Positions 1 through 64,000 are shown, counted from the first letter of the stretch. The stretch: 64,000 bases of DNA from an uncultured Acidobacteriota bacterium (GCA_963796275.1 CAWCKY010000006.1:1440001-1504000); one strand, 5' to 3'. Program-made: numbers and translations. Notes: a model not told the origin generated them from the sequence alone.

Positions 1-269
1 AAACCGCTCTTTTCAACCGCGATATTGTATTTGCCCGGTGGGAGCTGGGCCGCTACGAATATCCCGCCGTTGTTGGTTCTGACCTGGCGTGACAACTTCG
101 TCGATGGCTCCGTGATGATGATGATGGCATCCACAATAGGAGCACCCGCAGCATCTTTCACTGTTCCCGTTATAGATCCGCTCGTGCTTTGCCCGTAGCT
201 GGCTGATGCCGTCAGCACAACGAGGAGTAGAGCGGGGATTGACCACCTTGAAAGTTTTCTTGATAACAT
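1..269 (-). CDS. TonB-dependent receptor (Oar-like), N-terminal part; runs off the left edge
   Basis: Not in the ORF track. The minus strand from ATG at 269 (AGGAGG at 275-280) reads MLSRKLSRWSIPALLLVVLTASASYGQSTSGSITGTVKDAAGAPIVDAIIIITEPSTKLSRQVRTNNGGIFVAAQLPPGKYNIAVEKSG. This is a signal peptide plus a carboxypeptidase-regulatory-like domain, matching the N-termini of the receptors at 15147 and 20737. Confidence 0.8.
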   Translation of the reverse strand, partial: MLSRKLSRWSIPALLLVVLTASASYGQSTSGSITGTVKDAAGAPIVDAIIIITEPSTKLSRQVRTNNGGIFVAAQLPPGKYNIAVEKSG

Positions 270-503
270 AGCAGCCTCCTCTGCAACTGCCGTAGCGCAA
301 AGCGCTCCACGCAATTGCATATGCATCCTGTCCGGATTTTTACACTATCGCCAATGCTCATCAAAGTATGAGCGTCCGATTTCTCACTAGGTCAATCCCA
401 ACAAAAGCTGCCAATTTTGATAATTTCGCGTGATGGATCTGCGCTCCTGTTATCGCCTCGCCAAACTCCTTTCATCCCTCCTTGATTACAGAAGCGAATT
501 GTG

Positions 504-570
504 ATGTGCTTATATTCAGCACTTTTAAAAATGTGCTTGCATATTTACTGCTGATATGAACACAAGTCAA
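504..570 (-). promoter_or_regulatory. Candidate sigma70 promoter for the left-edge receptor, overlapped by repeated TGTGCTT/TGTGTTC motifs
   Basis: Minus strand TTGACT (570-565)-17 nt-TAAATA (547-542). ATGTGCTT occurs at 504 and 531, with an inverted related copy at 549-564. Confidence 0.4.
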
Positions 571-827
571 GTGATTCCATCTTTATTCTGGAATATTGAT
601 AACAATTTGTAAGGGTCAGTTAGTGGCGGAAGTAGGGCAGGTTTATATCTGATCCGCTCAGCTCAGAGTGCACTCTTCATTCCTGAGAGACGGCCATCGG
701 GGGCGGGGATGAAGGGTAGAATCAGAGGATGCTAATGATGATAGGTTGGTAATTGTTCAGTTGTATCCGGTTCAGCTAAGCGTTACTCTACAGGTCGCCC
801 CGCGACAAACTCAAAAAAACACTGATT

Positions 828-2828
828 ATGAAAAATTCGCGAATTGTCCTGGCCATAGTTGCGGTCGTGGTAGTGTTTCTGTTTGCGCTTCAGTACCGGA
901 TGGATAAACGGACTGTTGCCGCGCAGAGGAGCGCCATCACCGTTCGACTGGATCAACCGGGAGCGACCATTCCATCGACGCTCTTCGGCATATTCTTCGA
1001 AGACATCAACTTCGCCGCCGATGGAGGGATTTATCCCGAACGCATCAAGAACCGCTCGTTCGAGTTCCCCGAGCCGTTGATGGGATGGGAGAAGTTCGAG
1101 CGGGGCGGGGCAAAGGGAGCTCTCACCGTACTCGATCAATCGCCGATCAGTTCCGGTAATCCGCATTACCTTAGCGTTAAAGTAGAGGCTGCGGGCGAAG
1201 GATTTGGCCTGTCGAACGAGGGATTTCGCGGGATCGGCCTTCAACAAGGGGCTGAGTATGTCTTCTCAGTTTATGGGCGCAGCGATGAGAAAATGACATT
1301 GCGCGTCGAACTGGTCGACGCCAATGGAAAGAGCCTGGGGCAGATGAAGTTAAGCGGTTTCACGAACCAATGGAAGAGGCTGACCAAGTCTCTTCGCCCA
1401 TCGGCTACCGAACTGAAAGCTCGAGTAGAAATCTATGTCGAAGGGCAGGGGACGCTCGATCTCGACATGGTTTCACTCAATCCCAAAGAGACCTGGAAAA
1501 ATCATGGATTGCGGCCCGATCTGATGCGGCTGTTGAGCGAGCTCAAACCTGGCTTCGTGCGCTTCCCCGGTGGCTGCATTGTCGAGGGGCGCGACTTGAA
1601 CAATCGTTATCAATGGAAGACGACCATCGGCAATGCGGCTGATCGGCGTTTGATTATGAATCGCTGGAACGTCGAGTTCAAAAGCCGCACCCCGGCGCGC
1701 GCCGCGGAAGATTACTACCAGACATTCGGACTGGGGTTCTATGAATATTTCCAGCTCAGCGAGGACATCGGTGCAGAGCCGCTTCCGATCATCAATTGCG
1801 GCATGGCCTGCCAGTTCAATACCAGCGAACTGGCGCCGCTCGATCGGCTCGATCCTTATATCCAGGATGCGCTCGACCTGATCGAGTTCGCCAACGGATC
1901 TGTTGCCACGACCTGGGGCCGCAAGCGCGCCGAGATGGGGCACCCCGGGCTTTTCAATCTGAAGATGATCGGAGTCGGAAACGAACAGTGGGGGCCGCAA
2001 TATATCGAGCGCTATGAAATCTTCACCAAACCCATCAAAGCGAAATATCCCGACATTCGCTTGATCAGCAGCGCTGGGCCCGGGCCGCAGGGAGAGCGGT
2101 TCGATTTTCTCTGGGGCAAGTTGCGCGATCTGAAAGCGGAAATCATCGATGAGCATTACTACATGCCGCCCAAATGGTTTCTCGATAACGTCAATCGTTA
2201 CGATAAATATCCGCGCACTGGCCCGAAGGTATTCGCCGGAGAGTTTGCCGCTCATATCCCGGCGCGCGAACGCCCTGATAAACCTAACAACTGGGAAGGC
2301 GCGCTGGCGGAGGCTGCGTTTATTACCGGCCTCGAGCGTAATGCCGATCTTGTAATCATGGCATCCTATGCGCCGCTGCTGGCACACGTCGATGCATGGC
2401 AATGGTCGCCGAACCTGATCTGGTTCGATAACCTGCACTCTTATGGTACTCCGAGCTACTACGTGCAGAAGCTATTCAGCACGAATCGGGGCACGAACAT
2501 ATTGCCGGTAGAGATGGATCAGAAAGAGCTCTTTGCGAGCGCCTCCCTCGATAAGCGGACCGGCGAGGTGATATTGAAGGTGGTCAATACCGCATCAACA
2601 ACGAGAGAGGTCGACATCAATTTACCCGGAGCAAAGGCGGGGGAGACGACAGAAACAGGGAATATCAAGGGAAGAGCAATAGTACTTTCGAGTACAGACC
2701 TCGCTGCTGAGAACAGTTTGAAAGAACCGATGAAGATAGCGCCGTCCGAGCAGAGGCTCAACGTTGCATCGGGCCGGTTCGTATATACGTTTGCACCATA
2801 CTCTCTGACGGTTTTACGTTTCAAATAA
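828..2828 (+). CDS. Alpha-L-arabinofuranosidase, GH51, exported
   Basis: N-terminal hydrophobic segment; GIFFEDINFAADGG, RFPGGC, GVGNEQWG (acid/base) and VFAGEFA (nucleophile) motifs; C-terminal beta-sandwich. Confidence 0.93.
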   Translation: MKNSRIVLAIVAVVVVFLFALQYRMDKRTVAAQRSAITVRLDQPGATIPSTLFGIFFEDINFAADGGIYPERIKNRSFEFPEPLMGWEKFERGGAKGALTVLDQSPISSGNPHYLSVKVEAAGEGFGLSNEGFRGIGLQQGAEYVFSVYGRSDEKMTLRVELVDANGKSLGQMKLSGFTNQWKRLTKSLRPSATELKARVEIYVEGQGTLDLDMVSLNPKETWKNHGLRPDLMRLLSELKPGFVRFPGGCIVEGRDLNNRYQWKTTIGNAADRRLIMNRWNVEFKSRTPARAAEDYYQTFGLGFYEYFQLSEDIGAEPLPIINCGMACQFNTSELAPLDRLDPYIQDALDLIEFANGSVATTWGRKRAEMGHPGLFNLKMIGVGNEQWGPQYIERYEIFTKPIKAKYPDIRLISSAGPGPQGERFDFLWGKLRDLKAEIIDEHYYMPPKWFLDNVNRYDKYPRTGPKVFAGEFAAHIPARERPDKPNNWEGALAEAAFITGLERNADLVIMASYAPLLAHVDAWQWSPNLIWFDNLHSYGTPSYYVQKLFSTNRGTNILPVEMDQKELFASASLDKRTGEVILKVVNTASTTREVDINLPGAKAGETTETGNIKGRAIVLSSTDLAAENSLKEPMKIAPSEQRLNVASGRFVYTFAPYSLTVLRFK

Positions 2829-2838
2829 TGGAGAAATT

Positions 2839-3258
2839 ATGACCGATAAAGAGGCATTCTTCACACGCTGGACGCCGCGGATTCTCAGCATTTTGCGTAT
2901 AGTTGCGGCATTCCTGTTTATGGCGCATGGGAGTCAGAAATTGTTCGCTCTGCCACCGGGTCAACAAATGCGTCCCGTTTTACTTTCCATGGCCGGGATA
3001 GGCGGAATACTCGAGTTTTTCGGAGGCTTATTACTTTTGATAGGGTTATTCACGCGCCCGATAGCATTTTTGTTATCGGGAATGATGGCAGTGGCCTATT
3101 TCCTGTACCATGCCCCGCAGGGATTTCTTCCGCTGTTGAATCGCGGAGAGTTAGCGGCTCTCTATTGTTTTCTCTTCTTCTATATATTTTTTGCGGGCGG
3201 GGGAGAATGGAGTTTCGATAACCGGTGGCGTGGAAGAGACGGCCGTGAGATGAAATAA
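2839..3258 (+). CDS. DoxX family membrane protein
   Basis: LRIVAAFLFMAHGSQKLF, LEFFGGLLLLIGLFTRP and GELAALY motifs; GGAG RBS. Confidence 0.9.
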   Translation: MTDKEAFFTRWTPRILSILRIVAAFLFMAHGSQKLFALPPGQQMRPVLLSMAGIGGILEFFGGLLLLIGLFTRPIAFLLSGMMAVAYFLYHAPQGFLPLLNRGELAALYCFLFFYIFFAGGGEWSFDNRWRGRDGREMK

Positions 3259-3366
3259 CGCCCTTCAAAAACCATATAAGTGAAGAGTGGAAATGAAAGG
3301 TCATTGAAATCAAGGTTGTCGGTTCTGGCACGGGGGGCTGCTAAAGTGAGCGAACTCACCCGCCAG

Positions 3367-3515
3367 AGCGCCAGAGGCGCGAGATGTTTATAGAATTCGT
3401 GTCCCACCTCTCGCAAGGTCCGGAGGAGCGACATTTATGCATTCATATGTCGCTCCTCCGGAGCTTGTGAGACTTGTGTATTCGAATGCTATATACATCG
3501 GGCTCCTCCGGAGCC
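3367..3515. repeat. REP/BIME-like cluster of four palindromic units (two forward, two inverted)
   Basis: agcgccagaggcgcgagatgtttatag (3367-3393), tccggaggagcgacat (3419-3434), its perfect inverse atgtcgctcctccgga (3447-3462), and ctatatacatcgggctcctccggagcc (3489-3515). Confidence 0.75.
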
Positions 3516-3883
3516 AATCAGAAATTGTTGATAATAACCAGCTTTATTGAGCTACAGGCAATCGGCTTTACAAAGATTGCCTGCTTCGCTTCCGCCGCGT
3601 ATCGATGCTATGAATGTAGCCCTACGTTGTTGCTTTATTTTTTTTTCAAAAGAACATCAACGCCTGGTAGGTATTAGCAAGTAGGAGTTAAAGCGTTTAA
3701 CCTGAATGTCAATAATTTGCACAGTCCTTATGCAAATAGATGCGTAATAAAAGTAGATGCGTAGCTCTGCAGTTAACCGTGGTTTGCAGTAACAAGGCCG
3801 ATAGAGAAACGAAACAAACGAAAATAACGGAAGATAGAAGTATTCCGCTTGTTTCATATTCTCTTCCGATAAGTATGTCGTGG

Positions 3884-5045
3884 TTATTTCCCACCGGCAA
3901 TGTAGTTGGTCGTGACCATATCCTGGTAATTTTGATAACGGCCACCGTCGAAGTCCTTCAAAAAAACCGAAATCTGCTGCAGTAATGTCGTTAACCGATG
4001 CCCGGGGATCTGGGCCGGATGCGGGTAGCGTCCCGATACCGCCCGGATGAAGAGGCTTCTGTCATTAACCGGGAGTTTACGCACATTGTCGGTGAAGGCG
4101 GCGAATGAGCCGCCATCGAAGAGAAATTGCTCCACATTCGAGGTGTAGAATGCCGTCACCGTTAAACCGTGCTTCCGCAGATAATCGCCCACAGCAACCA
4201 GCGCCTTCTTTCCTGCGAAATCGCCGACAATCGGGATGATCAGATTTTTGCGCTGTAAGTTACGTACGAAATCGTAGTCCTCCGCGCTCGCCAGAAAGTT
4301 CCCGGTCTTTCCATTCTGATCCTGCTGTTCTATCAAATCTTTCAGAGTAGGGAAGTATCCGCCCCGTGGTCTGCCTACGCGGAATGAGATGTCGAGTCCT
4401 TCCGTGTGGAAATTCTTGTAGATGTAATCGAGGTTCTTCTGATCGTCGCCGGTAAGGGGAAATTGAAACTCTTCCAGTATCACTTTACGGATGGCGGCCA
4501 GATTCGCGGCGAAGGTGAGGTCATCTCCTGGCAACTTGTCGAAGAATTCCGTTAATTCCTCGGTTGAGGCATTTGTCAACGGCGCGTTGTCAGTCGGCAG
4601 ATGCCGGCTCAGCAGCCGCGAGAGAAACTGCGTGCGGTTCGGCGAAAGATGGAAGATGGCTTTGTACATCAGATGCTGGACCATCGCCTGCCGCCGAATG
4701 TCTACGATAAATGCGATGCGCGGGCGGATCTTTCGCGATGTAGGTGAAGTTCTGCTCGGGACCGACACCGATATATGCCCCGCCGGTAGCGTTTAACTGT
4801 CGCAGTTTATTGACCACCGTCAGATAGCCGGTCTCGTTGGAGGTGAAATTATCCGATCGGAAAAAACCTCCCTCCTCCGATAATTCCCGGACCAGGCGAG
4901 AAAATTCAGATGCAGTTAAACTCTCGGGCAGGCGTTGCTGGCGCGAGGCCGGTTGCCAGGCTGTTAGTGCGATCGTGGCGATCAGTGTCAATGCCAGAAC
5001 GGATGATTTCATCAGTTTGTTATGCATGCGAGGCATCAAGATCAT
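3884..5045 (-). CDS. Exported conserved hypothetical protein, possible methyltransferase-like fold; split by a +1 frameshift near 4732
   Basis: ORFs 4590-5045 and 3884-4768 join as ...GVGPEQNFTYIAK/IRPRIAFIVDI... if one A is removed from GCGAAAGATC. Signal peptide and GGAG RBS present. Confidence 0.75.
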
Positions 5046-5134
5046 GTTGCGTCTCCCAGATTAACCGCAAAGGCCAAATAAGATGTCAAAAAACACGATA
5101 CCCCTCGTGACCGCTCTTGTGTATTTGGTGTGAA

Positions 5135-7324
5135 TCATCCTCCCTTATTGTCTATTTTCATCGGGAGCGACCTGAGCCGTATACCGCTCGCGTCGAAGAT
5201 CGCATTACTAACCGCCGGAGCCAGCGCGATTATGGGCGCCTCTCCTGCCCCCTCTGAAGGCAGATCCTTACGGTCGACCAGAACGGTCTCGAGTATCGGA
5301 ACATCGCTGAAGCGGGGTACGCGATAACGCGAGAAACGCGGATTGAGTATCTTTCCATCCTCGAACTGTATCGCTTCAAAGAGAGCGCCGCCGATGCCCT
5401 GGATGATCGACCCCTCGACCTGATTGCGCAATCCCTCGGGATTGATGATCGCGCCGCATTCAAAGGCTGTCACTACCCGCACGATCTTCACTTTATCTCG
5501 TTCGACCGACACCTCCGCACAGTTCGCAACAAAACCGCCTTTCTCCGAGCCCCCGGCGATTCCATAACCGACGCCCTTCGACGCTCTGTTTTTACCCCAA
5601 CCGAAGGCCTTCGCCGCCGCTTCCAGGACCGCGCGCAGGCGCTCGTTCTTCAGATTCTTCAGGCGGAATTCGAGCGGGTCTATCTTCAAGCTGTTGGCAA
5701 GCTCATCGATGTGTACTTCGCGCGCGAAGTGATTGGCGGTTGCAGCCAGCGCGCGATATGACCCCTGACGTAAAGGAGAGTCGGAACGATGAAACTCTAT
5801 GCGCTGGTTGGCAATGTCGTAGAGAGGATTGATGGCAGACTGCCCGGAATTGTAGTTGTGAAATTCCCAGGCCGTGATCAATCCGTCGCTGCTCACACCG
5901 CTCGTGATTTCTATCACTCCTGCGGGACGAAAGTACGCCCAGGTGAATTCCTCTTCGCGCGTCCAAACCAGTTTGACCGGTTTGCCCGCGGCTTTGGCCA
6001 GACGAGCCGCCTCGATCGCGGTTTCGCCCGAATGCTTGCCGCCATAACCCGAGCCGGTATCCGGCACGATTACGCGGACCCGTTCTTCGGGAATTCCGAA
6101 GGCCATCGCCAATTCGCTGCGGACGCCGAACGGGCGTTGCGTTCCCGTCCAGACGGTGAGCTTGCCATCTTTCCATTCCGCAACGGCAGCGCGCGGCTCA
6201 AGCGGCGCATGTGCAATGTAGGCCACCGTATAACTTCGCTCAAGCTTCTGGCTTGCCGCGGCCAGACCATCGTCGATCGATCCGCGGATGGTGTTGTTCC
6301 CGCGCCTGCCGGGCGATTGGGGCCCTGAAGGCGGTTTCTTCAAATAATCATAGATCTCTTTCCAAGAAGGCTGCGGAGTCGTTTTCCATTCAGCCTTGAT
6401 CGCCGCCAGCGCGCGTGCAGCCAACTGTTGACTGGGGGCAGCGACGCCGACGAATTCCCCATCGCGCACGACTGTCACTCCGGCCATGGCTTCCGCCGCC
6501 TTCGTGTCTAAAGCAGACGGCGATGCGAGCGTGGCGTTGAATGCCGGCGCGCGGAAGACTTTGCCATAGAGCATCCCCGGAAGTTTAAGGTCGGAAGTAT
6601 AGAGATGCGACCCCGTCACGATCTCACGGCCATTGACTTTGGCGACGGATTTTCCCGCGATCTCCCATTTATCGGGAGGCGAGACTGGAGCGGTCTCACC
6701 GATCGTCTTCATCAGCTTCTTACCTTTGGTAAGTTGGCCGAAAGTGAAGGATTGTTTTGTATTTGGAGTTGTAACCTTACCGTCATCGACGATGAGACCG
6801 CGGCGATCAGCTTTTGAATGGTCGGCGGCCAGGTCGATCAGCATCTCGCGCGCTGCAGCGGACGCCTTTCGAAGCTGCGGGCTCATTGTTGGGGTCGTCC
6901 TGCTGCCGAACGTACCAGCATCGAAAGGTGTGAGCTCTGTGTCGCCCATCACCAATCGTATGGAGTTCATCGACACGCGCAGCTCTTCTGCGACGACCTG
7001 AGCGAGCGAGGTTCGAATGTCCTGTCCGAATTCGACTTTCCCGGTATAGACCGTTATGGCGCCGTCTTCTCCGATATGAAGCCAGGCCCCTATCTCCTGA
7101 GGCAAGGTTCTGCCGGGATTACCGCGACGTCCGCCGCCGGATTCCTGATCCTGGTTGGCCAGGACTTCTTTCAGCGCGAAAATGATCAGAATTCCACCAC
7201 CCAGCGCTTTGAAGAAATCGCGCCTCTCCATCTCGAAATGATAGGCAGGCCCGGATTCCAGCTCGTATCTCTCAGGCTCAATCGCGGGTTCAATTGCGGT
7301 TTCGACCGAAGGCATTTCAATCAT
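5135..7324 (-). CDS. Xanthine dehydrogenase family molybdopterin-binding subunit (isoquinoline 1-oxidoreductase beta-like)
   Basis: GKVEFGQDIRT, GTFGSRTT, HAPLEP, GSGYGGK and GAGEAP motifs; RRDFFK twin-arginine-like segment. The ATG at 7324 overlaps the stop of the 2Fe-2S subunit. Confidence 0.9.
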   Translation of the reverse strand: MIEMPSVETAIEPAIEPERYELESGPAYHFEMERRDFFKALGGGILIIFALKEVLANQDQESGGGRRGNPGRTLPQEIGAWLHIGEDGAITVYTGKVEFGQDIRTSLAQVVAEELRVSMNSIRLVMGDTELTPFDAGTFGSRTTPTMSPQLRKASAAAREMLIDLAADHSKADRRGLIVDDGKVTTPNTKQSFTFGQLTKGKKLMKTIGETAPVSPPDKWEIAGKSVAKVNGREIVTGSHLYTSDLKLPGMLYGKVFRAPAFNATLASPSALDTKAAEAMAGVTVVRDGEFVGVAAPSQQLAARALAAIKAEWKTTPQPSWKEIYDYLKKPPSGPQSPGRRGNNTIRGSIDDGLAAASQKLERSYTVAYIAHAPLEPRAAVAEWKDGKLTVWTGTQRPFGVRSELAMAFGIPEERVRVIVPDTGSGYGGKHSGETAIEAARLAKAAGKPVKLVWTREEEFTWAYFRPAGVIEITSGVSSDGLITAWEFHNYNSGQSAINPLYDIANQRIEFHRSDSPLRQGSYRALAATANHFAREVHIDELANSLKIDPLEFRLKNLKNERLRAVLEAAAKAFGWGKNRASKGVGYGIAGGSEKGGFVANCAEVSVERDKVKIVRVVTAFECGAIINPEGLRNQVEGSIIQGIGGALFEAIQFEDGKILNPRFSRYRVPRFSDVPILETVLVDRKDLPSEGAGEAPIIALAPAVSNAIFDASGIRLRSLPMKIDNKGG

Positions 7325-7805
7325 TGAATCCTCCTTTCTCCGCCCTTGCTTCATTGGCGACGCGGCGAAGAGCCGCGAGTATTCGCGGATAGGTGCCGCA
7401 ACGGCAGATATTGCCTTCCATCGCGCGAACGATCTCCGCGTCGGTCGGGTTGGGATTCTTTTTGAGCAGACCGGCGCCCGACATGATCATTCCGGGAATG
7501 CAGTAGCCGCACTGCATAGCACCCGTTTCCAGGAATGCCTCCTGTAACGGATGCAGTTTCTGCTGACCCAGACCCTCGATGGTTGTTATCTTTTTACCAG
7601 CGGTTACGCCGATCTGAGTCAGACAGGAACGCGCCGGCTGCCCATCGATGAGGACGGTGCACGCGCCGCACTGGCCTTCGCCGCAACCATACTTGGCGCC
7701 CGTCAAATCGAGGTCATCGCGCAGTACGCTGAGCAGACTCCGGTCAGCTTCCGTTTCGATACGGCGCCTGGCCCCGTTGACGTGAAGCTCTATGACTTTG
7801 AGCAT
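7317..7805 (-). CDS. (2Fe-2S)-binding small subunit of the molybdoenzyme
   Basis: KYGCGEGQCGACTV, QCGYCIPG and NICRCGTY. Start taken at MLKVIEL. Confidence 0.93.
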   Translation of the reverse strand: MLKVIELHVNGARRRIETEADRSLLSVLRDDLDLTGAKYGCGEGQCGACTVLIDGQPARSCLTQIGVTAGKKITTIEGLGQQKLHPLQEAFLETGAMQCGYCIPGMIMSGAGLLKKNPNPTDAEIVRAMEGNICRCGTYPRILAALRRVANEARAEKGGFND

Positions 7806-7824
7806 GGTTTCCCCCCACGGTTCA

Positions 7825-7902
7825 GCCACAGAAGCACGGGGAATAGATTTTAGATTTTAGATTTAAAATTTTAGATTTTAAATTTGCCCGTGCTTCTGTG
7901 GC
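7825..7902. repeat. 16-bp perfect inverted repeat enclosing a heptamer (TAGATTT) tandem array
   Basis: gccacagaagcacggg (7825-7840) and cccgtgcttctgtggc (7887-7902) flank tagattt-tagattt-tagattt-aaaattt-tagattt-taaattt. Confidence 0.85.
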
Positions 7903-7938
7903 AGTTTTTAACGGTATTCTATGATCCTGATTCTAATG

Positions 7939-8415
7939 TCACAACTGCAGATCAATCTCAGATGGTTTAACCACGACTTCGATCAGGGCGCCGTACTCTA
8001 TTCCTCTGATGTATTCAGCTATCACCTCCATCAACGAATCGTTTTGATGGTGACGTATTTTCGTTTCAGGGTGCGGATAGTAGATCCATCCATCATAGGT
8101 TTCGCCGTAAAAAATCAAATTGCAGCGAGAGAACGAAAAATCTTCGGGCGGATGGTATGGCGTCCAATCAACTTTTGAGAATTTATACTCCGCCTTTTTT
8201 ACGCGAAATTTGTAGGGAGAGATCGAGATATTCAATGTGCCCCGATAATAAGGGGTGATGTCCAATCCGCGTTCCTTGAAGAAGGGAGTCTGCATCGCAA
8301 TTGTCCCTGCAGGGTAGTGTTCAGAGCTTTTTGACGCGACCTCGTGACCGCGGACTATCACACCCCGGACCGTTAACCACTCTTGGATCGATTGGATCGA
8401 CTCTTCCTTCTTCAC
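7939..8415 (-). CDS. Hypothetical protein resembling CTP-dependent riboflavin kinase (RIFT barrel)
   Basis: VRGVIVRG...PYYRGTLNISI...LMEVIAEYIRGIEYGALIEV parallels the archaeal kinase motifs GxVxSG, PYPGTLN and ElIAP. GTG start. Confidence 0.6.
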   Translation of the reverse strand: MKKEESIQSIQEWLTVRGVIVRGHEVASKSSEHYPAGTIAMQTPFFKERGLDITPYYRGTLNISISPYKFRVKKAEYKFSKVDWTPYHPPEDFSFSRCNLIFYGETYDGWIYYPHPETKIRHHQNDSLMEVIAEYIRGIEYGALIEVVVKPSEIDLQL

Positions 8416-8416
8416 C

Positions 8417-8713
8417 CTACTTTTGATTTTCCTTCTTCAGTGGAATAGGTGTCATCACAGCTTCCCGCTCCTGCTTCTTACAAGGGTCGATGACCTGCAA
8501 TTTGAAATCGATATCCTCTCTCGGTTTGATGACCTGCAATTTGTAATCGATCTCATTTGATGGCGTGATAACTCGCATCTTATATGCACCGCATCTGTCT
8601 TTTTTATCGTCTTTCTCGTTTTTCTTCAGAGTCAAACTATCTTGGGCGAATGTCCAGGTACAACCGATCAATAGACAAAAGAACAAGACGTAAACGAAAG
8701 GGTGTCTGGTCAT
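8417..8713 (-). CDS. Small secreted protein with three 13-aa repeats
   Basis: Signal peptide ending TFA-Q; repeats AYKMRVITP, DYKLQVIKP and DFKLQVIDP between two Cys. Abuts the next gene. Confidence 0.7.
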   Translation of the reverse strand: MTRHPFVYVLFFCLLIGCTWTFAQDSLTLKKNEKDDKKDRCGAYKMRVITPSNEIDYKLQVIKPREDIDFKLQVIDPCKKQEREAVMTPIPLKKENQK

Positions 8714-8726
8714 AAGTTATCCTTTC

Positions 8727-8756
8727 CGATCAAATTGGCCGATCAAATTGGCCGAT
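8727..8756. repeat. 13-bp tandem duplication
   Basis: ccgatcaaattgg x2 followed by ccgat. Confidence 0.7.
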
Positions 8757-8822
8757 GCGCGATTAAACTGTTTCTTTCAGAGCTGGCCGAAGGTTGCGCG
8801 GATCAGATTTTAAAACACGATC

Positions 8823-11264
8823 TCAATTGAAAGAAACCCTATACTCCTTACCAGCAATCAGCTTTAATTTCACAATACCACCCGCGCCGTCGTCTATCTT
8901 CAGTTCCTTACCTCTCTCCGTTATCGTAGTAATTCGTTGCCCGCTAGGCGGTCTGATCTTCTGTTCGCTATTCACATTAGGGCGCAATTCGACAACCGTC
9001 GCTCTCCCATCCGTCCAGCTAATGTCAACTCCGATAGCTCCGCGGGCGCGCAGCCCCTTGATTGAGCCTTCAGGCCAGGCCCGAGGAAGGGCCGGTAAAA
9101 TCATGATCTCGCCCGCGTGGCATTGCAACAACATCTCCGCCATCCCCGCGGTCCCGCCGAAGTTTCCATCGATTTGAAATGGCGGATGGTTGTCCAGCAG
9201 GTTGGGGTTTGTGGATTTGGCCAGCAAAGCCTGGATGTTCGCGTGAGCGAGGTCGCCTTCACCCAGGCGCGCCCAGAAGTTGATGATCCACGCTCTGCTC
9301 CAGCCCGTGTGACCGCTTCCTGCCTTCAACCGCCTCTCGAGTGAAACCCGCGCCGCCCGCGCCAACTCCGGCGTACCGTGCAATGTGATCTGATTTCCGG
9401 GATGCAGCGCGAAGAGATGCGAGATGTGTCGATGGCCCGGATCGGCGTCATCGTAATCTTCTAGCCATTCCTGCAATTGCCCGTGTTTGCCGATCTGCAG
9501 CCGAGGCAATCGGTCGCGCGCAGCTGCCACCTTCTCGCGAAATTCCACATCGATGCCGAGCAACTGGCTCGCTTCGATGACGCGACCGAAGAGCGCATGA
9601 GTGATTTCAATGTCCATCGTCGGTCCCATGCAGAGTGAGCCGACTGTGCCATCCGGAAGACGGTATCTGTTCTCAGGTGACGTTGATGGGCCCGTCACCA
9701 ACCGGCCCCGCTCGTCTTCTACCAGAAAATCGAGCAGGAACTCAGCCGCCTCCTTCATCGCCGGATACGCTCGCCGAGCCAGGAACTCGCGGTCGCGCGT
9801 GTAATCATAGTGATCCCAGAAATGCAGGCTGAGCCACGTCCCGCCCGATGGCCAGGTGCCCGAGCGTACGCCGTCGATCGGCACCGCGTGTCCCCAGATG
9901 TCGGTATTATGGTGCATCACGAAACCGCGCGCGCCGTAGAGCTCCTTCGCAACCCTGCGCCCGTCTTTGCGCGCGTTGTCTATCAAATCGAAGAGCGGTT
10001 CGTGCAGCTCCGACAGGTTACAGACCTCCGCCGGCCAGTAGTTCATCTCGGTATTGATGTTGATCGTGTACTTGCTCTCCCACGGCGGAGCTAGCTGATC
10101 GTTCCAGATGCCCTGCAGATTCGCGGCCATGGTGCCGGGGCGGCTGCTTGCCATCAGAAGATAACGTCCATACTGGAAATAGAGCGTCTCGAGCGCGATA
10201 TCTGTCGCGCCCGCCTGAACGCGTTTCAATCGCTCGTCGGTCGGCAGATCGGAATGAGGCAGTGGTTGGGGCTGGGGCGCGGCCAACCGGAACTCGACGC
10301 GGCCAAACAGACGTTGATGATCGGCGACGTGAGCTGAGCGAAGGCGCGCGAATGGCTTCTTCGCGGCGCTCCGGGAGAGGACACGATCACATCTTTCCGC
10401 CAACTTGTCGCCGCGAAAACTGGTCGCTGCGGCGAAGAGCAGCGTGGCGGCATTCGCGGCATCGACGACCACCGCGTTGCCTTCCAGGCGCGTGCGGCCT
10501 CCTTCGGCGATCACCCGCAAGACCCCGTGAAACTTGACCCCCACCTTGCGTTCGTCTTTATGTCGTTCGCCGCGCGCGATCGCTTCACCCTCGATTACAA
10601 CTCGATCGGGGGCGACCGCACGAGTCTGGCTGTCCGCTTCTCTTGTTAGAGTCGCCGCGAAAGAGATTCGTTCCGCTTTATCGCAAGTCAGGCGGATAGC
10701 TATCACCTGGTCCACCGCGGAAGAGAAGACCTCACGGGTGTATCGCGCATCGCCGGACTGATAGGTGATGCGGACGATGCCCGAATCCAGGTCGAGTTCA
10801 CGAGTATATTCGCTGAAATTTTCCTGTCCGGGGAATCGCAACCGGAGATCGCCGAGCGGCTGATAGGGAGGGAGCCGCCTCGGGATCGATAGTATCGATT
10901 TTTCAGCGAGCGCCTCCGCCTCTTTGACCTTACCCGATAGCAGCAGGCGCCGGACCTCGAGAACGCCGCGCGCGCCCTCGGGATTGTTGCGATCGCGCTT
11001 TTCGCCCGCCCAGATGGTGTCTTCGTTGAGTTGAATTCGTTCGGATTGAACCCCGCCGAAAATCATGCCACCAAGGCGTCCGTTCCCGATCGGCATCGCT
11101 TCATTCCATACTTCTGCGGGCTGGCGATACCAGATGACGTTAGAGCGGTCGGGCTGATCTGTTGCATTTTGAGATGAAGGCAGAATGTCCGATGCAGCGA
11201 GCGCGGCGGCTCCGGAGCTGAGCAGCTTGAGATACTTACGCCTGGAGATTTGGTTGGTATTCAT
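8823..11264 (-). CDS. Alpha-L-fucosidase-like glycoside hydrolase, GH95, Tat-exported
   Basis: SRRKYLK Tat motif; AMPIGNGRLG, NLQGIWN, YTININTEMNYW, TSPEN, HRHISHL and PPFQIDGNFG. Start taken at MNTNQ. Confidence 0.93.
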   Translation of the reverse strand: MNTNQISRRKYLKLLSSGAAALAASDILPSSQNATDQPDRSNVIWYRQPAEVWNEAMPIGNGRLGGMIFGGVQSERIQLNEDTIWAGEKRDRNNPEGARGVLEVRRLLLSGKVKEAEALAEKSILSIPRRLPPYQPLGDLRLRFPGQENFSEYTRELDLDSGIVRITYQSGDARYTREVFSSAVDQVIAIRLTCDKAERISFAATLTREADSQTRAVAPDRVVIEGEAIARGERHKDERKVGVKFHGVLRVIAEGGRTRLEGNAVVVDAANAATLLFAAATSFRGDKLAERCDRVLSRSAAKKPFARLRSAHVADHQRLFGRVEFRLAAPQPQPLPHSDLPTDERLKRVQAGATDIALETLYFQYGRYLLMASSRPGTMAANLQGIWNDQLAPPWESKYTININTEMNYWPAEVCNLSELHEPLFDLIDNARKDGRRVAKELYGARGFVMHHNTDIWGHAVPIDGVRSGTWPSGGTWLSLHFWDHYDYTRDREFLARRAYPAMKEAAEFLLDFLVEDERGRLVTGPSTSPENRYRLPDGTVGSLCMGPTMDIEITHALFGRVIEASQLLGIDVEFREKVAAARDRLPRLQIGKHGQLQEWLEDYDDADPGHRHISHLFALHPGNQITLHGTPELARAARVSLERRLKAGSGHTGWSRAWIINFWARLGEGDLAHANIQALLAKSTNPNLLDNHPPFQIDGNFGGTAGMAEMLLQCHAGEIMILPALPRAWPEGSIKGLRARGAIGVDISWTDGRATVVELRPNVNSEQKIRPPSGQRITTITERGKELKIDDGAGGIVKLKLIAGKEYRVSFN

Positions 11265-11267
11265 AGT

Positions 11268-11351
11268 TAAACCACAGATCAATGCTATGCGACAGATGAA
11301 CACGGATTCAATCCTTATTCATCCTTCGCATCCGCGCCGATCCGCGGTTAA
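11268..11351. repeat. Imperfect inverted-repeat element (ACCACAGAT...ATCCGCGGTT type)
   Basis: aaccacagat...acagatgaacacggat on the left; atccttcgcatccgcgccgatccgcggttaa on the right. Confidence 0.5.
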
Positions 11352-11535
11352 TGTCAGTGTTCCGATGTTGTTGTGATTCGATTTAGCCCTTTAGGGGCAC
11401 GTTGGCAAATACTAAAGGAATGAGGTGATGGTTACGTGTTTTAGGAAGCAAATAGGGCCAAGAAGATGGAAAAGAGGCAAAATCTTTCGCCTCTTCTCCA
11501 TCTTACTGTGATTCCTTAGTGAAGTACTTTCTATT

Positions 11536-14500
11536 TCAGAACATAAATCTGAATGTCAACTGGATACGGCGCGGGTAATTCGCCTGAGTTCCGGCTGTAA
11601 TCTGCCCGAAGGCTCTCTCAGTCGGAGTCAGGTTTACCTGCCCGGCAGTGAAGAGCAATGGATGGTTGAAGGCGTTCAAGAGCTCTGCCCTAAGCTGCGC
11701 TTCCTTTTCTCCCTCGCCGAACTTTGTTCTCTTCATGATGCCCAGGTCGATGTTATTCGTCCTGGGAGCACGAAGGGAGCTGAATCGCGAGGGGAAGGTC
11801 CGCACATTATTTACGAGTTGTTGATTACTGGTCTTGTTGAACCCTGCCTCAGTGTTGATCCAGCGAGTGAGGGTTCGTTCATCCTCAGGGAGCAGAATAT
11901 CATTGACATCCCCGGTGAAAAGAACATTACCGAAGTTGCCGATGGGAAATCCGTTCTGAAACGCGTAGATGCCGGATATCTGCCAGCCGCTGACGAGATA
12001 CGACGCCACTGAAGATACATTCGAGAAGAATCGCTGGTTTTTACCGAAGGGGAGTTCGTAGATTCCGCTCATCGTAAACCGATGTGGGATATCACTGTTC
12101 GAGATCATCTCCGTGGGATGGGGATCGCCGGCGTTCAAGAGCTCGATCGCTTCCATGAACTTCGAATATGTGTAGCTCATTTCGATCGTGTAGCCCTTCG
12201 AGAATCTCTTCTGGAGGTTTAACTGAAGCGAATGGTACCAGGAGTACCCTTCATTAGTTGTTGTGTTCACGGCGTCGAACTGAGGGTACGGACGAAGCAG
12301 CCTTTGACGCTGGATCCTATCAGCAGTAAAAGCAGTACCCGCATCCGCCGGCATCAACCCAAAGAATGGGTTGGGAACCAGAGTTCTCAGGTAGGAATCT
12401 CTCGCGCCATCCCGCGTCGGAGTTGTGCTCAAATATTGATTGGGTAGCGTATTGATGTTTCGGGTGACCTCGATGTGAGTTCCGCGATTGCCGACGTAGC
12501 TGGCCTCTGCTACGAATCCGCCTGCCAATTCACGCTGAAAACCGATCTGCCAACGCTGGTTATAGGGTGAAAGCGGCTGGGGATTGAAGAATGTAATGCT
12601 CTGCCCGAGGGAGGTTTGAATTCCATTTCCGGCCCCACTTGGAGTCACCAGTCCATTCTGGAATGGATTTGAGAGAGTCTCAATGAACGATACCCCATTG
12701 TTTGTACTAACGTTGAGCGGGGTGTTAGTGGCGAACCCGCTCTGGAAGACATCGCTACGCCGCTGACCCAGGAACCCGAAGAAGATGCCGTAACCGCCAC
12801 GCATCACGGTCTTCTCGTTCAGTTGATAGGCAAAGCCGATCCGTGGCATGAAGTTGTTCTTAGGCGTCGCATACAACCCTCGCGGCTCACCATTCACACC
12901 CGGGAACAAGAGCCCGCCGGGGACATTGAACTGAGTTATCTCAGGCGTAGGGTTGCCAGGAAGAGTAGACTGAGATGCGACAAAGGCAGCTCTCGCCGCG
13001 GCTTCCATCGGCTGGACCGCGTCGAAATCAAAACCGCTTACGCTACGATTGTACCGCTCGGTCATCGCGCCTTCGACCTCATAACGCAACCCCAGATTCA
13101 AAGTGAGTCTGGAATTCACTCGCCAGTCATCGTGAACGAAGAATCCCCACGTTGTAGACGTTTCGGCATAGCTCACAGGCTGGTTAATCATGCCCGACGC
13201 TGGAATGCCCATCAGGAAGGATGCAAAGGAATGACCTAATTGTGGTATGTTGTCGGTGTTGCTCTGGACTTTGGTAAACGTATTATCGAAATTGAAACGG
13301 CCACTCTGGTCATTGCCGAAGAAGCCAGATGTCTCGCGATAGGCGCGGAACTCCATTCCTGACTTGAGCGAATGTTTGCCCAGCGACTTGTTCATAACAG
13401 CGACGACGTTGTGAGTGTCATTTGGCCTGAACTCGCCGCCGATACCTGTACCCTGGTATCCGCTGATATCGATGCGCGGGAAGCGCAGGACCTCATCCGA
13501 GATCAGATTGGCGTACGATGACGGAAATCCAAGCGAAGTCAGGTCGAATCCGCGGCCATCCGGATTCGAATTGATGACGCGGATAAACCTGTTGTAGCCA
13601 TATCTGAAGTTCAGCACCGTGGTCGGGTTCAAGGTGTAGACATCGTCAATGACTCCCTGACGAGAGTAGAACGAGAACCACTCGCCGGTTGAGAGGTTTC
13701 TGTAATAATTGTTGTAGTTGCTGTCCCGGTCGTACCAGCTCACGCGCCCGAATATCCTCTGCTTATCGCTAATTACATGATCTATTCGAATAGTATTCGA
13801 GTAGTATCTTGTCGTTTCGTTCAGGTCCGGCTGCTGAAAGTTATTAGTACCATCGGGAGCCGTGGCGGGCGATGTCGGCAAGGGCATAATGTTGTCGACG
13901 AAATTCCTGGCGACCGGATTGATCAGCGCCGCTGGGATAATGTTACAGGGCAATCCGATGTTCTGGGCTTGCCGATTTTGTGCATCCAACGGCAATGGGA
14001 CTCCCGCGTCGCACCTGAATGGAACGCGCACGACGTTGCCGCCGCTCAGCACACCGCTGTATGGGTTATGAAGCTGAAACTGGGAGCCGATCGCCAGAAA
14101 GTCAGAGAAATCACCATTTCTCATCTTTTCGGTTGGGATTTGAAATATCCCGTTATTTCTCGGGCGAGCTTCCGGGATAGTTTCGAAGCCGTACATAAAG
14201 AATGTTTTATTTTGCCCCTTATACAATTTAGGCACTACTACCGGGCCTCCGATAGTTCCGCCCAACCTGTGGTAGTAGAAATCTCCGAGAGGAATATTGC
14301 CGCGGTTGGCATAATAATCGTTGGCTGATGTGCCGGGCGTAAAGTTTGAGTAGTACGCGCTGCCGTGAAGCTTATTTGTACCCGATTTGATGCTGAGATT
14401 TGTGACGCCGCCTTCGGTGTTGCCGAACTGTGCATCAAAGGTTGCGGTTTGAACTTTAAATTCCTGGACCAGGTCCTGAGGCGGTACGAACGACGAAATG

Positions 14501-15147
14501 ACCTCGTTGGCATTTGCCGTGGCCGTGCTTGCAACTCCGTCAATCGTCAGGTCGCTGCGGTTGGCTCGGGTTCCGTTGATTGAATAGCCGACGATATGAG
14601 TCGGCTCGAATGGCCGGTCTAGCCTCTGATCGCGCGCGAAGTTAACGCCGCCCGCTAATCCGATCAACGCATATGGATCACCGTGCCCGATCGGCAGCTC
14701 CGCGATCCGGCGCGCGTCGACAACTTCACCCATCGATGCATTCGTCGTTTCGAGTGCTGGACCGACCCCTGTGATGGTGACTGTTTCTTCTGCCCCACCT
14801 ACTTCGAGAGCTATTTCCAGTTCGAGAGTGTCGTTAACCCGGAGCACGATTCCTTCGCGAAGGTACTTCTTGAAGCCGGTATGCTCAACCGAGACCCGAT
14901 ACGTGCCGGGGATAAGATAGGGCGCCTGGAAGAATCCGGAATCGTTGGTTGGCACCGAGACCGTCGTACCCATTGCCACGTTGGTTACTTTAACAATGAC
15001 TCCAGGCACTACCGCCTGTGTCGCATCTTTGACGTTGCCTGTGATTGTGCCGCGTGCCTCTTGAGCATTGGCTGATATTGAAAAAATCAGACTTACTAAA
15101 ACCGTTATGACAATTTGCTTTACGGGTCCTGTGTTTCTAGATCGCAT
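11536..15147 (-). CDS. TonB-dependent receptor (Oar-like, N-terminal carboxypeptidase-regulatory-like domain)
   Basis: Signal peptide; [10 protein letters not shown]; VQEFKVQT...[13 protein letters not shown] plug; [17 protein letters not shown]; terminal [12 protein letters not shown]; AGGAG RBS. Confidence 0.92.
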
Positions 15148-15310
15148 ATCTCCTCCTTGGGGGGTTGAAAATTACTGTCGGTGCAGAGCGCAGCCTGCAA
15201 GAGGGTTAGTCTTATTTACCACTATCCTGTGATTTGATTTCACTCCAATTTCTTACCCAGCAAAGAGTGATATTGGACATCCCAGCGAAGCAATATTTGT
15301 AGATTTGTTT

Positions 15311-16531
15311 TTACGCAACTGCCGGCGCGGCGAAGGCCGGCGCGGCTATCAGTGCCGCGGCGCCGCGCAACCGCGGATAGTCATCGAGCGGAACCGTGCG
15401 GATCTCGGTCTTGGCCGCATCCGGTGAGAGCGCCCGTTCAGCTATAGCCGCGCGCACCGACGGCTCGATCAGATCCCACGCCGCCACAACCTCACCGCCG
15501 ATATAAATCCTGGTCGGGTCGATCGCGTTGACGATCGATGCGAGCCCCAGCCCGAGATAGCGTGCCGTCGCATGAAGTGCGGCTACCGCTTTCGCATCTC
15601 CCGCGCGCGTCCTGACTATTAAATCTTCGATGGTGAACGCGGCTATTTCCGCAGCTACCGGTTTGGACTCGCGCAGATCGCGGCCGAAGTAGCGCGAGAG
15701 CGTCGCCAGGTTGGAGATATACGCCTCCCAGCACCCCGTCGCTCCGCACGAACAGCGCGGCCCGTCTATGCTCAGTGGCAGGTGCCCGAACTCGCCCGCG
15801 ATGTTGTGCCGCCCGCGCAAGACCTCGCCGTTTACGACGATGCCGACCCCGATGCCGTCAGAGACGCTGACGAAGACCAGATCGCCGATCGCCGCTGCAT
15901 CTCCGCGCGTCCCCCACATCTGCGCCAGAGCACACGCCTTTCCGGAATTCTCGACTTCCACCGGGAGCCCCGTCGCAGCGGCCAGCGCCTCCTTTAAATC
16001 GACATTGCGCCACCCCAGCGTCGGAGCGTGAATGATCCGTCTCGTTTGTCGGTCGACCATTCCGGGAACGACAACTCCTATCCCTTCGCACTCGCCGAAC
16101 TCTTTGTTATCGGATAACACCTGTTTGATGCGCTTGCTTAAGTCGGCGACCAATTTCTTCGGTTCACAATCTGTTGGTAAACTGCTGGTCGTCACGAGTT
16201 GGTGGCCCAGAAGGTCCGTTACCTGCAGAAAGGTGCGGCTCACGCGAATGTCGATTGCCACTACACATCGGCGGCGCGAGTCGATATAGAGGAATGTAGG
16301 CTTTCTCCCACGCTGGCTCTCACCCGTCGCCCCTTCGAAGATCAACTTCTCTTCCAGAAGGTCATTCACTATCAGACTGACGGCGCCGCGGTGAAGCCCC
16401 ATAATCCGCGCCAGGTCGGCGCGCGAGATGGGCTGGTGTGTGCGCACCAAATCGAGGGCGATCTGCCGGTTGATCTTCCTCGAAGTCCCACGCGTGGCCA
16501 CCCGGAAATTATTGGGGTTGATCTTTCTCAT
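15311..16531 (-). CDS. ROK family transcriptional regulator (XylR/NagC-like)
   Basis: N-terminal HTH (ISRADLARIMGL), RGRKP, and zinc motif GEFGH...CSCGATGCWE. Start at ATG 16531; alternative GTG 16585. Confidence 0.93.
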   Translation of the reverse strand: MRKINPNNFRVATRGTSRKINRQIALDLVRTHQPISRADLARIMGLHRGAVSLIVNDLLEEKLIFEGATGESQRGRKPTFLYIDSRRRCVVAIDIRVSRTFLQVTDLLGHQLVTTSSLPTDCEPKKLVADLSKRIKQVLSDNKEFGECEGIGVVVPGMVDRQTRRIIHAPTLGWRNVDLKEALAAATGLPVEVENSGKACALAQMWGTRGDAAAIGDLVFVSVSDGIGVGIVVNGEVLRGRHNIAGEFGHLPLSIDGPRCSCGATGCWEAYISNLATLSRYFGRDLRESKPVAAEIAAFTIEDLIVRTRAGDAKAVAALHATARYLGLGLASIVNAIDPTRIYIGGEVVAAWDLIEPSVRAAIAERALSPDAAKTEIRTVPLDDYPRLRGAAALIAAPAFAAPAVA

Positions 16532-16596
16532 CACATTCGACTGTTGATTCCTATGTGATCGTGGGACTTTTGTTTCTTTGATCACATTATCTTACG

Positions 16597-16645
16597 ATAT
16601 TTGTTTCAACATATGACAAATATCCCTATTATTTTAATTTGTCAA
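16597..16645 (-). promoter_or_regulatory. Promoter of the ROK gene with a palindromic operator over the -10 region
   Basis: TTGACA (16645-16640)-17 nt-TATTTG; palindrome atatttgt-N11-acaaatat at 16597-16623. Confidence 0.7.
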
Positions 16646-16664
16646 CATAATTTTTGCCTTAATT

Positions 16665-16700
16665 TTGCCAGATGACGGCAACGTTACCATCATCTGGCAA
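16665..16700 (-). terminator. Strong stem-loop downstream of the receptor gene (no clear U tract)
   Basis: ttgccagatga (16665-16675) pairs with tcatctggcaa (16690-16700). Confidence 0.5.
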
Positions 16701-16716
16701 GAAGTAGACAAGGGTC

Positions 16717-19700
16717 TCAGAAGTAGAATTTCAGGGCGATTTGAACGAACCGGGGAGAATAGCCGGAGCGTTCCGAGGTTACATTCAGAAAACCCCAACG
16801 ATCCGGCGTGTAGGCCTGGCGCAGGCGGTAGAGCTGGAGCCCTTCCAGGGTGGTGATATCGAAAGAATTCGCGTTCATCGAGAAGAACCCTTCCGGCACC
16901 TTTACGTGGAAGAAATCGCGGCGCAACAACTGTGAGTTCGGAAGACGATTATTGATGATGATCTGGTTAATCTGGGCCATCGTATCCAGACCCGCCTGCG
17001 TTGTTCTCGCCGGTCGTCCCGGAGCTGCAGCGGCCCAGCCGTTATATTCTTCGTTGGTCAACGTATTTTCGTTAGGCGCCGCGAATATCTCGCCCGCATC
17101 TTCGATGCCTCCGATGCGGAAGATCGGGTGATTCAAGACATTGATGGCGTCAACCCGCAATTGCAACCTGCGTTTTCCATCCTTGCCGAGCGAGAAGTTT
17201 TTCTGAACTGACAGGTCGAGCGTATGCTGTGCCGGCCCGCGCGCGCCGTCGAACGTGCGGGGCGCGTTGCCCAACTCGCCCTTGATTGGCCGCATAAAGG
17301 CCGCCGGATTGAAATAGGGTTCGCAGAGCTGGCCGACGGGGCAATCACGGTTCCATCGCGGGTTGATCAGGGAAACGCCCGGCACCAGGTCCGGACGTAT
17401 GGTGCGCAGGTTTCCGTTCACTATCCCCAATCCGTTGTCATCGCGCAGGACGAGCACCATCGGGAGGCCGCCTTGGATGCGCCCGACGCCGCTCAGGCTC
17501 CAACCGCCGACCAATCCCTCCACCACGCCCGGCGCGCGTGAGAGGAATGAACGGCCGCGGCCAAACGGGAGGTCGTAGAGAAAGGTGGCGGAGAAGGCGT
17601 GCTTGACATCGAAGAGCGATACCGAACGGTCCAGATACCGCGGAGCGCCCAAATTGACGTAGCCCGGAGATCGAACGTTCGAGTTCACGAACCTCACGTC
17701 TCCCGAGTCCGATGCATCGTCGAGGCTCTTGGCGAAGGTGTAATTGGCCGTGTAGGTCAAGCCTTTGTTGAGCCGGCGCTCCATACTGACTGTGGCGGCG
17801 TGATAGATGCTGTTGGCGGAGGAGTCGTATTGCATGAACAGGTTGGTGTAGCCGAGATATTTGGCCCCGAGGTAGGCCGGACCATAGTTGATCACGGTTC
17901 CATTCGGGTTCAGGCGTCCAAGCGGATCGGGCGCGGGCGGTGTGAAGGGGTTGAGGCCGCGCGACAGATAGATATCCGAGACATCGGCGGGGATCGGATT
18001 GATATTGGTCGGAGGGAGGAAGAGATGCGTACCCTTGCTGCCGCGGTAGGAGACTTCGAGCACCGTATTTCGCTGTACTTCGTAGGCGACCGAGGCGCTC
18101 CAGCTCTGAACGTAAGGGATGCGGGCGTTGGGGGAGACCGCGGTGGCGGCGATGTTGATGCCCGGGAGATAGAGAAGTCCGTCCTCCGGTATGTTGAGGA
18201 ATTGATCGGGGCTTTGTTGGCGCAATACCGGCCGATTGCAACAGATGCGGGCCGCGACGTCTGTGCCCGGATTTTCCACGCGCATATCGAAGGTGCCGTA
18301 TCCGGTGGTGCCTGCGGCGAAGTCCGGCGACGGGTTGCGATTGGAGCCGGTGAGCGGCGCGTGGTAGAGGCCGTAGCCGCCGCGGATTACCAGGCGCCCC
18401 GATTCATTCATGCCGAACAGTTTGGGCAACCATGAGAATCCGAAGCGCGGCTCGAACCCATTCTTCTCGACCGGAAAGATATAACGCGATCGTCCTCCGC
18501 GCCCTGAATAACCGAAGGGCATTACCAGCGCAGTAGAAATCACCCGTCCGTCTGCCAGCGTGACAGGCGTCGGTAACGGGAATTCTTGAGCCAACTCGGG
18601 CAGGAACGCCCCTTGACGATCGTACTTCTCGGTGCGCGGCAACTGCAGCGAGTAGCGCATCCCGAGCTCCAGCGTCAGGTTGGGACGCACCTTCCAGCTG
18701 TTCTGGACGAATCCCGCCGCCGAGTTCCACTGGTAGTAGTAGGGGATCAGTACCTCCCGGAGCGTGGCCAGGCCGTAAACGCCTTGAAGGAATTGGGCGA
18801 ACTCGATCCCGCCGGTGCCATTACCGAGGGAGTTGTTGTTGGTTAGCGTGCGATTACGGTTGAACTCATACCGGCCGCCCGAAGCGCCGAACAGGGGGAT
18901 CGTCTTCAGCCGCTGTTGGAGGAGGTTGACGCCGAACTTCCAGGTCTGATTCCCGCGCACCCACGAAATCATGTCCGTGATCTCGTAGCTGTGCTCGGTA
19001 TTCTCGTTCTGCTGCGACTGGCTGAAACCGATGGACCCGGCCCCAGTGGCTATTTCCGGCAATCCACCAGGTGTGATGCTCGGCAGGCCGATCTCGGATG
19101 AGAAGTTCCGGCCCGTCAGCGCATCGAACGCCGGCGGGAGATTGCGAGTGAATCGGCCGTAGGTGTAGTTGACGCTCAGCTCATTGATAACTCTGGGCGA
19201 AAAGGTGTGTGTATTAGTGAGCAGGACCTGCTTGGCCCAGCTATAGTCGGTGCCGCCGGAATTGAGTTCGTCCCTGCCGATCTGAAAATCGCCGCGCCCG
19301 CGGTCGCCGCGGATCGGAACCTGCGAATAGCGGCCCGTGAGACGATTATTGTTGCTGACCTGGTGATCGATCCTGACGGTAACTCGCTTCTCCAGGTTTT
19401 TGATGAAGTTCGAGCCGAGGTAGTTTCGCACGTTCCCATCGGCGAGAAAATAGTCTCCTGGAGTAGGCAGATATTTCAGAAGACTCAGACTGACCGGATC
19501 GAGCATGTTCTCCGGGATACGATTGCCGGGGAATGGCTCATACATCTGCCCCTCTCCCAAAATGATCCTGGTGAACTGATTCCCATTCACTATCCACTGG
19601 TTGTAGATAGTGGCATCGCGTATCTGCGCCTGCAAACCGAACTGTTCAGCGACATCACGAGGAACATAGCCTCCATTAACTCCTACTACGTTGCTGAAGT

Positions 19701-20737
19701 CGCCGCGCATCATCGCCGGAGTCGGCAGGAGAGAGGTGAATGGGGTGCTGTCATAGTAATAGCGAGGCTCTGCCGCCACGAAGAAGAATGTCTTGTCGTG
19801 GCCGTCGTATCCCAACGGCCCGAAGATCTTTTTGGGCAATTGGACCGGCCCGCCCAAGATGAGGCCGAACTGTTGCTGCCGGCGGAGCGAGTCCGGCCGG
19901 TTGTTCGCATTGATGGTGAAGGGAGCCGCATTTAACGATGGGTTGCGGTGGTACCAGTAGCCCAGGCCATTGTACTGGTTCGTACCCGATTTCGTAGTCA
20001 GATTGACTACGCCGCCGCCCGTCTGCCCGTACTCCGCCGAGAAATTGGATGTCTGTACGGTAAATTCCTGTACTGTGTCGGGCGAGAACGTAACGATCGC
20101 TCGGCCCAGGCCGACCCCCGTATTCCTGGCGCCGTCGGCGAGAATCGATGTGCTGCCCGCGCGCCCGCCGTTGATGTTGACATTGTAGCCGGGCGCGGGA
20201 ATGGCCCCCAGGCTCAACTCCGGGTCTTCGGTTCCGGCGACCCCGGTAGCGCCCGGTACGGTCAGGACGAGGTCGAGCACGCTCCGGTTGTTGAGCGGCA
20301 TCTCTACGATCTGACGCTCTGTGATGGTCTTTCCGGGGGTGCCGGATGCCGCGTTGATCAGCGGCGCGTCGGCCGTGACCGTCACTTCGGCCATCGTCTC
20401 ACCCGGCTCGAGCGTCACATCGACGGTTGCGGTGGTGGCAGTATCGACCTTCACCCTATCTATGACTGCTTTCCGGAATCCGGCAGCTTCAACCGTGATG
20501 CGATATTCGACCGGATTGAGCGATGGGGCGGTGTAGGCGCCGCTCGCTGAAGTGGAAAGACGCAGGGATTCATTGGTGCCTATGTTGATGACGATTACGG
20601 TCGCTCCCGGGATGACAGCTCCAGTCCTATCGAAGACCGTCCCCGTGATGCCGCCTCTGTTCGTCTGTGCCATGGCAATTGATGTGAAGAGAGTGATGAG
20701 TAAGGCTCTTGCGACTAGCAGAATCGAGATACTTCAT
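16717..20737 (-). CDS. TonB-dependent receptor (Oar-like); probable +1 frameshift just after the start codon
   Basis: Same architecture as the receptor at 11536, ending PRFVQIALKFYF. In-frame upstream SISILLVARALLITLFTSIAMAQ is a signal peptide. Removing one A from ATGAAGTATC (ATG 20737, GGAG RBS) restores the frame. Confidence 0.9.
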
Positions 20738-20917
20738 ATGCGAAATCTCCCTAATTTTTATTTTTTTTGTTGGTGCTGTTCTGTGGGTGCCTTGCGTCGA
20801 TGTCTTGGAGAGAAAGCCTAACCAATCAATACTTTTAGCTGCTTTTTAGCTGTACTGATCGGTTACGCCTTTTTGCGGATCCACAAAATCAGCATTTCTG
20901 GGAAGCGTGGCGCCACT

Positions 20918-20946
20918 TGTATACGGCTATATTAGAATTCTGTCAA
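20918..20946 (-). promoter_or_regulatory. Candidate sigma70 promoter for the receptor
   Basis: Minus strand TTGACA-17 nt-TATACA. Confidence 0.55.
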
Positions 20947-21013
20947 CAGAGAATAAGATGATCTGTGATGAGTAGCTCTTGGCTATTTCAAACTGAGATA
21001 TCGAAAAATTGGT

Positions 21014-21062
21014 TTGACAAATTATCACCCAGGGGTTATTTGTCTCGTGATAAAACAAATAA
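21014..21062 (+). promoter_or_regulatory. Promoter of the cupin-pectate lyase operon with the same palindromic operator
   Basis: TTGACA (21014)-17 nt-TATTTG; palindrome ttatttgt-N11-acaaataa at 21036-21062. Confidence 0.7.
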
Positions 21063-21094
21063 TTGCCCGGCAAAATCGTATCAGCGTAAAAATA

Positions 21095-21508
21095 ATGCCA
21101 TTAACACAAAAATTGGATATCTCAGCGCAGCACAGTGATTGGGGTGCCGTTCCGGTAGAAGTTTTGGGGAACGGGATAGAGCGTCAGATGATAATCGGCG
21201 AGCGGTTGATGCTCTGCCGTTTGCGTTTTCCACCGAACACGGTCACTGAGCCGCACGCTCATTTGCACGAACAGATGACGATCGTCGAGCGCGGCCGCGT
21301 GCTCTTCATCATCGGCGAGGAAGAGCGGATTGCGAAGGTGGGCGATGTGCTCCATTTTCCGTCTGGATGCTGGCATGGCGCGACGATGCTGGAAGAGGAG
21401 GTAGTGCTCCTGGATATCTTCACCCCGCTCCGCGAGGACTTCCTCAAATCCGGTTCATTCGTTGACCGGGTCGATAATCAGGAATATGAGGTTCGTCAGT
21501 GTGAGTGA
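21095..21508 (+). CDS. Cupin domain protein, KdgF-like (unsaturated uronate processing)
   Basis: PHAHLHEQ, WHGA and DIFTPLREDF motifs; adjacent to a pectate lyase. Confidence 0.82.
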   Translation: MPLTQKLDISAQHSDWGAVPVEVLGNGIERQMIIGERLMLCRLRFPPNTVTEPHAHLHEQMTIVERGRVLFIIGEEERIAKVGDVLHFPSGCWHGATMLEEEVVLLDIFTPLREDFLKSGSFVDRVDNQEYEVRQCE

Positions 21509-21509
21509 G

Positions 21510-22664
21510 ATGTTCATAAGATCATGCTTTCTGTTAATGGCGGTTCTCTCATTTGTCGCGACCGCCAATACCGCGAGTAGACAGAGAGCGATCTCCTGGC
21601 AGGATTGTCTCAACCAGGAACCTGGCTGGTACGGCAGCAAGGAAGCCCTCCGCATCGCCGACAACCTTCTTCTCTTCCAACGCGACAGCGGCGGGTGGCC
21701 GAAGGATATCGATATGGCGGCGGTCTTGAAAGAGGATCAGATGGTTGATCTCGCCGAACGGAAGAATCGGGTCGATTCTACTATCGACAATGGCGCGACC
21801 TACTCGCAGATGATCTATCTCGCCCGTGTCTTCTCGGCATCCAAGAATGCGCATTACAAGGAAGCGTTCACCAGGGGGTTGGATTTTTTGCTCGCAGCTC
21901 AATATGAGAACGGCGGATGGCCGCAGTTCTATCCGAAACCCAGCGGTTACCACAAACACATCACCTTCAACGACGACGCGATGATAGGGGTAATGAACCT
22001 TCTGCGTGGTATCACCCGCCGGGAACCGGCGTACGCATTTGTCGACGAAGCTCGCCGCGTGAAGGCTGAAAAGGCGATCGCGAGAGGGATCGATTGTATT
22101 CTGAAGTCTCAGATCGTGGTTAATAACAAACTCACGGTCTGGTGTGCGCAGCACGATGAGGTCAGTTTGGCGCCCGCGGCGGCGCGATCATACGAGAAGG
22201 TCTCACTCAGCGGTAGCGAAAGCGTCAACATCCTCCGGTTCCTGATGGGAATCGAACGCCCGGATCGGCGTGTGATCGAATCGATCAAATCGGCTATCGC
22301 TTGGTTCGAAACGGCAAAACTAAGCGGTATCAGACAGATCGAAATTAAAGATGCCTCTTTGCCGAAGGGATTCGACAGGGTTATCGTGGTAACCCCGCCT
22401 ATTCCGCCGATCCCGGGAGCCCCAGTTTCGGGCGTTCAGTCTGCTGGAATATTGTGGGCACGCTTCTACGAGATCGTGAGTAATCGTCCGATCTTCTGCG
22501 GCCGCGATGGCGTCATCAAGTATAGTCTGGCGGAGATCGAGCACGAACGGCGGATCGGCTATAACTGGTATACGAGTGCGCCGGCCAGCCTGTTGTCAAA
22601 TGATTATCCCGCATGGGAAAAGCGATTGGGGACTGAAAACCAGAGACAGAGGGAGGGGAAGTGA
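21510..22664 (+). CDS. Pectate lyase, family PL10
   Basis: SGGWPKDID, TIDNGAT, NGGWPQFYP, ITFNDDAM, WCAQHD and WARFYE; signal peptide. Alternative start 21486. Confidence 0.92.
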   Translation: MFIRSCFLLMAVLSFVATANTASRQRAISWQDCLNQEPGWYGSKEALRIADNLLLFQRDSGGWPKDIDMAAVLKEDQMVDLAERKNRVDSTIDNGATYSQMIYLARVFSASKNAHYKEAFTRGLDFLLAAQYENGGWPQFYPKPSGYHKHITFNDDAMIGVMNLLRGITRREPAYAFVDEARRVKAEKAIARGIDCILKSQIVVNNKLTVWCAQHDEVSLAPAAARSYEKVSLSGSESVNILRFLMGIERPDRRVIESIKSAIAWFETAKLSGIRQIEIKDASLPKGFDRVIVVTPPIPPIPGAPVSGVQSAGILWARFYEIVSNRPIFCGRDGVIKYSLAEIEHERRIGYNWYTSAPASLLSNDYPAWEKRLGTENQRQREGK

Positions 22665-22748
22665 GATAATCGTCCGTTCGGTTCGCCTCTGTTTCAGGTC
22701 TATTGCCTCCGCGGCTGTCCATTCGCAAATTCAAAAAAAGTAAGCACG

Positions 22749-23781
22749 ATGAGCATCATGAAGAATCAGGAAAAACCACGGATCCGATTTTCAGTCATCG
22801 GCCTCAATCACGGCCACATCAACAGTCAGACGCGCGCCGTCCAGCGCGGCGGCGGTGAGCTGGTCTCCTTTTATGCCAAGGAGCCCGAGCTCGCCGCGGC
22901 GTTCACCAAGAATTTCCCGCAGGCGAAATTAGTGGGCAGTCAAAAGGAGATACTCGAAGACAAGTCCATTCAGCTCGTCGTCAGCGCTTCGATACCTGAT
23001 GAACGGGCGCCGCTGGGGATCGAGGTCATGCGTCACGGCAAAGACTTCATGGCCGATAAGCCGGGCATTACCTCGCTCGAACAGCTTGCCGAGGTTCGGC
23101 GCGTCCAGGAAGGGACACATCGAATCTACTCGATTATGTACAGCGAGAGGTTCGAGAACAGGGCTACGGTCAAGGCCGGAGAGCTGGTAAAGGCAGGAGC
23201 CATCGGAAAGGTCGTTCAGACCATCGGGTTGGGACCGCACCGCTTAAATCTGAAACAACGCCCGGCATGGTTCTTCGATCGCCGCCGATATGGCGGAATC
23301 ATCTGCGACATCGGCTCGCATCAATTCGATCAGTTCCTTTTCTTCACCGGTATCTTCGCGCGCGGACGTTGTGGCTTCGCAGGTGGGCAATTTTCACCAT
23401 CCGCAATATCCCGGTCTGGAGGATTTCGGAGACGCGATGCTGCGCGGCGATCAAGGCGTCGGATATATTCGCATCGATTGGTTCACTCCGGACGGACTGC
23501 CGACCTGGGGGGATGGGAGGCTGACCATCCTGGGGACGGACGGGTACATCGAAATCCGCAAAAACGTCGATATCTCCGGCAGGTCCGAAGGCAATCACCT
23601 CTTCCTGGTTGATCATAAAGGTGTGCAATATATCGATAGCAAGAACGTAGAGCTGCCTTATGGTGAGCTGTTAGTTGATGACGTGATCAATCGGACTGAG
23701 ACGGCGATGTCACAAGTCCACTGCTTTCTGGCGACCGAGTTGGCGCTCAAGGCTCAAAAAGCAGCTCGCAGCGTTAAGTGA
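22749..23781 (+). CDS. Gfo/Idh/MocA family oxidoreductase; +1 frameshift near 23352
   Basis: VIGLNHGH, ADKPG and GGIICDIGSHQFD. ORFs 22749-23612 and 23290-23781 join as FFTG/SSRADVV when the extra A in GGTATCT is removed. Confidence 0.85.
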
Positions 23782-23806
23782 TCCGATAAAAATCACCGTA
23801 AAATAT

Positions 23807-23856
23807 AAAGGGATGATGGCCGGATGTTTAGTGCGGCTTCGTCCCTTTTTGTTTTT
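23807..23856. terminator. Likely bidirectional terminator between convergent genes
   Basis: aaagggatga...tcgtcccttt stem with an inner gccg/cggc pair; T-rich tail on the plus strand and A-rich left flank. Confidence 0.55.
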
Positions 23857-23868
23857 GTGGCGAATTTA

Positions 23869-24435
23869 TCAGGCTCTCGCGAATCGACCGCTGAAGCGTT
23901 CCTTGAACCCTTTCAACTTGAATGCCAGCGCGATATGGAAAATTCCCAAGAAAAGCGCGTAGAGGCCGATCAACCAGACGACAGCGATAGCGCCTACCCC
24001 GGGACGCGCCATCAGCATAACGCCGAAGAAAATCGATATTATCCCGGTCAATGCGAGCCATAACTCGCCTTCGATCTCCTTCCGCAACTTGATGGCTGCG
24101 ATAATCTCGAAGATACCCGAAACGATCGCCCATGCCGCGATCAGATAGAGCAGGACGAGTGCGGTGATACCCGGCCAGGCGAAGGTCAGGACTCCAGCGG
24201 CGATGCCCATCAATCCGACCAGCACGAGCGCCCACCAGGGTGTCCCGTTTCCCTCGCCCTTGAATATGGCTGCTACAATCGAAAGGATTCCATCGATCAA
24301 TGCAAAGGCTCCATAAAGCAAAACCAGTGCACCCAGTGTGATGCCTGGCCAGATGAAAGCGAGAATGCCGAATATGACGGCGCACAAACCACGCAGCGCC
24401 AATACCCACCAGTTACGAGCCAACGTCATTACCAT
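23869..24435 (-). CDS. HdeD/DUF308 family membrane protein
   Basis: LARNWWVLALRG start; repeated WPGIT motif; about six TM segments; GAGGAG RBS. Confidence 0.9.
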   Translation of the reverse strand: MVMTLARNWWVLALRGLCAVIFGILAFIWPGITLGALVLLYGAFALIDGILSIVAAIFKGEGNGTPWWALVLVGLMGIAAGVLTFAWPGITALVLLYLIAAWAIVSGIFEIIAAIKLRKEIEGELWLALTGIISIFFGVMLMARPGVGAIAVVWLIGLYALFLGIFHIALAFKLKGFKERFSGRFARA

Positions 24436-24720
24436 TTCTTTCCCTCCTCATAAAAATAGGGCAGGAATTCTAACTACCCCATTAGTAAAACCGCTGGTGA
24501 GTTAGGAAACCTGCCCTACATTCAGTAATTCCGTGGGCAATGTGGGCATCGTTTGCGATTTATGTTACCACTTACAATGATCACATAGGCGCGGCAAGGT
24601 AATCTTTATTACCTTGCCCCTGCGACCTATGAGTGCTGAGGACGGAACATTTGATAATACAAAATAATAAAAACATTACTGTCTTATGAATTGAGGTTAC
24701 CTGAGTGGTAGGTCGGACTA

Positions 24721-24966
24721 TCACTCAGGTAACCCCTCTCCTCCTCCTCCATTGATCAGCCTATGAATCAAAACCCGCTCTGCAGGAAACATCCTCCTCG
24801 CATTTCCTGTAAGCCTGGACAACAATGGCCCATCTCCCCGAGTCCCAATAGCCATCGTCTCGATATAGTTGACAGTATCCCTGTCCCCCAACAAAGTAAT
24901 GTCCGATTGTTGTTTCATGGCTAATTCATTTTTGAGCAAACACTGCGCTCTTTTCAACATTTGCAA
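24721..24966 (-). CDS. Possible small hypothetical protein
   Basis: Only ORF in this gap and co-oriented with its neighbours. No recognisable motif and an uncertain start. Confidence 0.25.
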   Translation of the reverse strand: MQMLKRAQCLLKNELAMKQQSDITLLGDRDTVNYIETMAIGTRGDGPLLSRLTGNARRMFPAERVLIHRLINGGGGEGLPE

Positions 24967-25073
24967 CTTAACAAATGGAGGTGTATGGGGTAATTAGGAG
25001 AACTACGGATATCGATGAAAAAAAGTACTAACCAGCTGATTTGATTAGAAAATCTGTAATTGAGGAAAGGCGT

Positions 25074-25517
25074 TCAGACCTTAACTGAAGGGACAGGAAA
25101 ACGTTTACCTTCCAACGCCTTATAGATCGCCTGGGCGAGATCCATATTCGCCTTCACCTTGAGGACATAACCGAGGGCGCCGGCAGCGAAACCTTGTTCG
25201 ATCAGCGCCGGGTCGCTGTGCATTGTCAGTAGAACGATCTTCGAATCGGGATATTTCTCGATGATTCTCCGCGCAGCTTCAATGCCGTTCAATTCGGGCA
25301 TAGAGATGTCGGTGACGATGACGTCTGGTTTGAGGGTTTCGGCCGCCTTCAATAGTTGTTGGCCGTCACCAACAGCTCCGACGACGTCAAAATCCGGTTC
25401 CAACAGGTCACGTATGTCATCGAGGACATCAGCGTGGTCATCTGCTATGAGGACGCGTATATGTTGCACAATTACACTTGGGAAAGACGCAGCAGCTTGA
25501 AATTCATTCTTCATCAT
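25074..25517 (-). CDS. Stand-alone receiver-domain response regulator (NarL-like REC)
   Basis: VLIADDH, VTDISMPELNG, LLTMH and GYVLK; no HTH. Confidence 0.9.
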   Translation of the reverse strand: MMKNEFQAAASFPSVIVQHIRVLIADDHADVLDDIRDLLEPDFDVVGAVGDGQQLLKAAETLKPDVIVTDISMPELNGIEAARRIIEKYPDSKIVLLTMHSDPALIEQGFAAGALGYVLKVKANMDLAQAIYKALEGKRFPVPSVKV

Positions 25518-25657
25518 TTAGCCTAATCCTTTCGAGATCGAGTTGCACAATCAACCGTCCTCAGGACAGATCAGGCTGTCCTTTGTTCAGGAATGAAACG
25601 CTACCAATGCTCTAGCCGATGGTCAATAAGTAAAATTACGGAGGAATCTTGTTATGC

Positions 25658-26326
25658 CTACTGAGTTTGGTCGGGTGCCGGCGGAGAGAGGGGGATAAGA
25701 CCTATCTTGATCGCATATTGGATTAATTCAGCGGTGGTCTGGAAGCCGAGCGTTTGCATCATCTCGTATTTGTGAGCTTCGACCGTCCGGGTTGAAATCT
25801 CCAGAATCGAGGCGATCTCTTTCATCGTGCGACCCTCGGCGACCAGTTGGAGTACCTCACGCTGCCTTGGGGTGAGCTTAATGGCCTGCTGTTCAGGCTC
25901 GCGCCCCACGTCCATGAGAAAAGTCAGGACATCTTTCGTGATGAGCGGTGTGACGTAGGAATGACCCTTCATCACCTCATGAATCGCGGTGATGAGCTCC
26001 TGGCTGGCCGATTGTTTGAGAAGATAGCCGGATGCGCCCGAGCGAAAGGCCTCGGTGGCGAGCGGCACCTCCGCATGCATAGTCAGGAAGATGATCTTGA
26101 CCGGAATCCCCTCCTTTTTGATCTGGCGGACGGCATCGAGACCATTGAGTAACGGCATCGATATGTCGGCGACGATGACGTCCGGTTTTTGTTGTCTGGC
26201 GGCTTCCACCAGGGCGCGGCCGTCTGCGACGATCCCAATGAGTTCGAACTCATCTTCGAGGATGCTCTTCAAGCCCTCCGCTACGATGATGTGATCTTCA
26301 GCCAGTAATACTTTTGTTTTTCTCAT
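25658..26326 (-). CDS. NarL/LuxR family response regulator
   Basis: REC domain plus LTPRQREVLQLVAEGRTMKEIA...TVEAH. Confidence 0.95.
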   Translation of the reverse strand: MRKTKVLLAEDHIIVAEGLKSILEDEFELIGIVADGRALVEAARQQKPDVIVADISMPLLNGLDAVRQIKKEGIPVKIIFLTMHAEVPLATEAFRSGASGYLLKQSASQELITAIHEVMKGHSYVTPLITKDVLTFLMDVGREPEQQAIKLTPRQREVLQLVAEGRTMKEIASILEISTRTVEAHKYEMMQTLGFQTTAELIQYAIKIGLIPLSPPAPDQTQ

Positions 26327-27982
26327 TTATGACTCTTTTCTGAATGGAATGGAAACTTTCAACTCAGTCCCGGAGCCAGGATGAGATTCAATTTCGAAGC
26401 TGCCGTGTGAGAGCCTGATCCTTTCTTCGATGCTGATAAGTCCGAGCCCACGCCTTTCCTTCGCCTTTATCGGATCGAAGCCTACTCCTTGGTCGACAAT
26501 ACGCAGATCGAGGGCATCGCCAGTTTCAGTCAGGGTCAAGCGCGCACTTTTCGCGCCGGAGTGCTCTGCGATATTGCGCAGCGATTCCTGTGTGACTCGA
26601 TAGAGGCACAGAGCGATCTCTGCCGGGACATCTCTGATGGCGCCCTCGACCGCCATCGATACGGAGACGTTCTCCCGATCGGTGAATTCGATGCAAAGCA
26701 GTTTCAAGGCAGCGACCAGACCGACGTGCTCGAGGGTAGATGAGTGCAGCTCGTGGGAAAGACGGCTCATCCGTTCCGATAAGAGGGTGGTTTTGGTCTC
26801 TAGTTTGGTTATTTCATTGCGGACGGTGAGGTCGACTTGGGGGAGCTGGCGTTCGAGCCTGCCCAGTCCGATCGCCAGCGCCGCCACCTGCTGGTTGAGG
26901 TCCTCGTGGAGCTCACGGTTGAGCCGTTTACGCTCTTCCTCCTGTGCGATTATCAGTCTGCCGGCGAGATCGGCCTGCTCTTCAACCATCACGCGATACC
27001 GCTCCTCGCTCTTACGCAGCGACTGTTCCGACTCCTCTTGTTCCCGAATTGCCGCGGCCAGAAACATCAAGGGAGTAGACATGACGATCAGGAAGAGTTG
27101 CAGCGGGAGGACTCTTTCGCCGGCGGAACTCGCGGTGAAGGGGCCGAGGCCGTTTAATGCGCTCCAGATCGACAGCAGGGTTGTGATCATCAAAGTCAGG
27201 CTAAGTCCGGCAGGCCCGAAGCGCGCCGCCGCCCAGAGCAGGAATGGAAGCAGGGAGTAGACGAGCATCGGCACCTTGCCGGGCTCCATCTCCTTGGGGC
27301 CGAATGCGATGACGCAGGCCAGAACAAGCCCGGCCGTCATCAGCAACCCTTCGAACAGGCGTCTGAAAGTCATACTTCGCAGGTAAGCGATGCCGTTCGC
27401 GCCCAACATCACGATGACCGGCGCGATTATCAAAATGGCCAGAACGTTAGAGAAGAATCGCATATGCCATACCTTCCAGTAGTTGTCCATTCCCATTCTG
27501 TTCAAAACAACGAATCCGGCATCCAGGAACGAAGCGGCGAAAGGTGCAATGGTTACCGCAAAAATAATAAAAATTATGACGTGTCGTGAATTGTCGAACC
27601 GTAATCTATCGCCGACGATGCGACGGATGCAGATGGCGCCCAGGAGCGCCTGGAACGAGTTGCTGATGAACCAGCAAATGACCATCGGCATCGGTATACC
27701 GTTTTGCAGTTCCACAATCAGATGGGCTAGAAACGCGCCTAACAGCGCGATCGGCCACATTCGCCAGGTCGTCAGCAACAAGACAGCAAGGAGGATGGCG
27801 TTTGGGGGCCAAAGGGTCGATACTACATGAGGCTTGAAGGTTAAATTGAATCCGATCTTCGCTCCCAAGTAGTATGCCAGGATTACAAATACGACAAACC
27901 CAGCCGGTTGGATATGTCTCCAATAACTTCCGTGATTCATTTCCTGCACTGAATCACTATTGCGTTCCGCTGACAGACTCAT
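26327..27982 (-). CDS. MASE1-domain sensor histidine kinase (HisKA_3 type)
   Basis: Multi-TM N-terminus with LWPPNA; QEEERKRLNRELH; YRVTQESLRN; DQGVGF; GLGL. Confidence 0.92.
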   Translation of the reverse strand: MSLSAERNSDSVQEMNHGSYWRHIQPAGFVVFVILAYYLGAKIGFNLTFKPHVVSTLWPPNAILLAVLLLTTWRMWPIALLGAFLAHLIVELQNGIPMPMVICWFISNSFQALLGAICIRRIVGDRLRFDNSRHVIIFIIFAVTIAPFAASFLDAGFVVLNRMGMDNYWKVWHMRFFSNVLAILIIAPVIVMLGANGIAYLRSMTFRRLFEGLLMTAGLVLACVIAFGPKEMEPGKVPMLVYSLLPFLLWAAARFGPAGLSLTLMITTLLSIWSALNGLGPFTASSAGERVLPLQLFLIVMSTPLMFLAAAIREQEESEQSLRKSEERYRVMVEEQADLAGRLIIAQEEERKRLNRELHEDLNQQVAALAIGLGRLERQLPQVDLTVRNEITKLETKTTLLSERMSRLSHELHSSTLEHVGLVAALKLLCIEFTDRENVSVSMAVEGAIRDVPAEIALCLYRVTQESLRNIAEHSGAKSARLTLTETGDALDLRIVDQGVGFDPIKAKERRGLGLISIEERIRLSHGSFEIESHPGSGTELKVSIPFRKES

Positions 27983-28081
27983 ATTCTTAATTCCATATGG
28001 CTCTATAACAAGGAGTATTCTACGCTTGTTCTTCGGCGATGACGAGTTCTGTTCTGAAAAAATTGATAGCTGCTGGAATAC

Positions 28082-28164
28082 TTGATAATTGATGGTTGAT
28101 AGCCGATAGTGAGTCGGTTAGCCGTCGAACCGACCCTTACCACTATCAACTATCAATTATCAAC
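28082..28164. repeat. Inverted heptamer arrays (TGATAGT/TGATAAT)
   Basis: ttgataattgatggttgatagccgatagtg faces cactatcaactatcaattatcaac, with an inner gtcggtt/aaccgac pair. Confidence 0.75.
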
Positions 28165-28189
28165 TAATCAAATATTTGAGGGTATCCAA

Positions 28190-29173
28190 ATGAAAAAGTT
28201 AGGATGGGGGTTGATCGGTTGCGGCGATATCTCCCGTAAACGAGTCGCTCCGGCTATCCGAGATATCGCGGAATGCGATCTCGTCGCAATCAGTCGCGCG
28301 CAGCGCGAATTGGCCGAAGAGTTCGCCCGAGAATTTGGTGCCCGGCGCTGGTACGATGATTGGAGCGCGTTGATCGCCGACCAGGAGATCGATGCCGTAT
28401 ACATTGCGACGCCCGTAAACTTACACGCGCAACAGGCTATCGCAGCGGCCTCGGCGGGCAAGCACGTCCTGTGCGAAAAGCCGATGGCGATGGATGTCGC
28501 GCAGTGTGACCGCATGATAGCGGCATGCCGCGCAAACGGCGTCAAACTCTGCATCGCCTATTATCGCCACTTCTATCCAATAATCGGCCGCATCAGGGAA
28601 ATTATCGAGTCGGGCGAGATCGGCGCCCCGGTCATCGCTCAGATCAACGCCTTTGAGATGTTCAATCCGCAGCAGGGCGAGCCGCGCTACTGGTTCGTAA
28701 AAAAAGAGCAGGCCGGCGGCGGGCCGATGATGGACTTCGGCTGCCACCGTATAGAAGTCCTCATGAATATTTTCGGTAAGGTCAAATCGACCGCTGGGAT
28801 CATCGATAACATCCTTTTCGAGCGTGAGGTCGAGGATACCGCGATCGCCTGTTTTTCGTTCGAGAACAGGATGCGCGCGACCTTGACTGTCACGCACACG
28901 GCGTTCGAGTCGCAAGACACGCTCGATATATTTGGCAATCGCGGCTCGATTCACGTACCCCAACTCAACCGCGGCCAATTACGCGTTGTCACCTCGTCGG
29001 GAGAGAGAACCGAACTGCTTCCCCCACACGCGAATATTCACCAACCATTGATCGAGGACTTTATTCATGCGGTGTTGGGCGATCGCGATCCGAAAGTCGG
29101 GGGTGATGTTGGAAGGGAAGTGGCCCGTATTGAAGAAGATATATACACAAACCGTCACAGCGCGACGTTATGA
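28190..29173 (+). CDS. Gfo/Idh/MocA family oxidoreductase
   Basis: WGLIGCGDI, GKHVLCEKP and GGGPMMDFGCH. Start at MKKLGW after GAGG. Confidence 0.92.
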   Translation: MKKLGWGLIGCGDISRKRVAPAIRDIAECDLVAISRAQRELAEEFAREFGARRWYDDWSALIADQEIDAVYIATPVNLHAQQAIAAASAGKHVLCEKPMAMDVAQCDRMIAACRANGVKLCIAYYRHFYPIIGRIREIIESGEIGAPVIAQINAFEMFNPQQGEPRYWFVKKEQAGGGPMMDFGCHRIEVLMNIFGKVKSTAGIIDNILFEREVEDTAIACFSFENRMRATLTVTHTAFESQDTLDIFGNRGSIHVPQLNRGQLRVVTSSGERTELLPPHANIHQPLIEDFIHAVLGDRDPKVGGDVGREVARIEEDIYTNRHSATL

Positions 29174-29277
29174 AAAGATAAAAAAAAGTTCCAGTGTCGA
29201 CTGCCGCTTCCTTCGCCGCCTGCGCGCGGCGGAGTGCCGATGACTAAATTAGCTTTTTTCTGTGGGAGTTTTTTACT

Positions 29278-29940
29278 GTGGACGTAGTATTAAATGAGTA
29301 TGAATTGCGCGTTCTGGGTGCGCTCGTCGAAAAACAGATTGCCACGCCGGACTATTACCCGCTCTCGCTCAACGCCCTGATGAATGGTTGCAATCAGAAG
29401 AGCCATCGAGACCCGGTGGTCTCTTACGATGAAGCTACTGTCGCGCGCGCGATCGATGGCCTGAAAGAGAAAAAAATTATTTATGTCTTTCATGGTTCGG
29501 AGGCTCGGGTCCCGAAATATGGCCATCTTTTTCCGAAAGCTTATGAATTGAATGAAGTTGAGGTCGCGGTGATGTGCGTCTTGATCTTGCGTGGGCCGCA
29601 AACTCCCGGGGAACTGCGCTCGCGCACATCGCATCTTCATAATATCGAGCAACTGAGCGATGTCGAAACTACCTTACAGAGCCTCTCATCGCGCGAACAG
29701 CCGCTGGTCGTCAGGATGGCGCGGTTGCCGGGGGCGCGCGAGTCCCGCTATGCCCATCTGTTCGGCGGCCCGGTCAGCGTTGACGATGTCACCGCTTCGC
29801 CGAAAACGGAACTCGCAACCCCGCGCGTGCCGGTGGATGATGGGCGATTGGCGAGATTCGAAGAAGAGATTAGATCGATGCGCCGGGAGATCGACGAATT
29901 GAAGCAGGAATTTGCAAAATTTAAGAGCCAGTTCGAATAG
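29278..29940 (+). CDS. yceH: YceH/DUF480 (UPF0502) family protein
   Basis: RVLGALVEKQIATPDYYPLSLNAL, CNQKSHRDPV, LRGPQTPGELRSR and RESRYAHL; C-terminal coiled coil. Confidence 0.9.
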   Translation: MDVVLNEYELRVLGALVEKQIATPDYYPLSLNALMNGCNQKSHRDPVVSYDEATVARAIDGLKEKKIIYVFHGSEARVPKYGHLFPKAYELNEVEVAVMCVLILRGPQTPGELRSRTSHLHNIEQLSDVETTLQSLSSREQPLVVRMARLPGARESRYAHLFGGPVSVDDVTASPKTELATPRVPVDDGRLARFEEEIRSMRREIDELKQEFAKFKSQFE

Positions 29941-30038
29941 GTCAGATCCATTGACGAGTCATTTAAGCTTATGTTAAAAGCCACTGACCGACCAAAGCTG
30001 CTCCGGACCTTTTTCTCCCCCAAAGTGAGTATTTGGGT

Positions 30039-31079
30039 ATGAGGCTGCATGTATTTGCATTGATTCTATGTTGTACGATTCCTTCGTTCGCGCAGACTGA
30101 ATCGCAAGACTATCTCACTGATGCATCGCTCCCGCTGCCGACAAATGGTACTAAAATCCGCACGCCTAAACCGCTCGCGCCATATAAAATCTATCGTATC
30201 AAAGTCACATCGCCCTACAACCTGAAATCGGTTTATTCCGAGAGCCAGGGGAACTACGAAACTGACATCCTGATCGATGGGAAATTTTTACGTACCATCT
30301 CGTTCGACGAGGGCTCTGACAGTCACATCGGCAATCTCGAATTTCTATATCGAGGATACGGTAAGCAGGTTTACATCGGTTTCACCAGAGACCATTACAA
30401 AGAGATCGAACGTGCTCAGATTCAAATCTACGCCGAGGGGTGGATGCAAAAAGTTTGGCGCGAGCGGTTCAGCAGAAGCTGGCGAGTCTACGGCGAATAT
30501 ATAGCTGGATTTTTGATCCTGGTTCCGCTCATTTTATCGCTCGGGTTCTATCTCAACCGGTGGAGTCAGAGAAATAGGGCTGATGAAAAGAAGTTGGAGA
30601 TGGAGCGCCAGGCTATGATCCTCAACTCGCATAACAAAAGCCTGGAACTGATAAGGGAGATCGATCAAAGGGCCCAACAGAAATCCAACGAACTTATCGC
30701 AAGGAACTATGACGAATTGCAAAAGAAGATAATGTATTGGCGCACACGGGCATACACGGAATCTTATTTTCTCAATTCCGACCTGCGAAAAAGTTATGCT
30801 GCCGTCAATCGGGATAAGATTATCAACGAACTCGAGAAGGAATGGACCAATGAATTTCTGGATATAGCGCAGGATCTGGCTCTCGGGAAAGCGCTCAAAG
30901 AACAGGAGCCGGGCGTCATGCATTGGATAGAAGCCCGGCAGGAGGTGGTGAATATCGCACATCAGCTCACCTGGAGTACTCAGCCCGTGATAGACGCATA
31001 TTTTGAAGAGGTTCCTGGTCAGGTCATCCCCGACGAGGGGGAGGGGCAGGTGCAGGCCGAAAAGTCCGCTCAAAACTAG
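30039..31079 (+). CDS. Hypothetical single-pass membrane protein
   Basis: Signal peptide (SFA-Q), about 130 aa exported domain, TM IAGFLILVPLILSLGFYL and helical cytoplasmic region. Confidence 0.75.
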   Translation: MRLHVFALILCCTIPSFAQTESQDYLTDASLPLPTNGTKIRTPKPLAPYKIYRIKVTSPYNLKSVYSESQGNYETDILIDGKFLRTISFDEGSDSHIGNLEFLYRGYGKQVYIGFTRDHYKEIERAQIQIYAEGWMQKVWRERFSRSWRVYGEYIAGFLILVPLILSLGFYLNRWSQRNRADEKKLEMERQAMILNSHNKSLELIREIDQRAQQKSNELIARNYDELQKKIMYWRTRAYTESYFLNSDLRKSYAAVNRDKIINELEKEWTNEFLDIAQDLALGKALKEQEPGVMHWIEARQEVVNIAHQLTWSTQPVIDAYFEEVPGQVIPDEGEGQVQAEKSAQN

Positions 31080-32265
31080 CCGTCAAGGTGATTTCGCACA
31101 ATGCTCCGGCGTAGCTTTGATTTCCGCCATCGCCCACAGAGCCGTTCAGATAAGCGGTGACCTCTACCCGCGTGCCTTTGGGAAACGCCCGAGGCCGTCT
31201 GAAGTAATAGACCGGCTGCCAATCGAATCGATATTTCTTCGCCCATATCAATACTTCAATGGTGCCATCGGGTCGATAGGCCCTGACTTCCATCGACTCG
31301 TTGTCAGGGTAGAGGAGCGGGCGTATTGCGACAGACTCAGTCGGCGCACTGATTGTGTGAGTGGCCCTCACGCGACCGTTATCCGCAATTGCCCCGCGCG
31401 TGCCTATGATGATCGTGCGGGCTGCTTTCCTGATCCGGTCTTTTGCGAAATAAAAACCGATGCGGCTGCGGTCAGTCGCAGCTTCGCCATTTTTGCGGTA
31501 ATGGAGCTTCAGCAGGATGCTGGAATTCGCCGGCAGCAGGCGGCCGATGCCATCCGGCAGGTGATTGACCGCCTGGCCGGGCACCCATTGTCCCAGGCTT
31601 TCAAGATTCGCCGCTTCACCGCCGCAGGTTTCTTTGCCATGCCCCGCCTTTCGCGTATTACTTTCGATAAAGAATGATGCGCTGTAGACGATGGCGCCGT
31701 TTCCCGGCTTAAAGTCGAATGCGCTGATCCAGCGATCTTCTTTCGATCTCACGGGCAATGCAAAACAGCGGACTTCATCATCGCCGTTTGCCGAGATATT
31801 CGTCGCGCTTTCGGGCTCGAGAATCAAATCCGGTTGGCCGAGAGTCCAGTCATCGCCTTTTATTATCCGATCGATCGCTTGTCCGGGATAGTCTTTATCT
31901 TCGCCGCGCGGGGCGCCGCCCTCGACCCAGGATACGATCAGGTCTAGTTCGCGCTGCGGCAGGATGTAATCGTGCTGGAACGCGCCATAACCTTTGACCG
32001 CCTGGTAAGGCATCATCCGCTTCTCCAGCACCTCTTCTTTGATCGCCTTCGCCCAGGGGCGCGATTCTTCGTAAGTCGTCAAGGGGATATCAGCCTTGAT
32101 CTTCCCTACGCTGTGACACCCGAGGCAATTGCGCTGAAAGATGCGGATGATCTCCTTATTGAACATCACTTTGGTGGTGATCGGCTCGTGCGTGCTGCCG
32201 GAATGAGGGAAGAGCAGAACGATGAGGGTCGTAATAAGGATTAGTGCGAACTTCTTCGGATGCAT
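31024..32265 (-). CDS. Cytochrome c + copper monooxygenase-like protein with degenerate copper sites (paralogue 5)
   Basis: CLGCH and RMMPY retained. HH is replaced by YS (IVYSASF), PHMH by PLLY, and the DEMM motif is absent. LKLHY and FDWQ are kept. Confidence 0.8.
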   Translation of the reverse strand: MHPKKFALILITTLIVLLFPHSGSTHEPITTKVMFNKEIIRIFQRNCLGCHSVGKIKADIPLTTYEESRPWAKAIKEEVLEKRMMPYQAVKGYGAFQHDYILPQRELDLIVSWVEGGAPRGEDKDYPGQAIDRIIKGDDWTLGQPDLILEPESATNISANGDDEVRCFALPVRSKEDRWISAFDFKPGNGAIVYSASFFIESNTRKAGHGKETCGGEAANLESLGQWVPGQAVNHLPDGIGRLLPANSSILLKLHYRKNGEAATDRSRIGFYFAKDRIRKAARTIIIGTRGAIADNGRVRATHTISAPTESVAIRPLLYPDNESMEVRAYRPDGTIEVLIWAKKYRFDWQPVYYFRRPRAFPKGTRVEVTAYLNGSVGDGGNQSYAGALCEITLTASFERTFRPAPAPPPRRG

Positions 32266-32293
32266 AAATTGAGCAAGTGAACTTCAGCGCAAT

Positions 32294-32353
32294 AATCACA
32301 AAAAGGACTAAAACCACAAAAAGTCCGTTTGTGATTTTGTCCTTTTTGCGATT
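32294..32353. repeat. Long inverted repeat between paralogues 4 and 5, possible terminator or processing hairpin
   Basis: aatcacaaaaaggactaaaaccacaaa pairs with tttgtgattttgtcctttttgcgatt. Confidence 0.65.
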
Positions 32354-32362
32354 TTATGTTGA

Positions 32363-33631
32363 TCACTCCGCTGCTTTCTCAGCCGGTTTCGATCCAGTAA
32401 CGTTATAATAGCTCAACCAGCCGATCATCATCTCCTCCCACGTCTGCTCGCCCCACTTAACATCCTTGGAAGGGTCAGGATTGAATCTGTTGTTGGACGA
32501 ATTGTCGAAGTGTGCGACGCATTCGATCTTCGTGCCTTTCGGGATCACAATCGGTTCCTTCGGAACGTAATATGTCTGCCAGTTGAAATCATAGTTCGGC
32601 ACATTGAGCAGTACTTTCGATGTCCCGTCAGCGTAGATCGCCTTGATTTCGAAATCTTTGCCGCGCAGATGCATATGAGGCATGAGGTTCGAGAGTTGCA
32701 CGTCCTCCTTGAACGTATAGGTGGATTTAACCTCATGGCTCGCGGCGCCGGCCGGGATAACAAAAGTCGTGTTGAGGACCGGGCGGGTGAATATTTGATG
32801 CTTCGGCGGCTCTTTCGCGTATTTCAGACCGACCGTCGTGATATCTTTTGTCGCCGTTCCATTGGGAGTGTAATGCATCTGGAAGATTAGAGTCGCGCCG
32901 GCCGGAACCTTTTTCGCCGTTCCGGGCCGATAGATCGCCGGTTGTTCGCCGGGCGCTGTTCCGACCAACAAATTGCTGTCGATGCGCGCCGGCGTCTTCG
33001 GGTCTTGGATGAACACGATAACGTGGTGCACGGCTGAACGGGCAGTGCTGCGAATCTCCGCCGCCGTAATCCAGCGGTCTTCTTTGAAATTGGTCGGCAC
33101 CCTGAGATAGAGGTATTTGACAACGCCGGTCGAGGGAACCGATTGCTCTGGGATTGAGAAGGTTTCATCCGGCTTACCGATACCCCATCCTTCGACAAAT
33201 TTCGGCGCGGGGGGCAGAAGCTTCGGATCGCCCTCCTTTGCTCCCCCGTCGACCCAGGAGACTATGGTGTCTATCTCGCTCTGCGATAAGCGGCGATCAT
33301 TAAGCCATTCGCCGTGGTTCGGGTCGGCGTGCCAGGGCGGCATTTCGCGCGAGACCACCTTTTCGCGAATCGATTTCGCCCAGGGACGGGCATCTTTGTA
33401 GCTCATTAACGAAAACGGCCCGATCTCGCCCGCCCGGTGGCACTCGGCGCAGTTCTTGAATAAGATCGGCGCGACATCTTTAGAAAAAGTAATATTCTTC
33501 GCCGCCGTCTTATCGCGCCCGGATTCGCCAAAGGATGCTTTGCCATCAGCTGTAGCGAATGGTTGTAAAAATAGACAAAGGGGGCCCAATATGAGAATGG
33601 CGGCAGTGACAATCAACTTTTTTTTCATCAT
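32363..33631 (-). CDS. Cytochrome c + PHM/DBH-type copper monooxygenase fusion (paralogue 4)
   Basis: Signal peptide; CAECH; MPPW; AVHHVIV; FQMHY; PHMHLRG; YDFNWQ; EEMM. Confidence 0.85.
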   Translation of the reverse strand: MMKKKLIVTAAILILGPLCLFLQPFATADGKASFGESGRDKTAAKNITFSKDVAPILFKNCAECHRAGEIGPFSLMSYKDARPWAKSIREKVVSREMPPWHADPNHGEWLNDRRLSQSEIDTIVSWVDGGAKEGDPKLLPPAPKFVEGWGIGKPDETFSIPEQSVPSTGVVKYLYLRVPTNFKEDRWITAAEIRSTARSAVHHVIVFIQDPKTPARIDSNLLVGTAPGEQPAIYRPGTAKKVPAGATLIFQMHYTPNGTATKDITTVGLKYAKEPPKHQIFTRPVLNTTFVIPAGAASHEVKSTYTFKEDVQLSNLMPHMHLRGKDFEIKAIYADGTSKVLLNVPNYDFNWQTYYVPKEPIVIPKGTKIECVAHFDNSSNNRFNPDPSKDVKWGEQTWEEMMIGWLSYYNVTGSKPAEKAAE

Positions 33632-33683
33632 CTATACCTCTTGATCTTTACTTATCGGGCACTCTCGTTCCGATCATCTTGAC

Positions 33684-33908
33684 TCAGATTGACTCAGACC
33701 GTTTATAGAGCCAGAAAGAAAAGCCTATAACTATAATGCCGATGGGGATTAAGCCTAGGCTTCTATCCCAGGACTGAACGACAGGCGGTAAAATAAGATT
33801 TTTTTGCAACAGGAGAAGGATACCGCCGAATACGGATTGCGTGAGCAACAACAACCCTGTGACGAGCAGGATGCGATTAAACATATGCAATCGATGTGAT
33901 TTACTCAT
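33684..33908 (-). CDS. Small two-TM membrane protein inside the array
   Basis: 74 aa with two hydrophobic stretches; GAGG RBS; ATG 15 nt after the preceding stop. Confidence 0.7.
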   Translation of the reverse strand: MSKSHRLHMFNRILLVTGLLLLTQSVFGGILLLLQKNLILPPVVQSWDRSLGLIPIGIIVIGFSFWLYKRSESI

Positions 33909-33923
33909 ATGTTAACCTCGAGT

Positions 33924-35636
33924 TTACCGGGGGCGCTCGCTTCCGTTTTTATCGACCTTCTTCGCCCGGATGTTTCGACGGTTCATCTCGAAAAGTAATT
34001 CGCTGACCTCGCCTCTATCATTTTTGATAAATGTCACCTGCGCATCCACGACTTTGAAGAAGAACTTCGTCTCCGATTCCGGAAATGCCTGAATCCGCGG
34101 CTGGCCGGGAGCGACGAAGAAAAGTTTATCATTTTCGCGCAGTATGGTGAATTTCGGACCCAAACCAGTCGCGTACTCGCCTGTATAAGAATCGTAAATA
34201 TTGGCATCAACCCGGGCGACGTTGCGTTCTTTCGGTTTTTCTCGAATGAAATCGATAAAGCCGACGAGCATTTCATCGTAAGTAGGTTCGCCGAAGCGAA
34301 CAGCCCGGGTAGGGTCGGGGTTGTGCTCGTTCTTCGCCGAATTGTCAAAATGCGCGGTGACCATAAACTTTGCGCCTTTGGGGACGGGGACGGGCTTATT
34401 AAGCTTGTAGAGCGTTTGCCAGTTGAAGTTGTAATCGACCGACAGCAGAGTCTCGCGACGCCCGTCCGGATATAAGACTTCAAACTTCATATCTTTTCCG
34501 CGCACGTGCATATGTGGCATGTAATTGACCAGTTGCACATCGCGCGGAAAAATATAGCAGGCTGTGGCTTCATGATTTTCAGCCCCCGGCGGAATCTTGA
34601 AGAAGAAGTTGGTCACGTCACGGGATTCGATCATATGCTCGACGGGAGCTTTGGCGAACTGCAGGCCGACTATCGTGCGGTCTTTCTCGGGTTTGCCGGT
34701 AGTCTTCGCGTAGTGCATCTGGAAGATGAAGTTCGATCCGGCCGGGACGCGTTTGGCGGTTCCCGCCGGCCAGACATCCGCGTTTCTGCCGGGAGCGTAT
34801 ACGCACAGCAACCGCGCTCCTGCATTGCCGCTGATCGCCCCTCCATTGGGGGAACTGCAGCCATCGTCAATCACCTGGGCATCCGGAGATACCCTCCTGA
34901 CCGTGCCTTCTTTTCTTAGGACGGAGCCCGCTTCGCTCTCGAAGAGCGAAGGTGCGGAGCGCGGATCGAATCGCTGTCCCCGCCGGGCTGCATTTGCTTG
35001 GGCCATCTCCAATAGTTCCGGGGACTCTATGAAGACTGCCGCGTGATGCACTATGCGCTTGTTCCCCGGGCGAAATTCGACGGCCTGTATCCATTTATCC
35101 TCGGTGAAATTGGTCGGCACGCGGAAGTAGATGTAATCATCGGCGCCCGAAGCCGCGAGCGTGTACTCCTCGGGCATGGCGAGAGTGACATCGGGTTTTC
35201 CGATCTCCCAGGTCTCGTCGAATCGGGGTGCCGGCGGCAGGTCTCGCGGGTTGCCTTCTCCCGCTCCCTGATCGATCCATGCGACGATCGTGTCGATCTC
35301 CCGTTGCGACAGGCTAGGATTGTTGGAGAAATCGCCGTAACGCGGATCGGCGCTCCAGGGCGGCATTTCGCGATTAATCACCTTCTCGCGGATAGATTTC
35401 GCCCAGGGGCGGACATCTTTGTAGCTCAGGACCGAGAAGGGAGCGATGTCATCGGGTTTGTGGCAGCTCGCGCAGCTCTTGTAGAGGATGGGCGCCACAT
35501 CTTTGCTGAAGCTCACGTGCTTGGATGTTGGCAAAAATGGCAAGAAAGGCAAGAGGGAGAAAAATGAGGCGAAAACGAAAAAGGCCTGGAATCTCCCCCT
35601 TTTGCACATGCCTATTTTTGTCTTTTTTGTTTCCAT
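33924..35636 (-). CDS. Cytochrome c + copper monooxygenase fusion with C-terminal DUF3471-like domain (paralogue 3)
   Basis: CASCH; MPPW; IVHHAAV; FQMHY; PHMHVRG; DEML; tail YDSYTGEY...FPESETKFF...TFIKNDRGEV. Start taken at METKK. Confidence 0.85.
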   Translation of the reverse strand: METKKTKIGMCKRGRFQAFFVFASFFSLLPFLPFLPTSKHVSFSKDVAPILYKSCASCHKPDDIAPFSVLSYKDVRPWAKSIREKVINREMPPWSADPRYGDFSNNPSLSQREIDTIVAWIDQGAGEGNPRDLPPAPRFDETWEIGKPDVTLAMPEEYTLAASGADDYIYFRVPTNFTEDKWIQAVEFRPGNKRIVHHAAVFIESPELLEMAQANAARRGQRFDPRSAPSLFESEAGSVLRKEGTVRRVSPDAQVIDDGCSSPNGGAISGNAGARLLCVYAPGRNADVWPAGTAKRVPAGSNFIFQMHYAKTTGKPEKDRTIVGLQFAKAPVEHMIESRDVTNFFFKIPPGAENHEATACYIFPRDVQLVNYMPHMHVRGKDMKFEVLYPDGRRETLLSVDYNFNWQTLYKLNKPVPVPKGAKFMVTAHFDNSAKNEHNPDPTRAVRFGEPTYDEMLVGFIDFIREKPKERNVARVDANIYDSYTGEYATGLGPKFTILRENDKLFFVAPGQPRIQAFPESETKFFFKVVDAQVTFIKNDRGEVSELLFEMNRRNIRAKKVDKNGSERPR

Positions 35637-35661
35637 CACAACTTCTCTCAGGCGGCTTAAT

Positions 35662-37056
35662 TCATCGCCTCGCCGTCGAGGCCTTCGCTGATTTGCCATC
35701 GATCGTGTACTCAATCATGCCGACCATCATCTCATCATAGGTCGGATCGCCGAATCGGACGGACTGAGAAGGATCCGGGTTGTATTTATTCTTGCTCGAA
35801 TTGTCGAAATAACCGGTGACGAGTATCTTCGTTCCTTTGGGTATCGGGATCGGCTTCGCGGTATAGTAGACCGTCTGCCACGAGAAACTGTAGTTCGGCA
35901 CATTGAGCAGGACTTCGGTTCGGCCATCCGGGTAGATCGCCTTGAAATCCATCGCCACGCCGCGCAAGTGCATGTGCGGCATTAAATTTACGATCTCTAT
36001 ATCGTCTTTCACCGTCCAGCAAGCGGTCGTGCGATGCCGCTCGGCGCCTGGCGGAATCATGAAGTAGCCGTTGGCGATGCTCCTGGTTAAGAGTTTTTTC
36101 CCGCTCGGATTTTTGGCGAAGATCAAACCGACGCTGGAACGGTCTTTTTGCACCGATCCCGCGGACTTCGAGTAATGTAATTGGAGGAATATCTTTGACC
36201 CGGCGGGAATCTTTTTGATCATACCCGGTTCCAGGACCGTCTGGTTCATCCCCGGGGCATATCCCGTCAGATACGTTACATCTCCCTCGTCCCCGCCCCC
36301 GTCTCTCCTGTCGCCCTGTCCCCCATTCGGCAACGAGCACCCGTCGTCATAAATGGGAGCTTCCCTTCTGGTTCGCCGCAGAAACCCGTCGTTGTAACGG
36401 ACGGTCTCTTCACCTTTCTGCGTGCTCTCTACTTTGGCCGGCTTCGGACCCGGTTTGGCGGGTTCGGCCGGCGGCTGAATGATGGCCGCGATGTGATGCA
36501 CTATCTTGCGATTGCCGGGGCGCGCCTCAGCCAACTGCACATACTTATCTTCCGTGAATTTGGGATCGATCTGGAAGTATCGATACTCATCCGGCCCGCT
36601 GGCTTCGAGCGTGAACTCCTCGGGCATCGTCAAAACGATATCAGGCTTGCCGATCGTCCAGCCATCGGCGAACTCAGGCTGAGGCGGCAAATCTTTCTCA
36701 TCGCCTTCGGGCGCGCCCTGGTCCACCCAGGCGACTATCGCATCGATCTCCTTTTGCTCTAAACGGCGATCGTTCGCCCATTGGCCGGTATGCGGATCGG
36801 CATGCCAGGGCGGCATTTCACGGCTCAAGACTTTTTCCCGAATCGATTTGGCCCAGGGCCGCGCATCTTTGTAGCTCAAAGTCGAGAATGGCGCGTTCTC
36901 ACCCGATCGATGGCACTCGGCGCAATTCTTGAAGAAGAGCGGGGCGATGTCTTTGTTGAATGTCACGCCGTGCGCCCCCTGGCTTGTCGGCATCGACCAA
37001 AGCAAGAGCGCCGCGACGCTGGCCAGAGAAATGACGGTCGTGTGAACAATTTTCAT
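35662..37056 (-). CDS. Cytochrome c + copper monooxygenase fusion (paralogue 2)
   Basis: Signal peptide; CAECH; MPPW; IVHHIAA; LQLHY; PHMHLRG; YSFSWQ; DEMM. Confidence 0.85.
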   Translation of the reverse strand: MKIVHTTVISLASVAALLLWSMPTSQGAHGVTFNKDIAPLFFKNCAECHRSGENAPFSTLSYKDARPWAKSIREKVLSREMPPWHADPHTGQWANDRRLEQKEIDAIVAWVDQGAPEGDEKDLPPQPEFADGWTIGKPDIVLTMPEEFTLEASGPDEYRYFQIDPKFTEDKYVQLAEARPGNRKIVHHIAAIIQPPAEPAKPGPKPAKVESTQKGEETVRYNDGFLRRTRREAPIYDDGCSLPNGGQGDRRDGGGDEGDVTYLTGYAPGMNQTVLEPGMIKKIPAGSKIFLQLHYSKSAGSVQKDRSSVGLIFAKNPSGKKLLTRSIANGYFMIPPGAERHRTTACWTVKDDIEIVNLMPHMHLRGVAMDFKAIYPDGRTEVLLNVPNYSFSWQTVYYTAKPIPIPKGTKILVTGYFDNSSKNKYNPDPSQSVRFGDPTYDEMMVGMIEYTIDGKSAKASTARR

Positions 37057-37172
37057 TTATTTCACCTTTTTCACTGAGCCGCCGGAGAGAGGATCAGCTC
37101 AAACAGATATATCTCTTTCCACTCTCCGAGTCTTTTTGTGCTTCGATGGTTAGATTCGTAATTAAAGTTTCG

Positions 37173-38849
37173 TCATTGCCCGACCTGCCGGGCAGCTGCC
37201 GTCTCCTTGACTCTCTTCACGCGCGTGGTGCGCCCGCCCTCCAGCAGAGCTTCGGATACCTCGCCTTTGTCATCCAGGATGAAGGTGAGGTCTACATCGC
37301 TGCCGCGCATGAAGAACTTCGTTTCGGACTGCGGCAGAAATTCCATCTTCGATTGCAGCGGGACCTGTATGATCAGGGAATTGCCGTTTCGCGTGACGGT
37401 GGCGAAGATATTCGGACTCACCTCGTACTTGCCGGTATATTTGTCCAGTATCTTAGCTTCGACATGTGCCACTGCGGGCGCCTCCGCGACGGAGTCCATG
37501 AAACCGAGCATCATCTCATCGTAGGTCGGCTCGCCATAACGCACTTCCTTCGACGGGTCCGGGTTGAATCGGTTCTTCGCGGAATTGTCGAAATAGGCCG
37601 TGACCATCAGCTTACTCCCTTTGGGCAGTCGCTTGGGCTCCTTCAAAATATAGTTGGTCTGCCACGCGAATTCGTAGTTGGGAACATTGATCAGCGTCTC
37701 CGATTTCCCATCCGGGTAGAAGACTTTATACTCCATTGCTTTGCCGCGCAGGTGCATATGCGGCATGAGGCCGTAGATGATCGTATCGCGGCGCAGCGTG
37801 CGGCAGGCGGTTACGCGGTGATTCTCTGCGCCCGCCGGAATCTTGAAGAAAATATTGCCGATCGAGTTGGTAATGACGATCTTCTGAGGCGGCTCCTTGG
37901 CGAAGATCAGTCCCACCATCGACCGATCTTTTTCGACGGCATCGCTCCCCAGCGTCTGATTGGAATAGTGAATCTGGAACCGAATAATCGAGCCGGCCGG
38001 AATTTTCCGTGCGATCCCGGGCTCGAAGACATCCGCGTTTCTCCCCGGAGCATAGCCAGTCAGAATGCTCTGATTTTCGCCGCCGCGTGCGGCACTGGAT
38101 GATCCGCAGGCGTCATCGACCACCGGTTGATCGGGTTTCACGCGCAGCAGATATCCATCGCGATAAAACGGCGAGTTCTTGAGCAACATCTCCATCGCTT
38201 TATATCGCTGATCGGTGGTCATCTTAGCCATATTAGGCGAGCCGGGCGGGATGATGAATGCGAGGATATGATGGACGATCTTGCGATTCCCGGGCCGCGC
38301 CTCGACATTCGATACATACTTGTCCTCGGTAAATTTCGGATCGATGTCGAAATATTGATACTCATCGACGCCGGCCTTGTAGGTGTACTCCTCGGGGACC
38401 TGAACGACCATATCCGGTTGGCCGATATTCCAGCCGTTCGCGTATTTGGGAGCAGGCGGAAGGTCCTTTGCGTCTCCTTCCTTGGCACCGCCGTCCACCC
38501 AGGCGATGATCGTATCGATCTCTTTTTGCGAAAGGGAGCGGTTATTTTTAAATTCACCGTGAGAATCCGCATGCCAGGGCGGCATCTGCCGATTCAACAC
38601 CTTCTCGCGGATGGATTTCGCCCACGGCCTCACGTCCCTGAAACTCAAGGCCGAGAAGGGCGCGCCTTCACCAGGGCGATGGCACTCAAGGCAGTTCTGG
38701 AAAAATATGGGAGCGACATCTTTGGTGAATGTAATATCAGTCTTGGCCGTCTTTTCGTCATATGCATTGCCGGTCTCGCTCATGAAATAAAATGCAATTA
38801 AACACATGACGGCTGCTAAGGACAGGTAATAGGAACGTTTGATAGGCAT
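37173..38849 (-). CDS. Cytochrome c + copper monooxygenase fusion with C-terminal DUF3471-like domain (paralogue 1)
   Basis: Signal peptide; CLECH; MPPW; IVHHILA; FQIHY; PHMHLRG; DEMM; tail LDKYTGKY...LPQSETKFF; GAGGAG RBS. Confidence 0.85.
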   Translation of the reverse strand: MPIKRSYYLSLAAVMCLIAFYFMSETGNAYDEKTAKTDITFTKDVAPIFFQNCLECHRPGEGAPFSALSFRDVRPWAKSIREKVLNRQMPPWHADSHGEFKNNRSLSQKEIDTIIAWVDGGAKEGDAKDLPPAPKYANGWNIGQPDMVVQVPEEYTYKAGVDEYQYFDIDPKFTEDKYVSNVEARPGNRKIVHHILAFIIPPGSPNMAKMTTDQRYKAMEMLLKNSPFYRDGYLLRVKPDQPVVDDACGSSSAARGGENQSILTGYAPGRNADVFEPGIARKIPAGSIIRFQIHYSNQTLGSDAVEKDRSMVGLIFAKEPPQKIVITNSIGNIFFKIPAGAENHRVTACRTLRRDTIIYGLMPHMHLRGKAMEYKVFYPDGKSETLINVPNYEFAWQTNYILKEPKRLPKGSKLMVTAYFDNSAKNRFNPDPSKEVRYGEPTYDEMMLGFMDSVAEAPAVAHVEAKILDKYTGKYEVSPNIFATVTRNGNSLIIQVPLQSKMEFLPQSETKFFMRGSDVDLTFILDDKGEVSEALLEGGRTTRVKRVKETAAARQVGQ

Positions 38850-38908
38850 AATTACTTCTCCTCGCTGATCGGTTGAGTACCAGATTGTTTGTTTATGACC
38901 TCGCCGCT

Positions 38909-38938
38909 AATCTACGGGTAAAAGCTGCGCCATGTCAA
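38909..38938 (-). promoter_or_regulatory. Candidate sigma70 promoter of the monooxygenase array
   Basis: Minus strand TTGACA-18 nt-TAGATT, about 60 nt upstream of the first ATG. Confidence 0.55.
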
Positions 38939-39011
38939 GCTCAATAAACCTCCAGTTTATCCAATCATTTCAATAATATCGCGCCGTTACGCCGCCTTAT
39001 ATCTGTAATTG

Positions 39012-39060
39012 ATTGACCGGTCGGACAATAGTCGAATCGAGACTGAATGAGCGTTCAGTC
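39012..39060. promoter_or_regulatory. Two imperfect palindromes, candidate repressor operators
   Basis: attgaccggtcggacaat (39012-39029) and gactgaatgagcgttcagtc (39041-39060). Confidence 0.45.
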
Positions 39061-39273
39061 ATTTATTTTTATAGCTCAAGAATCTGGATCTGGAGAGCAA
39101 AGTAAGTCGTAACGCGAGAAGCGACCCGAGTAGAGCTTACCGCGTTTGCGGACGGTGTGGATAAATTCCAAGAGACCGAGATAGAGCGGTAATTCTTTCC
39201 CATGTCGGTTCGCCGGTTAACGCGTTATAATTTCTATGTATTACCTGCGGTCAGCCAAACAAATGGGAGGGGG

Positions 39274-39855
39274 ATGATTCCTGTGCCACAGGATGTAACT
39301 CAGCTATTGGCAGATTGGAGCAACGGCGATCAGACAGCGCTCGATAAACTGCTGCCGCTGGTCAACGCCGAGTTGCGGCAACTTGCCAGGCGCTATATGC
39401 GCCGCGAAAATCCGGGCCACACTCTGCAAACTTCGGCGCTGGTCAATGAAGCTTATCTGCGACTGATAGATCAAAAGAGCGTGCACTGGCAGAACCGCGC
39501 TCACTTCTTCGGGATCGCGGCGAAGCTGATGCGGCGTATTCTGATCGATCACGCGCGCAGCCGTCATTACGCGAAGCGCGGCGGCGGAGCGCTGAAGGTT
39601 TCGCTCGACGAAGCCGACGCCGTGACCGAGCCGCGGGCCGCCGAACTGCTCGCGGTCGACGAGGCGCTCGAGCAACTGACTGCGATGGACGCGCGCAAAG
39701 GCCGCATCGTCGAGTTGCGTTTTTTCGGTGGGCTGAGTCTGGCAGAGACAGCGGAAGTATTGGGCATTTCATCACCTACGGTGCAGCGCGAGTGGCGGGC
39801 GGCCAAAGCGTGGCTGCGACGGATCTTGTCGGAGGGCAAAGTTGATGACGCCTGA
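39274..39855 (+). CDS. ECF sigma factor, kinase-associated (TIGR02999/ECF43-like)
   Basis: DVTQLL...[44 protein letters not shown] and [12 protein letters not shown]. Overlaps the kinase start. Confidence 0.92.
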
Positions 39856-42628
39856 GCGGTTTAGGCAAGTCGAAGCGATATTCCACTCGGCCCTCGAGCG
39901 CGCGCCTGGGGAGCGCTCGAGTTATCTAGATCAAGCTTGTGCCGGGGATGATGCGTTGCGCCGCGAGGTCGAACTGCTGATTGTCGCCGACGAGCGGGCC
40001 GGAAGCTTGATTGAACTCCCGGCTTATCAGCTCGCTGCCCCGATGCTCGCTGAGGATGGTTCGCGCTCGCTCATCGGTAAGAGCATCGGCCATTATCGAA
40101 TCATCTCTCTCCTGGGTAGGGGCGGGATGGGCGAGGTCTACCGCGCACACGACACCCGGCTGGGCCGCGAGGTCGCGATCAAAGTCCTGCTTCGCGAATA
40201 TTCCGTCGATGCCGACCGCTTGCGCCGCTTCGAGCAGGAGGCGCGCGTCGTCGGGAGGCTAAATCATCCGAATATCCTGACGATCTATGACATCGGCACT
40301 TACGGCGGCCCACCCTATCTGGTCGCCGAACTGCTCGAGGGCGCGACGCTGCGTGAGCAACTGCGCGGAGCGGCGTTGCCGTTGCGCCGGGCATCGGACT
40401 ATGCCGTGCAGATAGCGCGCGGGCTGGCGGCGGCGCACGATAAAGGGATCGTGCATCGCGACTTGAAGCCGGAGAATATCTTCGTCACCAAAGATGGGCG
40501 ACTCAAGATTCTCGACTTCGGGCTGGCGAAATTAAGGCGAAAGCTGCCTGGCGGCGCGGTTGACACAGGCGCCCCGACCCATCCATTGGGTACCGCTCCC
40601 GGCGTGGTGATGGGAACTGTCGGCTATATGTCGCCGGAGCAGGTGCGCGCCGAGGAAGTGGATCATCGCTCGGACATCTTCGCCTTCGGAGCGATTCTCT
40701 ACGAGATGCTCGCGGGACAGCGGGCGTTTGGCGGCGCGTCGACGGTTGAGACGATGAACGCAATCCTGAAAGAGGAGCCGCCGGAGCTGTCGCAGACGGA
40801 CCCCAAAGTCGTCCCCGCGCTTGAGCGCGTGATGCGGCGCTGCTTGGAGAAGAGCGCGGAGGAACGCTTCCAATCGGCGCGCGACCTGGCCTTTGCCCTG
40901 GAAGCATTGTCAGGCGTCTCTGCTCCGAGCACGGTTGCTCAGGCGGTTGAGCCTGCGCGAGCGGGACGGCGCCTATGGCTCTGGCCCGCTAGCGCATTGA
41001 TGATAGTCGCGGTCGCCCTGGCGTCATTCTTCGTCGGCAAGCGGGCGGAAAAGGCGCCGCCTGAGTTTCAGCGGCTCACTTTCCGCCGCGGGGTGATCGG
41101 GGAAGCGAGATTTGCCCCCGACAGCCAAACGATCATTTATAGCGCAATGTGGCAGGGCGATCAGCGCCAACTCTACTCGACCCGTCCGGAAAGCCCGGAG
41201 TCACGCCCGCTCGGACAGCCAGACGCCGACCCCCTGGCGATCTCAGCTTCGGGCGAGTTGGCTATCGCGCTCCACCCTTTTCGCCTCGGCTTTGGCCTCA
41301 AGGGGACACTGGCCCAAATGCCGATTACAGGTAGCGCGCCCCGCCCAGTTCTCCCAGATGTTTTCGCTGCTGATTGGGCTTCAGACGGAAGGCGGCTCGC
41401 TATTGCCCGTGAGGTTAACGGGCGAAACCGGATCGAATTCCCGATCGGAACAGTTCTCTATGAGACAGCCGGCACAATCTTCCGACTGCGCATCTCGCCG
41501 AAAGAGGATTGGATCGCCTTCACGGAGGACAGTTCCATTGCGGTGATTGACATCGCGCGCCGGAAGAAGATTCTCTCAAGCGGGTGGAATAGCACAAATG
41601 GTATCGCCTGGTCTCCCAGCGGTGATGAGGTCTGGTTCACTGCTGCCGAAGTGGGTTACAACGCTGCCCTCTATGCCGTCACGCACGCGGGTCAGCAACG
41701 CCTGGTGGCGCGCGTGCCGCATGGGATAAGACTTTTCGATATCTCCCGCGACGGGCGAGTCCTGCTGGTGAGCTATCATGTCAGTAAAGGGATCATGTGC
41801 CTTGCCCCAGGCGAAACACATGAGCGAGATTTGTCCTGGCTCGGGTGGGGACACATGGCCGACATTTCAGCCGATGGAAAACTGCTCCTCTTCACTGAGG
41901 CCGGGGAAGGAGGTGGAGCAGGCCAGGCGGTCTATTTGCGGGCGACCGACGGCTCGCCGGCTATCCGGCTCGGCGAGGGTGAGGCAAACGCTCTCTCACC
42001 AGATGGAAAATGGGCGCTCACGATTCGCCGCATCCGTTCGTCATCGCAGGTGATCTCACAAGTAATGCTGCTGCCAATCGGGACGGGGGAATCAAAAACG
42101 CTGACCGATGACCAGATCAACTGGCAGAGTGCGAGATGGTTTCCAGACGGGAGGCGCATTCTCCTGAACGGCAACGAACAGGAACGGGGAGTGCGCGGCT
42201 ATATCCTGGAACTCGAAGGCGGGAAGCCGCGTCCGATCACGCCAGAAGGGATAGCCGGGAGGCTCGTTTCACCTGATGGTCGATGGTTGATTACCTCAGA
42301 TGCCCTACAAAAGCTCTCTCTCTTCCCTCTAGGTGGGGAGGAGCCACATCCGGTTCCCGGTCAGGCCGATGGAGATGAGCCGATCCAATGGAGCGCCGAC
42401 GGACGGTCAATTTACGTGCGTCAGGACAGACAGGATCTCAACACCATGAGAATCTATCGGCTTGAGCTTTCGACCGGGCGCAGAGAATTACGGAAAGAAT
42501 ATATCCCCGCCGATCCATCGCGAACTGCTCGATTGCTCCCGCTGGCGCTGGCACCTGATGGGAAATCGTATGCCTATACCTACGCGCGTAACTTTTTTGA
42601 TCTTTATCTGGTCAAGGGATTGCGGTGA
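39842..42628 (+). CDS. Ser/Thr protein kinase with TM segment and TolB/PD40-like beta-propeller sensor
   Basis: [23 protein letters not shown] and YMSPE; TM near aa 380-398; repeated S/APDG motifs. Confidence 0.93.
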
Positions 42629-42632
42629 GACC

Positions 42633-43379
42633 TCAATTGAACTGCTGGCACAAGAACTTGTTCAGCTTCATGCGCTCGTCCAGCGACGGGTGCGTGTTGG
42701 ATTTTTGCCACTTCGCAATGCCTGATTTAATGGCGACGACCCCCATGCGCAAAAGGATGCGGCCATAGCTCGCCGGGTCATCGCCGATCTCCTTCAGAGT
42801 AAATGCCGCCACCGCATCGCAGAAAAACTCGCACTCTCGTATCAGTTTCCAGTCCTTCTCCCTCAGCGCGTTGACTCGTTCATTCCAGACGTATTCGTGC
42901 GCCAGTTCGTGCGCGATGATGCCGCGAATCTCTGCATCGTCGGCGATATCCATCATTCGAGTCGTGATGATGATGACCGCGCGCGCGACCAGATAGGCTT
43001 GGGGCTGATCTGACCGCAATACGTAAATCGGTAGCCGGCTTCGCCCGTGGTAGTCGAGCACAGGTTGCACGACAGCCTTGAGTCTATCGGCGCTCTTGCT
43101 TTTCACGACTGGCAAATATTGCAACTCGACGATCTTGTTAATAAGCAGCGGGCCAGGTAGATAAGCCGGTAGACTCATCTGCGTTAAACGTTCACGAATC
43201 GCAGCGGGTGAGAGACCGCCGAGGCGCTCAAGAGCGTTTGCCGCCTCCTCTCCTCCCATAGATTCTTCCTGCTTGCCATCTGCACTGATACCACTGGCGA
43301 GGTTCTTTGTAGTCTGTCCAACTAATGTAACTGTAAAGGCGATGATGAGAATAGAGTTGAAGAAGACTTGCTTTAACAT
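42633..43379 (-). CDS. Exported M48-like zinc metalloprotease
   Basis: Signal peptide; EIRGIIAHELAH, CEFFCD and THPSLDER; AGGAG RBS before MLKQV. Confidence 0.8.
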   Translation of the reverse strand: MLKQVFFNSILIIAFTVTLVGQTTKNLASGISADGKQEESMGGEEAANALERLGGLSPAAIRERLTQMSLPAYLPGPLLINKIVELQYLPVVKSKSADRLKAVVQPVLDYHGRSRLPIYVLRSDQPQAYLVARAVIIITTRMMDIADDAEIRGIIAHELAHEYVWNERVNALREKDWKLIRECEFFCDAVAAFTLKEIGDDPASYGRILLRMGVVAIKSGIAKWQKSNTHPSLDERMKLNKFLCQQFN

Positions 43380-43901
43380 GGCTTCTCCTTTTCGAAGCGC
43401 TACGACCGCGCTCTCGGCATACAGCCGACATCCGGACACACTTTGGCTCGAAGGCCTCCAAAGCTGACCTTTCTGCGGCGTTGAATCTGGAAATTTGACT
43501 TCGGGCGCTGAACGAGGTCGTTTCAGCCTCTCGCTGCCTTCATCATCTAACGCGAGAGATGGGGCAAACCCCCATCACGATTTCGGAGGATTTTTTTGGC
43601 CGAGGGGCTTGGGAATATTGCTAAATTCTTGAAAACAATGGCGACGTGGCGACTAGAGCTACGGTTTGCAGCGGCTGCTATCTTGGGAGGTAGAGAAATC
43701 AAGCTCCTGATTCGCATATTGAGCCATGTTTTATAACGAGGCTTCCCAATTTTTCGTTGTTGCTTTGATGCAAGCTGATAATCCCCGCATCGTTCTGGCA
43801 TCGGTGAGTTAGAAGTGTTGGAACTTTCGCCTACGACTGAGTGTCGAATCAGAACAAGAAACGGGAAGAAAGAAATGGGAAGAAAGATGGGAGGATAAGC
43901 C

Positions 43902-46418
43902 ATGAAGCCGAAGCTTGTAGTCTCTTTACTCTTCACGACGGGGATACTTCTCCTCAGCTATTTCGCATTCGCCAGGTTTGTGAAATCTGGAGGTATAGGA
44001 TCGGTCGAGGCAGCTCAGCGGGAGATCACGCAGGGGGCGCTTCGAATTCTGGACAAAGACGGGGGCGCCAAAGGCGGGTGCCCGCTCAAACATACAGATG
44101 TCAACGCGGAGATAAGCGGCCATCTTGCGCGCGTTACTCTCACGCAGGAGTTCCACAATCCGCTGCCGGAGAAGATCGAAGCCGTCTATGTCTTTCCCCT
44201 GCCTCAGAACGCGGCGGTGGACGATATGACGATGTTAGTCGGGGATCGTTCGGTGAAGGGAAGAATCAAGCGGCGTGAAGATGCGCGCGCCATTTATGAG
44301 GCGGCGCGCGAGGCCGGCCACGTCGCCAGCCTGCTCGATCAGGAGAGACCCAACATTTTCACGCAATCGGTCGCGAATATCACACCGGGAGCAACGGTGA
44401 AGGTCACGATCAGTTACGTTGAGAATCTGCTTTATAGGGATGGGACATACGAATTCGTCTTTCCGATGGTAGTAGGGCCGCGCTACATTCCGGGAACGCC
44501 CGCCGGCAATTCGGGCGGGGGATGGTTGCCCGATACAAGCCAGGTCCCGGATGCCTCTCGCATCACGCCCAAAGTCTCACTGCCGGCAACGCGCGCGGGT
44601 CACGACATCTCGCTCGCCGTCACGCTCGATGCCGGCGTTCCGATCGACTCCCTCAACTCTGCGACGCATGACGCCGATGTCCAACGTCCCGACGGTCGCC
44701 GAGCCGTCATTCGCCTGAAGAATCGCGCGACGATCCCCAATAAAGACTTCATTCTCAAATTCGATGTCGCCGGCAGAAAGATCGAAGATGCTGTCCTGAC
44801 GCATCGCAGCCAGCCGGGCGGTTTTTTCACGATGATTCTGCAACCGCCCGAGCGGGTTAATGCAAAAGACATCACGCCGAAGGAGCTCGTCTTCGTGCTC
44901 GACACCTCGGGCTCGATGCATGGGTTTCCGATCGAGAAGGCCAAAGAGACGATGAAGCTGGCGCTCGAAGGTCTATACCCGCTCGACACTTTCAACTTGA
45001 TCACCTTTTCCGGCGATACGCATATCTTGTTTCCCGAGCCGGTTCCGGCCACGCAAGAGAATTTGCGCATGGCGCAGGATTTCCTCACCTCCCGCCAGGG
45101 CGGCGGGGGCACGGAAATGATGAAAGCTATCCGTGCGGCGCTCGAACCATCCGACCAGCAGCACCACATTCGCATAGTCTGCTTCATGACCGATGGATAT
45201 GTCGGTAACGATTTCGAAATCATCGGTGAAATCCAGAAACACCCGAATGCTCGCGTCTTTTCTTTCGGCATCGGTCAATCGGTCAATCGCTTTCTGCTCG
45301 AGAATATGGCCAAACACGGGCGCGGTGAAGTCGAGTATGTGACTTTGCAGGATGACGGCTCCGCCGCGGCCAAACGTTTCCACGAGCGCGTGCGCAACCC
45401 GCTGTTGACCGATATCTCGATCGATTGGGGCGGGCTGCCGGTCGCCGACGTCTATCCCCAGCGCATCCCCGACCTGTTCGACGCGAAACCGGTCGTATTG
45501 AGCGGGCGTTATACGTCGGGCGCGCGCGGTTCTATCCGTTTGCGCGGCAAGCTGGCTGGGCAGGAATTCACGCGCGAGATTCCGGTCGATCTGCCGGAAT
45601 CGCAGCCGCAGCACGACGTGCTCTCGACATTGTGGGCGCGCGCGCGGATCGATGATCTCGTGAGCAGGGATTTTAAAGGGATGCAATACGGGAATCTGAC
45701 CGGTGAAGCGCGCGAAGCCATCACGCAACTAGGGCTCGAATACCGGCTGATGACCCAATTCACTTCTTTTGTTGCGGTAGAAGAGATGATCGTGACGGAG
45801 GGCGGCCAGCCGCGGCGTATCGACGTGCCGGTCGAGATGCCGGAAGGCGTGAGTTATGAAGGGGTGTTCGGTAAGAACGAAGAGAGTGTGAGGGTCAGTG
45901 CAAAACTGCAACCTGCTCCGATGGTCGTTTTAAGAATGGAGGTAGAATCCAACCAATCAAAGCTAAGCAGAAGAAGCAGTGGAAGAGGCAACGGCGTAGG
46001 GGCGGGTGGAGGTAGCGGGGTTGGGCCGGGCGTTGCCGGAGGAATTGGCCGTGGCGACTCAAAACCGGCAGTGCTGGCTGGAAACGCTCCCGGATCCGGA
46101 CCTTCCTCACCTGAAGAATTAAAACGTCAACAATTGTTGGCGAAGCTGCACCCATCGGTTATTGCGGTGATCGAGCGCTTGAAAAATATCCAGCAGGGCA
46201 TGGGCGAGGCCCAATTTGTTCGTGATGGAAAGGCCGAGATTCAAATATGGTTAAGCGATAAATCGAACGAGACGATCGCCGCGATCAAGCGTCTCGGCTT
46301 CGAAGTGATCCTCGATCCGCAATCTTCGAAGCTGATCATCGGGCGATTGCCGATCGAGAAACTCGCGGCGCTTGCGGAAATGTCTTCGGTGAAATACGTC
46401 GCGCCATTTACGAAATAA
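43902..46418 (+). CDS. VIT + von Willebrand A domain protein with Gly-rich linker and small C-terminal domain
   Basis: PLKHTDV, EAVYVFPLP and LLDQERPNIF (VIT); DTSGS MIDAS, GGGTEM, TDG; N-terminal signal/anchor. Confidence 0.9.
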   Translation: MKPKLVVSLLFTTGILLLSYFAFARFVKSGGIGSVEAAQREITQGALRILDKDGGAKGGCPLKHTDVNAEISGHLARVTLTQEFHNPLPEKIEAVYVFPLPQNAAVDDMTMLVGDRSVKGRIKRREDARAIYEAAREAGHVASLLDQERPNIFTQSVANITPGATVKVTISYVENLLYRDGTYEFVFPMVVGPRYIPGTPAGNSGGGWLPDTSQVPDASRITPKVSLPATRAGHDISLAVTLDAGVPIDSLNSATHDADVQRPDGRRAVIRLKNRATIPNKDFILKFDVAGRKIEDAVLTHRSQPGGFFTMILQPPERVNAKDITPKELVFVLDTSGSMHGFPIEKAKETMKLALEGLYPLDTFNLITFSGDTHILFPEPVPATQENLRMAQDFLTSRQGGGGTEMMKAIRAALEPSDQQHHIRIVCFMTDGYVGNDFEIIGEIQKHPNARVFSFGIGQSVNRFLLENMAKHGRGEVEYVTLQDDGSAAAKRFHERVRNPLLTDISIDWGGLPVADVYPQRIPDLFDAKPVVLSGRYTSGARGSIRLRGKLAGQEFTREIPVDLPESQPQHDVLSTLWARARIDDLVSRDFKGMQYGNLTGEAREAITQLGLEYRLMTQFTSFVAVEEMIVTEGGQPRRIDVPVEMPEGVSYEGVFGKNEESVRVSAKLQPAPMVVLRMEVESNQSKLSRRSSGRGNGVGAGGGSGVGPGVAGGIGRGDSKPAVLAGNAPGSGPSSPEELKRQQLLAKLHPSVIAVIERLKNIQQGMGEAQFVRDGKAEIQIWLSDKSNETIAAIKRLGFEVILDPQSSKLIIGRLPIEKLAALAEMSSVKYVAPFTK

Positions 46419-46449
46419 AGACGAAATAGAAATAAAGACGAAATAAAAT
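46410..46449. repeat. Short GAAATA tandem repeats around the stop codon
   Basis: acgaaataag-acgaaata-gaaataaag-acgaaataaa. Confidence 0.6.
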
Positions 46450-46464
46450 GCTTGTTTGATCCTT

Positions 46465-46542
46465 GCCCCGGAGGTGCATGAAGCAGGTAGTCAGGGGGTT
46501 ACGTTGTGCTCCAACCCCTGGCTACCTGGCACCTCTTCGAGC
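46465..46542. repeat. REP-like nested inverted repeat between convergent genes
   Basis: gaggtgc...caggtagtcagggggtt pairs with aacccctggctacctg-gcacctc. Confidence 0.6.
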
Positions 46543-46630
46543 TGGAGATCAACTCACGATGCTTTGAAAGCATTATCAAATCATCGAATCATCAACCTCA
46601 ATCGGCATCGTGATCGAGCGCAAAACGCCA

Positions 46631-48265
46631 TCATTTTTCGGCTACCTTCTTAATCTCGTAATTCTTCACTATCGGCAACAATATCCGTGACGGATACGGC
46701 CGGCTATGGTGGATCGTATTGGTCGCCACTTTCGTCTCCTTATCCGAGCGCAGCGGCTTCCCGGTATTCGGATTGGGATCGAAGCGCGGATCGTTTGAGC
46801 TGGTCACATGGACCGCGATGCGATGACCCTTATTGAAAATCAGGCTCGTCGACCAGAGATCGATCTTGAATTTGTATATCTCGCCCTTCTTCATGGATAC
46901 CTCGCGGTCGAAGCCCTCGCGAAAACGCGCGCGCAGAGCGGAATCGAGCACGATCCGTTCCGTCCCGTCAGGATAGACATCGACCAGCTTCGCCATCCAA
47001 TCGGTGTCGGTGCAGTCAGATTCGGCCCACAATTCGACGATCACCTGGCCCGTGACCTCGACCGGCGATTCGAGCTGAGCCGTCGTGAACTTCAAGACGT
47101 CTTTCCGTTCTCCGATCGGACGTTGATCCATCGGCCCCTTCTTGCCGAAAAGTAGCTGCCCTCCAATGGTCGGGACCGGATTCGCCGGATCGTAACGGTA
47201 GGTGCTGGCGCTTTTCTCATCGCCCGCAATCGCCTGGCTCAGTTTGCCGTTCGGATGCAGGAAGTACGAGGTGTTCCTGGCGGGAACCGGCCACGCCGTG
47301 GCGGTACGCCATTCGTTGCCCGGGGCTTTCGAATCGGTCGTGTCGCCCATCACGTAATACTTCACCGGCGGCTCGTCCATTATTCCGTTGTCGATGCCTT
47401 TGAGCCAATGATCGAACCAGCGCAGAGCTTCCTTCGGGTCGGGCGTTGCCTTCGGATAACTCACTTCTTCGACCTTGCCGTGCGCCCACGGCCCCATCAA
47501 TAACTTCTGATTTCCGGCCGCCATACCTCCACCGCGCGTCTGCAAGCCGACAAAATTATCGATGTTGCCCTGCGAAAAGATGTCATACCAACCTCCGGAG
47601 TTATAGACGGGTACCCGTACATTCTCCCAGTGGAGACGGCCCTCGCGAATGTTCAGATAACCGTCATCTGTATAATGTTTGAAGGTAGTCTCCAGCACAT
47701 CCAGCGCATTCTGGCTTCTGAGCCACAGTTCGTTCATCTCTTTGCGGAAAATGCCGCCGGTGTATATCGCCTGTTGATATGCGCTGGCGGGCGCCACCTG
47801 CACGTACATCGCGACCAGATGCGGCGGGGCAGTGATAGATGCCTGATTCGCGGCGATGCCCATCGCCGAAGCTCCGATCATTCCGATCTTGCCGTTCGAC
47901 CACTTCTGACTCGCCGCCCATTCGACCGTGTCGTAACCGTCCAGATGGTCATTCATGAACGGCAGGTATTTTCCCTCGCTCTTGAACCGTCCGCGGCAAT
48001 CCTGGACCAGGAAAGCATATCCGTTGCCCGTCCACTGCTTATGTTGTAATCCCAGCGGCCCTTTGTTGTATGGTGTGCGCATGAGGATCACCGGCCACGG
48101 CCCCGCGCCTTCGGGCAGATAGATGTCGGTCGCGAGCTTGATCCCATCCCGCATAGCGACCATTTCGGAGGAAGGCTTGATCGTTTGCTGGGATTGATCT
48201 TGAGGCGGCGCAAACGAAAAAAGCAGTAATAGGGCAGGGAAAAATCTTTTTAGTTTCATGGTCAT
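46631..48265 (-). CDS. CocE/NonD family serine hydrolase, exported
   Basis: MRDGIKLATDIY, RTPY, QDCRGRFKSEG, GASAMG nucleophile elbow, GWYD and GPWAH. Confidence 0.92.
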   Translation of the reverse strand: MTMKLKRFFPALLLLFSFAPPQDQSQQTIKPSSEMVAMRDGIKLATDIYLPEGAGPWPVILMRTPYNKGPLGLQHKQWTGNGYAFLVQDCRGRFKSEGKYLPFMNDHLDGYDTVEWAASQKWSNGKIGMIGASAMGIAANQASITAPPHLVAMYVQVAPASAYQQAIYTGGIFRKEMNELWLRSQNALDVLETTFKHYTDDGYLNIREGRLHWENVRVPVYNSGGWYDIFSQGNIDNFVGLQTRGGGMAAGNQKLLMGPWAHGKVEEVSYPKATPDPKEALRWFDHWLKGIDNGIMDEPPVKYYVMGDTTDSKAPGNEWRTATAWPVPARNTSYFLHPNGKLSQAIAGDEKSASTYRYDPANPVPTIGGQLLFGKKGPMDQRPIGERKDVLKFTTAQLESPVEVTGQVIVELWAESDCTDTDWMAKLVDVYPDGTERIVLDSALRARFREGFDREVSMKKGEIYKFKIDLWSTSLIFNKGHRIAVHVTSSNDPRFDPNPNTGKPLRSDKETKVATNTIHHSRPYPSRILLPIVKNYEIKKVAEK

Positions 48266-48397
48266 TCCTATGAAAAAATGTATCGCAGGTCATCCAACCT
48301 GCGAAAGATTCATTGCATAAAGAGATTCACTTACCGCCGGGCGGTTCGGTGCATAGAGCCCACCACCTCGGGTTGGCCGTCCTGGTGGCCCGATGTA

Positions 48398-49207
48398 TTA
48401 AAGCTGAATCAGTTGTGCCCCCGTATTGAACGTTTTCTTAAACGCGGTGAGCCCGTGTGCGCCTCCGTTGACAAGTTTCCGCGCTGCGTCAAGCCTGCCA
48501 TCCTGTATCGCTTCTCTGATCTTCTTCTCTTTATCTTTGAGGAAAGTGGCGAGCAATTTCCCTGCAATCTGTGGGGAGTTGGCCAACTCGGGGTTCTCTA
48601 GTAACTGATCATCCAATCCGATCTTCTCCCCATACCTTTTGTAGTTATCACGGCCCGTGAGCTGGATAAAACCGCGCCCCTTGAATCTTTCACCATCCGG
48701 CGGGCCCTGGTTTCCCAGGTCGGCGCGAAAGTCGTAAAGATTGAAGGGCGGACCGGGCGGAAGCGTATTGAAATGAGAAATCTGTTCACTGATCGGGCGG
48801 AACCCGGCAGTTTCGACCCGGATCGTCGCGAGCGCCATCAGCACCATATTTCTGTCCACCAGCTCAGTCTCCGTGAGAGCTTTCAGAATGAAAGGCAAAT
48901 ATTGTTCGATACTCGTCAGGTTGGCTCCAGGGAACATCTTCGCAACCAGATCGACCGTCACGCGGGGGATGACGGTGACGGCGGCCAGATACTCTTCCTG
49001 CATGATCAGTCCCAGCGCGCGTAAAGTTGCTGGGCCGGCATTTCCGTCAACGAGAAGCTTGCTGCTTCTCTGGAATTCGCTGACGGCCGATCTGGTGATC
49101 GGACCGAAAATGCCATCTGGAGTTCCCGCGCTAAAACCGAGCGCCAGCATACGCTGCTGAAGGTTTTTGACTTCTGCTCCTCTATCACCCAATCCGAGTG
49201 TTCGCAT
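48398..49207 (-). CDS. Peptidoglycan-binding domain + GH19/lysozyme-like lytic enzyme
   Basis: LGDRGAEVKNLQ...DGIFGPITRSAVSEFQ...LVDG; IRVET; FKGRGFIQLTGRDNY; RKLVNGG. Confidence 0.88.
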   Translation of the reverse strand: MRTLGLGDRGAEVKNLQQRMLALGFSAGTPDGIFGPITRSAVSEFQRSSKLLVDGNAGPATLRALGLIMQEEYLAAVTVIPRVTVDLVAKMFPGANLTSIEQYLPFILKALTETELVDRNMVLMALATIRVETAGFRPISEQISHFNTLPPGPPFNLYDFRADLGNQGPPDGERFKGRGFIQLTGRDNYKRYGEKIGLDDQLLENPELANSPQIAGKLLATFLKDKEKKIREAIQDGRLDAARKLVNGGAHGLTAFKKTFNTGAQLIQL

Positions 49208-49315
49208 TTTTCCAGACGTGATGTATAGACGAAGAACTACTCGAGTATCTCAAATTCAATTTTAAAGATTCTCAGAGAAGGGGCGCCGTGGCCGGCGGTA
49301 GTCCCGACTGTTTTA

Positions 49316-50776
49316 TTAAGTTTTCTGACCGCGCTCGCGCCAGACCCAGCCGAACTGCGTGTTGGACGGTTGCGGGGCTAGGTCGTATTCACGCTTCAGC
49401 TCGGAGACCTTGTCGGCCTGGATAGCATTGCGTTGCGCTTTGACGTCGATTTTGTAGAGTTTCGCCGCGTTAAGACCGAATATCTTCGCTTTGATTTCGG
49501 GCGATACCTTCTTGTATCCGTACTTCTGGGCGATCTCATCGCTGATCTGGAAACGGCGCAGGCGCTCGATCTGCGATTGCGGACTTCCGCCCCAGATCGA
49601 ATCGGTGCCCCAGATGATGCGATCTTCGCCGCCCGGCAGGTTGAGAATCTGCCCGATGAAATGCATCGCTGCGACACCATTACCATTCGACATATAATTC
49701 CACGTGCTGCCTATCTCGAAATAGACGTTTTTCAGTTGGTTCTTCTTGACGATTTCGATCAATTCGGAGCACCACGGGATGTATTGCGGGCTGGCGGCGG
49801 CGCCTTCGCGGCGGCGCGTACTCGCCGCACCCGGATGCCAACCGGAGTGATAGATGATGAAGTTGAGGTCCGGGAAATCTTTTGCCGTTTTTTCGACATC
49901 CTTCGGATGGCAGTGCTCTTCGTCGAAGAGGCCGAGCGGAAGGCCCTTGTGGATGCAGATGTTCTTCACGCCCAGCTTGCGCGTGCGCTCCCAGAAAGGG
50001 TAAGTGCTCTGCTCGTCATCGAGCCAATAGGGGCCGCTTCCGATTCGGGAGCCAGTATACAGCTTCCACGAATTGATCTTGAGTTTTTTGACCTGGCGCT
50101 CCATCTCCTCGAATTCAGGTTTGCCCATGTTCGGCCGCAATAACCCATGGCTGAGCATGCGCCCGGTGCCGCCCGCCATTCTATTGATGGCATCGCGCGT
50201 CTGCACCATCTTGTCGGGAGGCAGTATGTTCTCGTTCCACTCAGCCGATGGCACACCGCTGATAATCGCCATCGTCGTATCGCTGTCCATGAATAGCTCT
50301 TTTATGTAATGGGCTTGATTGAGCAGGGCGAGCGCATCAGCCGTCGATTCGGCATTGCGGCGAAACGAGCGCAGGAAAGTGGCCGCCTGTTTGCCTGCCT
50401 CGGTCGTCTCGAACCAGCGGCTCTCGACGTCAATATGATGCGTCTGATTGTCGAAGATGAACCCGTCCTTCGGCCATTTTTCCGCATAAGCCGCCGGGTC
50501 GAGCGCCTCGATCGGGTCTATCTCATAGGTTTTACCGAAGACCTCGTTGTAGGCGAGCATGGCGACGGCCATTCCTCCCGTCGTCCCGAGAAATCGGCGA
50601 CGCGAGATGCCCAGCCTCTTCGCGCAGAGACCGGCGAGTTCGAAAGTGCGCTCCTCCCAGCGCGCTTCTTCGACAGTCTGCGAAGGCGGTATGAACTCTT
50701 CGTTCGAGCAGATTTCCGTAGGTATAGGAGATTGAAACGGCTTCTCCTCATCGGCGAAACATTTACGAATCCACAT
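49316..50776 (-). CDS. Amidohydrolase (TIM-barrel, Amidohydro_2-like)
   Basis: FDNQTH, CIHKG, IYHSG, WGTDS and KIFGLNAAKLY. Confidence 0.87.
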   Translation of the reverse strand: MWIRKCFADEEKPFQSPIPTEICSNEEFIPPSQTVEEARWEERTFELAGLCAKRLGISRRRFLGTTGGMAVAMLAYNEVFGKTYEIDPIEALDPAAYAEKWPKDGFIFDNQTHHIDVESRWFETTEAGKQAATFLRSFRRNAESTADALALLNQAHYIKELFMDSDTTMAIISGVPSAEWNENILPPDKMVQTRDAINRMAGGTGRMLSHGLLRPNMGKPEFEEMERQVKKLKINSWKLYTGSRIGSGPYWLDDEQSTYPFWERTRKLGVKNICIHKGLPLGLFDEEHCHPKDVEKTAKDFPDLNFIIYHSGWHPGAASTRRREGAAASPQYIPWCSELIEIVKKNQLKNVYFEIGSTWNYMSNGNGVAAMHFIGQILNLPGGEDRIIWGTDSIWGGSPQSQIERLRRFQISDEIAQKYGYKKVSPEIKAKIFGLNAAKLYKIDVKAQRNAIQADKVSELKREYDLAPQPSNTQFGWVWRERGQKT

Positions 50777-50863
50777 ATCTGATCCTTTCTACTCTAACTA
50801 TCGAGTGATGTGAGAATAGCCACAGAGTCGCGGAGAAAAGAGAAGTTTGATATCTAAAATATT

Positions 50864-51064
50864 TTAATTTTCAAGATTCACATCGGCATTTTCAGATATC
50901 GGTCGCGACCGGCGATATTCTTCGAGAAGTTCCTGCATAATGTCTGAAAAAGTCCAGTTCGGATCAAGCTGAGGGTCGGCTTTCAATCGCTCTTCCAGTT
51001 CGCTGTAGGCTCGAACTCTTGCCCATGCGAAAAAATGTGCTAATTCCAAATCTATTTCAGGCAT
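50864..51064 (-). CDS. Small hypothetical protein
   Basis: 66 aa helical-looking ORF with ATG start; upstream TTGACA (51155-51150)-17 nt-GAGAAT on the minus strand. Confidence 0.5.
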   Translation of the reverse strand: MPEIDLELAHFFAWARVRAYSELEERLKADPQLDPNWTFSDIMQELLEEYRRSRPISENADVNLEN

Positions 51065-51725
51065 ATTATTTCAAACCTTTGCAACCCTTTATACTCAATA
51101 CACGCAAGCATGCGTGACAGAAGGCGATTCTCAATCCTCCTTTATTGGCTGTCAAGTGAATCATCAAACTGCGATAATCCCGCATGCTCCGGAATACATA
51201 AAATTTCAGAATATAAATTTAGAATATAAATTTAACAGATAACGCCCAAAATTTATTTTATGAATTATCTCGAAATTTTAATGCTTCAGGGCTTCCATCT
51301 GACCTCATTCCATTGTATAAGTATAGGGAAGTTCAATAACTCAAATTCCCCCATTGACTAGATGTATTGGTTAGACTTGTAGAAAAAGTAGTGATTCGTC
51401 GAATCTCGTCGAAAGATGAGAGCATGCCCTTTTTATTGTCGCCCCAATTAACTGAAGGTGAAATCGATTGCCTGAGCTTATGCCAGCATAAATGCCTCTA
51501 GCCTGGGTTAGAGTGTGCTGTATGTTGCTGCTAGATATGCTAGAAAGGCAGGCGCGAAGAGAGCCGGAAAGAGCAAGAGACGGCCAAGATGGTCTGAGTA
51601 ATGAATGGCCTGAGCTGGGAAGAGGAATGGTGCTGGAGGATATAATAGGCAAGTACAAGGCTGGAAGCTAAAAGTGGGATTTTAGCGGGGTGTACGTGGG
51701 AAAGAGTGAAATAGAAAAGATTGAA

Positions 51726-51779
51726 ATAGCTAAGATATAGCTTTAAGATAGATAAGATAGCTAAGATAGATAAGATTGA
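51726..51779. repeat. 9-nt tandem repeat TAAGATAG(A/C)
   Basis: taagataga-taagatagc-taagataga-taagattga, preceded by degenerate copies. Confidence 0.75.
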
Positions 51780-52148
51780 AGCCTTGAGGGATAACGGGGA
51801 GACGCAAAGCAAAAAAATAGTGCAATAATATAATAAATTAGAATAGAGAACAGAATAGATAGCGCATAAGTAAGTGTTATCGAAAGTTGCCTGCCAATTA
51901 GAAAAAGAAGATAGATGCGCCTCTGTGCCTGTGTGATGGTTGGCGTGGGATCTTCATCACACCCAAAAAGACAATTTGATAAAAATAGGGATAGGTCCCT
52001 GTTTTGTTTGAGCTAAGCACTTATAGCCGCCCCCTTGATGGCAGTCTCTCCCCCACCAAGAATGGCAGGCCAATGTGTGGCTGCCGTTCGAGAATTTTAT
52101 GTCGAAAAACCCCATAGCGATAAACTCGACAAAGAAAAGGAGAGCCAG

Positions 52149-54068
52149 ATGCTCGCTCCGAATACTCTGTTGCAAGATCGCTATCTCGTGATGCGCCTAC
52201 TTGGACAAGGCGGCATGGGAGCAGTATATCAAGCGACGGATAGAAAGTTCGGCAATGCAGTTGCCTTAAAAGAGACCTTCTATAACGACATTCAACTACG
52301 CAAGGCATTTTCACAAGAGGCACGCCTGCTCAATAGATTGCGGCATGCGGCGTTGCCGGTTGTGACGGATTACTTTGCCATCGGCGACAGACAATTTCTG
52401 GTAATGCAATATATTCCGGGCATGGACCTGGAGCAGTTGCTGGCGGAACGCCGCGAGCGGGGACAGGGAGTGTTTTTAACCACTCAGGTCCTGCGGTGGG
52501 GCGACCAGCTTCTCGATGCGCTCGAATATCTGCATTCGCAAAAACCGCCGATAATCCATCGAGATATCAAACCGCAAAACCTCAAGCTCACTCCGCGCGG
52601 CGAAGTCATCCTTCTCGACTTCGGTTTAGCCAAAGGCATATCAAATCAGCCGGCCGATGGCGGAGGCCAGAGCATACGAGGGTATACGCCAAACTATGCC
52701 TCGCTCGAGCAGATTCGCGGGACGGGCACCGATTCCCGCAGCGATATCTATAGTATCGGGGCGACGCTTTATCATCTGCTGACGGGCCAGATGCCGCAGG
52801 ACGCCATGACGCGGATAGCGGCGATGCTGATGGGCCAGTCTGATCCATTACCGCAGATCAACGAATTGAACAACGAAGTACCGCCGGCTATCGCGGCAGC
52901 GATTGAAAAGGCGATGTCGCCGCATCCCGATCAGCGTTATCAATCGGCGGCGATGATGAGACAGGCGTTGCGCAATGCCAGCCGCAACGCGCCCGATCTC
53001 AATTTCCATCGCACTCCGACGATCATCATGAACGGGCCCGCGAAGAACAGCAGCATGGTGGCTGCCGCCGCGGCGGTGAATTACGATGGGTCAAGGCAGC
53101 CGCAGCAGGGGCTGCAGCAGCGCGAAGCGCCCAACGTTCCGCAGCAGCAAGGTACGGGGGCGAGAGCTCCGCAGGGCGCGGATGCCGAGCATGTCATCAT
53201 TCTCCTTGATGAAGGGAAGCAGCAGCCGGTAAGGAGAAAATTAAAATCGCAAAAATTGAGCTTTGACATGCCGAATCCGAAAATGTCCGACTCTATTGCT
53301 TCGAGCAGAATTCCGGACATACCGAATCGATCTCTGTTGGCGGGCGTCGGCGCAGCTCTGGCACTATTGTTCATAGCAACCGGACTCTTTTTATTTATGT
53401 CACCGGACTGGAGAAATGCGATCATGGGGGGCACCAACAGTGTGCCCGTAGCCATGAATCGGAATAATCCCGGTGATGGCAAATCCAAGAAGACGGAGGC
53501 TCCGACTCCGATCGTCAGATCGACCGTTCGGGTCGAGGCATTACGTTATTATCTCGAGGTAGATTCAACCGGGAGTAGGACGAAGCGTACGACTGGATTT
53601 ACTTCTCTTGCGGCGGGAAGCAAGTTCAGGTTTCATTTCAAACCCCGGGAGAGCGGCTACCTCTATCTAATCGCATTGGGCCAAAGCGGTATTATGAGCT
53701 TTTTGACTGCCCAACCAATACCTGCAACTGGAGTGACGACCAACCGTTTGGAGGAGGGAGAAGATTTCAAATTCCCGGACGCCGGCCAATGGTTCGAGAT
53801 CCAGCCTGATTCGGATAAGACACCATTTATAGTCATCTTCTCGCCCACACAGCTCAAGACGCCGGCCTTTCTTTCTGCGCCATCAGGGCGTAACCTGAAC
53901 GACACCGAAAAATTGGAGTTGGATCAGTTGAGGAGAAAGTCCGCCGCGATTCCTCCAGAATTAGTTGAGACCGGTGATAAAAATACACCGGATATGGTCG
54001 TTCAAATTTCCCCTGACCGCCCGACCAATCAACCGCTGGTGTTCGAGTTGTCGCTCAAGAAAAAATAG
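52149..54068 (+). CDS. Ser/Thr protein kinase with TM segment and C-terminal DUF4384-like domain
   Basis: GQGGMGAVY, VALK, HRDIKPQN and DFG; TM GVGAALALLFIATGLFLF; GSKFRFHFKPRESGYLYLI. AAGGAG RBS before MLAPN. Confidence 0.9.
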   Translation: MLAPNTLLQDRYLVMRLLGQGGMGAVYQATDRKFGNAVALKETFYNDIQLRKAFSQEARLLNRLRHAALPVVTDYFAIGDRQFLVMQYIPGMDLEQLLAERRERGQGVFLTTQVLRWGDQLLDALEYLHSQKPPIIHRDIKPQNLKLTPRGEVILLDFGLAKGISNQPADGGGQSIRGYTPNYASLEQIRGTGTDSRSDIYSIGATLYHLLTGQMPQDAMTRIAAMLMGQSDPLPQINELNNEVPPAIAAAIEKAMSPHPDQRYQSAAMMRQALRNASRNAPDLNFHRTPTIIMNGPAKNSSMVAAAAAVNYDGSRQPQQGLQQREAPNVPQQQGTGARAPQGADAEHVIILLDEGKQQPVRRKLKSQKLSFDMPNPKMSDSIASSRIPDIPNRSLLAGVGAALALLFIATGLFLFMSPDWRNAIMGGTNSVPVAMNRNNPGDGKSKKTEAPTPIVRSTVRVEALRYYLEVDSTGSRTKRTTGFTSLAAGSKFRFHFKPRESGYLYLIALGQSGIMSFLTAQPIPATGVTTNRLEEGEDFKFPDAGQWFEIQPDSDKTPFIVIFSPTQLKTPAFLSAPSGRNLNDTEKLELDQLRRKSAAIPPELVETGDKNTPDMVVQISPDRPTNQPLVFELSLKKK

Positions 54069-54116
54069 AGCGATGATGAGCTTGCTTGCGGGGTGGTCCT
54101 GGCAAACAGGAGTTAA

Positions 54117-55799
54117 TTGAAGATGTTGGTAGTAAATAAAACTAAACTAGATTTTCGAAGGCTCACGTTCATATTCACGGGTTTCCTCCTTTCAGGTTTT
54201 CTCACGAACCTTGCTTACGGCCAGGTTGCCCTCGTCAAGGGCACCAACACAACTGGGCGGGCAGAGAATTCGAGGTCGAAGGCGAAACCCAAATCTTCTG
54301 GAACGCGGACTCGCGGGATTAACCTGGGGGCGAGCAACAAGCCGCAGCAACAAAAAGGCGATACCGCCGATGGGCAAACGCGCACGCGCGGGATCAATAT
54401 CGGGGTCGGCAATTCGCTGCTCCCGAAGCAGATGCAGTTTCCCGTCTCTTCGCCGATCAATAACGCAAAAACCGCCACGCCTACAGCTAATGCGCCAGTG
54501 GCTAAAACTGCCGCTACAGCTACTGCGCCAGCGGCTAAAACTGCCACACCTGCTGCAAAACCTGCAACGAAACCCGCCGGTGCGGCTCCTGGCGTTTTCA
54601 CGATAAGCATGCCCAAGATGGGGTCTTCTCCGGCCATGACGGTGAAGCAGCCCGAGACGAAGAATAACGCGGCTGAGAAAGTTATCGCGATGGAGACGGC
54701 AAAGCCTCCTGTTCCCGCGCCTGCGCCTACTCCGGCTCCCACGTCGCCGGTGGCGGCGCCTCCGGTTGATCCGGGAGTGAAGACTGCTGCTGCGACATCG
54801 GCACCAACCCCGGCCAAGATTCCCGGGCCGGTTTTACCGCCGCCCGCGCTATCAAATTTCGGGTTTGAGGTTATTACATCTGATGACCGCGGCAGGATAG
54901 TCGGAAACCGCGTCGAGACATCCCGTTTTTTCCAGACGGAGTTGTCTGGCGGAATGTCGCTGGATATGGTGCAGGTTCCGGGTGGCGGCTATATGATGGG
55001 CAGCCTGGAATCCGATTTGGCAGATGTTAAGAAGAATTCGTCACGCGCGATGGAAAGGGATCTCAGCAACGACATCGCTGAGTCGTTGATCAGACGCTAC
55101 AACTGGGAGGCCCCGAAGCATATGGTAAAAGTGCCGGCCTTCTATATGAGCAAGTATGAGGTCACGCAGGCTCAATGGAGAGCGGTGGCCAGTCTGCCGA
55201 AGGTCAAAATCGATCTCCTCAGCGACCCATCGTCGTTCAAGGGGAGCGGCCTGCCGGTCGAAACGATCACGTGGGAGGAAGCGGTCGAGTTCTGTGAGCG
55301 ACTCTCGATTGCTACCGGGCGGCAATTCCGGCTGCCGACCGAGGCGGAGTGGGAATATGCGTGCCGTGCCGGCACCAACACGCCCTTCAATTTCGGCGAC
55401 TCGATCCGATCGGAATGGGCAAATTTCCAGGGGAAATTCCCATTCAATAATTCTCCCAAAGGCGAATTTCGTGAGACGACCGTGGCTGTAGGGACGCTGG
55501 GTGGGCCGAATGCTTTCGGCCTTTACGACATGCACGGAAATGTTTGGGAGTGGTGTTCTGACATTTGGAACGAGAGTTATGAAGGCGCTCCAACTGATGG
55601 CAAGTCGTGGGATACCGGTAAAATCCCATACCTCCGGATGATTCGAGGGGGGGCGTGGGATAGTCTGGGCGGTGAGTGCCGATCTAACTCGCGTAACAGG
55701 ATGACCTCAACCATTCGGCTTAACAACATTGGCCTCAGAATTGTCGCCGACATACCGGAACAGCTGACGCCAGTGCAGGCAAGTTTAAATACCCAGTGA
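54117..55799 (+). CDS. FGE/SUMF1-domain protein with signal peptide and Ala/Pro/Thr-rich linker
   Basis: GGYMMGS, KYEVTQAQW, RLPTEAEWEYACR, NAFGLYDMHGNVWEW, RGGAW and IGLR. Confidence 0.92.
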   Translation: MKMLVVNKTKLDFRRLTFIFTGFLLSGFLTNLAYGQVALVKGTNTTGRAENSRSKAKPKSSGTRTRGINLGASNKPQQQKGDTADGQTRTRGINIGVGNSLLPKQMQFPVSSPINNAKTATPTANAPVAKTAATATAPAAKTATPAAKPATKPAGAAPGVFTISMPKMGSSPAMTVKQPETKNNAAEKVIAMETAKPPVPAPAPTPAPTSPVAAPPVDPGVKTAAATSAPTPAKIPGPVLPPPALSNFGFEVITSDDRGRIVGNRVETSRFFQTELSGGMSLDMVQVPGGGYMMGSLESDLADVKKNSSRAMERDLSNDIAESLIRRYNWEAPKHMVKVPAFYMSKYEVTQAQWRAVASLPKVKIDLLSDPSSFKGSGLPVETITWEEAVEFCERLSIATGRQFRLPTEAEWEYACRAGTNTPFNFGDSIRSEWANFQGKFPFNNSPKGEFRETTVAVGTLGGPNAFGLYDMHGNVWEWCSDIWNESYEGAPTDGKSWDTGKIPYLRMIRGGAWDSLGGECRSNSRNRMTSTIRLNNIGLRIVADIPEQLTPVQASLNTQ

Positions 55800-56014
55800 A
55801 TGATAGTTCGACAATCAAGATTTTAGTCAATGGTGAGCCATGCCTAATAGCAGATAATTTCAAGGTGACTGAGCTTGTCAGCGAGCTCAAGTTGCCGCCG
55901 GAGCGTGTCGCGATAGAACTTAACCTTTCCATCCTGCCTCGCTCAAAATGGGCAGAGACGGAATTGCATGCCGGCGATAAACTTGAAATTGTGCAATTCG
56001 TGGGAGGCGGCTGA
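55796..56014 (+). CDS. thiS: Sulfur carrier protein ThiS
   Basis: ILVNGE...VAIELN...GDKLEIVQFVGGG; GTGA overlap with the upstream stop. Confidence 0.9.
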   Translation: MNDSSTIKILVNGEPCLIADNFKVTELVSELKLPPERVAIELNLSILPRSKWAETELHAGDKLEIVQFVGGG

Positions 56015-56068
56015 GCTGACCATTTAGAGGCTGACGATTTAGAGATTTAGATAGAATTCAGGGAAAGC

Positions 56069-56115
56069 AAAAGGCAAAAAGCGGGAAAAAGGCTTCCTGC
56101 TTTTTGCCTTTTTTT
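56069..56115. terminator. Bidirectional terminator between thiS and the permease
   Basis: aaaaggcaaaaagcgggaa pairs with ttcctgctttttgcctttt, followed by a T tract. Confidence 0.75.
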
Positions 56116-56132
56116 ATTTCCTTACCACTCAA

Positions 56133-57371
56133 TTACTCATATCTCAGCGCCTCGACCGGGTCGAGGCGCGAGGCGCGAACGGCTGGATAGATGCCGAAGA
56201 TCAATCCGACAGCCGCCGATACGCCAAAGGACATCGCGATCGATGTCGGTGTCACCACGGTATTCCACTCCGCATAAAGCGCAACGCCGCGGGAAACGAC
56301 GAAGCCGAAGAGTACTCCTATCAAACCGCCGACGAAGCTGATGGTCAGCGCTTCGATCAGGAATTGCTGCCAGATGTCGCGCCTTCGCGCACCGATAGCA
56401 CGTCGCACCCCGATCTCGCGCGTACGTTCGAGGATGTTGGCGAGCATGATATTCATAATCCCGATGCCGCCGACCAGCAATGAGATGCTGGCGATGCAGC
56501 TCATGACGATGTTGAAGATGCGCTGTGTACGTTGATTTTGCTCGAGAAGTTCGCGCGGCACCACGATCGAGTAATCGTCCGCGTTGCCGTGTGTGTTTGC
56601 GAGCACCTGGCTGATTAAGACAGCGCTAGGTTTCAAAGCTTCCGTGTTTTTGATGCTCAAAACGATCTCATCGAGCTCGGATTCAAATCGTTTGAACTCG
56701 AATTTCTTGAGCGCGGTCGCGAGCGGAATATAAATATCATTGCTGAAGTCCTGGAGCTTCACGCCTTCGAATTCATCCTTCGTCAAGTTATTGTCGGCCA
56801 GTACACCGATGACGGAGAACCACAATTTATCGATCTTGATCGTCTGTCCGATCGGTGATTGCGTCCCGAACAATTTCTGCTTGACCCGGGACCCGATGAT
56901 GCAGATCTGTTCGAAATCTTTCTCATCGGGCTCCGAAATGAAACTTCCCTCGCCCATGTCGTAGCGTGAAAGGCGAAAGTAAGACGGCGTGACACCGATA
57001 ACGTTCGAATCGTCGCTCTTGCCCTTGAATGAAAAGATTTGAAAGGTTTTGACGCGTTTGCGGGCTGAATATGTATCGAGATCGGGCGTGACGGCACCGA
57101 GCGCCTGCACGTCGCGTATCGAGAGGCCAATCGAATTTTCGCGGATCTTCTTGAGGTCTTCCTCTTTGAAATCGCGGTCTTTCACGATGATATTGCGCAA
57201 GCCCATCGTGTCGATAATACGCAGGCTCTCCTTTTCAGCTCCCGCGCCGATCGAAAGCATGGCGATCACCGCACCCACGCCGAAGATCATTCCGAGCATG
57301 GTCAGAAAGGTGCGCAGCTTATGCGTATACAGATTGCTGAAGGCGAGATTGATTTCGGTTAGATATTTCAT
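56133..57371 (-). CDS. MacB/FtsX-like ABC transporter permease (no fused ATPase)
   Basis: HKLRTFLTMLGMIFGV, SLLVGGIGIMNIM, ERTREIGVRRAIGA and ASRLDPVEALRYE. Confidence 0.93.
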   Translation of the reverse strand: MKYLTEINLAFSNLYTHKLRTFLTMLGMIFGVGAVIAMLSIGAGAEKESLRIIDTMGLRNIIVKDRDFKEEDLKKIRENSIGLSIRDVQALGAVTPDLDTYSARKRVKTFQIFSFKGKSDDSNVIGVTPSYFRLSRYDMGEGSFISEPDEKDFEQICIIGSRVKQKLFGTQSPIGQTIKIDKLWFSVIGVLADNNLTKDEFEGVKLQDFSNDIYIPLATALKKFEFKRFESELDEIVLSIKNTEALKPSAVLISQVLANTHGNADDYSIVVPRELLEQNQRTQRIFNIVMSCIASISLLVGGIGIMNIMLANILERTREIGVRRAIGARRRDIWQQFLIEALTISFVGGLIGVLFGFVVSRGVALYAEWNTVVTPTSIAMSFGVSAAVGLIFGIYPAVRASRLDPVEALRYE

Positions 57372-57450
57372 TGCCTGAAGATAGGTTCTGTTTCCCGCTT
57401 CCGGCCCGCCAATTAAGGCCTGACAACCGGAAACCGATCACTGAATCCTC

Positions 57451-58734
57451 TCACTGCTCCTTACTTTTCTCTTCTTTGGATGCACGCTTCACGTCAGGCG
57501 GGTTGAGCGCGAGTATCTGTCCCGCGCGCAATCCTTCGGTCACGACCACCTGGATCAGATCACCCTGTCCGAGCTTCACCTTCACGGGTTCGAACTTTCC
57601 CGGCCCAGTTTGCACGTGGGCGAACAGCTCGGAGTCTTTCTTCACCACAGCGCTGCGGGGTATCACGATTACGGATTTCAACTCTCCCGCGCGGATCTGC
57701 GCTTTCAGCTTAACTCCTGGTTTCATGACTGCCGTATCGGTTTGATCGAGAGCGATGATAGTTTGAAAATATTTCACCGGCGAATCGCCTTCGATCGGCC
57801 GAGCGATGTTGTCGATACTTTTGACCTTCCCGGCGAATTCCATTCCGGGAAAGGGGTCGAGCGTAACCGTGACGGGTTGATCCTTGCGTAGCTCGCCCGC
57901 GTCCTTCTCGAGGACGAAGCATTTCGCTTCCATATGATCAGGGTTGACGAGGCTGAAGAGGGTCTGACCGATCCAGACGACGCGCCCGGGCTGGATCGAA
58001 GTGCCTCCGAAAAAAAATCCCGGATCGTTATAGACGATGATTCCTGATGCGGGCGATGTCAGCTTTAGCGAAGTCAGGGCGCGCTCGACCTGGCCGATCT
58101 TTGAATTGGCCTGCTCGCGTTCGAGCAGGAGGATCGCCTCGTCCAGCGTATAGACCTTGCCTTTCAGCTGCAATCGCGCATCGGCGTAGACGAGTTTCTT
58201 CTCCGTGAACTCCTTATCGATCTGCCCCTCGATAATCTGGCGGCGCGCGTAGATCATTTCATCGCGAGGCAGGAACTCATTGATCTTCTCCAATTCGAGT
58301 TCGGCAATCTTTTTGTCCTTGATGATGTCGGTCTTCTCGACGCCGGTCGCCAGCTCGACCCTGGATATCTTCTGTTTGGCTGACTCCAGACTCGACTGGT
58401 GTTCAAGCATCTCCAAGTCCAGTTCGGTCGGGTCAAACTCGATAATCATTTCGCCCTTTTTGACATGGCGGCCATCGGATATTACGGAAGCGATGCGCAA
58501 GCGTTGGACAGGAACGAACGGGACGGCGATGGCCATCGATTCGACCGATTGCAATTCGCCGCTGGCATTGATTTTCAGGGTGAAATCATGCTGTTGAAGA
58601 GCAACCGTGAGCGGCAGAACTTCGGCTGCCGAACCCGGCCACGCTCTGCGCGCCGCAAAAATGGCTATCGATATGGCGGCCGACAGAAGAAGGGGAATGA
58701 TACTGTAACGGATAACTTTCGGTAATCGCTTCAT
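57451..58734 (-). CDS. Periplasmic adaptor (membrane fusion protein) 3
   Basis: N-terminal TM; DGRHVKKGE lipoyl half; coiled coil; SPASGIIVY; MKPGV; VIPRSAV. Confidence 0.88.
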   Translation of the reverse strand: MKRLPKVIRYSIIPLLLSAAISIAIFAARRAWPGSAAEVLPLTVALQQHDFTLKINASGELQSVESMAIAVPFVPVQRLRIASVISDGRHVKKGEMIIEFDPTELDLEMLEHQSSLESAKQKISRVELATGVEKTDIIKDKKIAELELEKINEFLPRDEMIYARRQIIEGQIDKEFTEKKLVYADARLQLKGKVYTLDEAILLLEREQANSKIGQVERALTSLKLTSPASGIIVYNDPGFFFGGTSIQPGRVVWIGQTLFSLVNPDHMEAKCFVLEKDAGELRKDQPVTVTLDPFPGMEFAGKVKSIDNIARPIEGDSPVKYFQTIIALDQTDTAVMKPGVKLKAQIRAGELKSVIVIPRSAVVKKDSELFAHVQTGPGKFEPVKVKLGQGDLIQVVVTEGLRAGQILALNPPDVKRASKEEKSKEQ

Positions 58735-58824
58735 AAACTAATATAGAGTATTGGAATGGCCTAGGGTGCGCATCGAGCTCACAAATTTTGCGATCTCAAA
58801 TGCGGTCTCGTATTCTTAATATTG

Positions 58825-60072
58825 TCATTTCGCCTTGGCGAAATCGCCGGCGATATGGTCTCCGGCCTTCAAGCCTTCGACGATCAATATCTCTGCGCCG
58901 TTTGAATCCCCCAGTTTCACCGATTGCTCTCGCCAACCCTGCTCCGTCTTCACTTTGATTTTAGATCCTTCGGTGGTTGTCCGAACGGCTTTAAGCGGTA
59001 CGGCGAGACAATCGGGGAGTGAGGCGGTTATGATCCGTGTCTTGAGGCTCATCCCTGGCCGCATTATCTGGGTATCGAGCTGGTCGAGGGCGATCTGAAC
59101 ATCCAGAACTTTGTTGGGAATATCCCAGGACTTTGGTCTTACGAGTGTTCCCATGCTTTTCACGATACCCGGATATGACTTGCCGGGGAAGGCGTCTATC
59201 GTGATCTCGACTCGCTGATCGACTTTGATCTTGCCGATGTCCACCTCCGGAACGAACGACTCGGCTACTATCGTCTTGAGATCGGGAATTTCGAGAACTG
59301 ACATCCAGGGCCACACCGGTTCGCCGACCTGATATCGCTCGCCGTTCCATTTGGTTTTGTGAATGACCACGCCTTCACGATCGGCTTTTGCCTGAAAATT
59401 CTCGATCCCGCGTTTGATCTCGTTTACCTTATTTTCCGCGCGCGTTTTCTTGCTGACGATAATTTGTACGGTAGCTTCGCTCGATTTCCTGTGCCACACG
59501 ATGCGATCTTTTATAGCAGCGACTTCGCGTCGCGCCTGTTCGAATGCCAGGCGGTCCTCTTCAACTTTTGTCGGCACATCATATGTCGGATCGCTCTCTT
59601 GTTTGAGTTTGAGTTTATCGTAGTTGTTCTGGGCCACCGCTAGTTTTGATACGAGCTCCTGGCCTTCCAGGTCTATCTGCGCATTTGTCTTTTCGAGCTC
59701 TTTCTTGGCCTGATCCAGCTCATTTTCGAATTTCTGCAGGTCTTCTCTTACCTTCTGTGCGTCGAAGGTGATAAGCAAGTCGCCGGCTTTGACCTGTTTG
59801 CCTTCCGGCACCAGATTGACAATATTGAACTGCCAATAGTTGCCGAACGGCGGCGGGGGACCGTAATTTTTCATCGCGGTGGCGCGCAGGAAGCCTGTCG
59901 CGTCGACGCCGAAGCTAACGGTCTTACTGAAAACTACAAACTCCTCGCCACTGGCAGTCGCCCGCGGGAAAAAATTGGCCAGCCTTGAGGGAAGCAGAAA
60001 CCAGGCCGCAACTATTATCGCAATGAAGCTGATGAGCCCGATGAAAGTATTCTTGGTTCTTTTTGCCATCAA
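58825..60072 (-). CDS. Periplasmic adaptor (membrane fusion protein) 2
   Basis: N-terminal TM; PEGKQVKAGD; ADREGVV; VPEVDIGKIK; MRPGMS; AVPLKAV. Confidence 0.88.
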   Translation of the reverse strand: MMAKRTKNTFIGLISFIAIIVAAWFLLPSRLANFFPRATASGEEFVVFSKTVSFGVDATGFLRATAMKNYGPPPPFGNYWQFNIVNLVPEGKQVKAGDLLITFDAQKVREDLQKFENELDQAKKELEKTNAQIDLEGQELVSKLAVAQNNYDKLKLKQESDPTYDVPTKVEEDRLAFEQARREVAAIKDRIVWHRKSSEATVQIIVSKKTRAENKVNEIKRGIENFQAKADREGVVIHKTKWNGERYQVGEPVWPWMSVLEIPDLKTIVAESFVPEVDIGKIKVDQRVEITIDAFPGKSYPGIVKSMGTLVRPKSWDIPNKVLDVQIALDQLDTQIMRPGMSLKTRIITASLPDCLAVPLKAVRTTTEGSKIKVKTEQGWREQSVKLGDSNGAEILIVEGLKAGDHIAGDFAKAK

Positions 60073-60178
60073 TCGCTCCTCGAATTTGTAGGGGCCTTTT
60101 CTCTAAACCGCCGGTAAATTTTCGTCGTTCAGGGCGTCGCCCGCGAACGGGGAGCTGGGCGGTCTGGTTAGATAGGAT

Positions 60179-61486
60179 TTAAAAGTCCAGTTTCGCGAAA
60201 ATGCGGTCGCCTTCTTTCAGCGCGCCATTGCTCGCGACCAAATAGCTCGAGACATCTCCCGCCAGGATCGTAATGGCAACCGGCCTCTGAGTATCACCTT
60301 CAACTCGCGTCACCGTGTGAGACGCTCCGTCGAATCTGACCGCCGTACGCGGGACGAGCAATTGAGGCGCGGTTTCGGAGACCATCACGGCGATCTGGGC
60401 AGACATACCCGGTTTCATGATTTCCATAACCGTGCGATCGAGTGAAATCTCCACCCGGAAGACTTTCGCCTTCGCCATCCAGCTCGCTTTGATCGCAGTT
60501 TGCGATATCTCTTTTATTGCTCCGGTGATGACGGTGTCAGGATAAGTATCCAATCTGACCTCCGTCTTGTCTCCGATCGAGAGCCTCGGTCCATCGACTT
60601 CATTCACCTGAGAGAGCACTTCCATCTCAGTCAGATCCGGTAATCTGACGATCGGCACACCCATCCATACCATATCTCCCACCTGGAGTTTTCGTCGCTC
60701 GTTCCTGTTCCAGTGATCGCCATAGATAACCATCCCATCTGCGGGAGCCTTGAGTTGCATCCCATTTAAATAACTTTTATCTCGGTTCAACTGAACTTTG
60801 AGTTTATCGTTCTCAATTATCTTGACCTGCAGCTCGGCGGCCTGCTCCTTCTTTTTCTTGTCGATCTTATTGAGATGGTTATCGTACTCGGTTTTTGCTT
60901 TTTCGAGAGCTAGCTGCGCATCCTGGTATTCTCGGCGAGGCTGGACATCGGCTGGGATGATGGCCTTCAGCTTGGCTTGCTCGTACGTTAGCCAGAGTTT
61001 GCTTAATTCAATATCGAGGTCTCGCAACGCTGACTCGTGCTGCGCCCTGGATTTGACGATCTCGGTATCCGCGGCAAATATCTTCTCTTCATTATCTTTT
61101 ATCTTGTTCAATACCGTTACGCTGTCGAGCTCGACCAGCCGATCTCCGGCTTTGACTATGGTGCCTTCAGGCGGTAGATAGACGATCTTCACATCTTCCG
61201 GCGTGGTCCCATAAATAGTCCGCGATCTGACGGCGCGTAACTCGCCATCAAGTAATAAGTTCTTTTTCATCGAGCCGCGACGGACTTCAACCACTGGGGA
61301 ATCGGTAGAGGCGCCGTCAGCACCGGCGGATGAGCCGTTAGCACCAGCAGAAAAGAAGGTCAATGAGGGCGGTTGATAGAGAGAGAGGATGATCGGCGCG
61401 AGAATGGCGAGAAGCAGCAGAGCACTAATAATTAATGCGATTCTGCGCTGCTTTGGTTCACCCAGCTTAATAGAACGGCTGATCAT
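60179..61486 (-). CDS. Periplasmic adaptor (membrane fusion protein) 1
   Basis: AGGAG RBS before MISRS; TM; PEGTIVKAGD; KAPADGMV; VNEVD; MKPGMS. Confidence 0.88.
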   Translation of the reverse strand: MISRSIKLGEPKQRRIALIISALLLLAILAPIILSLYQPPSLTFFSAGANGSSAGADGASTDSPVVEVRRGSMKKNLLLDGELRAVRSRTIYGTTPEDVKIVYLPPEGTIVKAGDRLVELDSVTVLNKIKDNEEKIFAADTEIVKSRAQHESALRDLDIELSKLWLTYEQAKLKAIIPADVQPRREYQDAQLALEKAKTEYDNHLNKIDKKKKEQAAELQVKIIENDKLKVQLNRDKSYLNGMQLKAPADGMVIYGDHWNRNERRKLQVGDMVWMGVPIVRLPDLTEMEVLSQVNEVDGPRLSIGDKTEVRLDTYPDTVITGAIKEISQTAIKASWMAKAKVFRVEISLDRTVMEIMKPGMSAQIAVMVSETAPQLLVPRTAVRFDGASHTVTRVEGDTQRPVAITILAGDVSSYLVASNGALKEGDRIFAKLDF

Positions 61487-61653
61487 GGGTATTCTCCTGA
61501 ATTTGAATTTATACAGATGTCTGCTGCTATGAACGCTGTGGCGACAATAATGTTTCAATTCCTTAATAGTTATTCTTGCGAAATCTGGCAAAGATGCAAA
61601 GATTAGTTTCTGCGCGTCTTTGCATTGGAGCATTCATTGTCGGCTGATCCATC

Positions 61654-63386
61654 TCACCGTTGTCTTGCCGGTGGAACAGTGGACATTTGCTCTTTACTGA
61701 ATCGCGGGAGAAGGTCATCACGCATTGCGAGGTAGTAGACGGCGGCGGCGATCACAATCGCCGATTTCTTGGCGTCGTCTTCGATGATCCGTTCATAGGT
61801 ATCGAGGTTGGTATGCCAGGTTGCAGATTGGTATTCGATCGGATCCTGAACTGCGCCAATGCCGGGGAGGCCGGCGCGATTGAACGAAGTATGGTCTGAG
61901 CCGCCCAGGCCACGACTGCGCGTGGCAACGGTTCCGAAAAAGCCGAGGTCTGAAAACGGTGCGAGGGCCTCACGCAGACTGTCGGCCGCCTCGACGGGGC
62001 CGAAGACGCTCATTCCGCGCGCGCGCCCCGTTCCCGAGTCGATATTGAAATAGCCGCCGAATTTGAAATATGCCGGCTTGGGCGCTTCGAAGCTGCCGAA
62101 ATGTTTATTGATATATGCCTGAGAACCGAGCAATCCCTGCTCCTCTCCGCTCCAAAGCGCAACCCGGATAGTGCGGCGGGGTTTGAGGCCGATGGCTTTG
62201 AGAATTCGAGCTGCTTCCATCATGACCGCGCAGCCGATGGCGTTATCGGTCGCGCCGGTCGCAGCGTGCCAAGAATCGAGATGACCGCCGAGCATTATCA
62301 CCTCGTCTTTTCTGTCCAACCCGGGAATCTCGGATACGACGTTATAAGCTGTTCTACCCTCCGGATGGAGCCGGTTTACGATATTGAACTCGAGTTCGAC
62401 CGGCGTCCCGCCCGCCATGATGCGCGAGATGCGGCCATAGTCTTCGTTGCTCATATAGACGGTCGGTACAACCTTCGATGGATCGAAGTTGCGATTGTGA
62501 AAGGCGCGAATCTGCCTATGATCTCGACCGCCATCATCGATCCGCAGCAGCGCACCATTCGCCAGCAGGAACGTATCAATTATCTCGCTCACCCGCCGGC
62601 GGTTGAGCCTCTGCGGTTCTTGTTGTGGTGGCTGTTGCCCCGATTGCCCCGATTGCCTCGATGATTGCCCCGATTGCCCTGGTTGTCCCGATGATTGCCC
62701 CGATTGCCCCGATTGCCCCGTTGGGGCTGATTGATTCTGTTGTTGATTTTCCCGGCTGCTGGCAACCGGCTGCGGCTTGCCGGAGAATCGATCTTTGGCA
62801 GCCTGATCATCAATTCGTTTGGGAGGCGGGGTGAGGTTGACGCTGACCTCCATGTGGTTACCCACCATCACGATCTTGCGTTTGATATTCTCCTTCATCG
62901 TGTCCAGATAAGCGTTAAGTTCAATCTGCGTCGGATTGCCGGGCGGAGACATCTGGATGACCGGTGCGGTGATCGTTCCGTTGGTGCTCGGCGTCCAGGC
63001 CATTACCTCGCACGTCAACGGCTCTTTGATGGGCGAAACGATGTGAGCGGTCAATCGTTCGTTGGTCCAGCCTTGATGGCCGAAGTCCCAGGGATCGAGA
63101 GCCCCGTTTTCAAATCCCCATTCCGCCATCTGTTTGATCGCCCATTTGCCGGCGTTTTCGAGGTTCGGTGAACCGGTCAATCGCGGGCCGTAGACATCGG
63201 TCAAATAATGCATTGACCGCATGATCCATGAAGTTTTCCATCGCTTCTTTCCGGTATCTTCTCTTGAATATCGCGGGCTATCAGCGGTGGGGGATCCGAT
63301 TGAGATTGTCCTCGGACGTGTGTGTAAGCGGCGTATGGAAGAAGTAGTGCCAGACAAAGCAATGAAATTTTGAGCGTACGCACCAT
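61654..63386 (-). CDS. M28 family peptidase (carboxypeptidase Q-like), exported; two +1 insertions near 63255 and 63231
   Basis: [31 protein letters not shown] and WHTNLD. Signal peptide ORF 63201-63386 joins via IRKEAMENSWIMRSM after removing two bases. Confidence 0.88.
62634..62720 (-). repeat. In-frame 9-nt repeat encoding a GQS tract
   Basis: (gattgcccc)n-like units encode [28 protein letters not shown]. Confidence 0.85.
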
Positions 63387-63509
63387 AGATTCTCCTCAGA
63401 ACTGGTTGGCAGTCGCTTGATCAACCGCGACAATAAATAGCAAGATGCCAACCCTTCTTTATCGTTTTCAGGGTATTGTATCTATATATATTGTCTCTAT
63501 TCTCGGTTC

Positions 63510-63539
63510 TTGACAAGATTTGAACCGCACCTTTAGTAT
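63510..63539 (+). promoter_or_regulatory. Candidate sigma70 promoter for glgA
   Basis: TTGACA-18 nt-TAGTAT. Confidence 0.45.
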
Positions 63540-63592
63540 CACGCATCCGTCTCACATTTCAATCACAGGAAGGGCCGAAGTCCTCAAAAAAG

Positions 63593-64000
63593 ATGCGCGT
63601 CATTTTTGCTTCGTCAGAAGTTGTGCCTTATTCAAAAACAGGCGGGCTCGCTGATGTGGCAGGGTCCTTACCCAGGGCTCTCTCCCGCATCGGATGCGAC
63701 ATCAGTGTCGTCACGCCGCGTTATACCGGACTGGGCAAGCGTCACGGAGATGTCGTCGATAGCGCCAGGGGAGAAGTCTTCATCAACGATCTGAGCGTAC
63801 CTTTCGCCGCCACGACCAAATATGCCGTCGTTTGGCGGGACTGGCTGGATGGCGCGCCGGTCTATCTGATCGATAATGACGAGTACTTCGGGCACGGATA
63901 CATTTACGGCAGCGGCGATTTCGATGCCGAGCGCTTCGCCTTCTTCAGCCGCTCCTGTCTCGAGCTGGCCAGAAGGATCGGCGGGCCGCCCGATATATTC
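63593..64000 (+). CDS. glgA: Glycogen synthase, N-terminal part; runs off the right edge
   Basis: Not in the ORF track. Reads [30 protein letters not shown]...VVTPRY...AERFAFFSR, with the KTGGL ADP-glucose motif. Confidence 0.93.

Follow-up and report, generated by a model that had tools for sequence, protein, structure and literature searches.

PHM and DBH are animal hormone-processing enzymes. In each, two coppers sit about 11 Å apart, and a C-H bond is hydroxylated by means of O2 and two electrons from outside, which ascorbate supplies in animals. Fused cytochrome c domains serve as electron exits in other periplasmic enzymes. Copper nitrite reductases with a fused cytochrome c and quinohaemoprotein dehydrogenases are periplasmic redox enzymes, and their own tethered cytochrome c links them to soluble electron carriers. 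In bacteria, fusions of a redoxin, a cytochrome c and a PHM-like core are present in databases under the names 'cytochrome c' or 'mono/diheme cytochrome c family protein'. The family to which they belong is very large, its PF03712 matches are already in public databases, and some of its public entries bear the name 'copper type II ascorbate-dependent monooxygenase-like'. The first-pass annotation knew of no characterised locus of this kind, and our literature search found no characterised member either.

In the window, i.e. the whole 64,000-nucleotide stretch of a soil acidobacterium analysed here, we found a row of five proteins in which a cytochrome c is fused to a PHM/DBH-like body. Compared with PHM, the catalytic core of PAM, they are bacterial, share 14-19% identity, lack a PAL domain, are predicted to be exported via a leader and carry a fused N-terminal c-type haem domain; the reductant is presumably a cytochrome instead of ascorbate. 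DBH and the DBH-like MOXD proteins were the closest structural match at 14-15% identity. DBH likewise has an extra domain before its catalytic core, a DOMON domain at the position where the array proteins have a class-I-type cytochrome c. The redoxin fusions share both the cytochrome and the copper core (38-54% identity to P2 for the representatives listed), whereas the five proteins of the window have neither the redoxin domain nor the other tails of these relatives, and two of them (P1 and P3) bear a DUF3471 tail. The likeness to nitrite reductases and quinohaemoprotein dehydrogenases is one of function only: their folds and metal sites are unrelated, and neither was matched in our searches.

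Organization of the gene row

The ORF listing returned five co-oriented genes with exactly the limits given in the first-pass annotation (31024-38849; Table 1), and the observation itself was thus confirmed. As had been claimed, each product has a hydrophobic leader at its N-terminus together with a CxxCH haem c domain and a body resembling PHM/DBH. The ATG start of P3 is more likely than the TTG because it leaves no overlap with P2 and yields 570 aa, where the orthologues span 549-585 aa.

Table 1. Features of the row and its surroundings. P1-P5 follow the order of transcription along the minus strand.
Feature	Coordinates	Strand	Description
P1	37173..38849	-	558 aa; ORF, first gene of the row; leader, mono-haem cytochrome c, PHM/DBH-like two-copper core, DUF3471 tail
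P2	35662..37056	-	464 aa; leader, cytochrome c, PHM/DBH-like core; structure-modelled member
P3	33924..35714	-	570 aa from ATG 35636 (more likely) or 596 aa from TTG 35714; leader, cytochrome c, PHM/DBH-like core, DUF3471 tail
P4	32363..33631	-	422 aa; leader, cytochrome c, PHM/DBH-like core without the long insert
P5	31024..32265	-	413 aa; last gene; leader, cytochrome c, PHM-fold body without CuH/CuM ligands
Small ORF	33684..33908	-	74 aa, two hydrophobic stretches; P3-P4 gap, co-oriented; doubtful gene
Sigma-70-like promoter candidate	38909..38938	-	TTGACA-18-TAGATT, 10/12; about 60 nt before the start of P1
Amidohydro_2-family protein	49316..50776	-	486 aa; PF04909, E 3.2e-19

In the alignment, each of P1-P5 has CxxCH and M(P/M)P(W/Y), and in P1-P4 these are followed by VHH, Q(I/L/M)HY, MPHMH and (D/E)EM in a common order, again in agreement with the first reading. 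The paralogues shared 27-54% identity over their whole length. Given this and the six (nearly) invariant ligand columns in 56 family sequences, the shared architecture is not due to chance.

The predicted copper core

The structures of P2 and P5 were predicted without cofactors. The AF2 model of P2 (pLDDT 88.4, pTM 0.85) contained the two PHM beta-sandwich domains that the monooxygenase assignment calls for. In VIA-align it matched DBH (4zel) with Z 22.1 over 275 residues (rmsd 3.2) and 25 PHM entries with Z 17-21 (21.2 at best), residues 136-458 of the model lying on PHM 55-328. The top PHM entries (1phm, 1opm, 1sdw, 6ala) reached Z about 20-21 over about 255 residues at an rmsd of about 3, while the best unrelated fold scored only 9.3. 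Foldseek ranked the same relatives, with E 1e-13 for DBH and about 1e-11 for PHM.

The relationship was also detectable without structures. The family profile A2, built on sequence only, found PHM at E 7.4e-10 and DBH at E 2.5e-8, and its alignment to PHM placed vHH on VHHM, lqvHY on LQVHY and mpHmH on vHtH. The HH, H and HxH histidines thus line up with PHM's CuH and CuM ligands and are conserved across the family; the CuM Met lies beyond the profile-aligned stretch and was assigned from conservation and order alone. In P2, the predicted ligands are H187, H188 and H294 for CuH and H361, H363 and M443 for CuM. H294 was invariant in the 56-sequence family alignment, and the other five were at least 90% conserved. 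Furthermore, all six were retained in every canonical sequence compared (P1-type 27/27, P2-type 30/30, P3-type 44/44, P4-type 51/51; 152/152 in total).

The Pfam models gave a divided answer. PF03712 (cut-off 23 bits) passed or nearly reached its threshold in P1-P4, with P2 (26.5) and P3 (23.6) above it and P1 (22.8, E 7e-5) and P4 (22.1) just below; P5 gave no match. However, PF01082, the PHM N-terminal domain, was unmatched in P1-P5, its best score (13.2 bits, P1) being well under the cut-off of 30.

The four canonical paralogues vary in an insert of 40-70 residues between the CuH ligands and in their DUF3471 tails (PF11954, cut-off 29.3 bits; P1 45.2 bits, E 1.3e-11; P3 38.5 bits). A sequence search gave no solved relative of DUF3471, and no paper mentioning it was found in the literature search. 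These differences in insert and tail suggest that P1-P4 probably act on different substrates.

The haem c domain and predicted export

The haem ligands of P2 are predicted to be C45, C48, H49 and M81. All four residues were invariant in the 56 family sequences and present in all five window proteins, and the haem motif was likewise kept in the P4-type sequences (51/51). The Met of MPPW (M81) is probably the axial, sixth ligand of the haem. Of the Pfam models, PF00034 (Cytochrom_C) exceeded its cut-off only in P2 (24.9 against 21.3 bits), and PF13442 (cut-off 27) was below threshold in every one of the five proteins (16.8-25.6 bits). In the profile search, the cytochrome portion resembled hydrazine synthase alpha in its haem regions (E 2.4e-4) and also the 4rlr cytochrome c (E 2e-3). 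PF01578 (CcsA/CcmF type) and PF05140 (ResB) were both over their cut-offs in the host genome, that is, System II cytochrome c maturation is encoded.

Read by eye, the leaders of all five proteins consist of a basic stretch followed by a hydrophobic one. Small residues at -3/-1 were clear in P1 (GNA|Y), P4 (ATA|D) and P5 (GST|H), the cleavage site was less clear in P2, and the P3 leader had no clear one.

In the wider family, 17 of 20 long representatives, a sample biased by having been chosen for length, carried an AhpC-TSA/Redoxin domain ahead of the cytochrome. In the periplasm, the usual role of this fold is the delivery of reducing equivalents. The fusions in these length-picked sequences fit, indirectly, a haem that serves as electron entry, but electrons could just as well leave through it.

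Conservation of the row and the copper-less member

We compared related loci, 58 of which have a P5 orthologue; upstream sequence was available for 54 of the 58. In 53 of these 54, the gene immediately upstream of P5 is a canonical member in the same orientation, and P4 is the usual one (42/54). Complete arrays among the P5-bearing loci contained one to six genes, most commonly four. Locus L044 has the identical order P1-P2-P3-P4-P5, and P5 was always the final gene of the row. In the tree, P1-, P3-, P4- and P5-type sequences formed separate, well-supported clades spanning many genomes (P1 26/26 members, support 0.996; P3 44/44, 0.995). The array is therefore an old, conserved gene row of Blastocatellia with a usual order. 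The first-pass annotation had proposed that the array diversified in substrate through its inserts and tails. The sequence differences were borne out, as shown by DUF3471 in P1 and P3 and by the varied tails of the family, but the array is not a lineage-specific diversification.

The same annotation had counted the fifth fusion as an enzyme like the other four. This was not so. P5 has IVYSAS, KLHY, RPLLYP and CEIT at the four copper motifs and belongs to a conserved copper-less subfamily. CxxCH and the Met were kept in 57/57 P5-type sequences, whereas H188 (0/57), H361 (0/57) and M443 (1/57) were lost; the clade was monophyletic (56/56, support 1.0), and the P5 model was still PHM-like (Z 21.4 to PHM). 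On these features, P5 belongs to a separate conserved clade that retained the haem motif and the fold and lost the copper ligands. Its members share 53-92% identity, are all annotated as 'hypothetical' and have no Pfam matches.

Could the row be a recent local amplification, with P5 a decaying copy close to a pseudogene? The tandem, co-oriented paralogues would fit, as would the two further broken copies in the genome (C4:586117-587368, interrupted by an in-frame TGA, and C6:1813926-1815414, now in two ORFs). However, the low identity among the paralogues and the well-supported clades across many genomes argue against it. Furthermore, the reading frame of P5 is intact, the mean column identity of its subfamily is 63%, and P5-type genes, by score threshold, occur in 34/38 genomes of its own family and in 31/34 of a second one. 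An amplification with a decaying P5 is contradicted by this conservation, clade structure and distribution, and we regard it as scarcely credible.

The most likely role of P5 is non-catalytic, and it may act as an electron relay or as a docking or binding subunit. At its predicted cleavage site, the motif H[ED]P[IVL]T[TS] was found in 56/57 sequences, and small -3/-1 residues precede H26, the predicted mature N-terminal His, in 55-56/56 (site read by eye). Histidine-brace copper proteins of the LPMO, CopC and PmoB type combine a mature N-terminal His with a second conserved His. P5 has the predicted N-terminal His; outside CxxCH, no second invariant His was present in the P5-type sequences, and the candidate H98, in a motif xHDY, was found in 20/57.

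The linked Amidohydro_2 gene

It had been claimed that no PAL/NHL-repeat lyase is present in the window. This held for the 37 ORFs scanned with Pfam, yet a candidate for a second enzyme does exist: an Amidohydro_2 gene about 10.5 kb from the array. Its product was 39% identical to that of a gene adjoining a family copy on contig C2 of the host genome. In fact, all three Amidohydro_2 subfamily members of this 9.46-Mb genome lie near family copies, at 49 bp, 28 bp and 10467 bp. In locus L038 the Amidohydro_2 gene, a PG-binding gene and P1 follow in that order, co-oriented, the first being about 1.25 kb upstream of P1. Furthermore, this amidohydrolase gene follows single family copies of one type (C1_1059k) in four loci (L106, L109, L111 and L112). 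On this genomic linkage, the protein is probably an enzyme associated with the PHM-like family.

This linkage bears on whether the proteins perform peptide amidation or N-dealkylation, in which the C-alpha of glycine-extended or N-acyl-glycine-type compounds would be hydroxylated and the Amidohydro_2 protein would take the place of PAL, splitting the carbinolamide. The subfamily members near family copies, two of them directly adjacent, the order in L038 and the four loci with the amidohydrolase after a single copy would suit such a pathway. A twin-arginine-like motif, read from the alignment behind a conserved N-terminal extension, would suit it as well, suggesting that a folded metal enzyme is exported. 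However, neither a PAL/NHL homologue nor a precursor peptide was seen among the window ORFs scanned, the amidohydrolase matched nothing in NCBIfam, a sequence search gave no solved relative, and only 11 of the 58 loci with P5 have its gene. We therefore consider amidation rather improbable.

Proposed function

The first-pass annotation had interpreted the row as periplasmic monooxygenases fed by a fused haem, and this was partly supported. Taken as a whole, the best explanation is probably that P1-P4 are haem-fed monooxygenases of the PHM/DBH type, with P5 non-catalytic and the Amidohydro_2 enzyme linked to them. P1-P4 would be exported, each with a mono-haem cytochrome c and a two-beta-sandwich core holding a His3 site (CuH) and a His2Met site (CuM). 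Electrons from periplasmic carriers would reduce the haem and would then pass one at a time from haem to CuH and on to CuM. O2 would be activated at CuM, and a periplasmic substrate would be hydroxylated at a C-H bond, which is the PHM and DBH reaction without its ascorbate; the hydroxylated product may go to the linked Tat-type Amidohydro_2 enzyme. The array itself gave no clue to this substrate.

The same cofactors could carry out other chemistry. The copper core might oxidise its substrate or reduce O2, H2O2, superoxide or nitrite, with no organic hydroxylation and with the haem as exit or entry, tying the core to the respiratory chain by analogy with cytochrome-fused nitrite reductases and quinohaemoprotein dehydrogenases. 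The electron exits formed by cytochrome c fusions elsewhere would be a parallel, and nitrite, azide and CO were bound at copper in PHM crystals, according to the titles of 3mlk, 3mll and 3mlj. The AhpC-TSA fusions of the wider family also fit a peroxide-linked role, and no substrate-related gene was fixed beside the array among the related loci. However, the full PHM ligand set, including the CuM Met, in all canonical sequences favours O2-activating chemistry at CuM. The very varied tails of the family (esterase, GDSL lipase, CBM48, PQQ-type propeller, ankyrin, EF-hand) include several, the first four, that point to organic or polymeric substrates, and one small inorganic substrate would hardly account for arrays of four to six diverged paralogues. 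Such chemistry is a possible but unlikely reading.

It is very improbable that the proteins are no enzymes at all and store, buffer or deliver periplasmic copper, with the haem sensing or adjusting redox state. The many copies per genome (14 here) would agree with this, the sites of the homologous animal enzymes bind Cu(I)/Cu(II), and in P5 the fold has been retained in the absence of copper sites. However, the two sites are distinct and strictly conserved in a catalytic His2Met arrangement, enzyme-type and carbohydrate-binding tails occur within the family, and no copper-resistance or transport gene adjoins the array among the window ORFs scanned with Pfam.

Two minor features accompany the row. 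The promoter candidate upstream of P1 was identified from its consensus match alone, in a region that holds 9 such sites against 5.9 ± 2.6 in shuffles. The 74-aa ORF of the P3-P4 gap has a single homologue: one of the 80 related loci, L062, holds it at the corresponding position, with 46% identity.

The Five-Gene Array

A row of five tandem genes with export and haem motifs, four of them with copper motifs too, proposed in the first-pass annotation for window 31024-38849, was borne out there by ORF listing and alignment: five same-direction minus-strand ORFs filled the segment (P1 to P5 in transcription order). In the alignment, each of the five proteins began with a leader that is first basic and then hydrophobic, and had CxxCH and M(P/M)P(W/Y). 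In P1 to P4 these were accompanied by VHH, Q(I/L/M)HY, MPHMH and (D/E)EM in that order, and P5 had different residues at all four places. For P3, an alternative start at an internal ATG (35636) would give 570 aa, which removes the overlap with P2 and agrees in length with the orthologues. Intergenic gaps were 25-292 nt. Terminator and promoter scans of the array surroundings gave nothing exceeding shuffles except a single promoter-like site about 60 nt 5' of P1 (TTGACA-18-TAGATT, 10/12 consensus match), and Rfam had no match in window 29000-41000 at the gathering threshold.

Array genes and the linked gene in the window
Feature	Window position	Strand	Description
P1	37173-38849	minus	ORF, 558 aa
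P2	35662-37056	minus	ORF, 464 aa
P3	33924-35714	minus	ORF, 596 aa with TTG start
P4	32363-33631	minus	ORF, 422 aa
P5	31024-32265	minus	ORF, 413 aa
Amidohydro_2 protein	49316-50776		PF04909

Fold and Copper Ligands of P1 to P4

Textbooks treat peptidylglycine alpha-hydroxylating monooxygenase (PHM) and dopamine beta-hydroxylase (DBH) as eukaryotic copper enzymes that depend on ascorbate. In the table of a 2020 review, PHM and DBH (also written DBM) stand in the eukaryote column (PMC7435645). In Pfam, Cu2_monoox_C (PF03712, cut-off 23 bits) was passed by P2 (26.5) and P3 (23.6), narrowly missed by P1 (22.8) and P4 (22.1) and not matched by P5. The N-terminal PHM model PF01082 had no match (best 13.2 bits, cut-off 30). 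Cytochrome c models were weak in all five proteins, with PF00034 in P2 the only one past its cut-off. P1 and P3 carried DUF3471 tails, for which a PDB sequence search returned nothing of use, and NCBIfam gave no meaningful match for P1 to P5.

In a family alignment of 56 sequences (P2 numbering), the haem-motif residues C45, C48 and H49, the probable haem ligand M81 and the predicted CuH ligand H294 were invariant, and H187 and H188 (predicted CuH) and H361, H363 and M443 (predicted CuM) were at least 90% conserved. The P2 sequence alone retrieved from the PDB weak cytochrome matches only. The alignment profile, searched against PDB sequences, matched rat PHM (E 7.4e-10) and human DBH (2.5e-8), with its HH, H and HxH motifs aligned onto the matching PHM motifs; its cytochrome part weakly matched the haem region of hydrazine synthase alpha and the cytochrome c of 4rlr. 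The AlphaFold2 model of P2 was confident (pLDDT 88.4, pTM 0.85). Foldseek ranked DBH first for it (E 1e-13) and PHM entries next (about 1e-11), and VIA-align gave DBH at Z 22.1 (275 residues aligned, rmsd 3.2) and 25 PHM entries at Z 17-21 over residues 136-458 of the model; among unrelated folds the best was PNGase F-like (Z 9.3). Neither search returned a solved bacterial relative. Because of these matches, the two PHM beta-sandwich domains that the first-pass annotation had expected are present in the P2 model.

All six copper ligands were kept in 27/27 P1-type, 30/30 P2-type, 44/44 P3-type and 51/51 P4-type sequences. By fold and ligands, P1 to P4 belong to the PHM/DBH superfamily, from which the array proteins differ in failing its curated N-terminal Pfam model, in carrying a fused cytochrome c and in being without PAL, the lyase partner of PHM in the bifunctional enzyme PAM. 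From motifs and models we infer that they work like enzymes of this superfamily; a role in copper handling seems very improbable for these proteins.

Size and Spread of the Family

Counted as clusters at 50% identity, 17,035 representatives matched P2 at E <= 1e-3, 10,659 at <= 1e-10 and 3,202 at <= 1e-30; in a word-indexed search, at least 7,976 of 8,000 candidates were significant. The best matches listed in the latter came from Blastocatellia/Acidobacteriota, and the matches listed were named 'cytochrome c' or 'mono/diheme cytochrome c family protein', rarely 'copper type II ascorbate-dependent monooxygenase-like protein'. Of 201 genomes sampled from the phylum, 43 had a match at E <= 1e-40, a figure that includes the genome of the window and an unpublished one (G173). 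Full-text searches, with subscription journals outside their coverage, found no study of bacterial cytochrome-fused PHM-like proteins. Here is a bacterial family that keeps the full ligand set and, by its motifs, brings its own haem, with no characterised member found in the literature searched.

The 9.46-Mb genome of the window (G000) has genes of the CcsA and ResB types for cytochrome c maturation and 14 family copies: the five of the array, seven singles and two that form a tandem pair. Two copies look broken: a single with an in-frame stop (TGA; contig C4:586117-587368) and a pair member that is split into two ORFs (C6:1813926-1815414). About 18 kb past the right end of the window, a B12-binding radical SAM protein with DUF4070 (L032:4990-6477, that is C6:1521989-1523476) is encoded by an ORF that overlaps the start of the family copy C6:1523473-1524840 by 4 nt; because of this overlap, a cytoplasmic radical SAM enzyme appears to be coupled to an exported PHM-like protein there. 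Among 20 family representatives picked for length, 17 had an N-terminal AhpC-TSA/Redoxin domain, and the tails included esterase/S9-type hydrolase, GDSL lipase, CBM48, PQQ-type propeller, ankyrin repeats and EF-hands.

Conservation of the Array and of the Copper-Less P5

A P5-alignment search of one genome per species gave 632 relatives, and 80 loci were retained from these; within them, each ORF of 150 aa or longer was typed by its best BLASTP match to the 14 copies of G000. A P5 orthologue was present in 58 of the 80 loci. Upstream sequence was available for 54 loci, and in 53 of these a same-direction canonical member (one with the haem and copper motifs of P1 to P4) stood directly 5' of P5: P4-type in 42, P2-type in five, P3-type in four and C7-type in two. 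The 32 arrays whose 5' end lay inside the locus had one gene (1 locus), two (3), three (4), four (14), five (8) or six (2), and the exact order P1-P2-P3-P4-P5 recurred in one related locus (L044). A 74-aa small ORF between P3 and P4 is a doubtful gene, with one homologue only among the 80 loci. In a FastTree phylogeny of 235 sequences (ORFs below 380 aa and two with short alignment left out), P1-type (26/26, support 0.996), P3-type (44/44, 0.995), P4-type (47/51, 1.0) and P5-type sequences (56/56, 1.0, stem length 0.58) each grouped together, and P2-type sequences were intermingled with the C7 type. At a threshold of E <= 1e-118, which we set ourselves (canonical paralogues reach 1e-88 at best), the P5 profile matched in 34 of 38 genomes from the family of the window, in 31 of 34 from a second and in one of eight from a third; the remaining families of the class gave canonical-level matches or none. 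The array is evidently an old, conserved gene row. A recent amplification with a dying copy is hardly credible against the separate supported clades by type, the P5-level matches in most genomes of two families and the 63% mean column identity of the P5 subfamily alignment (27 sequences).

The best 120 database relatives of P5 were 53-92% identical to it, had no precomputed Pfam match and, where named, were all 'hypothetical'. The haem motif and its Met were kept in 57/57 P5-type sequences; of the copper ligands, H188 and H361 were kept in none of the 57, M443 in one, H363 in nine, H294 in 26 and H187 in 27. The P5 model (pLDDT 66.6 overall) was poor in the cytochrome part and good in the sandwiches, matching PHM at Z 21.4. 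A motif H[ED]P[IVL]T[TS] occurred in 56 of the 57 P5-type sequences, the sole exception being a spurious overlapping ORF, and in 0/180 canonical ones. It was preceded by small residues at -1 in 55/56 and at -3 in 56/56, so that His is predicted as the first residue of mature P5. In the wider set, the invariant ligand-type residues were confined to this predicted N-terminal His, CxxCH and the Met; conservation is therefore centred on the haem domain. P5 is not a decaying copy. A histidine brace using H98 was considered and rejected, its motif being present in just 20/57 sequences. Complex prediction of P4 with P5 (score 0.00, mark 0.32) counts neither for nor against an interaction. P5 would most likely act in electron relay, docking or binding.

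Linkage to an Amidohydro_2 Gene

An Amidohydro_2 gene is linked to the family. The window protein was 39% identical to the products of genes adjoining two single family copies elsewhere in G000, on C2 and at C6:957k, the only copies directly adjoining such a gene; no fixed partner gene adjoins the array itself. Exactly three members of this subfamily were found in G000, and the distances from them to a family copy, 49 bp, 28 bp and 10,467 bp, were all below 10.5 kb. In L038, a related locus, the order in one direction was Amidohydro_2, a PG-binding gene (62% identical to window 48398-49207), P1, P2 and P5. The roughly 9.5 kb which in the window separates the PG-binding gene from P1 (38850-48397; ECF sigma factor, kinase, M48 peptidase, VIT-VWA protein and S15 X-Pro dipeptidyl peptidase) was missing there (L038 5482-6734), and this order therefore points to an insertion in the window or a loss in L038. 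The link is not universal, as a homologue lay within the fetched flanks in 11 of 58 P5-bearing loci. The window protein has a twin-arginine-like motif behind a conserved N-terminal extension, and neither NCBIfam (no meaningful match for the Amidohydro_2 proteins) nor the PDB by sequence (no solved relative) characterised it further. The extension, of about 55 residues (MWIRK...SPIPT...SNEEF) in both the window protein and L030:7414-8934, is not typical of Tat leaders.

Products of P1 to P4 may be what the amidohydrolase acts on. A true amidation or dealkylation pathway with the amidohydrolase as PAL substitute, a narrower version of our main reading, is distinctly unlikely.

Proposed Function

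We favour, as reasonably probable in its entirety, the reading that P1 to P4 are exported, haem-fed two-copper monooxygenases, with P5 and the amidohydrolase in the roles suggested above. The tethered cytochrome would stand in for ascorbate as their electron source, and the thioredoxin-fold domains ahead of the cytochrome in many relatives indirectly fit a reductive electron supply. A different redox chemistry, in which the haem serves either as exit or as entry, appears rather unlikely. Under the monooxygenase reading, the varied enzyme-like and carbohydrate-binding tails in the family, together with the DUF3471 tails and the inserts that differ between members in the array, would fit diversified organic substrates. 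A bolder proposal, which we regard as a long shot when its parts are taken jointly, is that the array is a self-contained periplasmic oxidation module, a bacterial PAM analogue connected to the respiratory chain. In it, several haem-fed hydroxylases of PHM type, specialised by substrate, may carry out the hydroxylation, P5 may share out electrons or hold substrates, its processed N-terminal His may be a new haem- or metal-linked site, and a Tat-exported Amidohydro_2 protein may replace PAL by cleaving the hydroxylated intermediates.

This analysis adds an array whose gene order is conserved, a copper-less haem paralogue, likewise conserved, with a predicted N-terminal His, and the Amidohydro_2 linkage. 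If active, the array enzymes would show how two-copper oxygenases of the noncoupled kind can draw on electrons from respiration and, in bacteria abundant in soil, would add a new class of enzymes that hydroxylate C-H bonds in the periplasm. The window is a compact test set of four diverged putative enzymes and a linked candidate second enzyme, in which P5, predicted to retain fold and haem motif, could serve as a natural copper-less control.

Other Genes in the Neighbourhood

An ECF sigma factor (PF07638) and a 928-aa Ser/Thr kinase with PD40/beta-propeller repeats, overlapping by 14 nt at window 39202-42628, are oriented divergently from the array. We rejected the pair as array regulators: the kinase was matched in one of 80 loci (L062, 29% identity), and the segment holding both is missing in L038. 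A 348-aa plus-strand ORF (30033-31079), without Pfam or NCBIfam match, shares 56 nt with the 3' end of P5, and homologues of it (50-58% identity) occupy the equivalent position in L038, L058 and L067. Another Ser/Thr kinase, this one with DUF4384, is encoded at 52035-55799, and after it comes a 560-aa protein whose FGE-sulfatase domain is formylglycine-generating-enzyme-like. The segment 56133-63357 is a single-direction row made up of an M28 peptidase, three tandem membrane-fusion paralogues of the HlyD family (484, 415 and 427 aa) and a permease of MacB/FtsX type. Window 828-23612 encodes polysaccharide use (arabinofuranosidase, GH95, pectate lyase and a ROK regulator) together with two OMP_b-brl_4/TonB-type barrels of very large size (1203 and 1318 aa).
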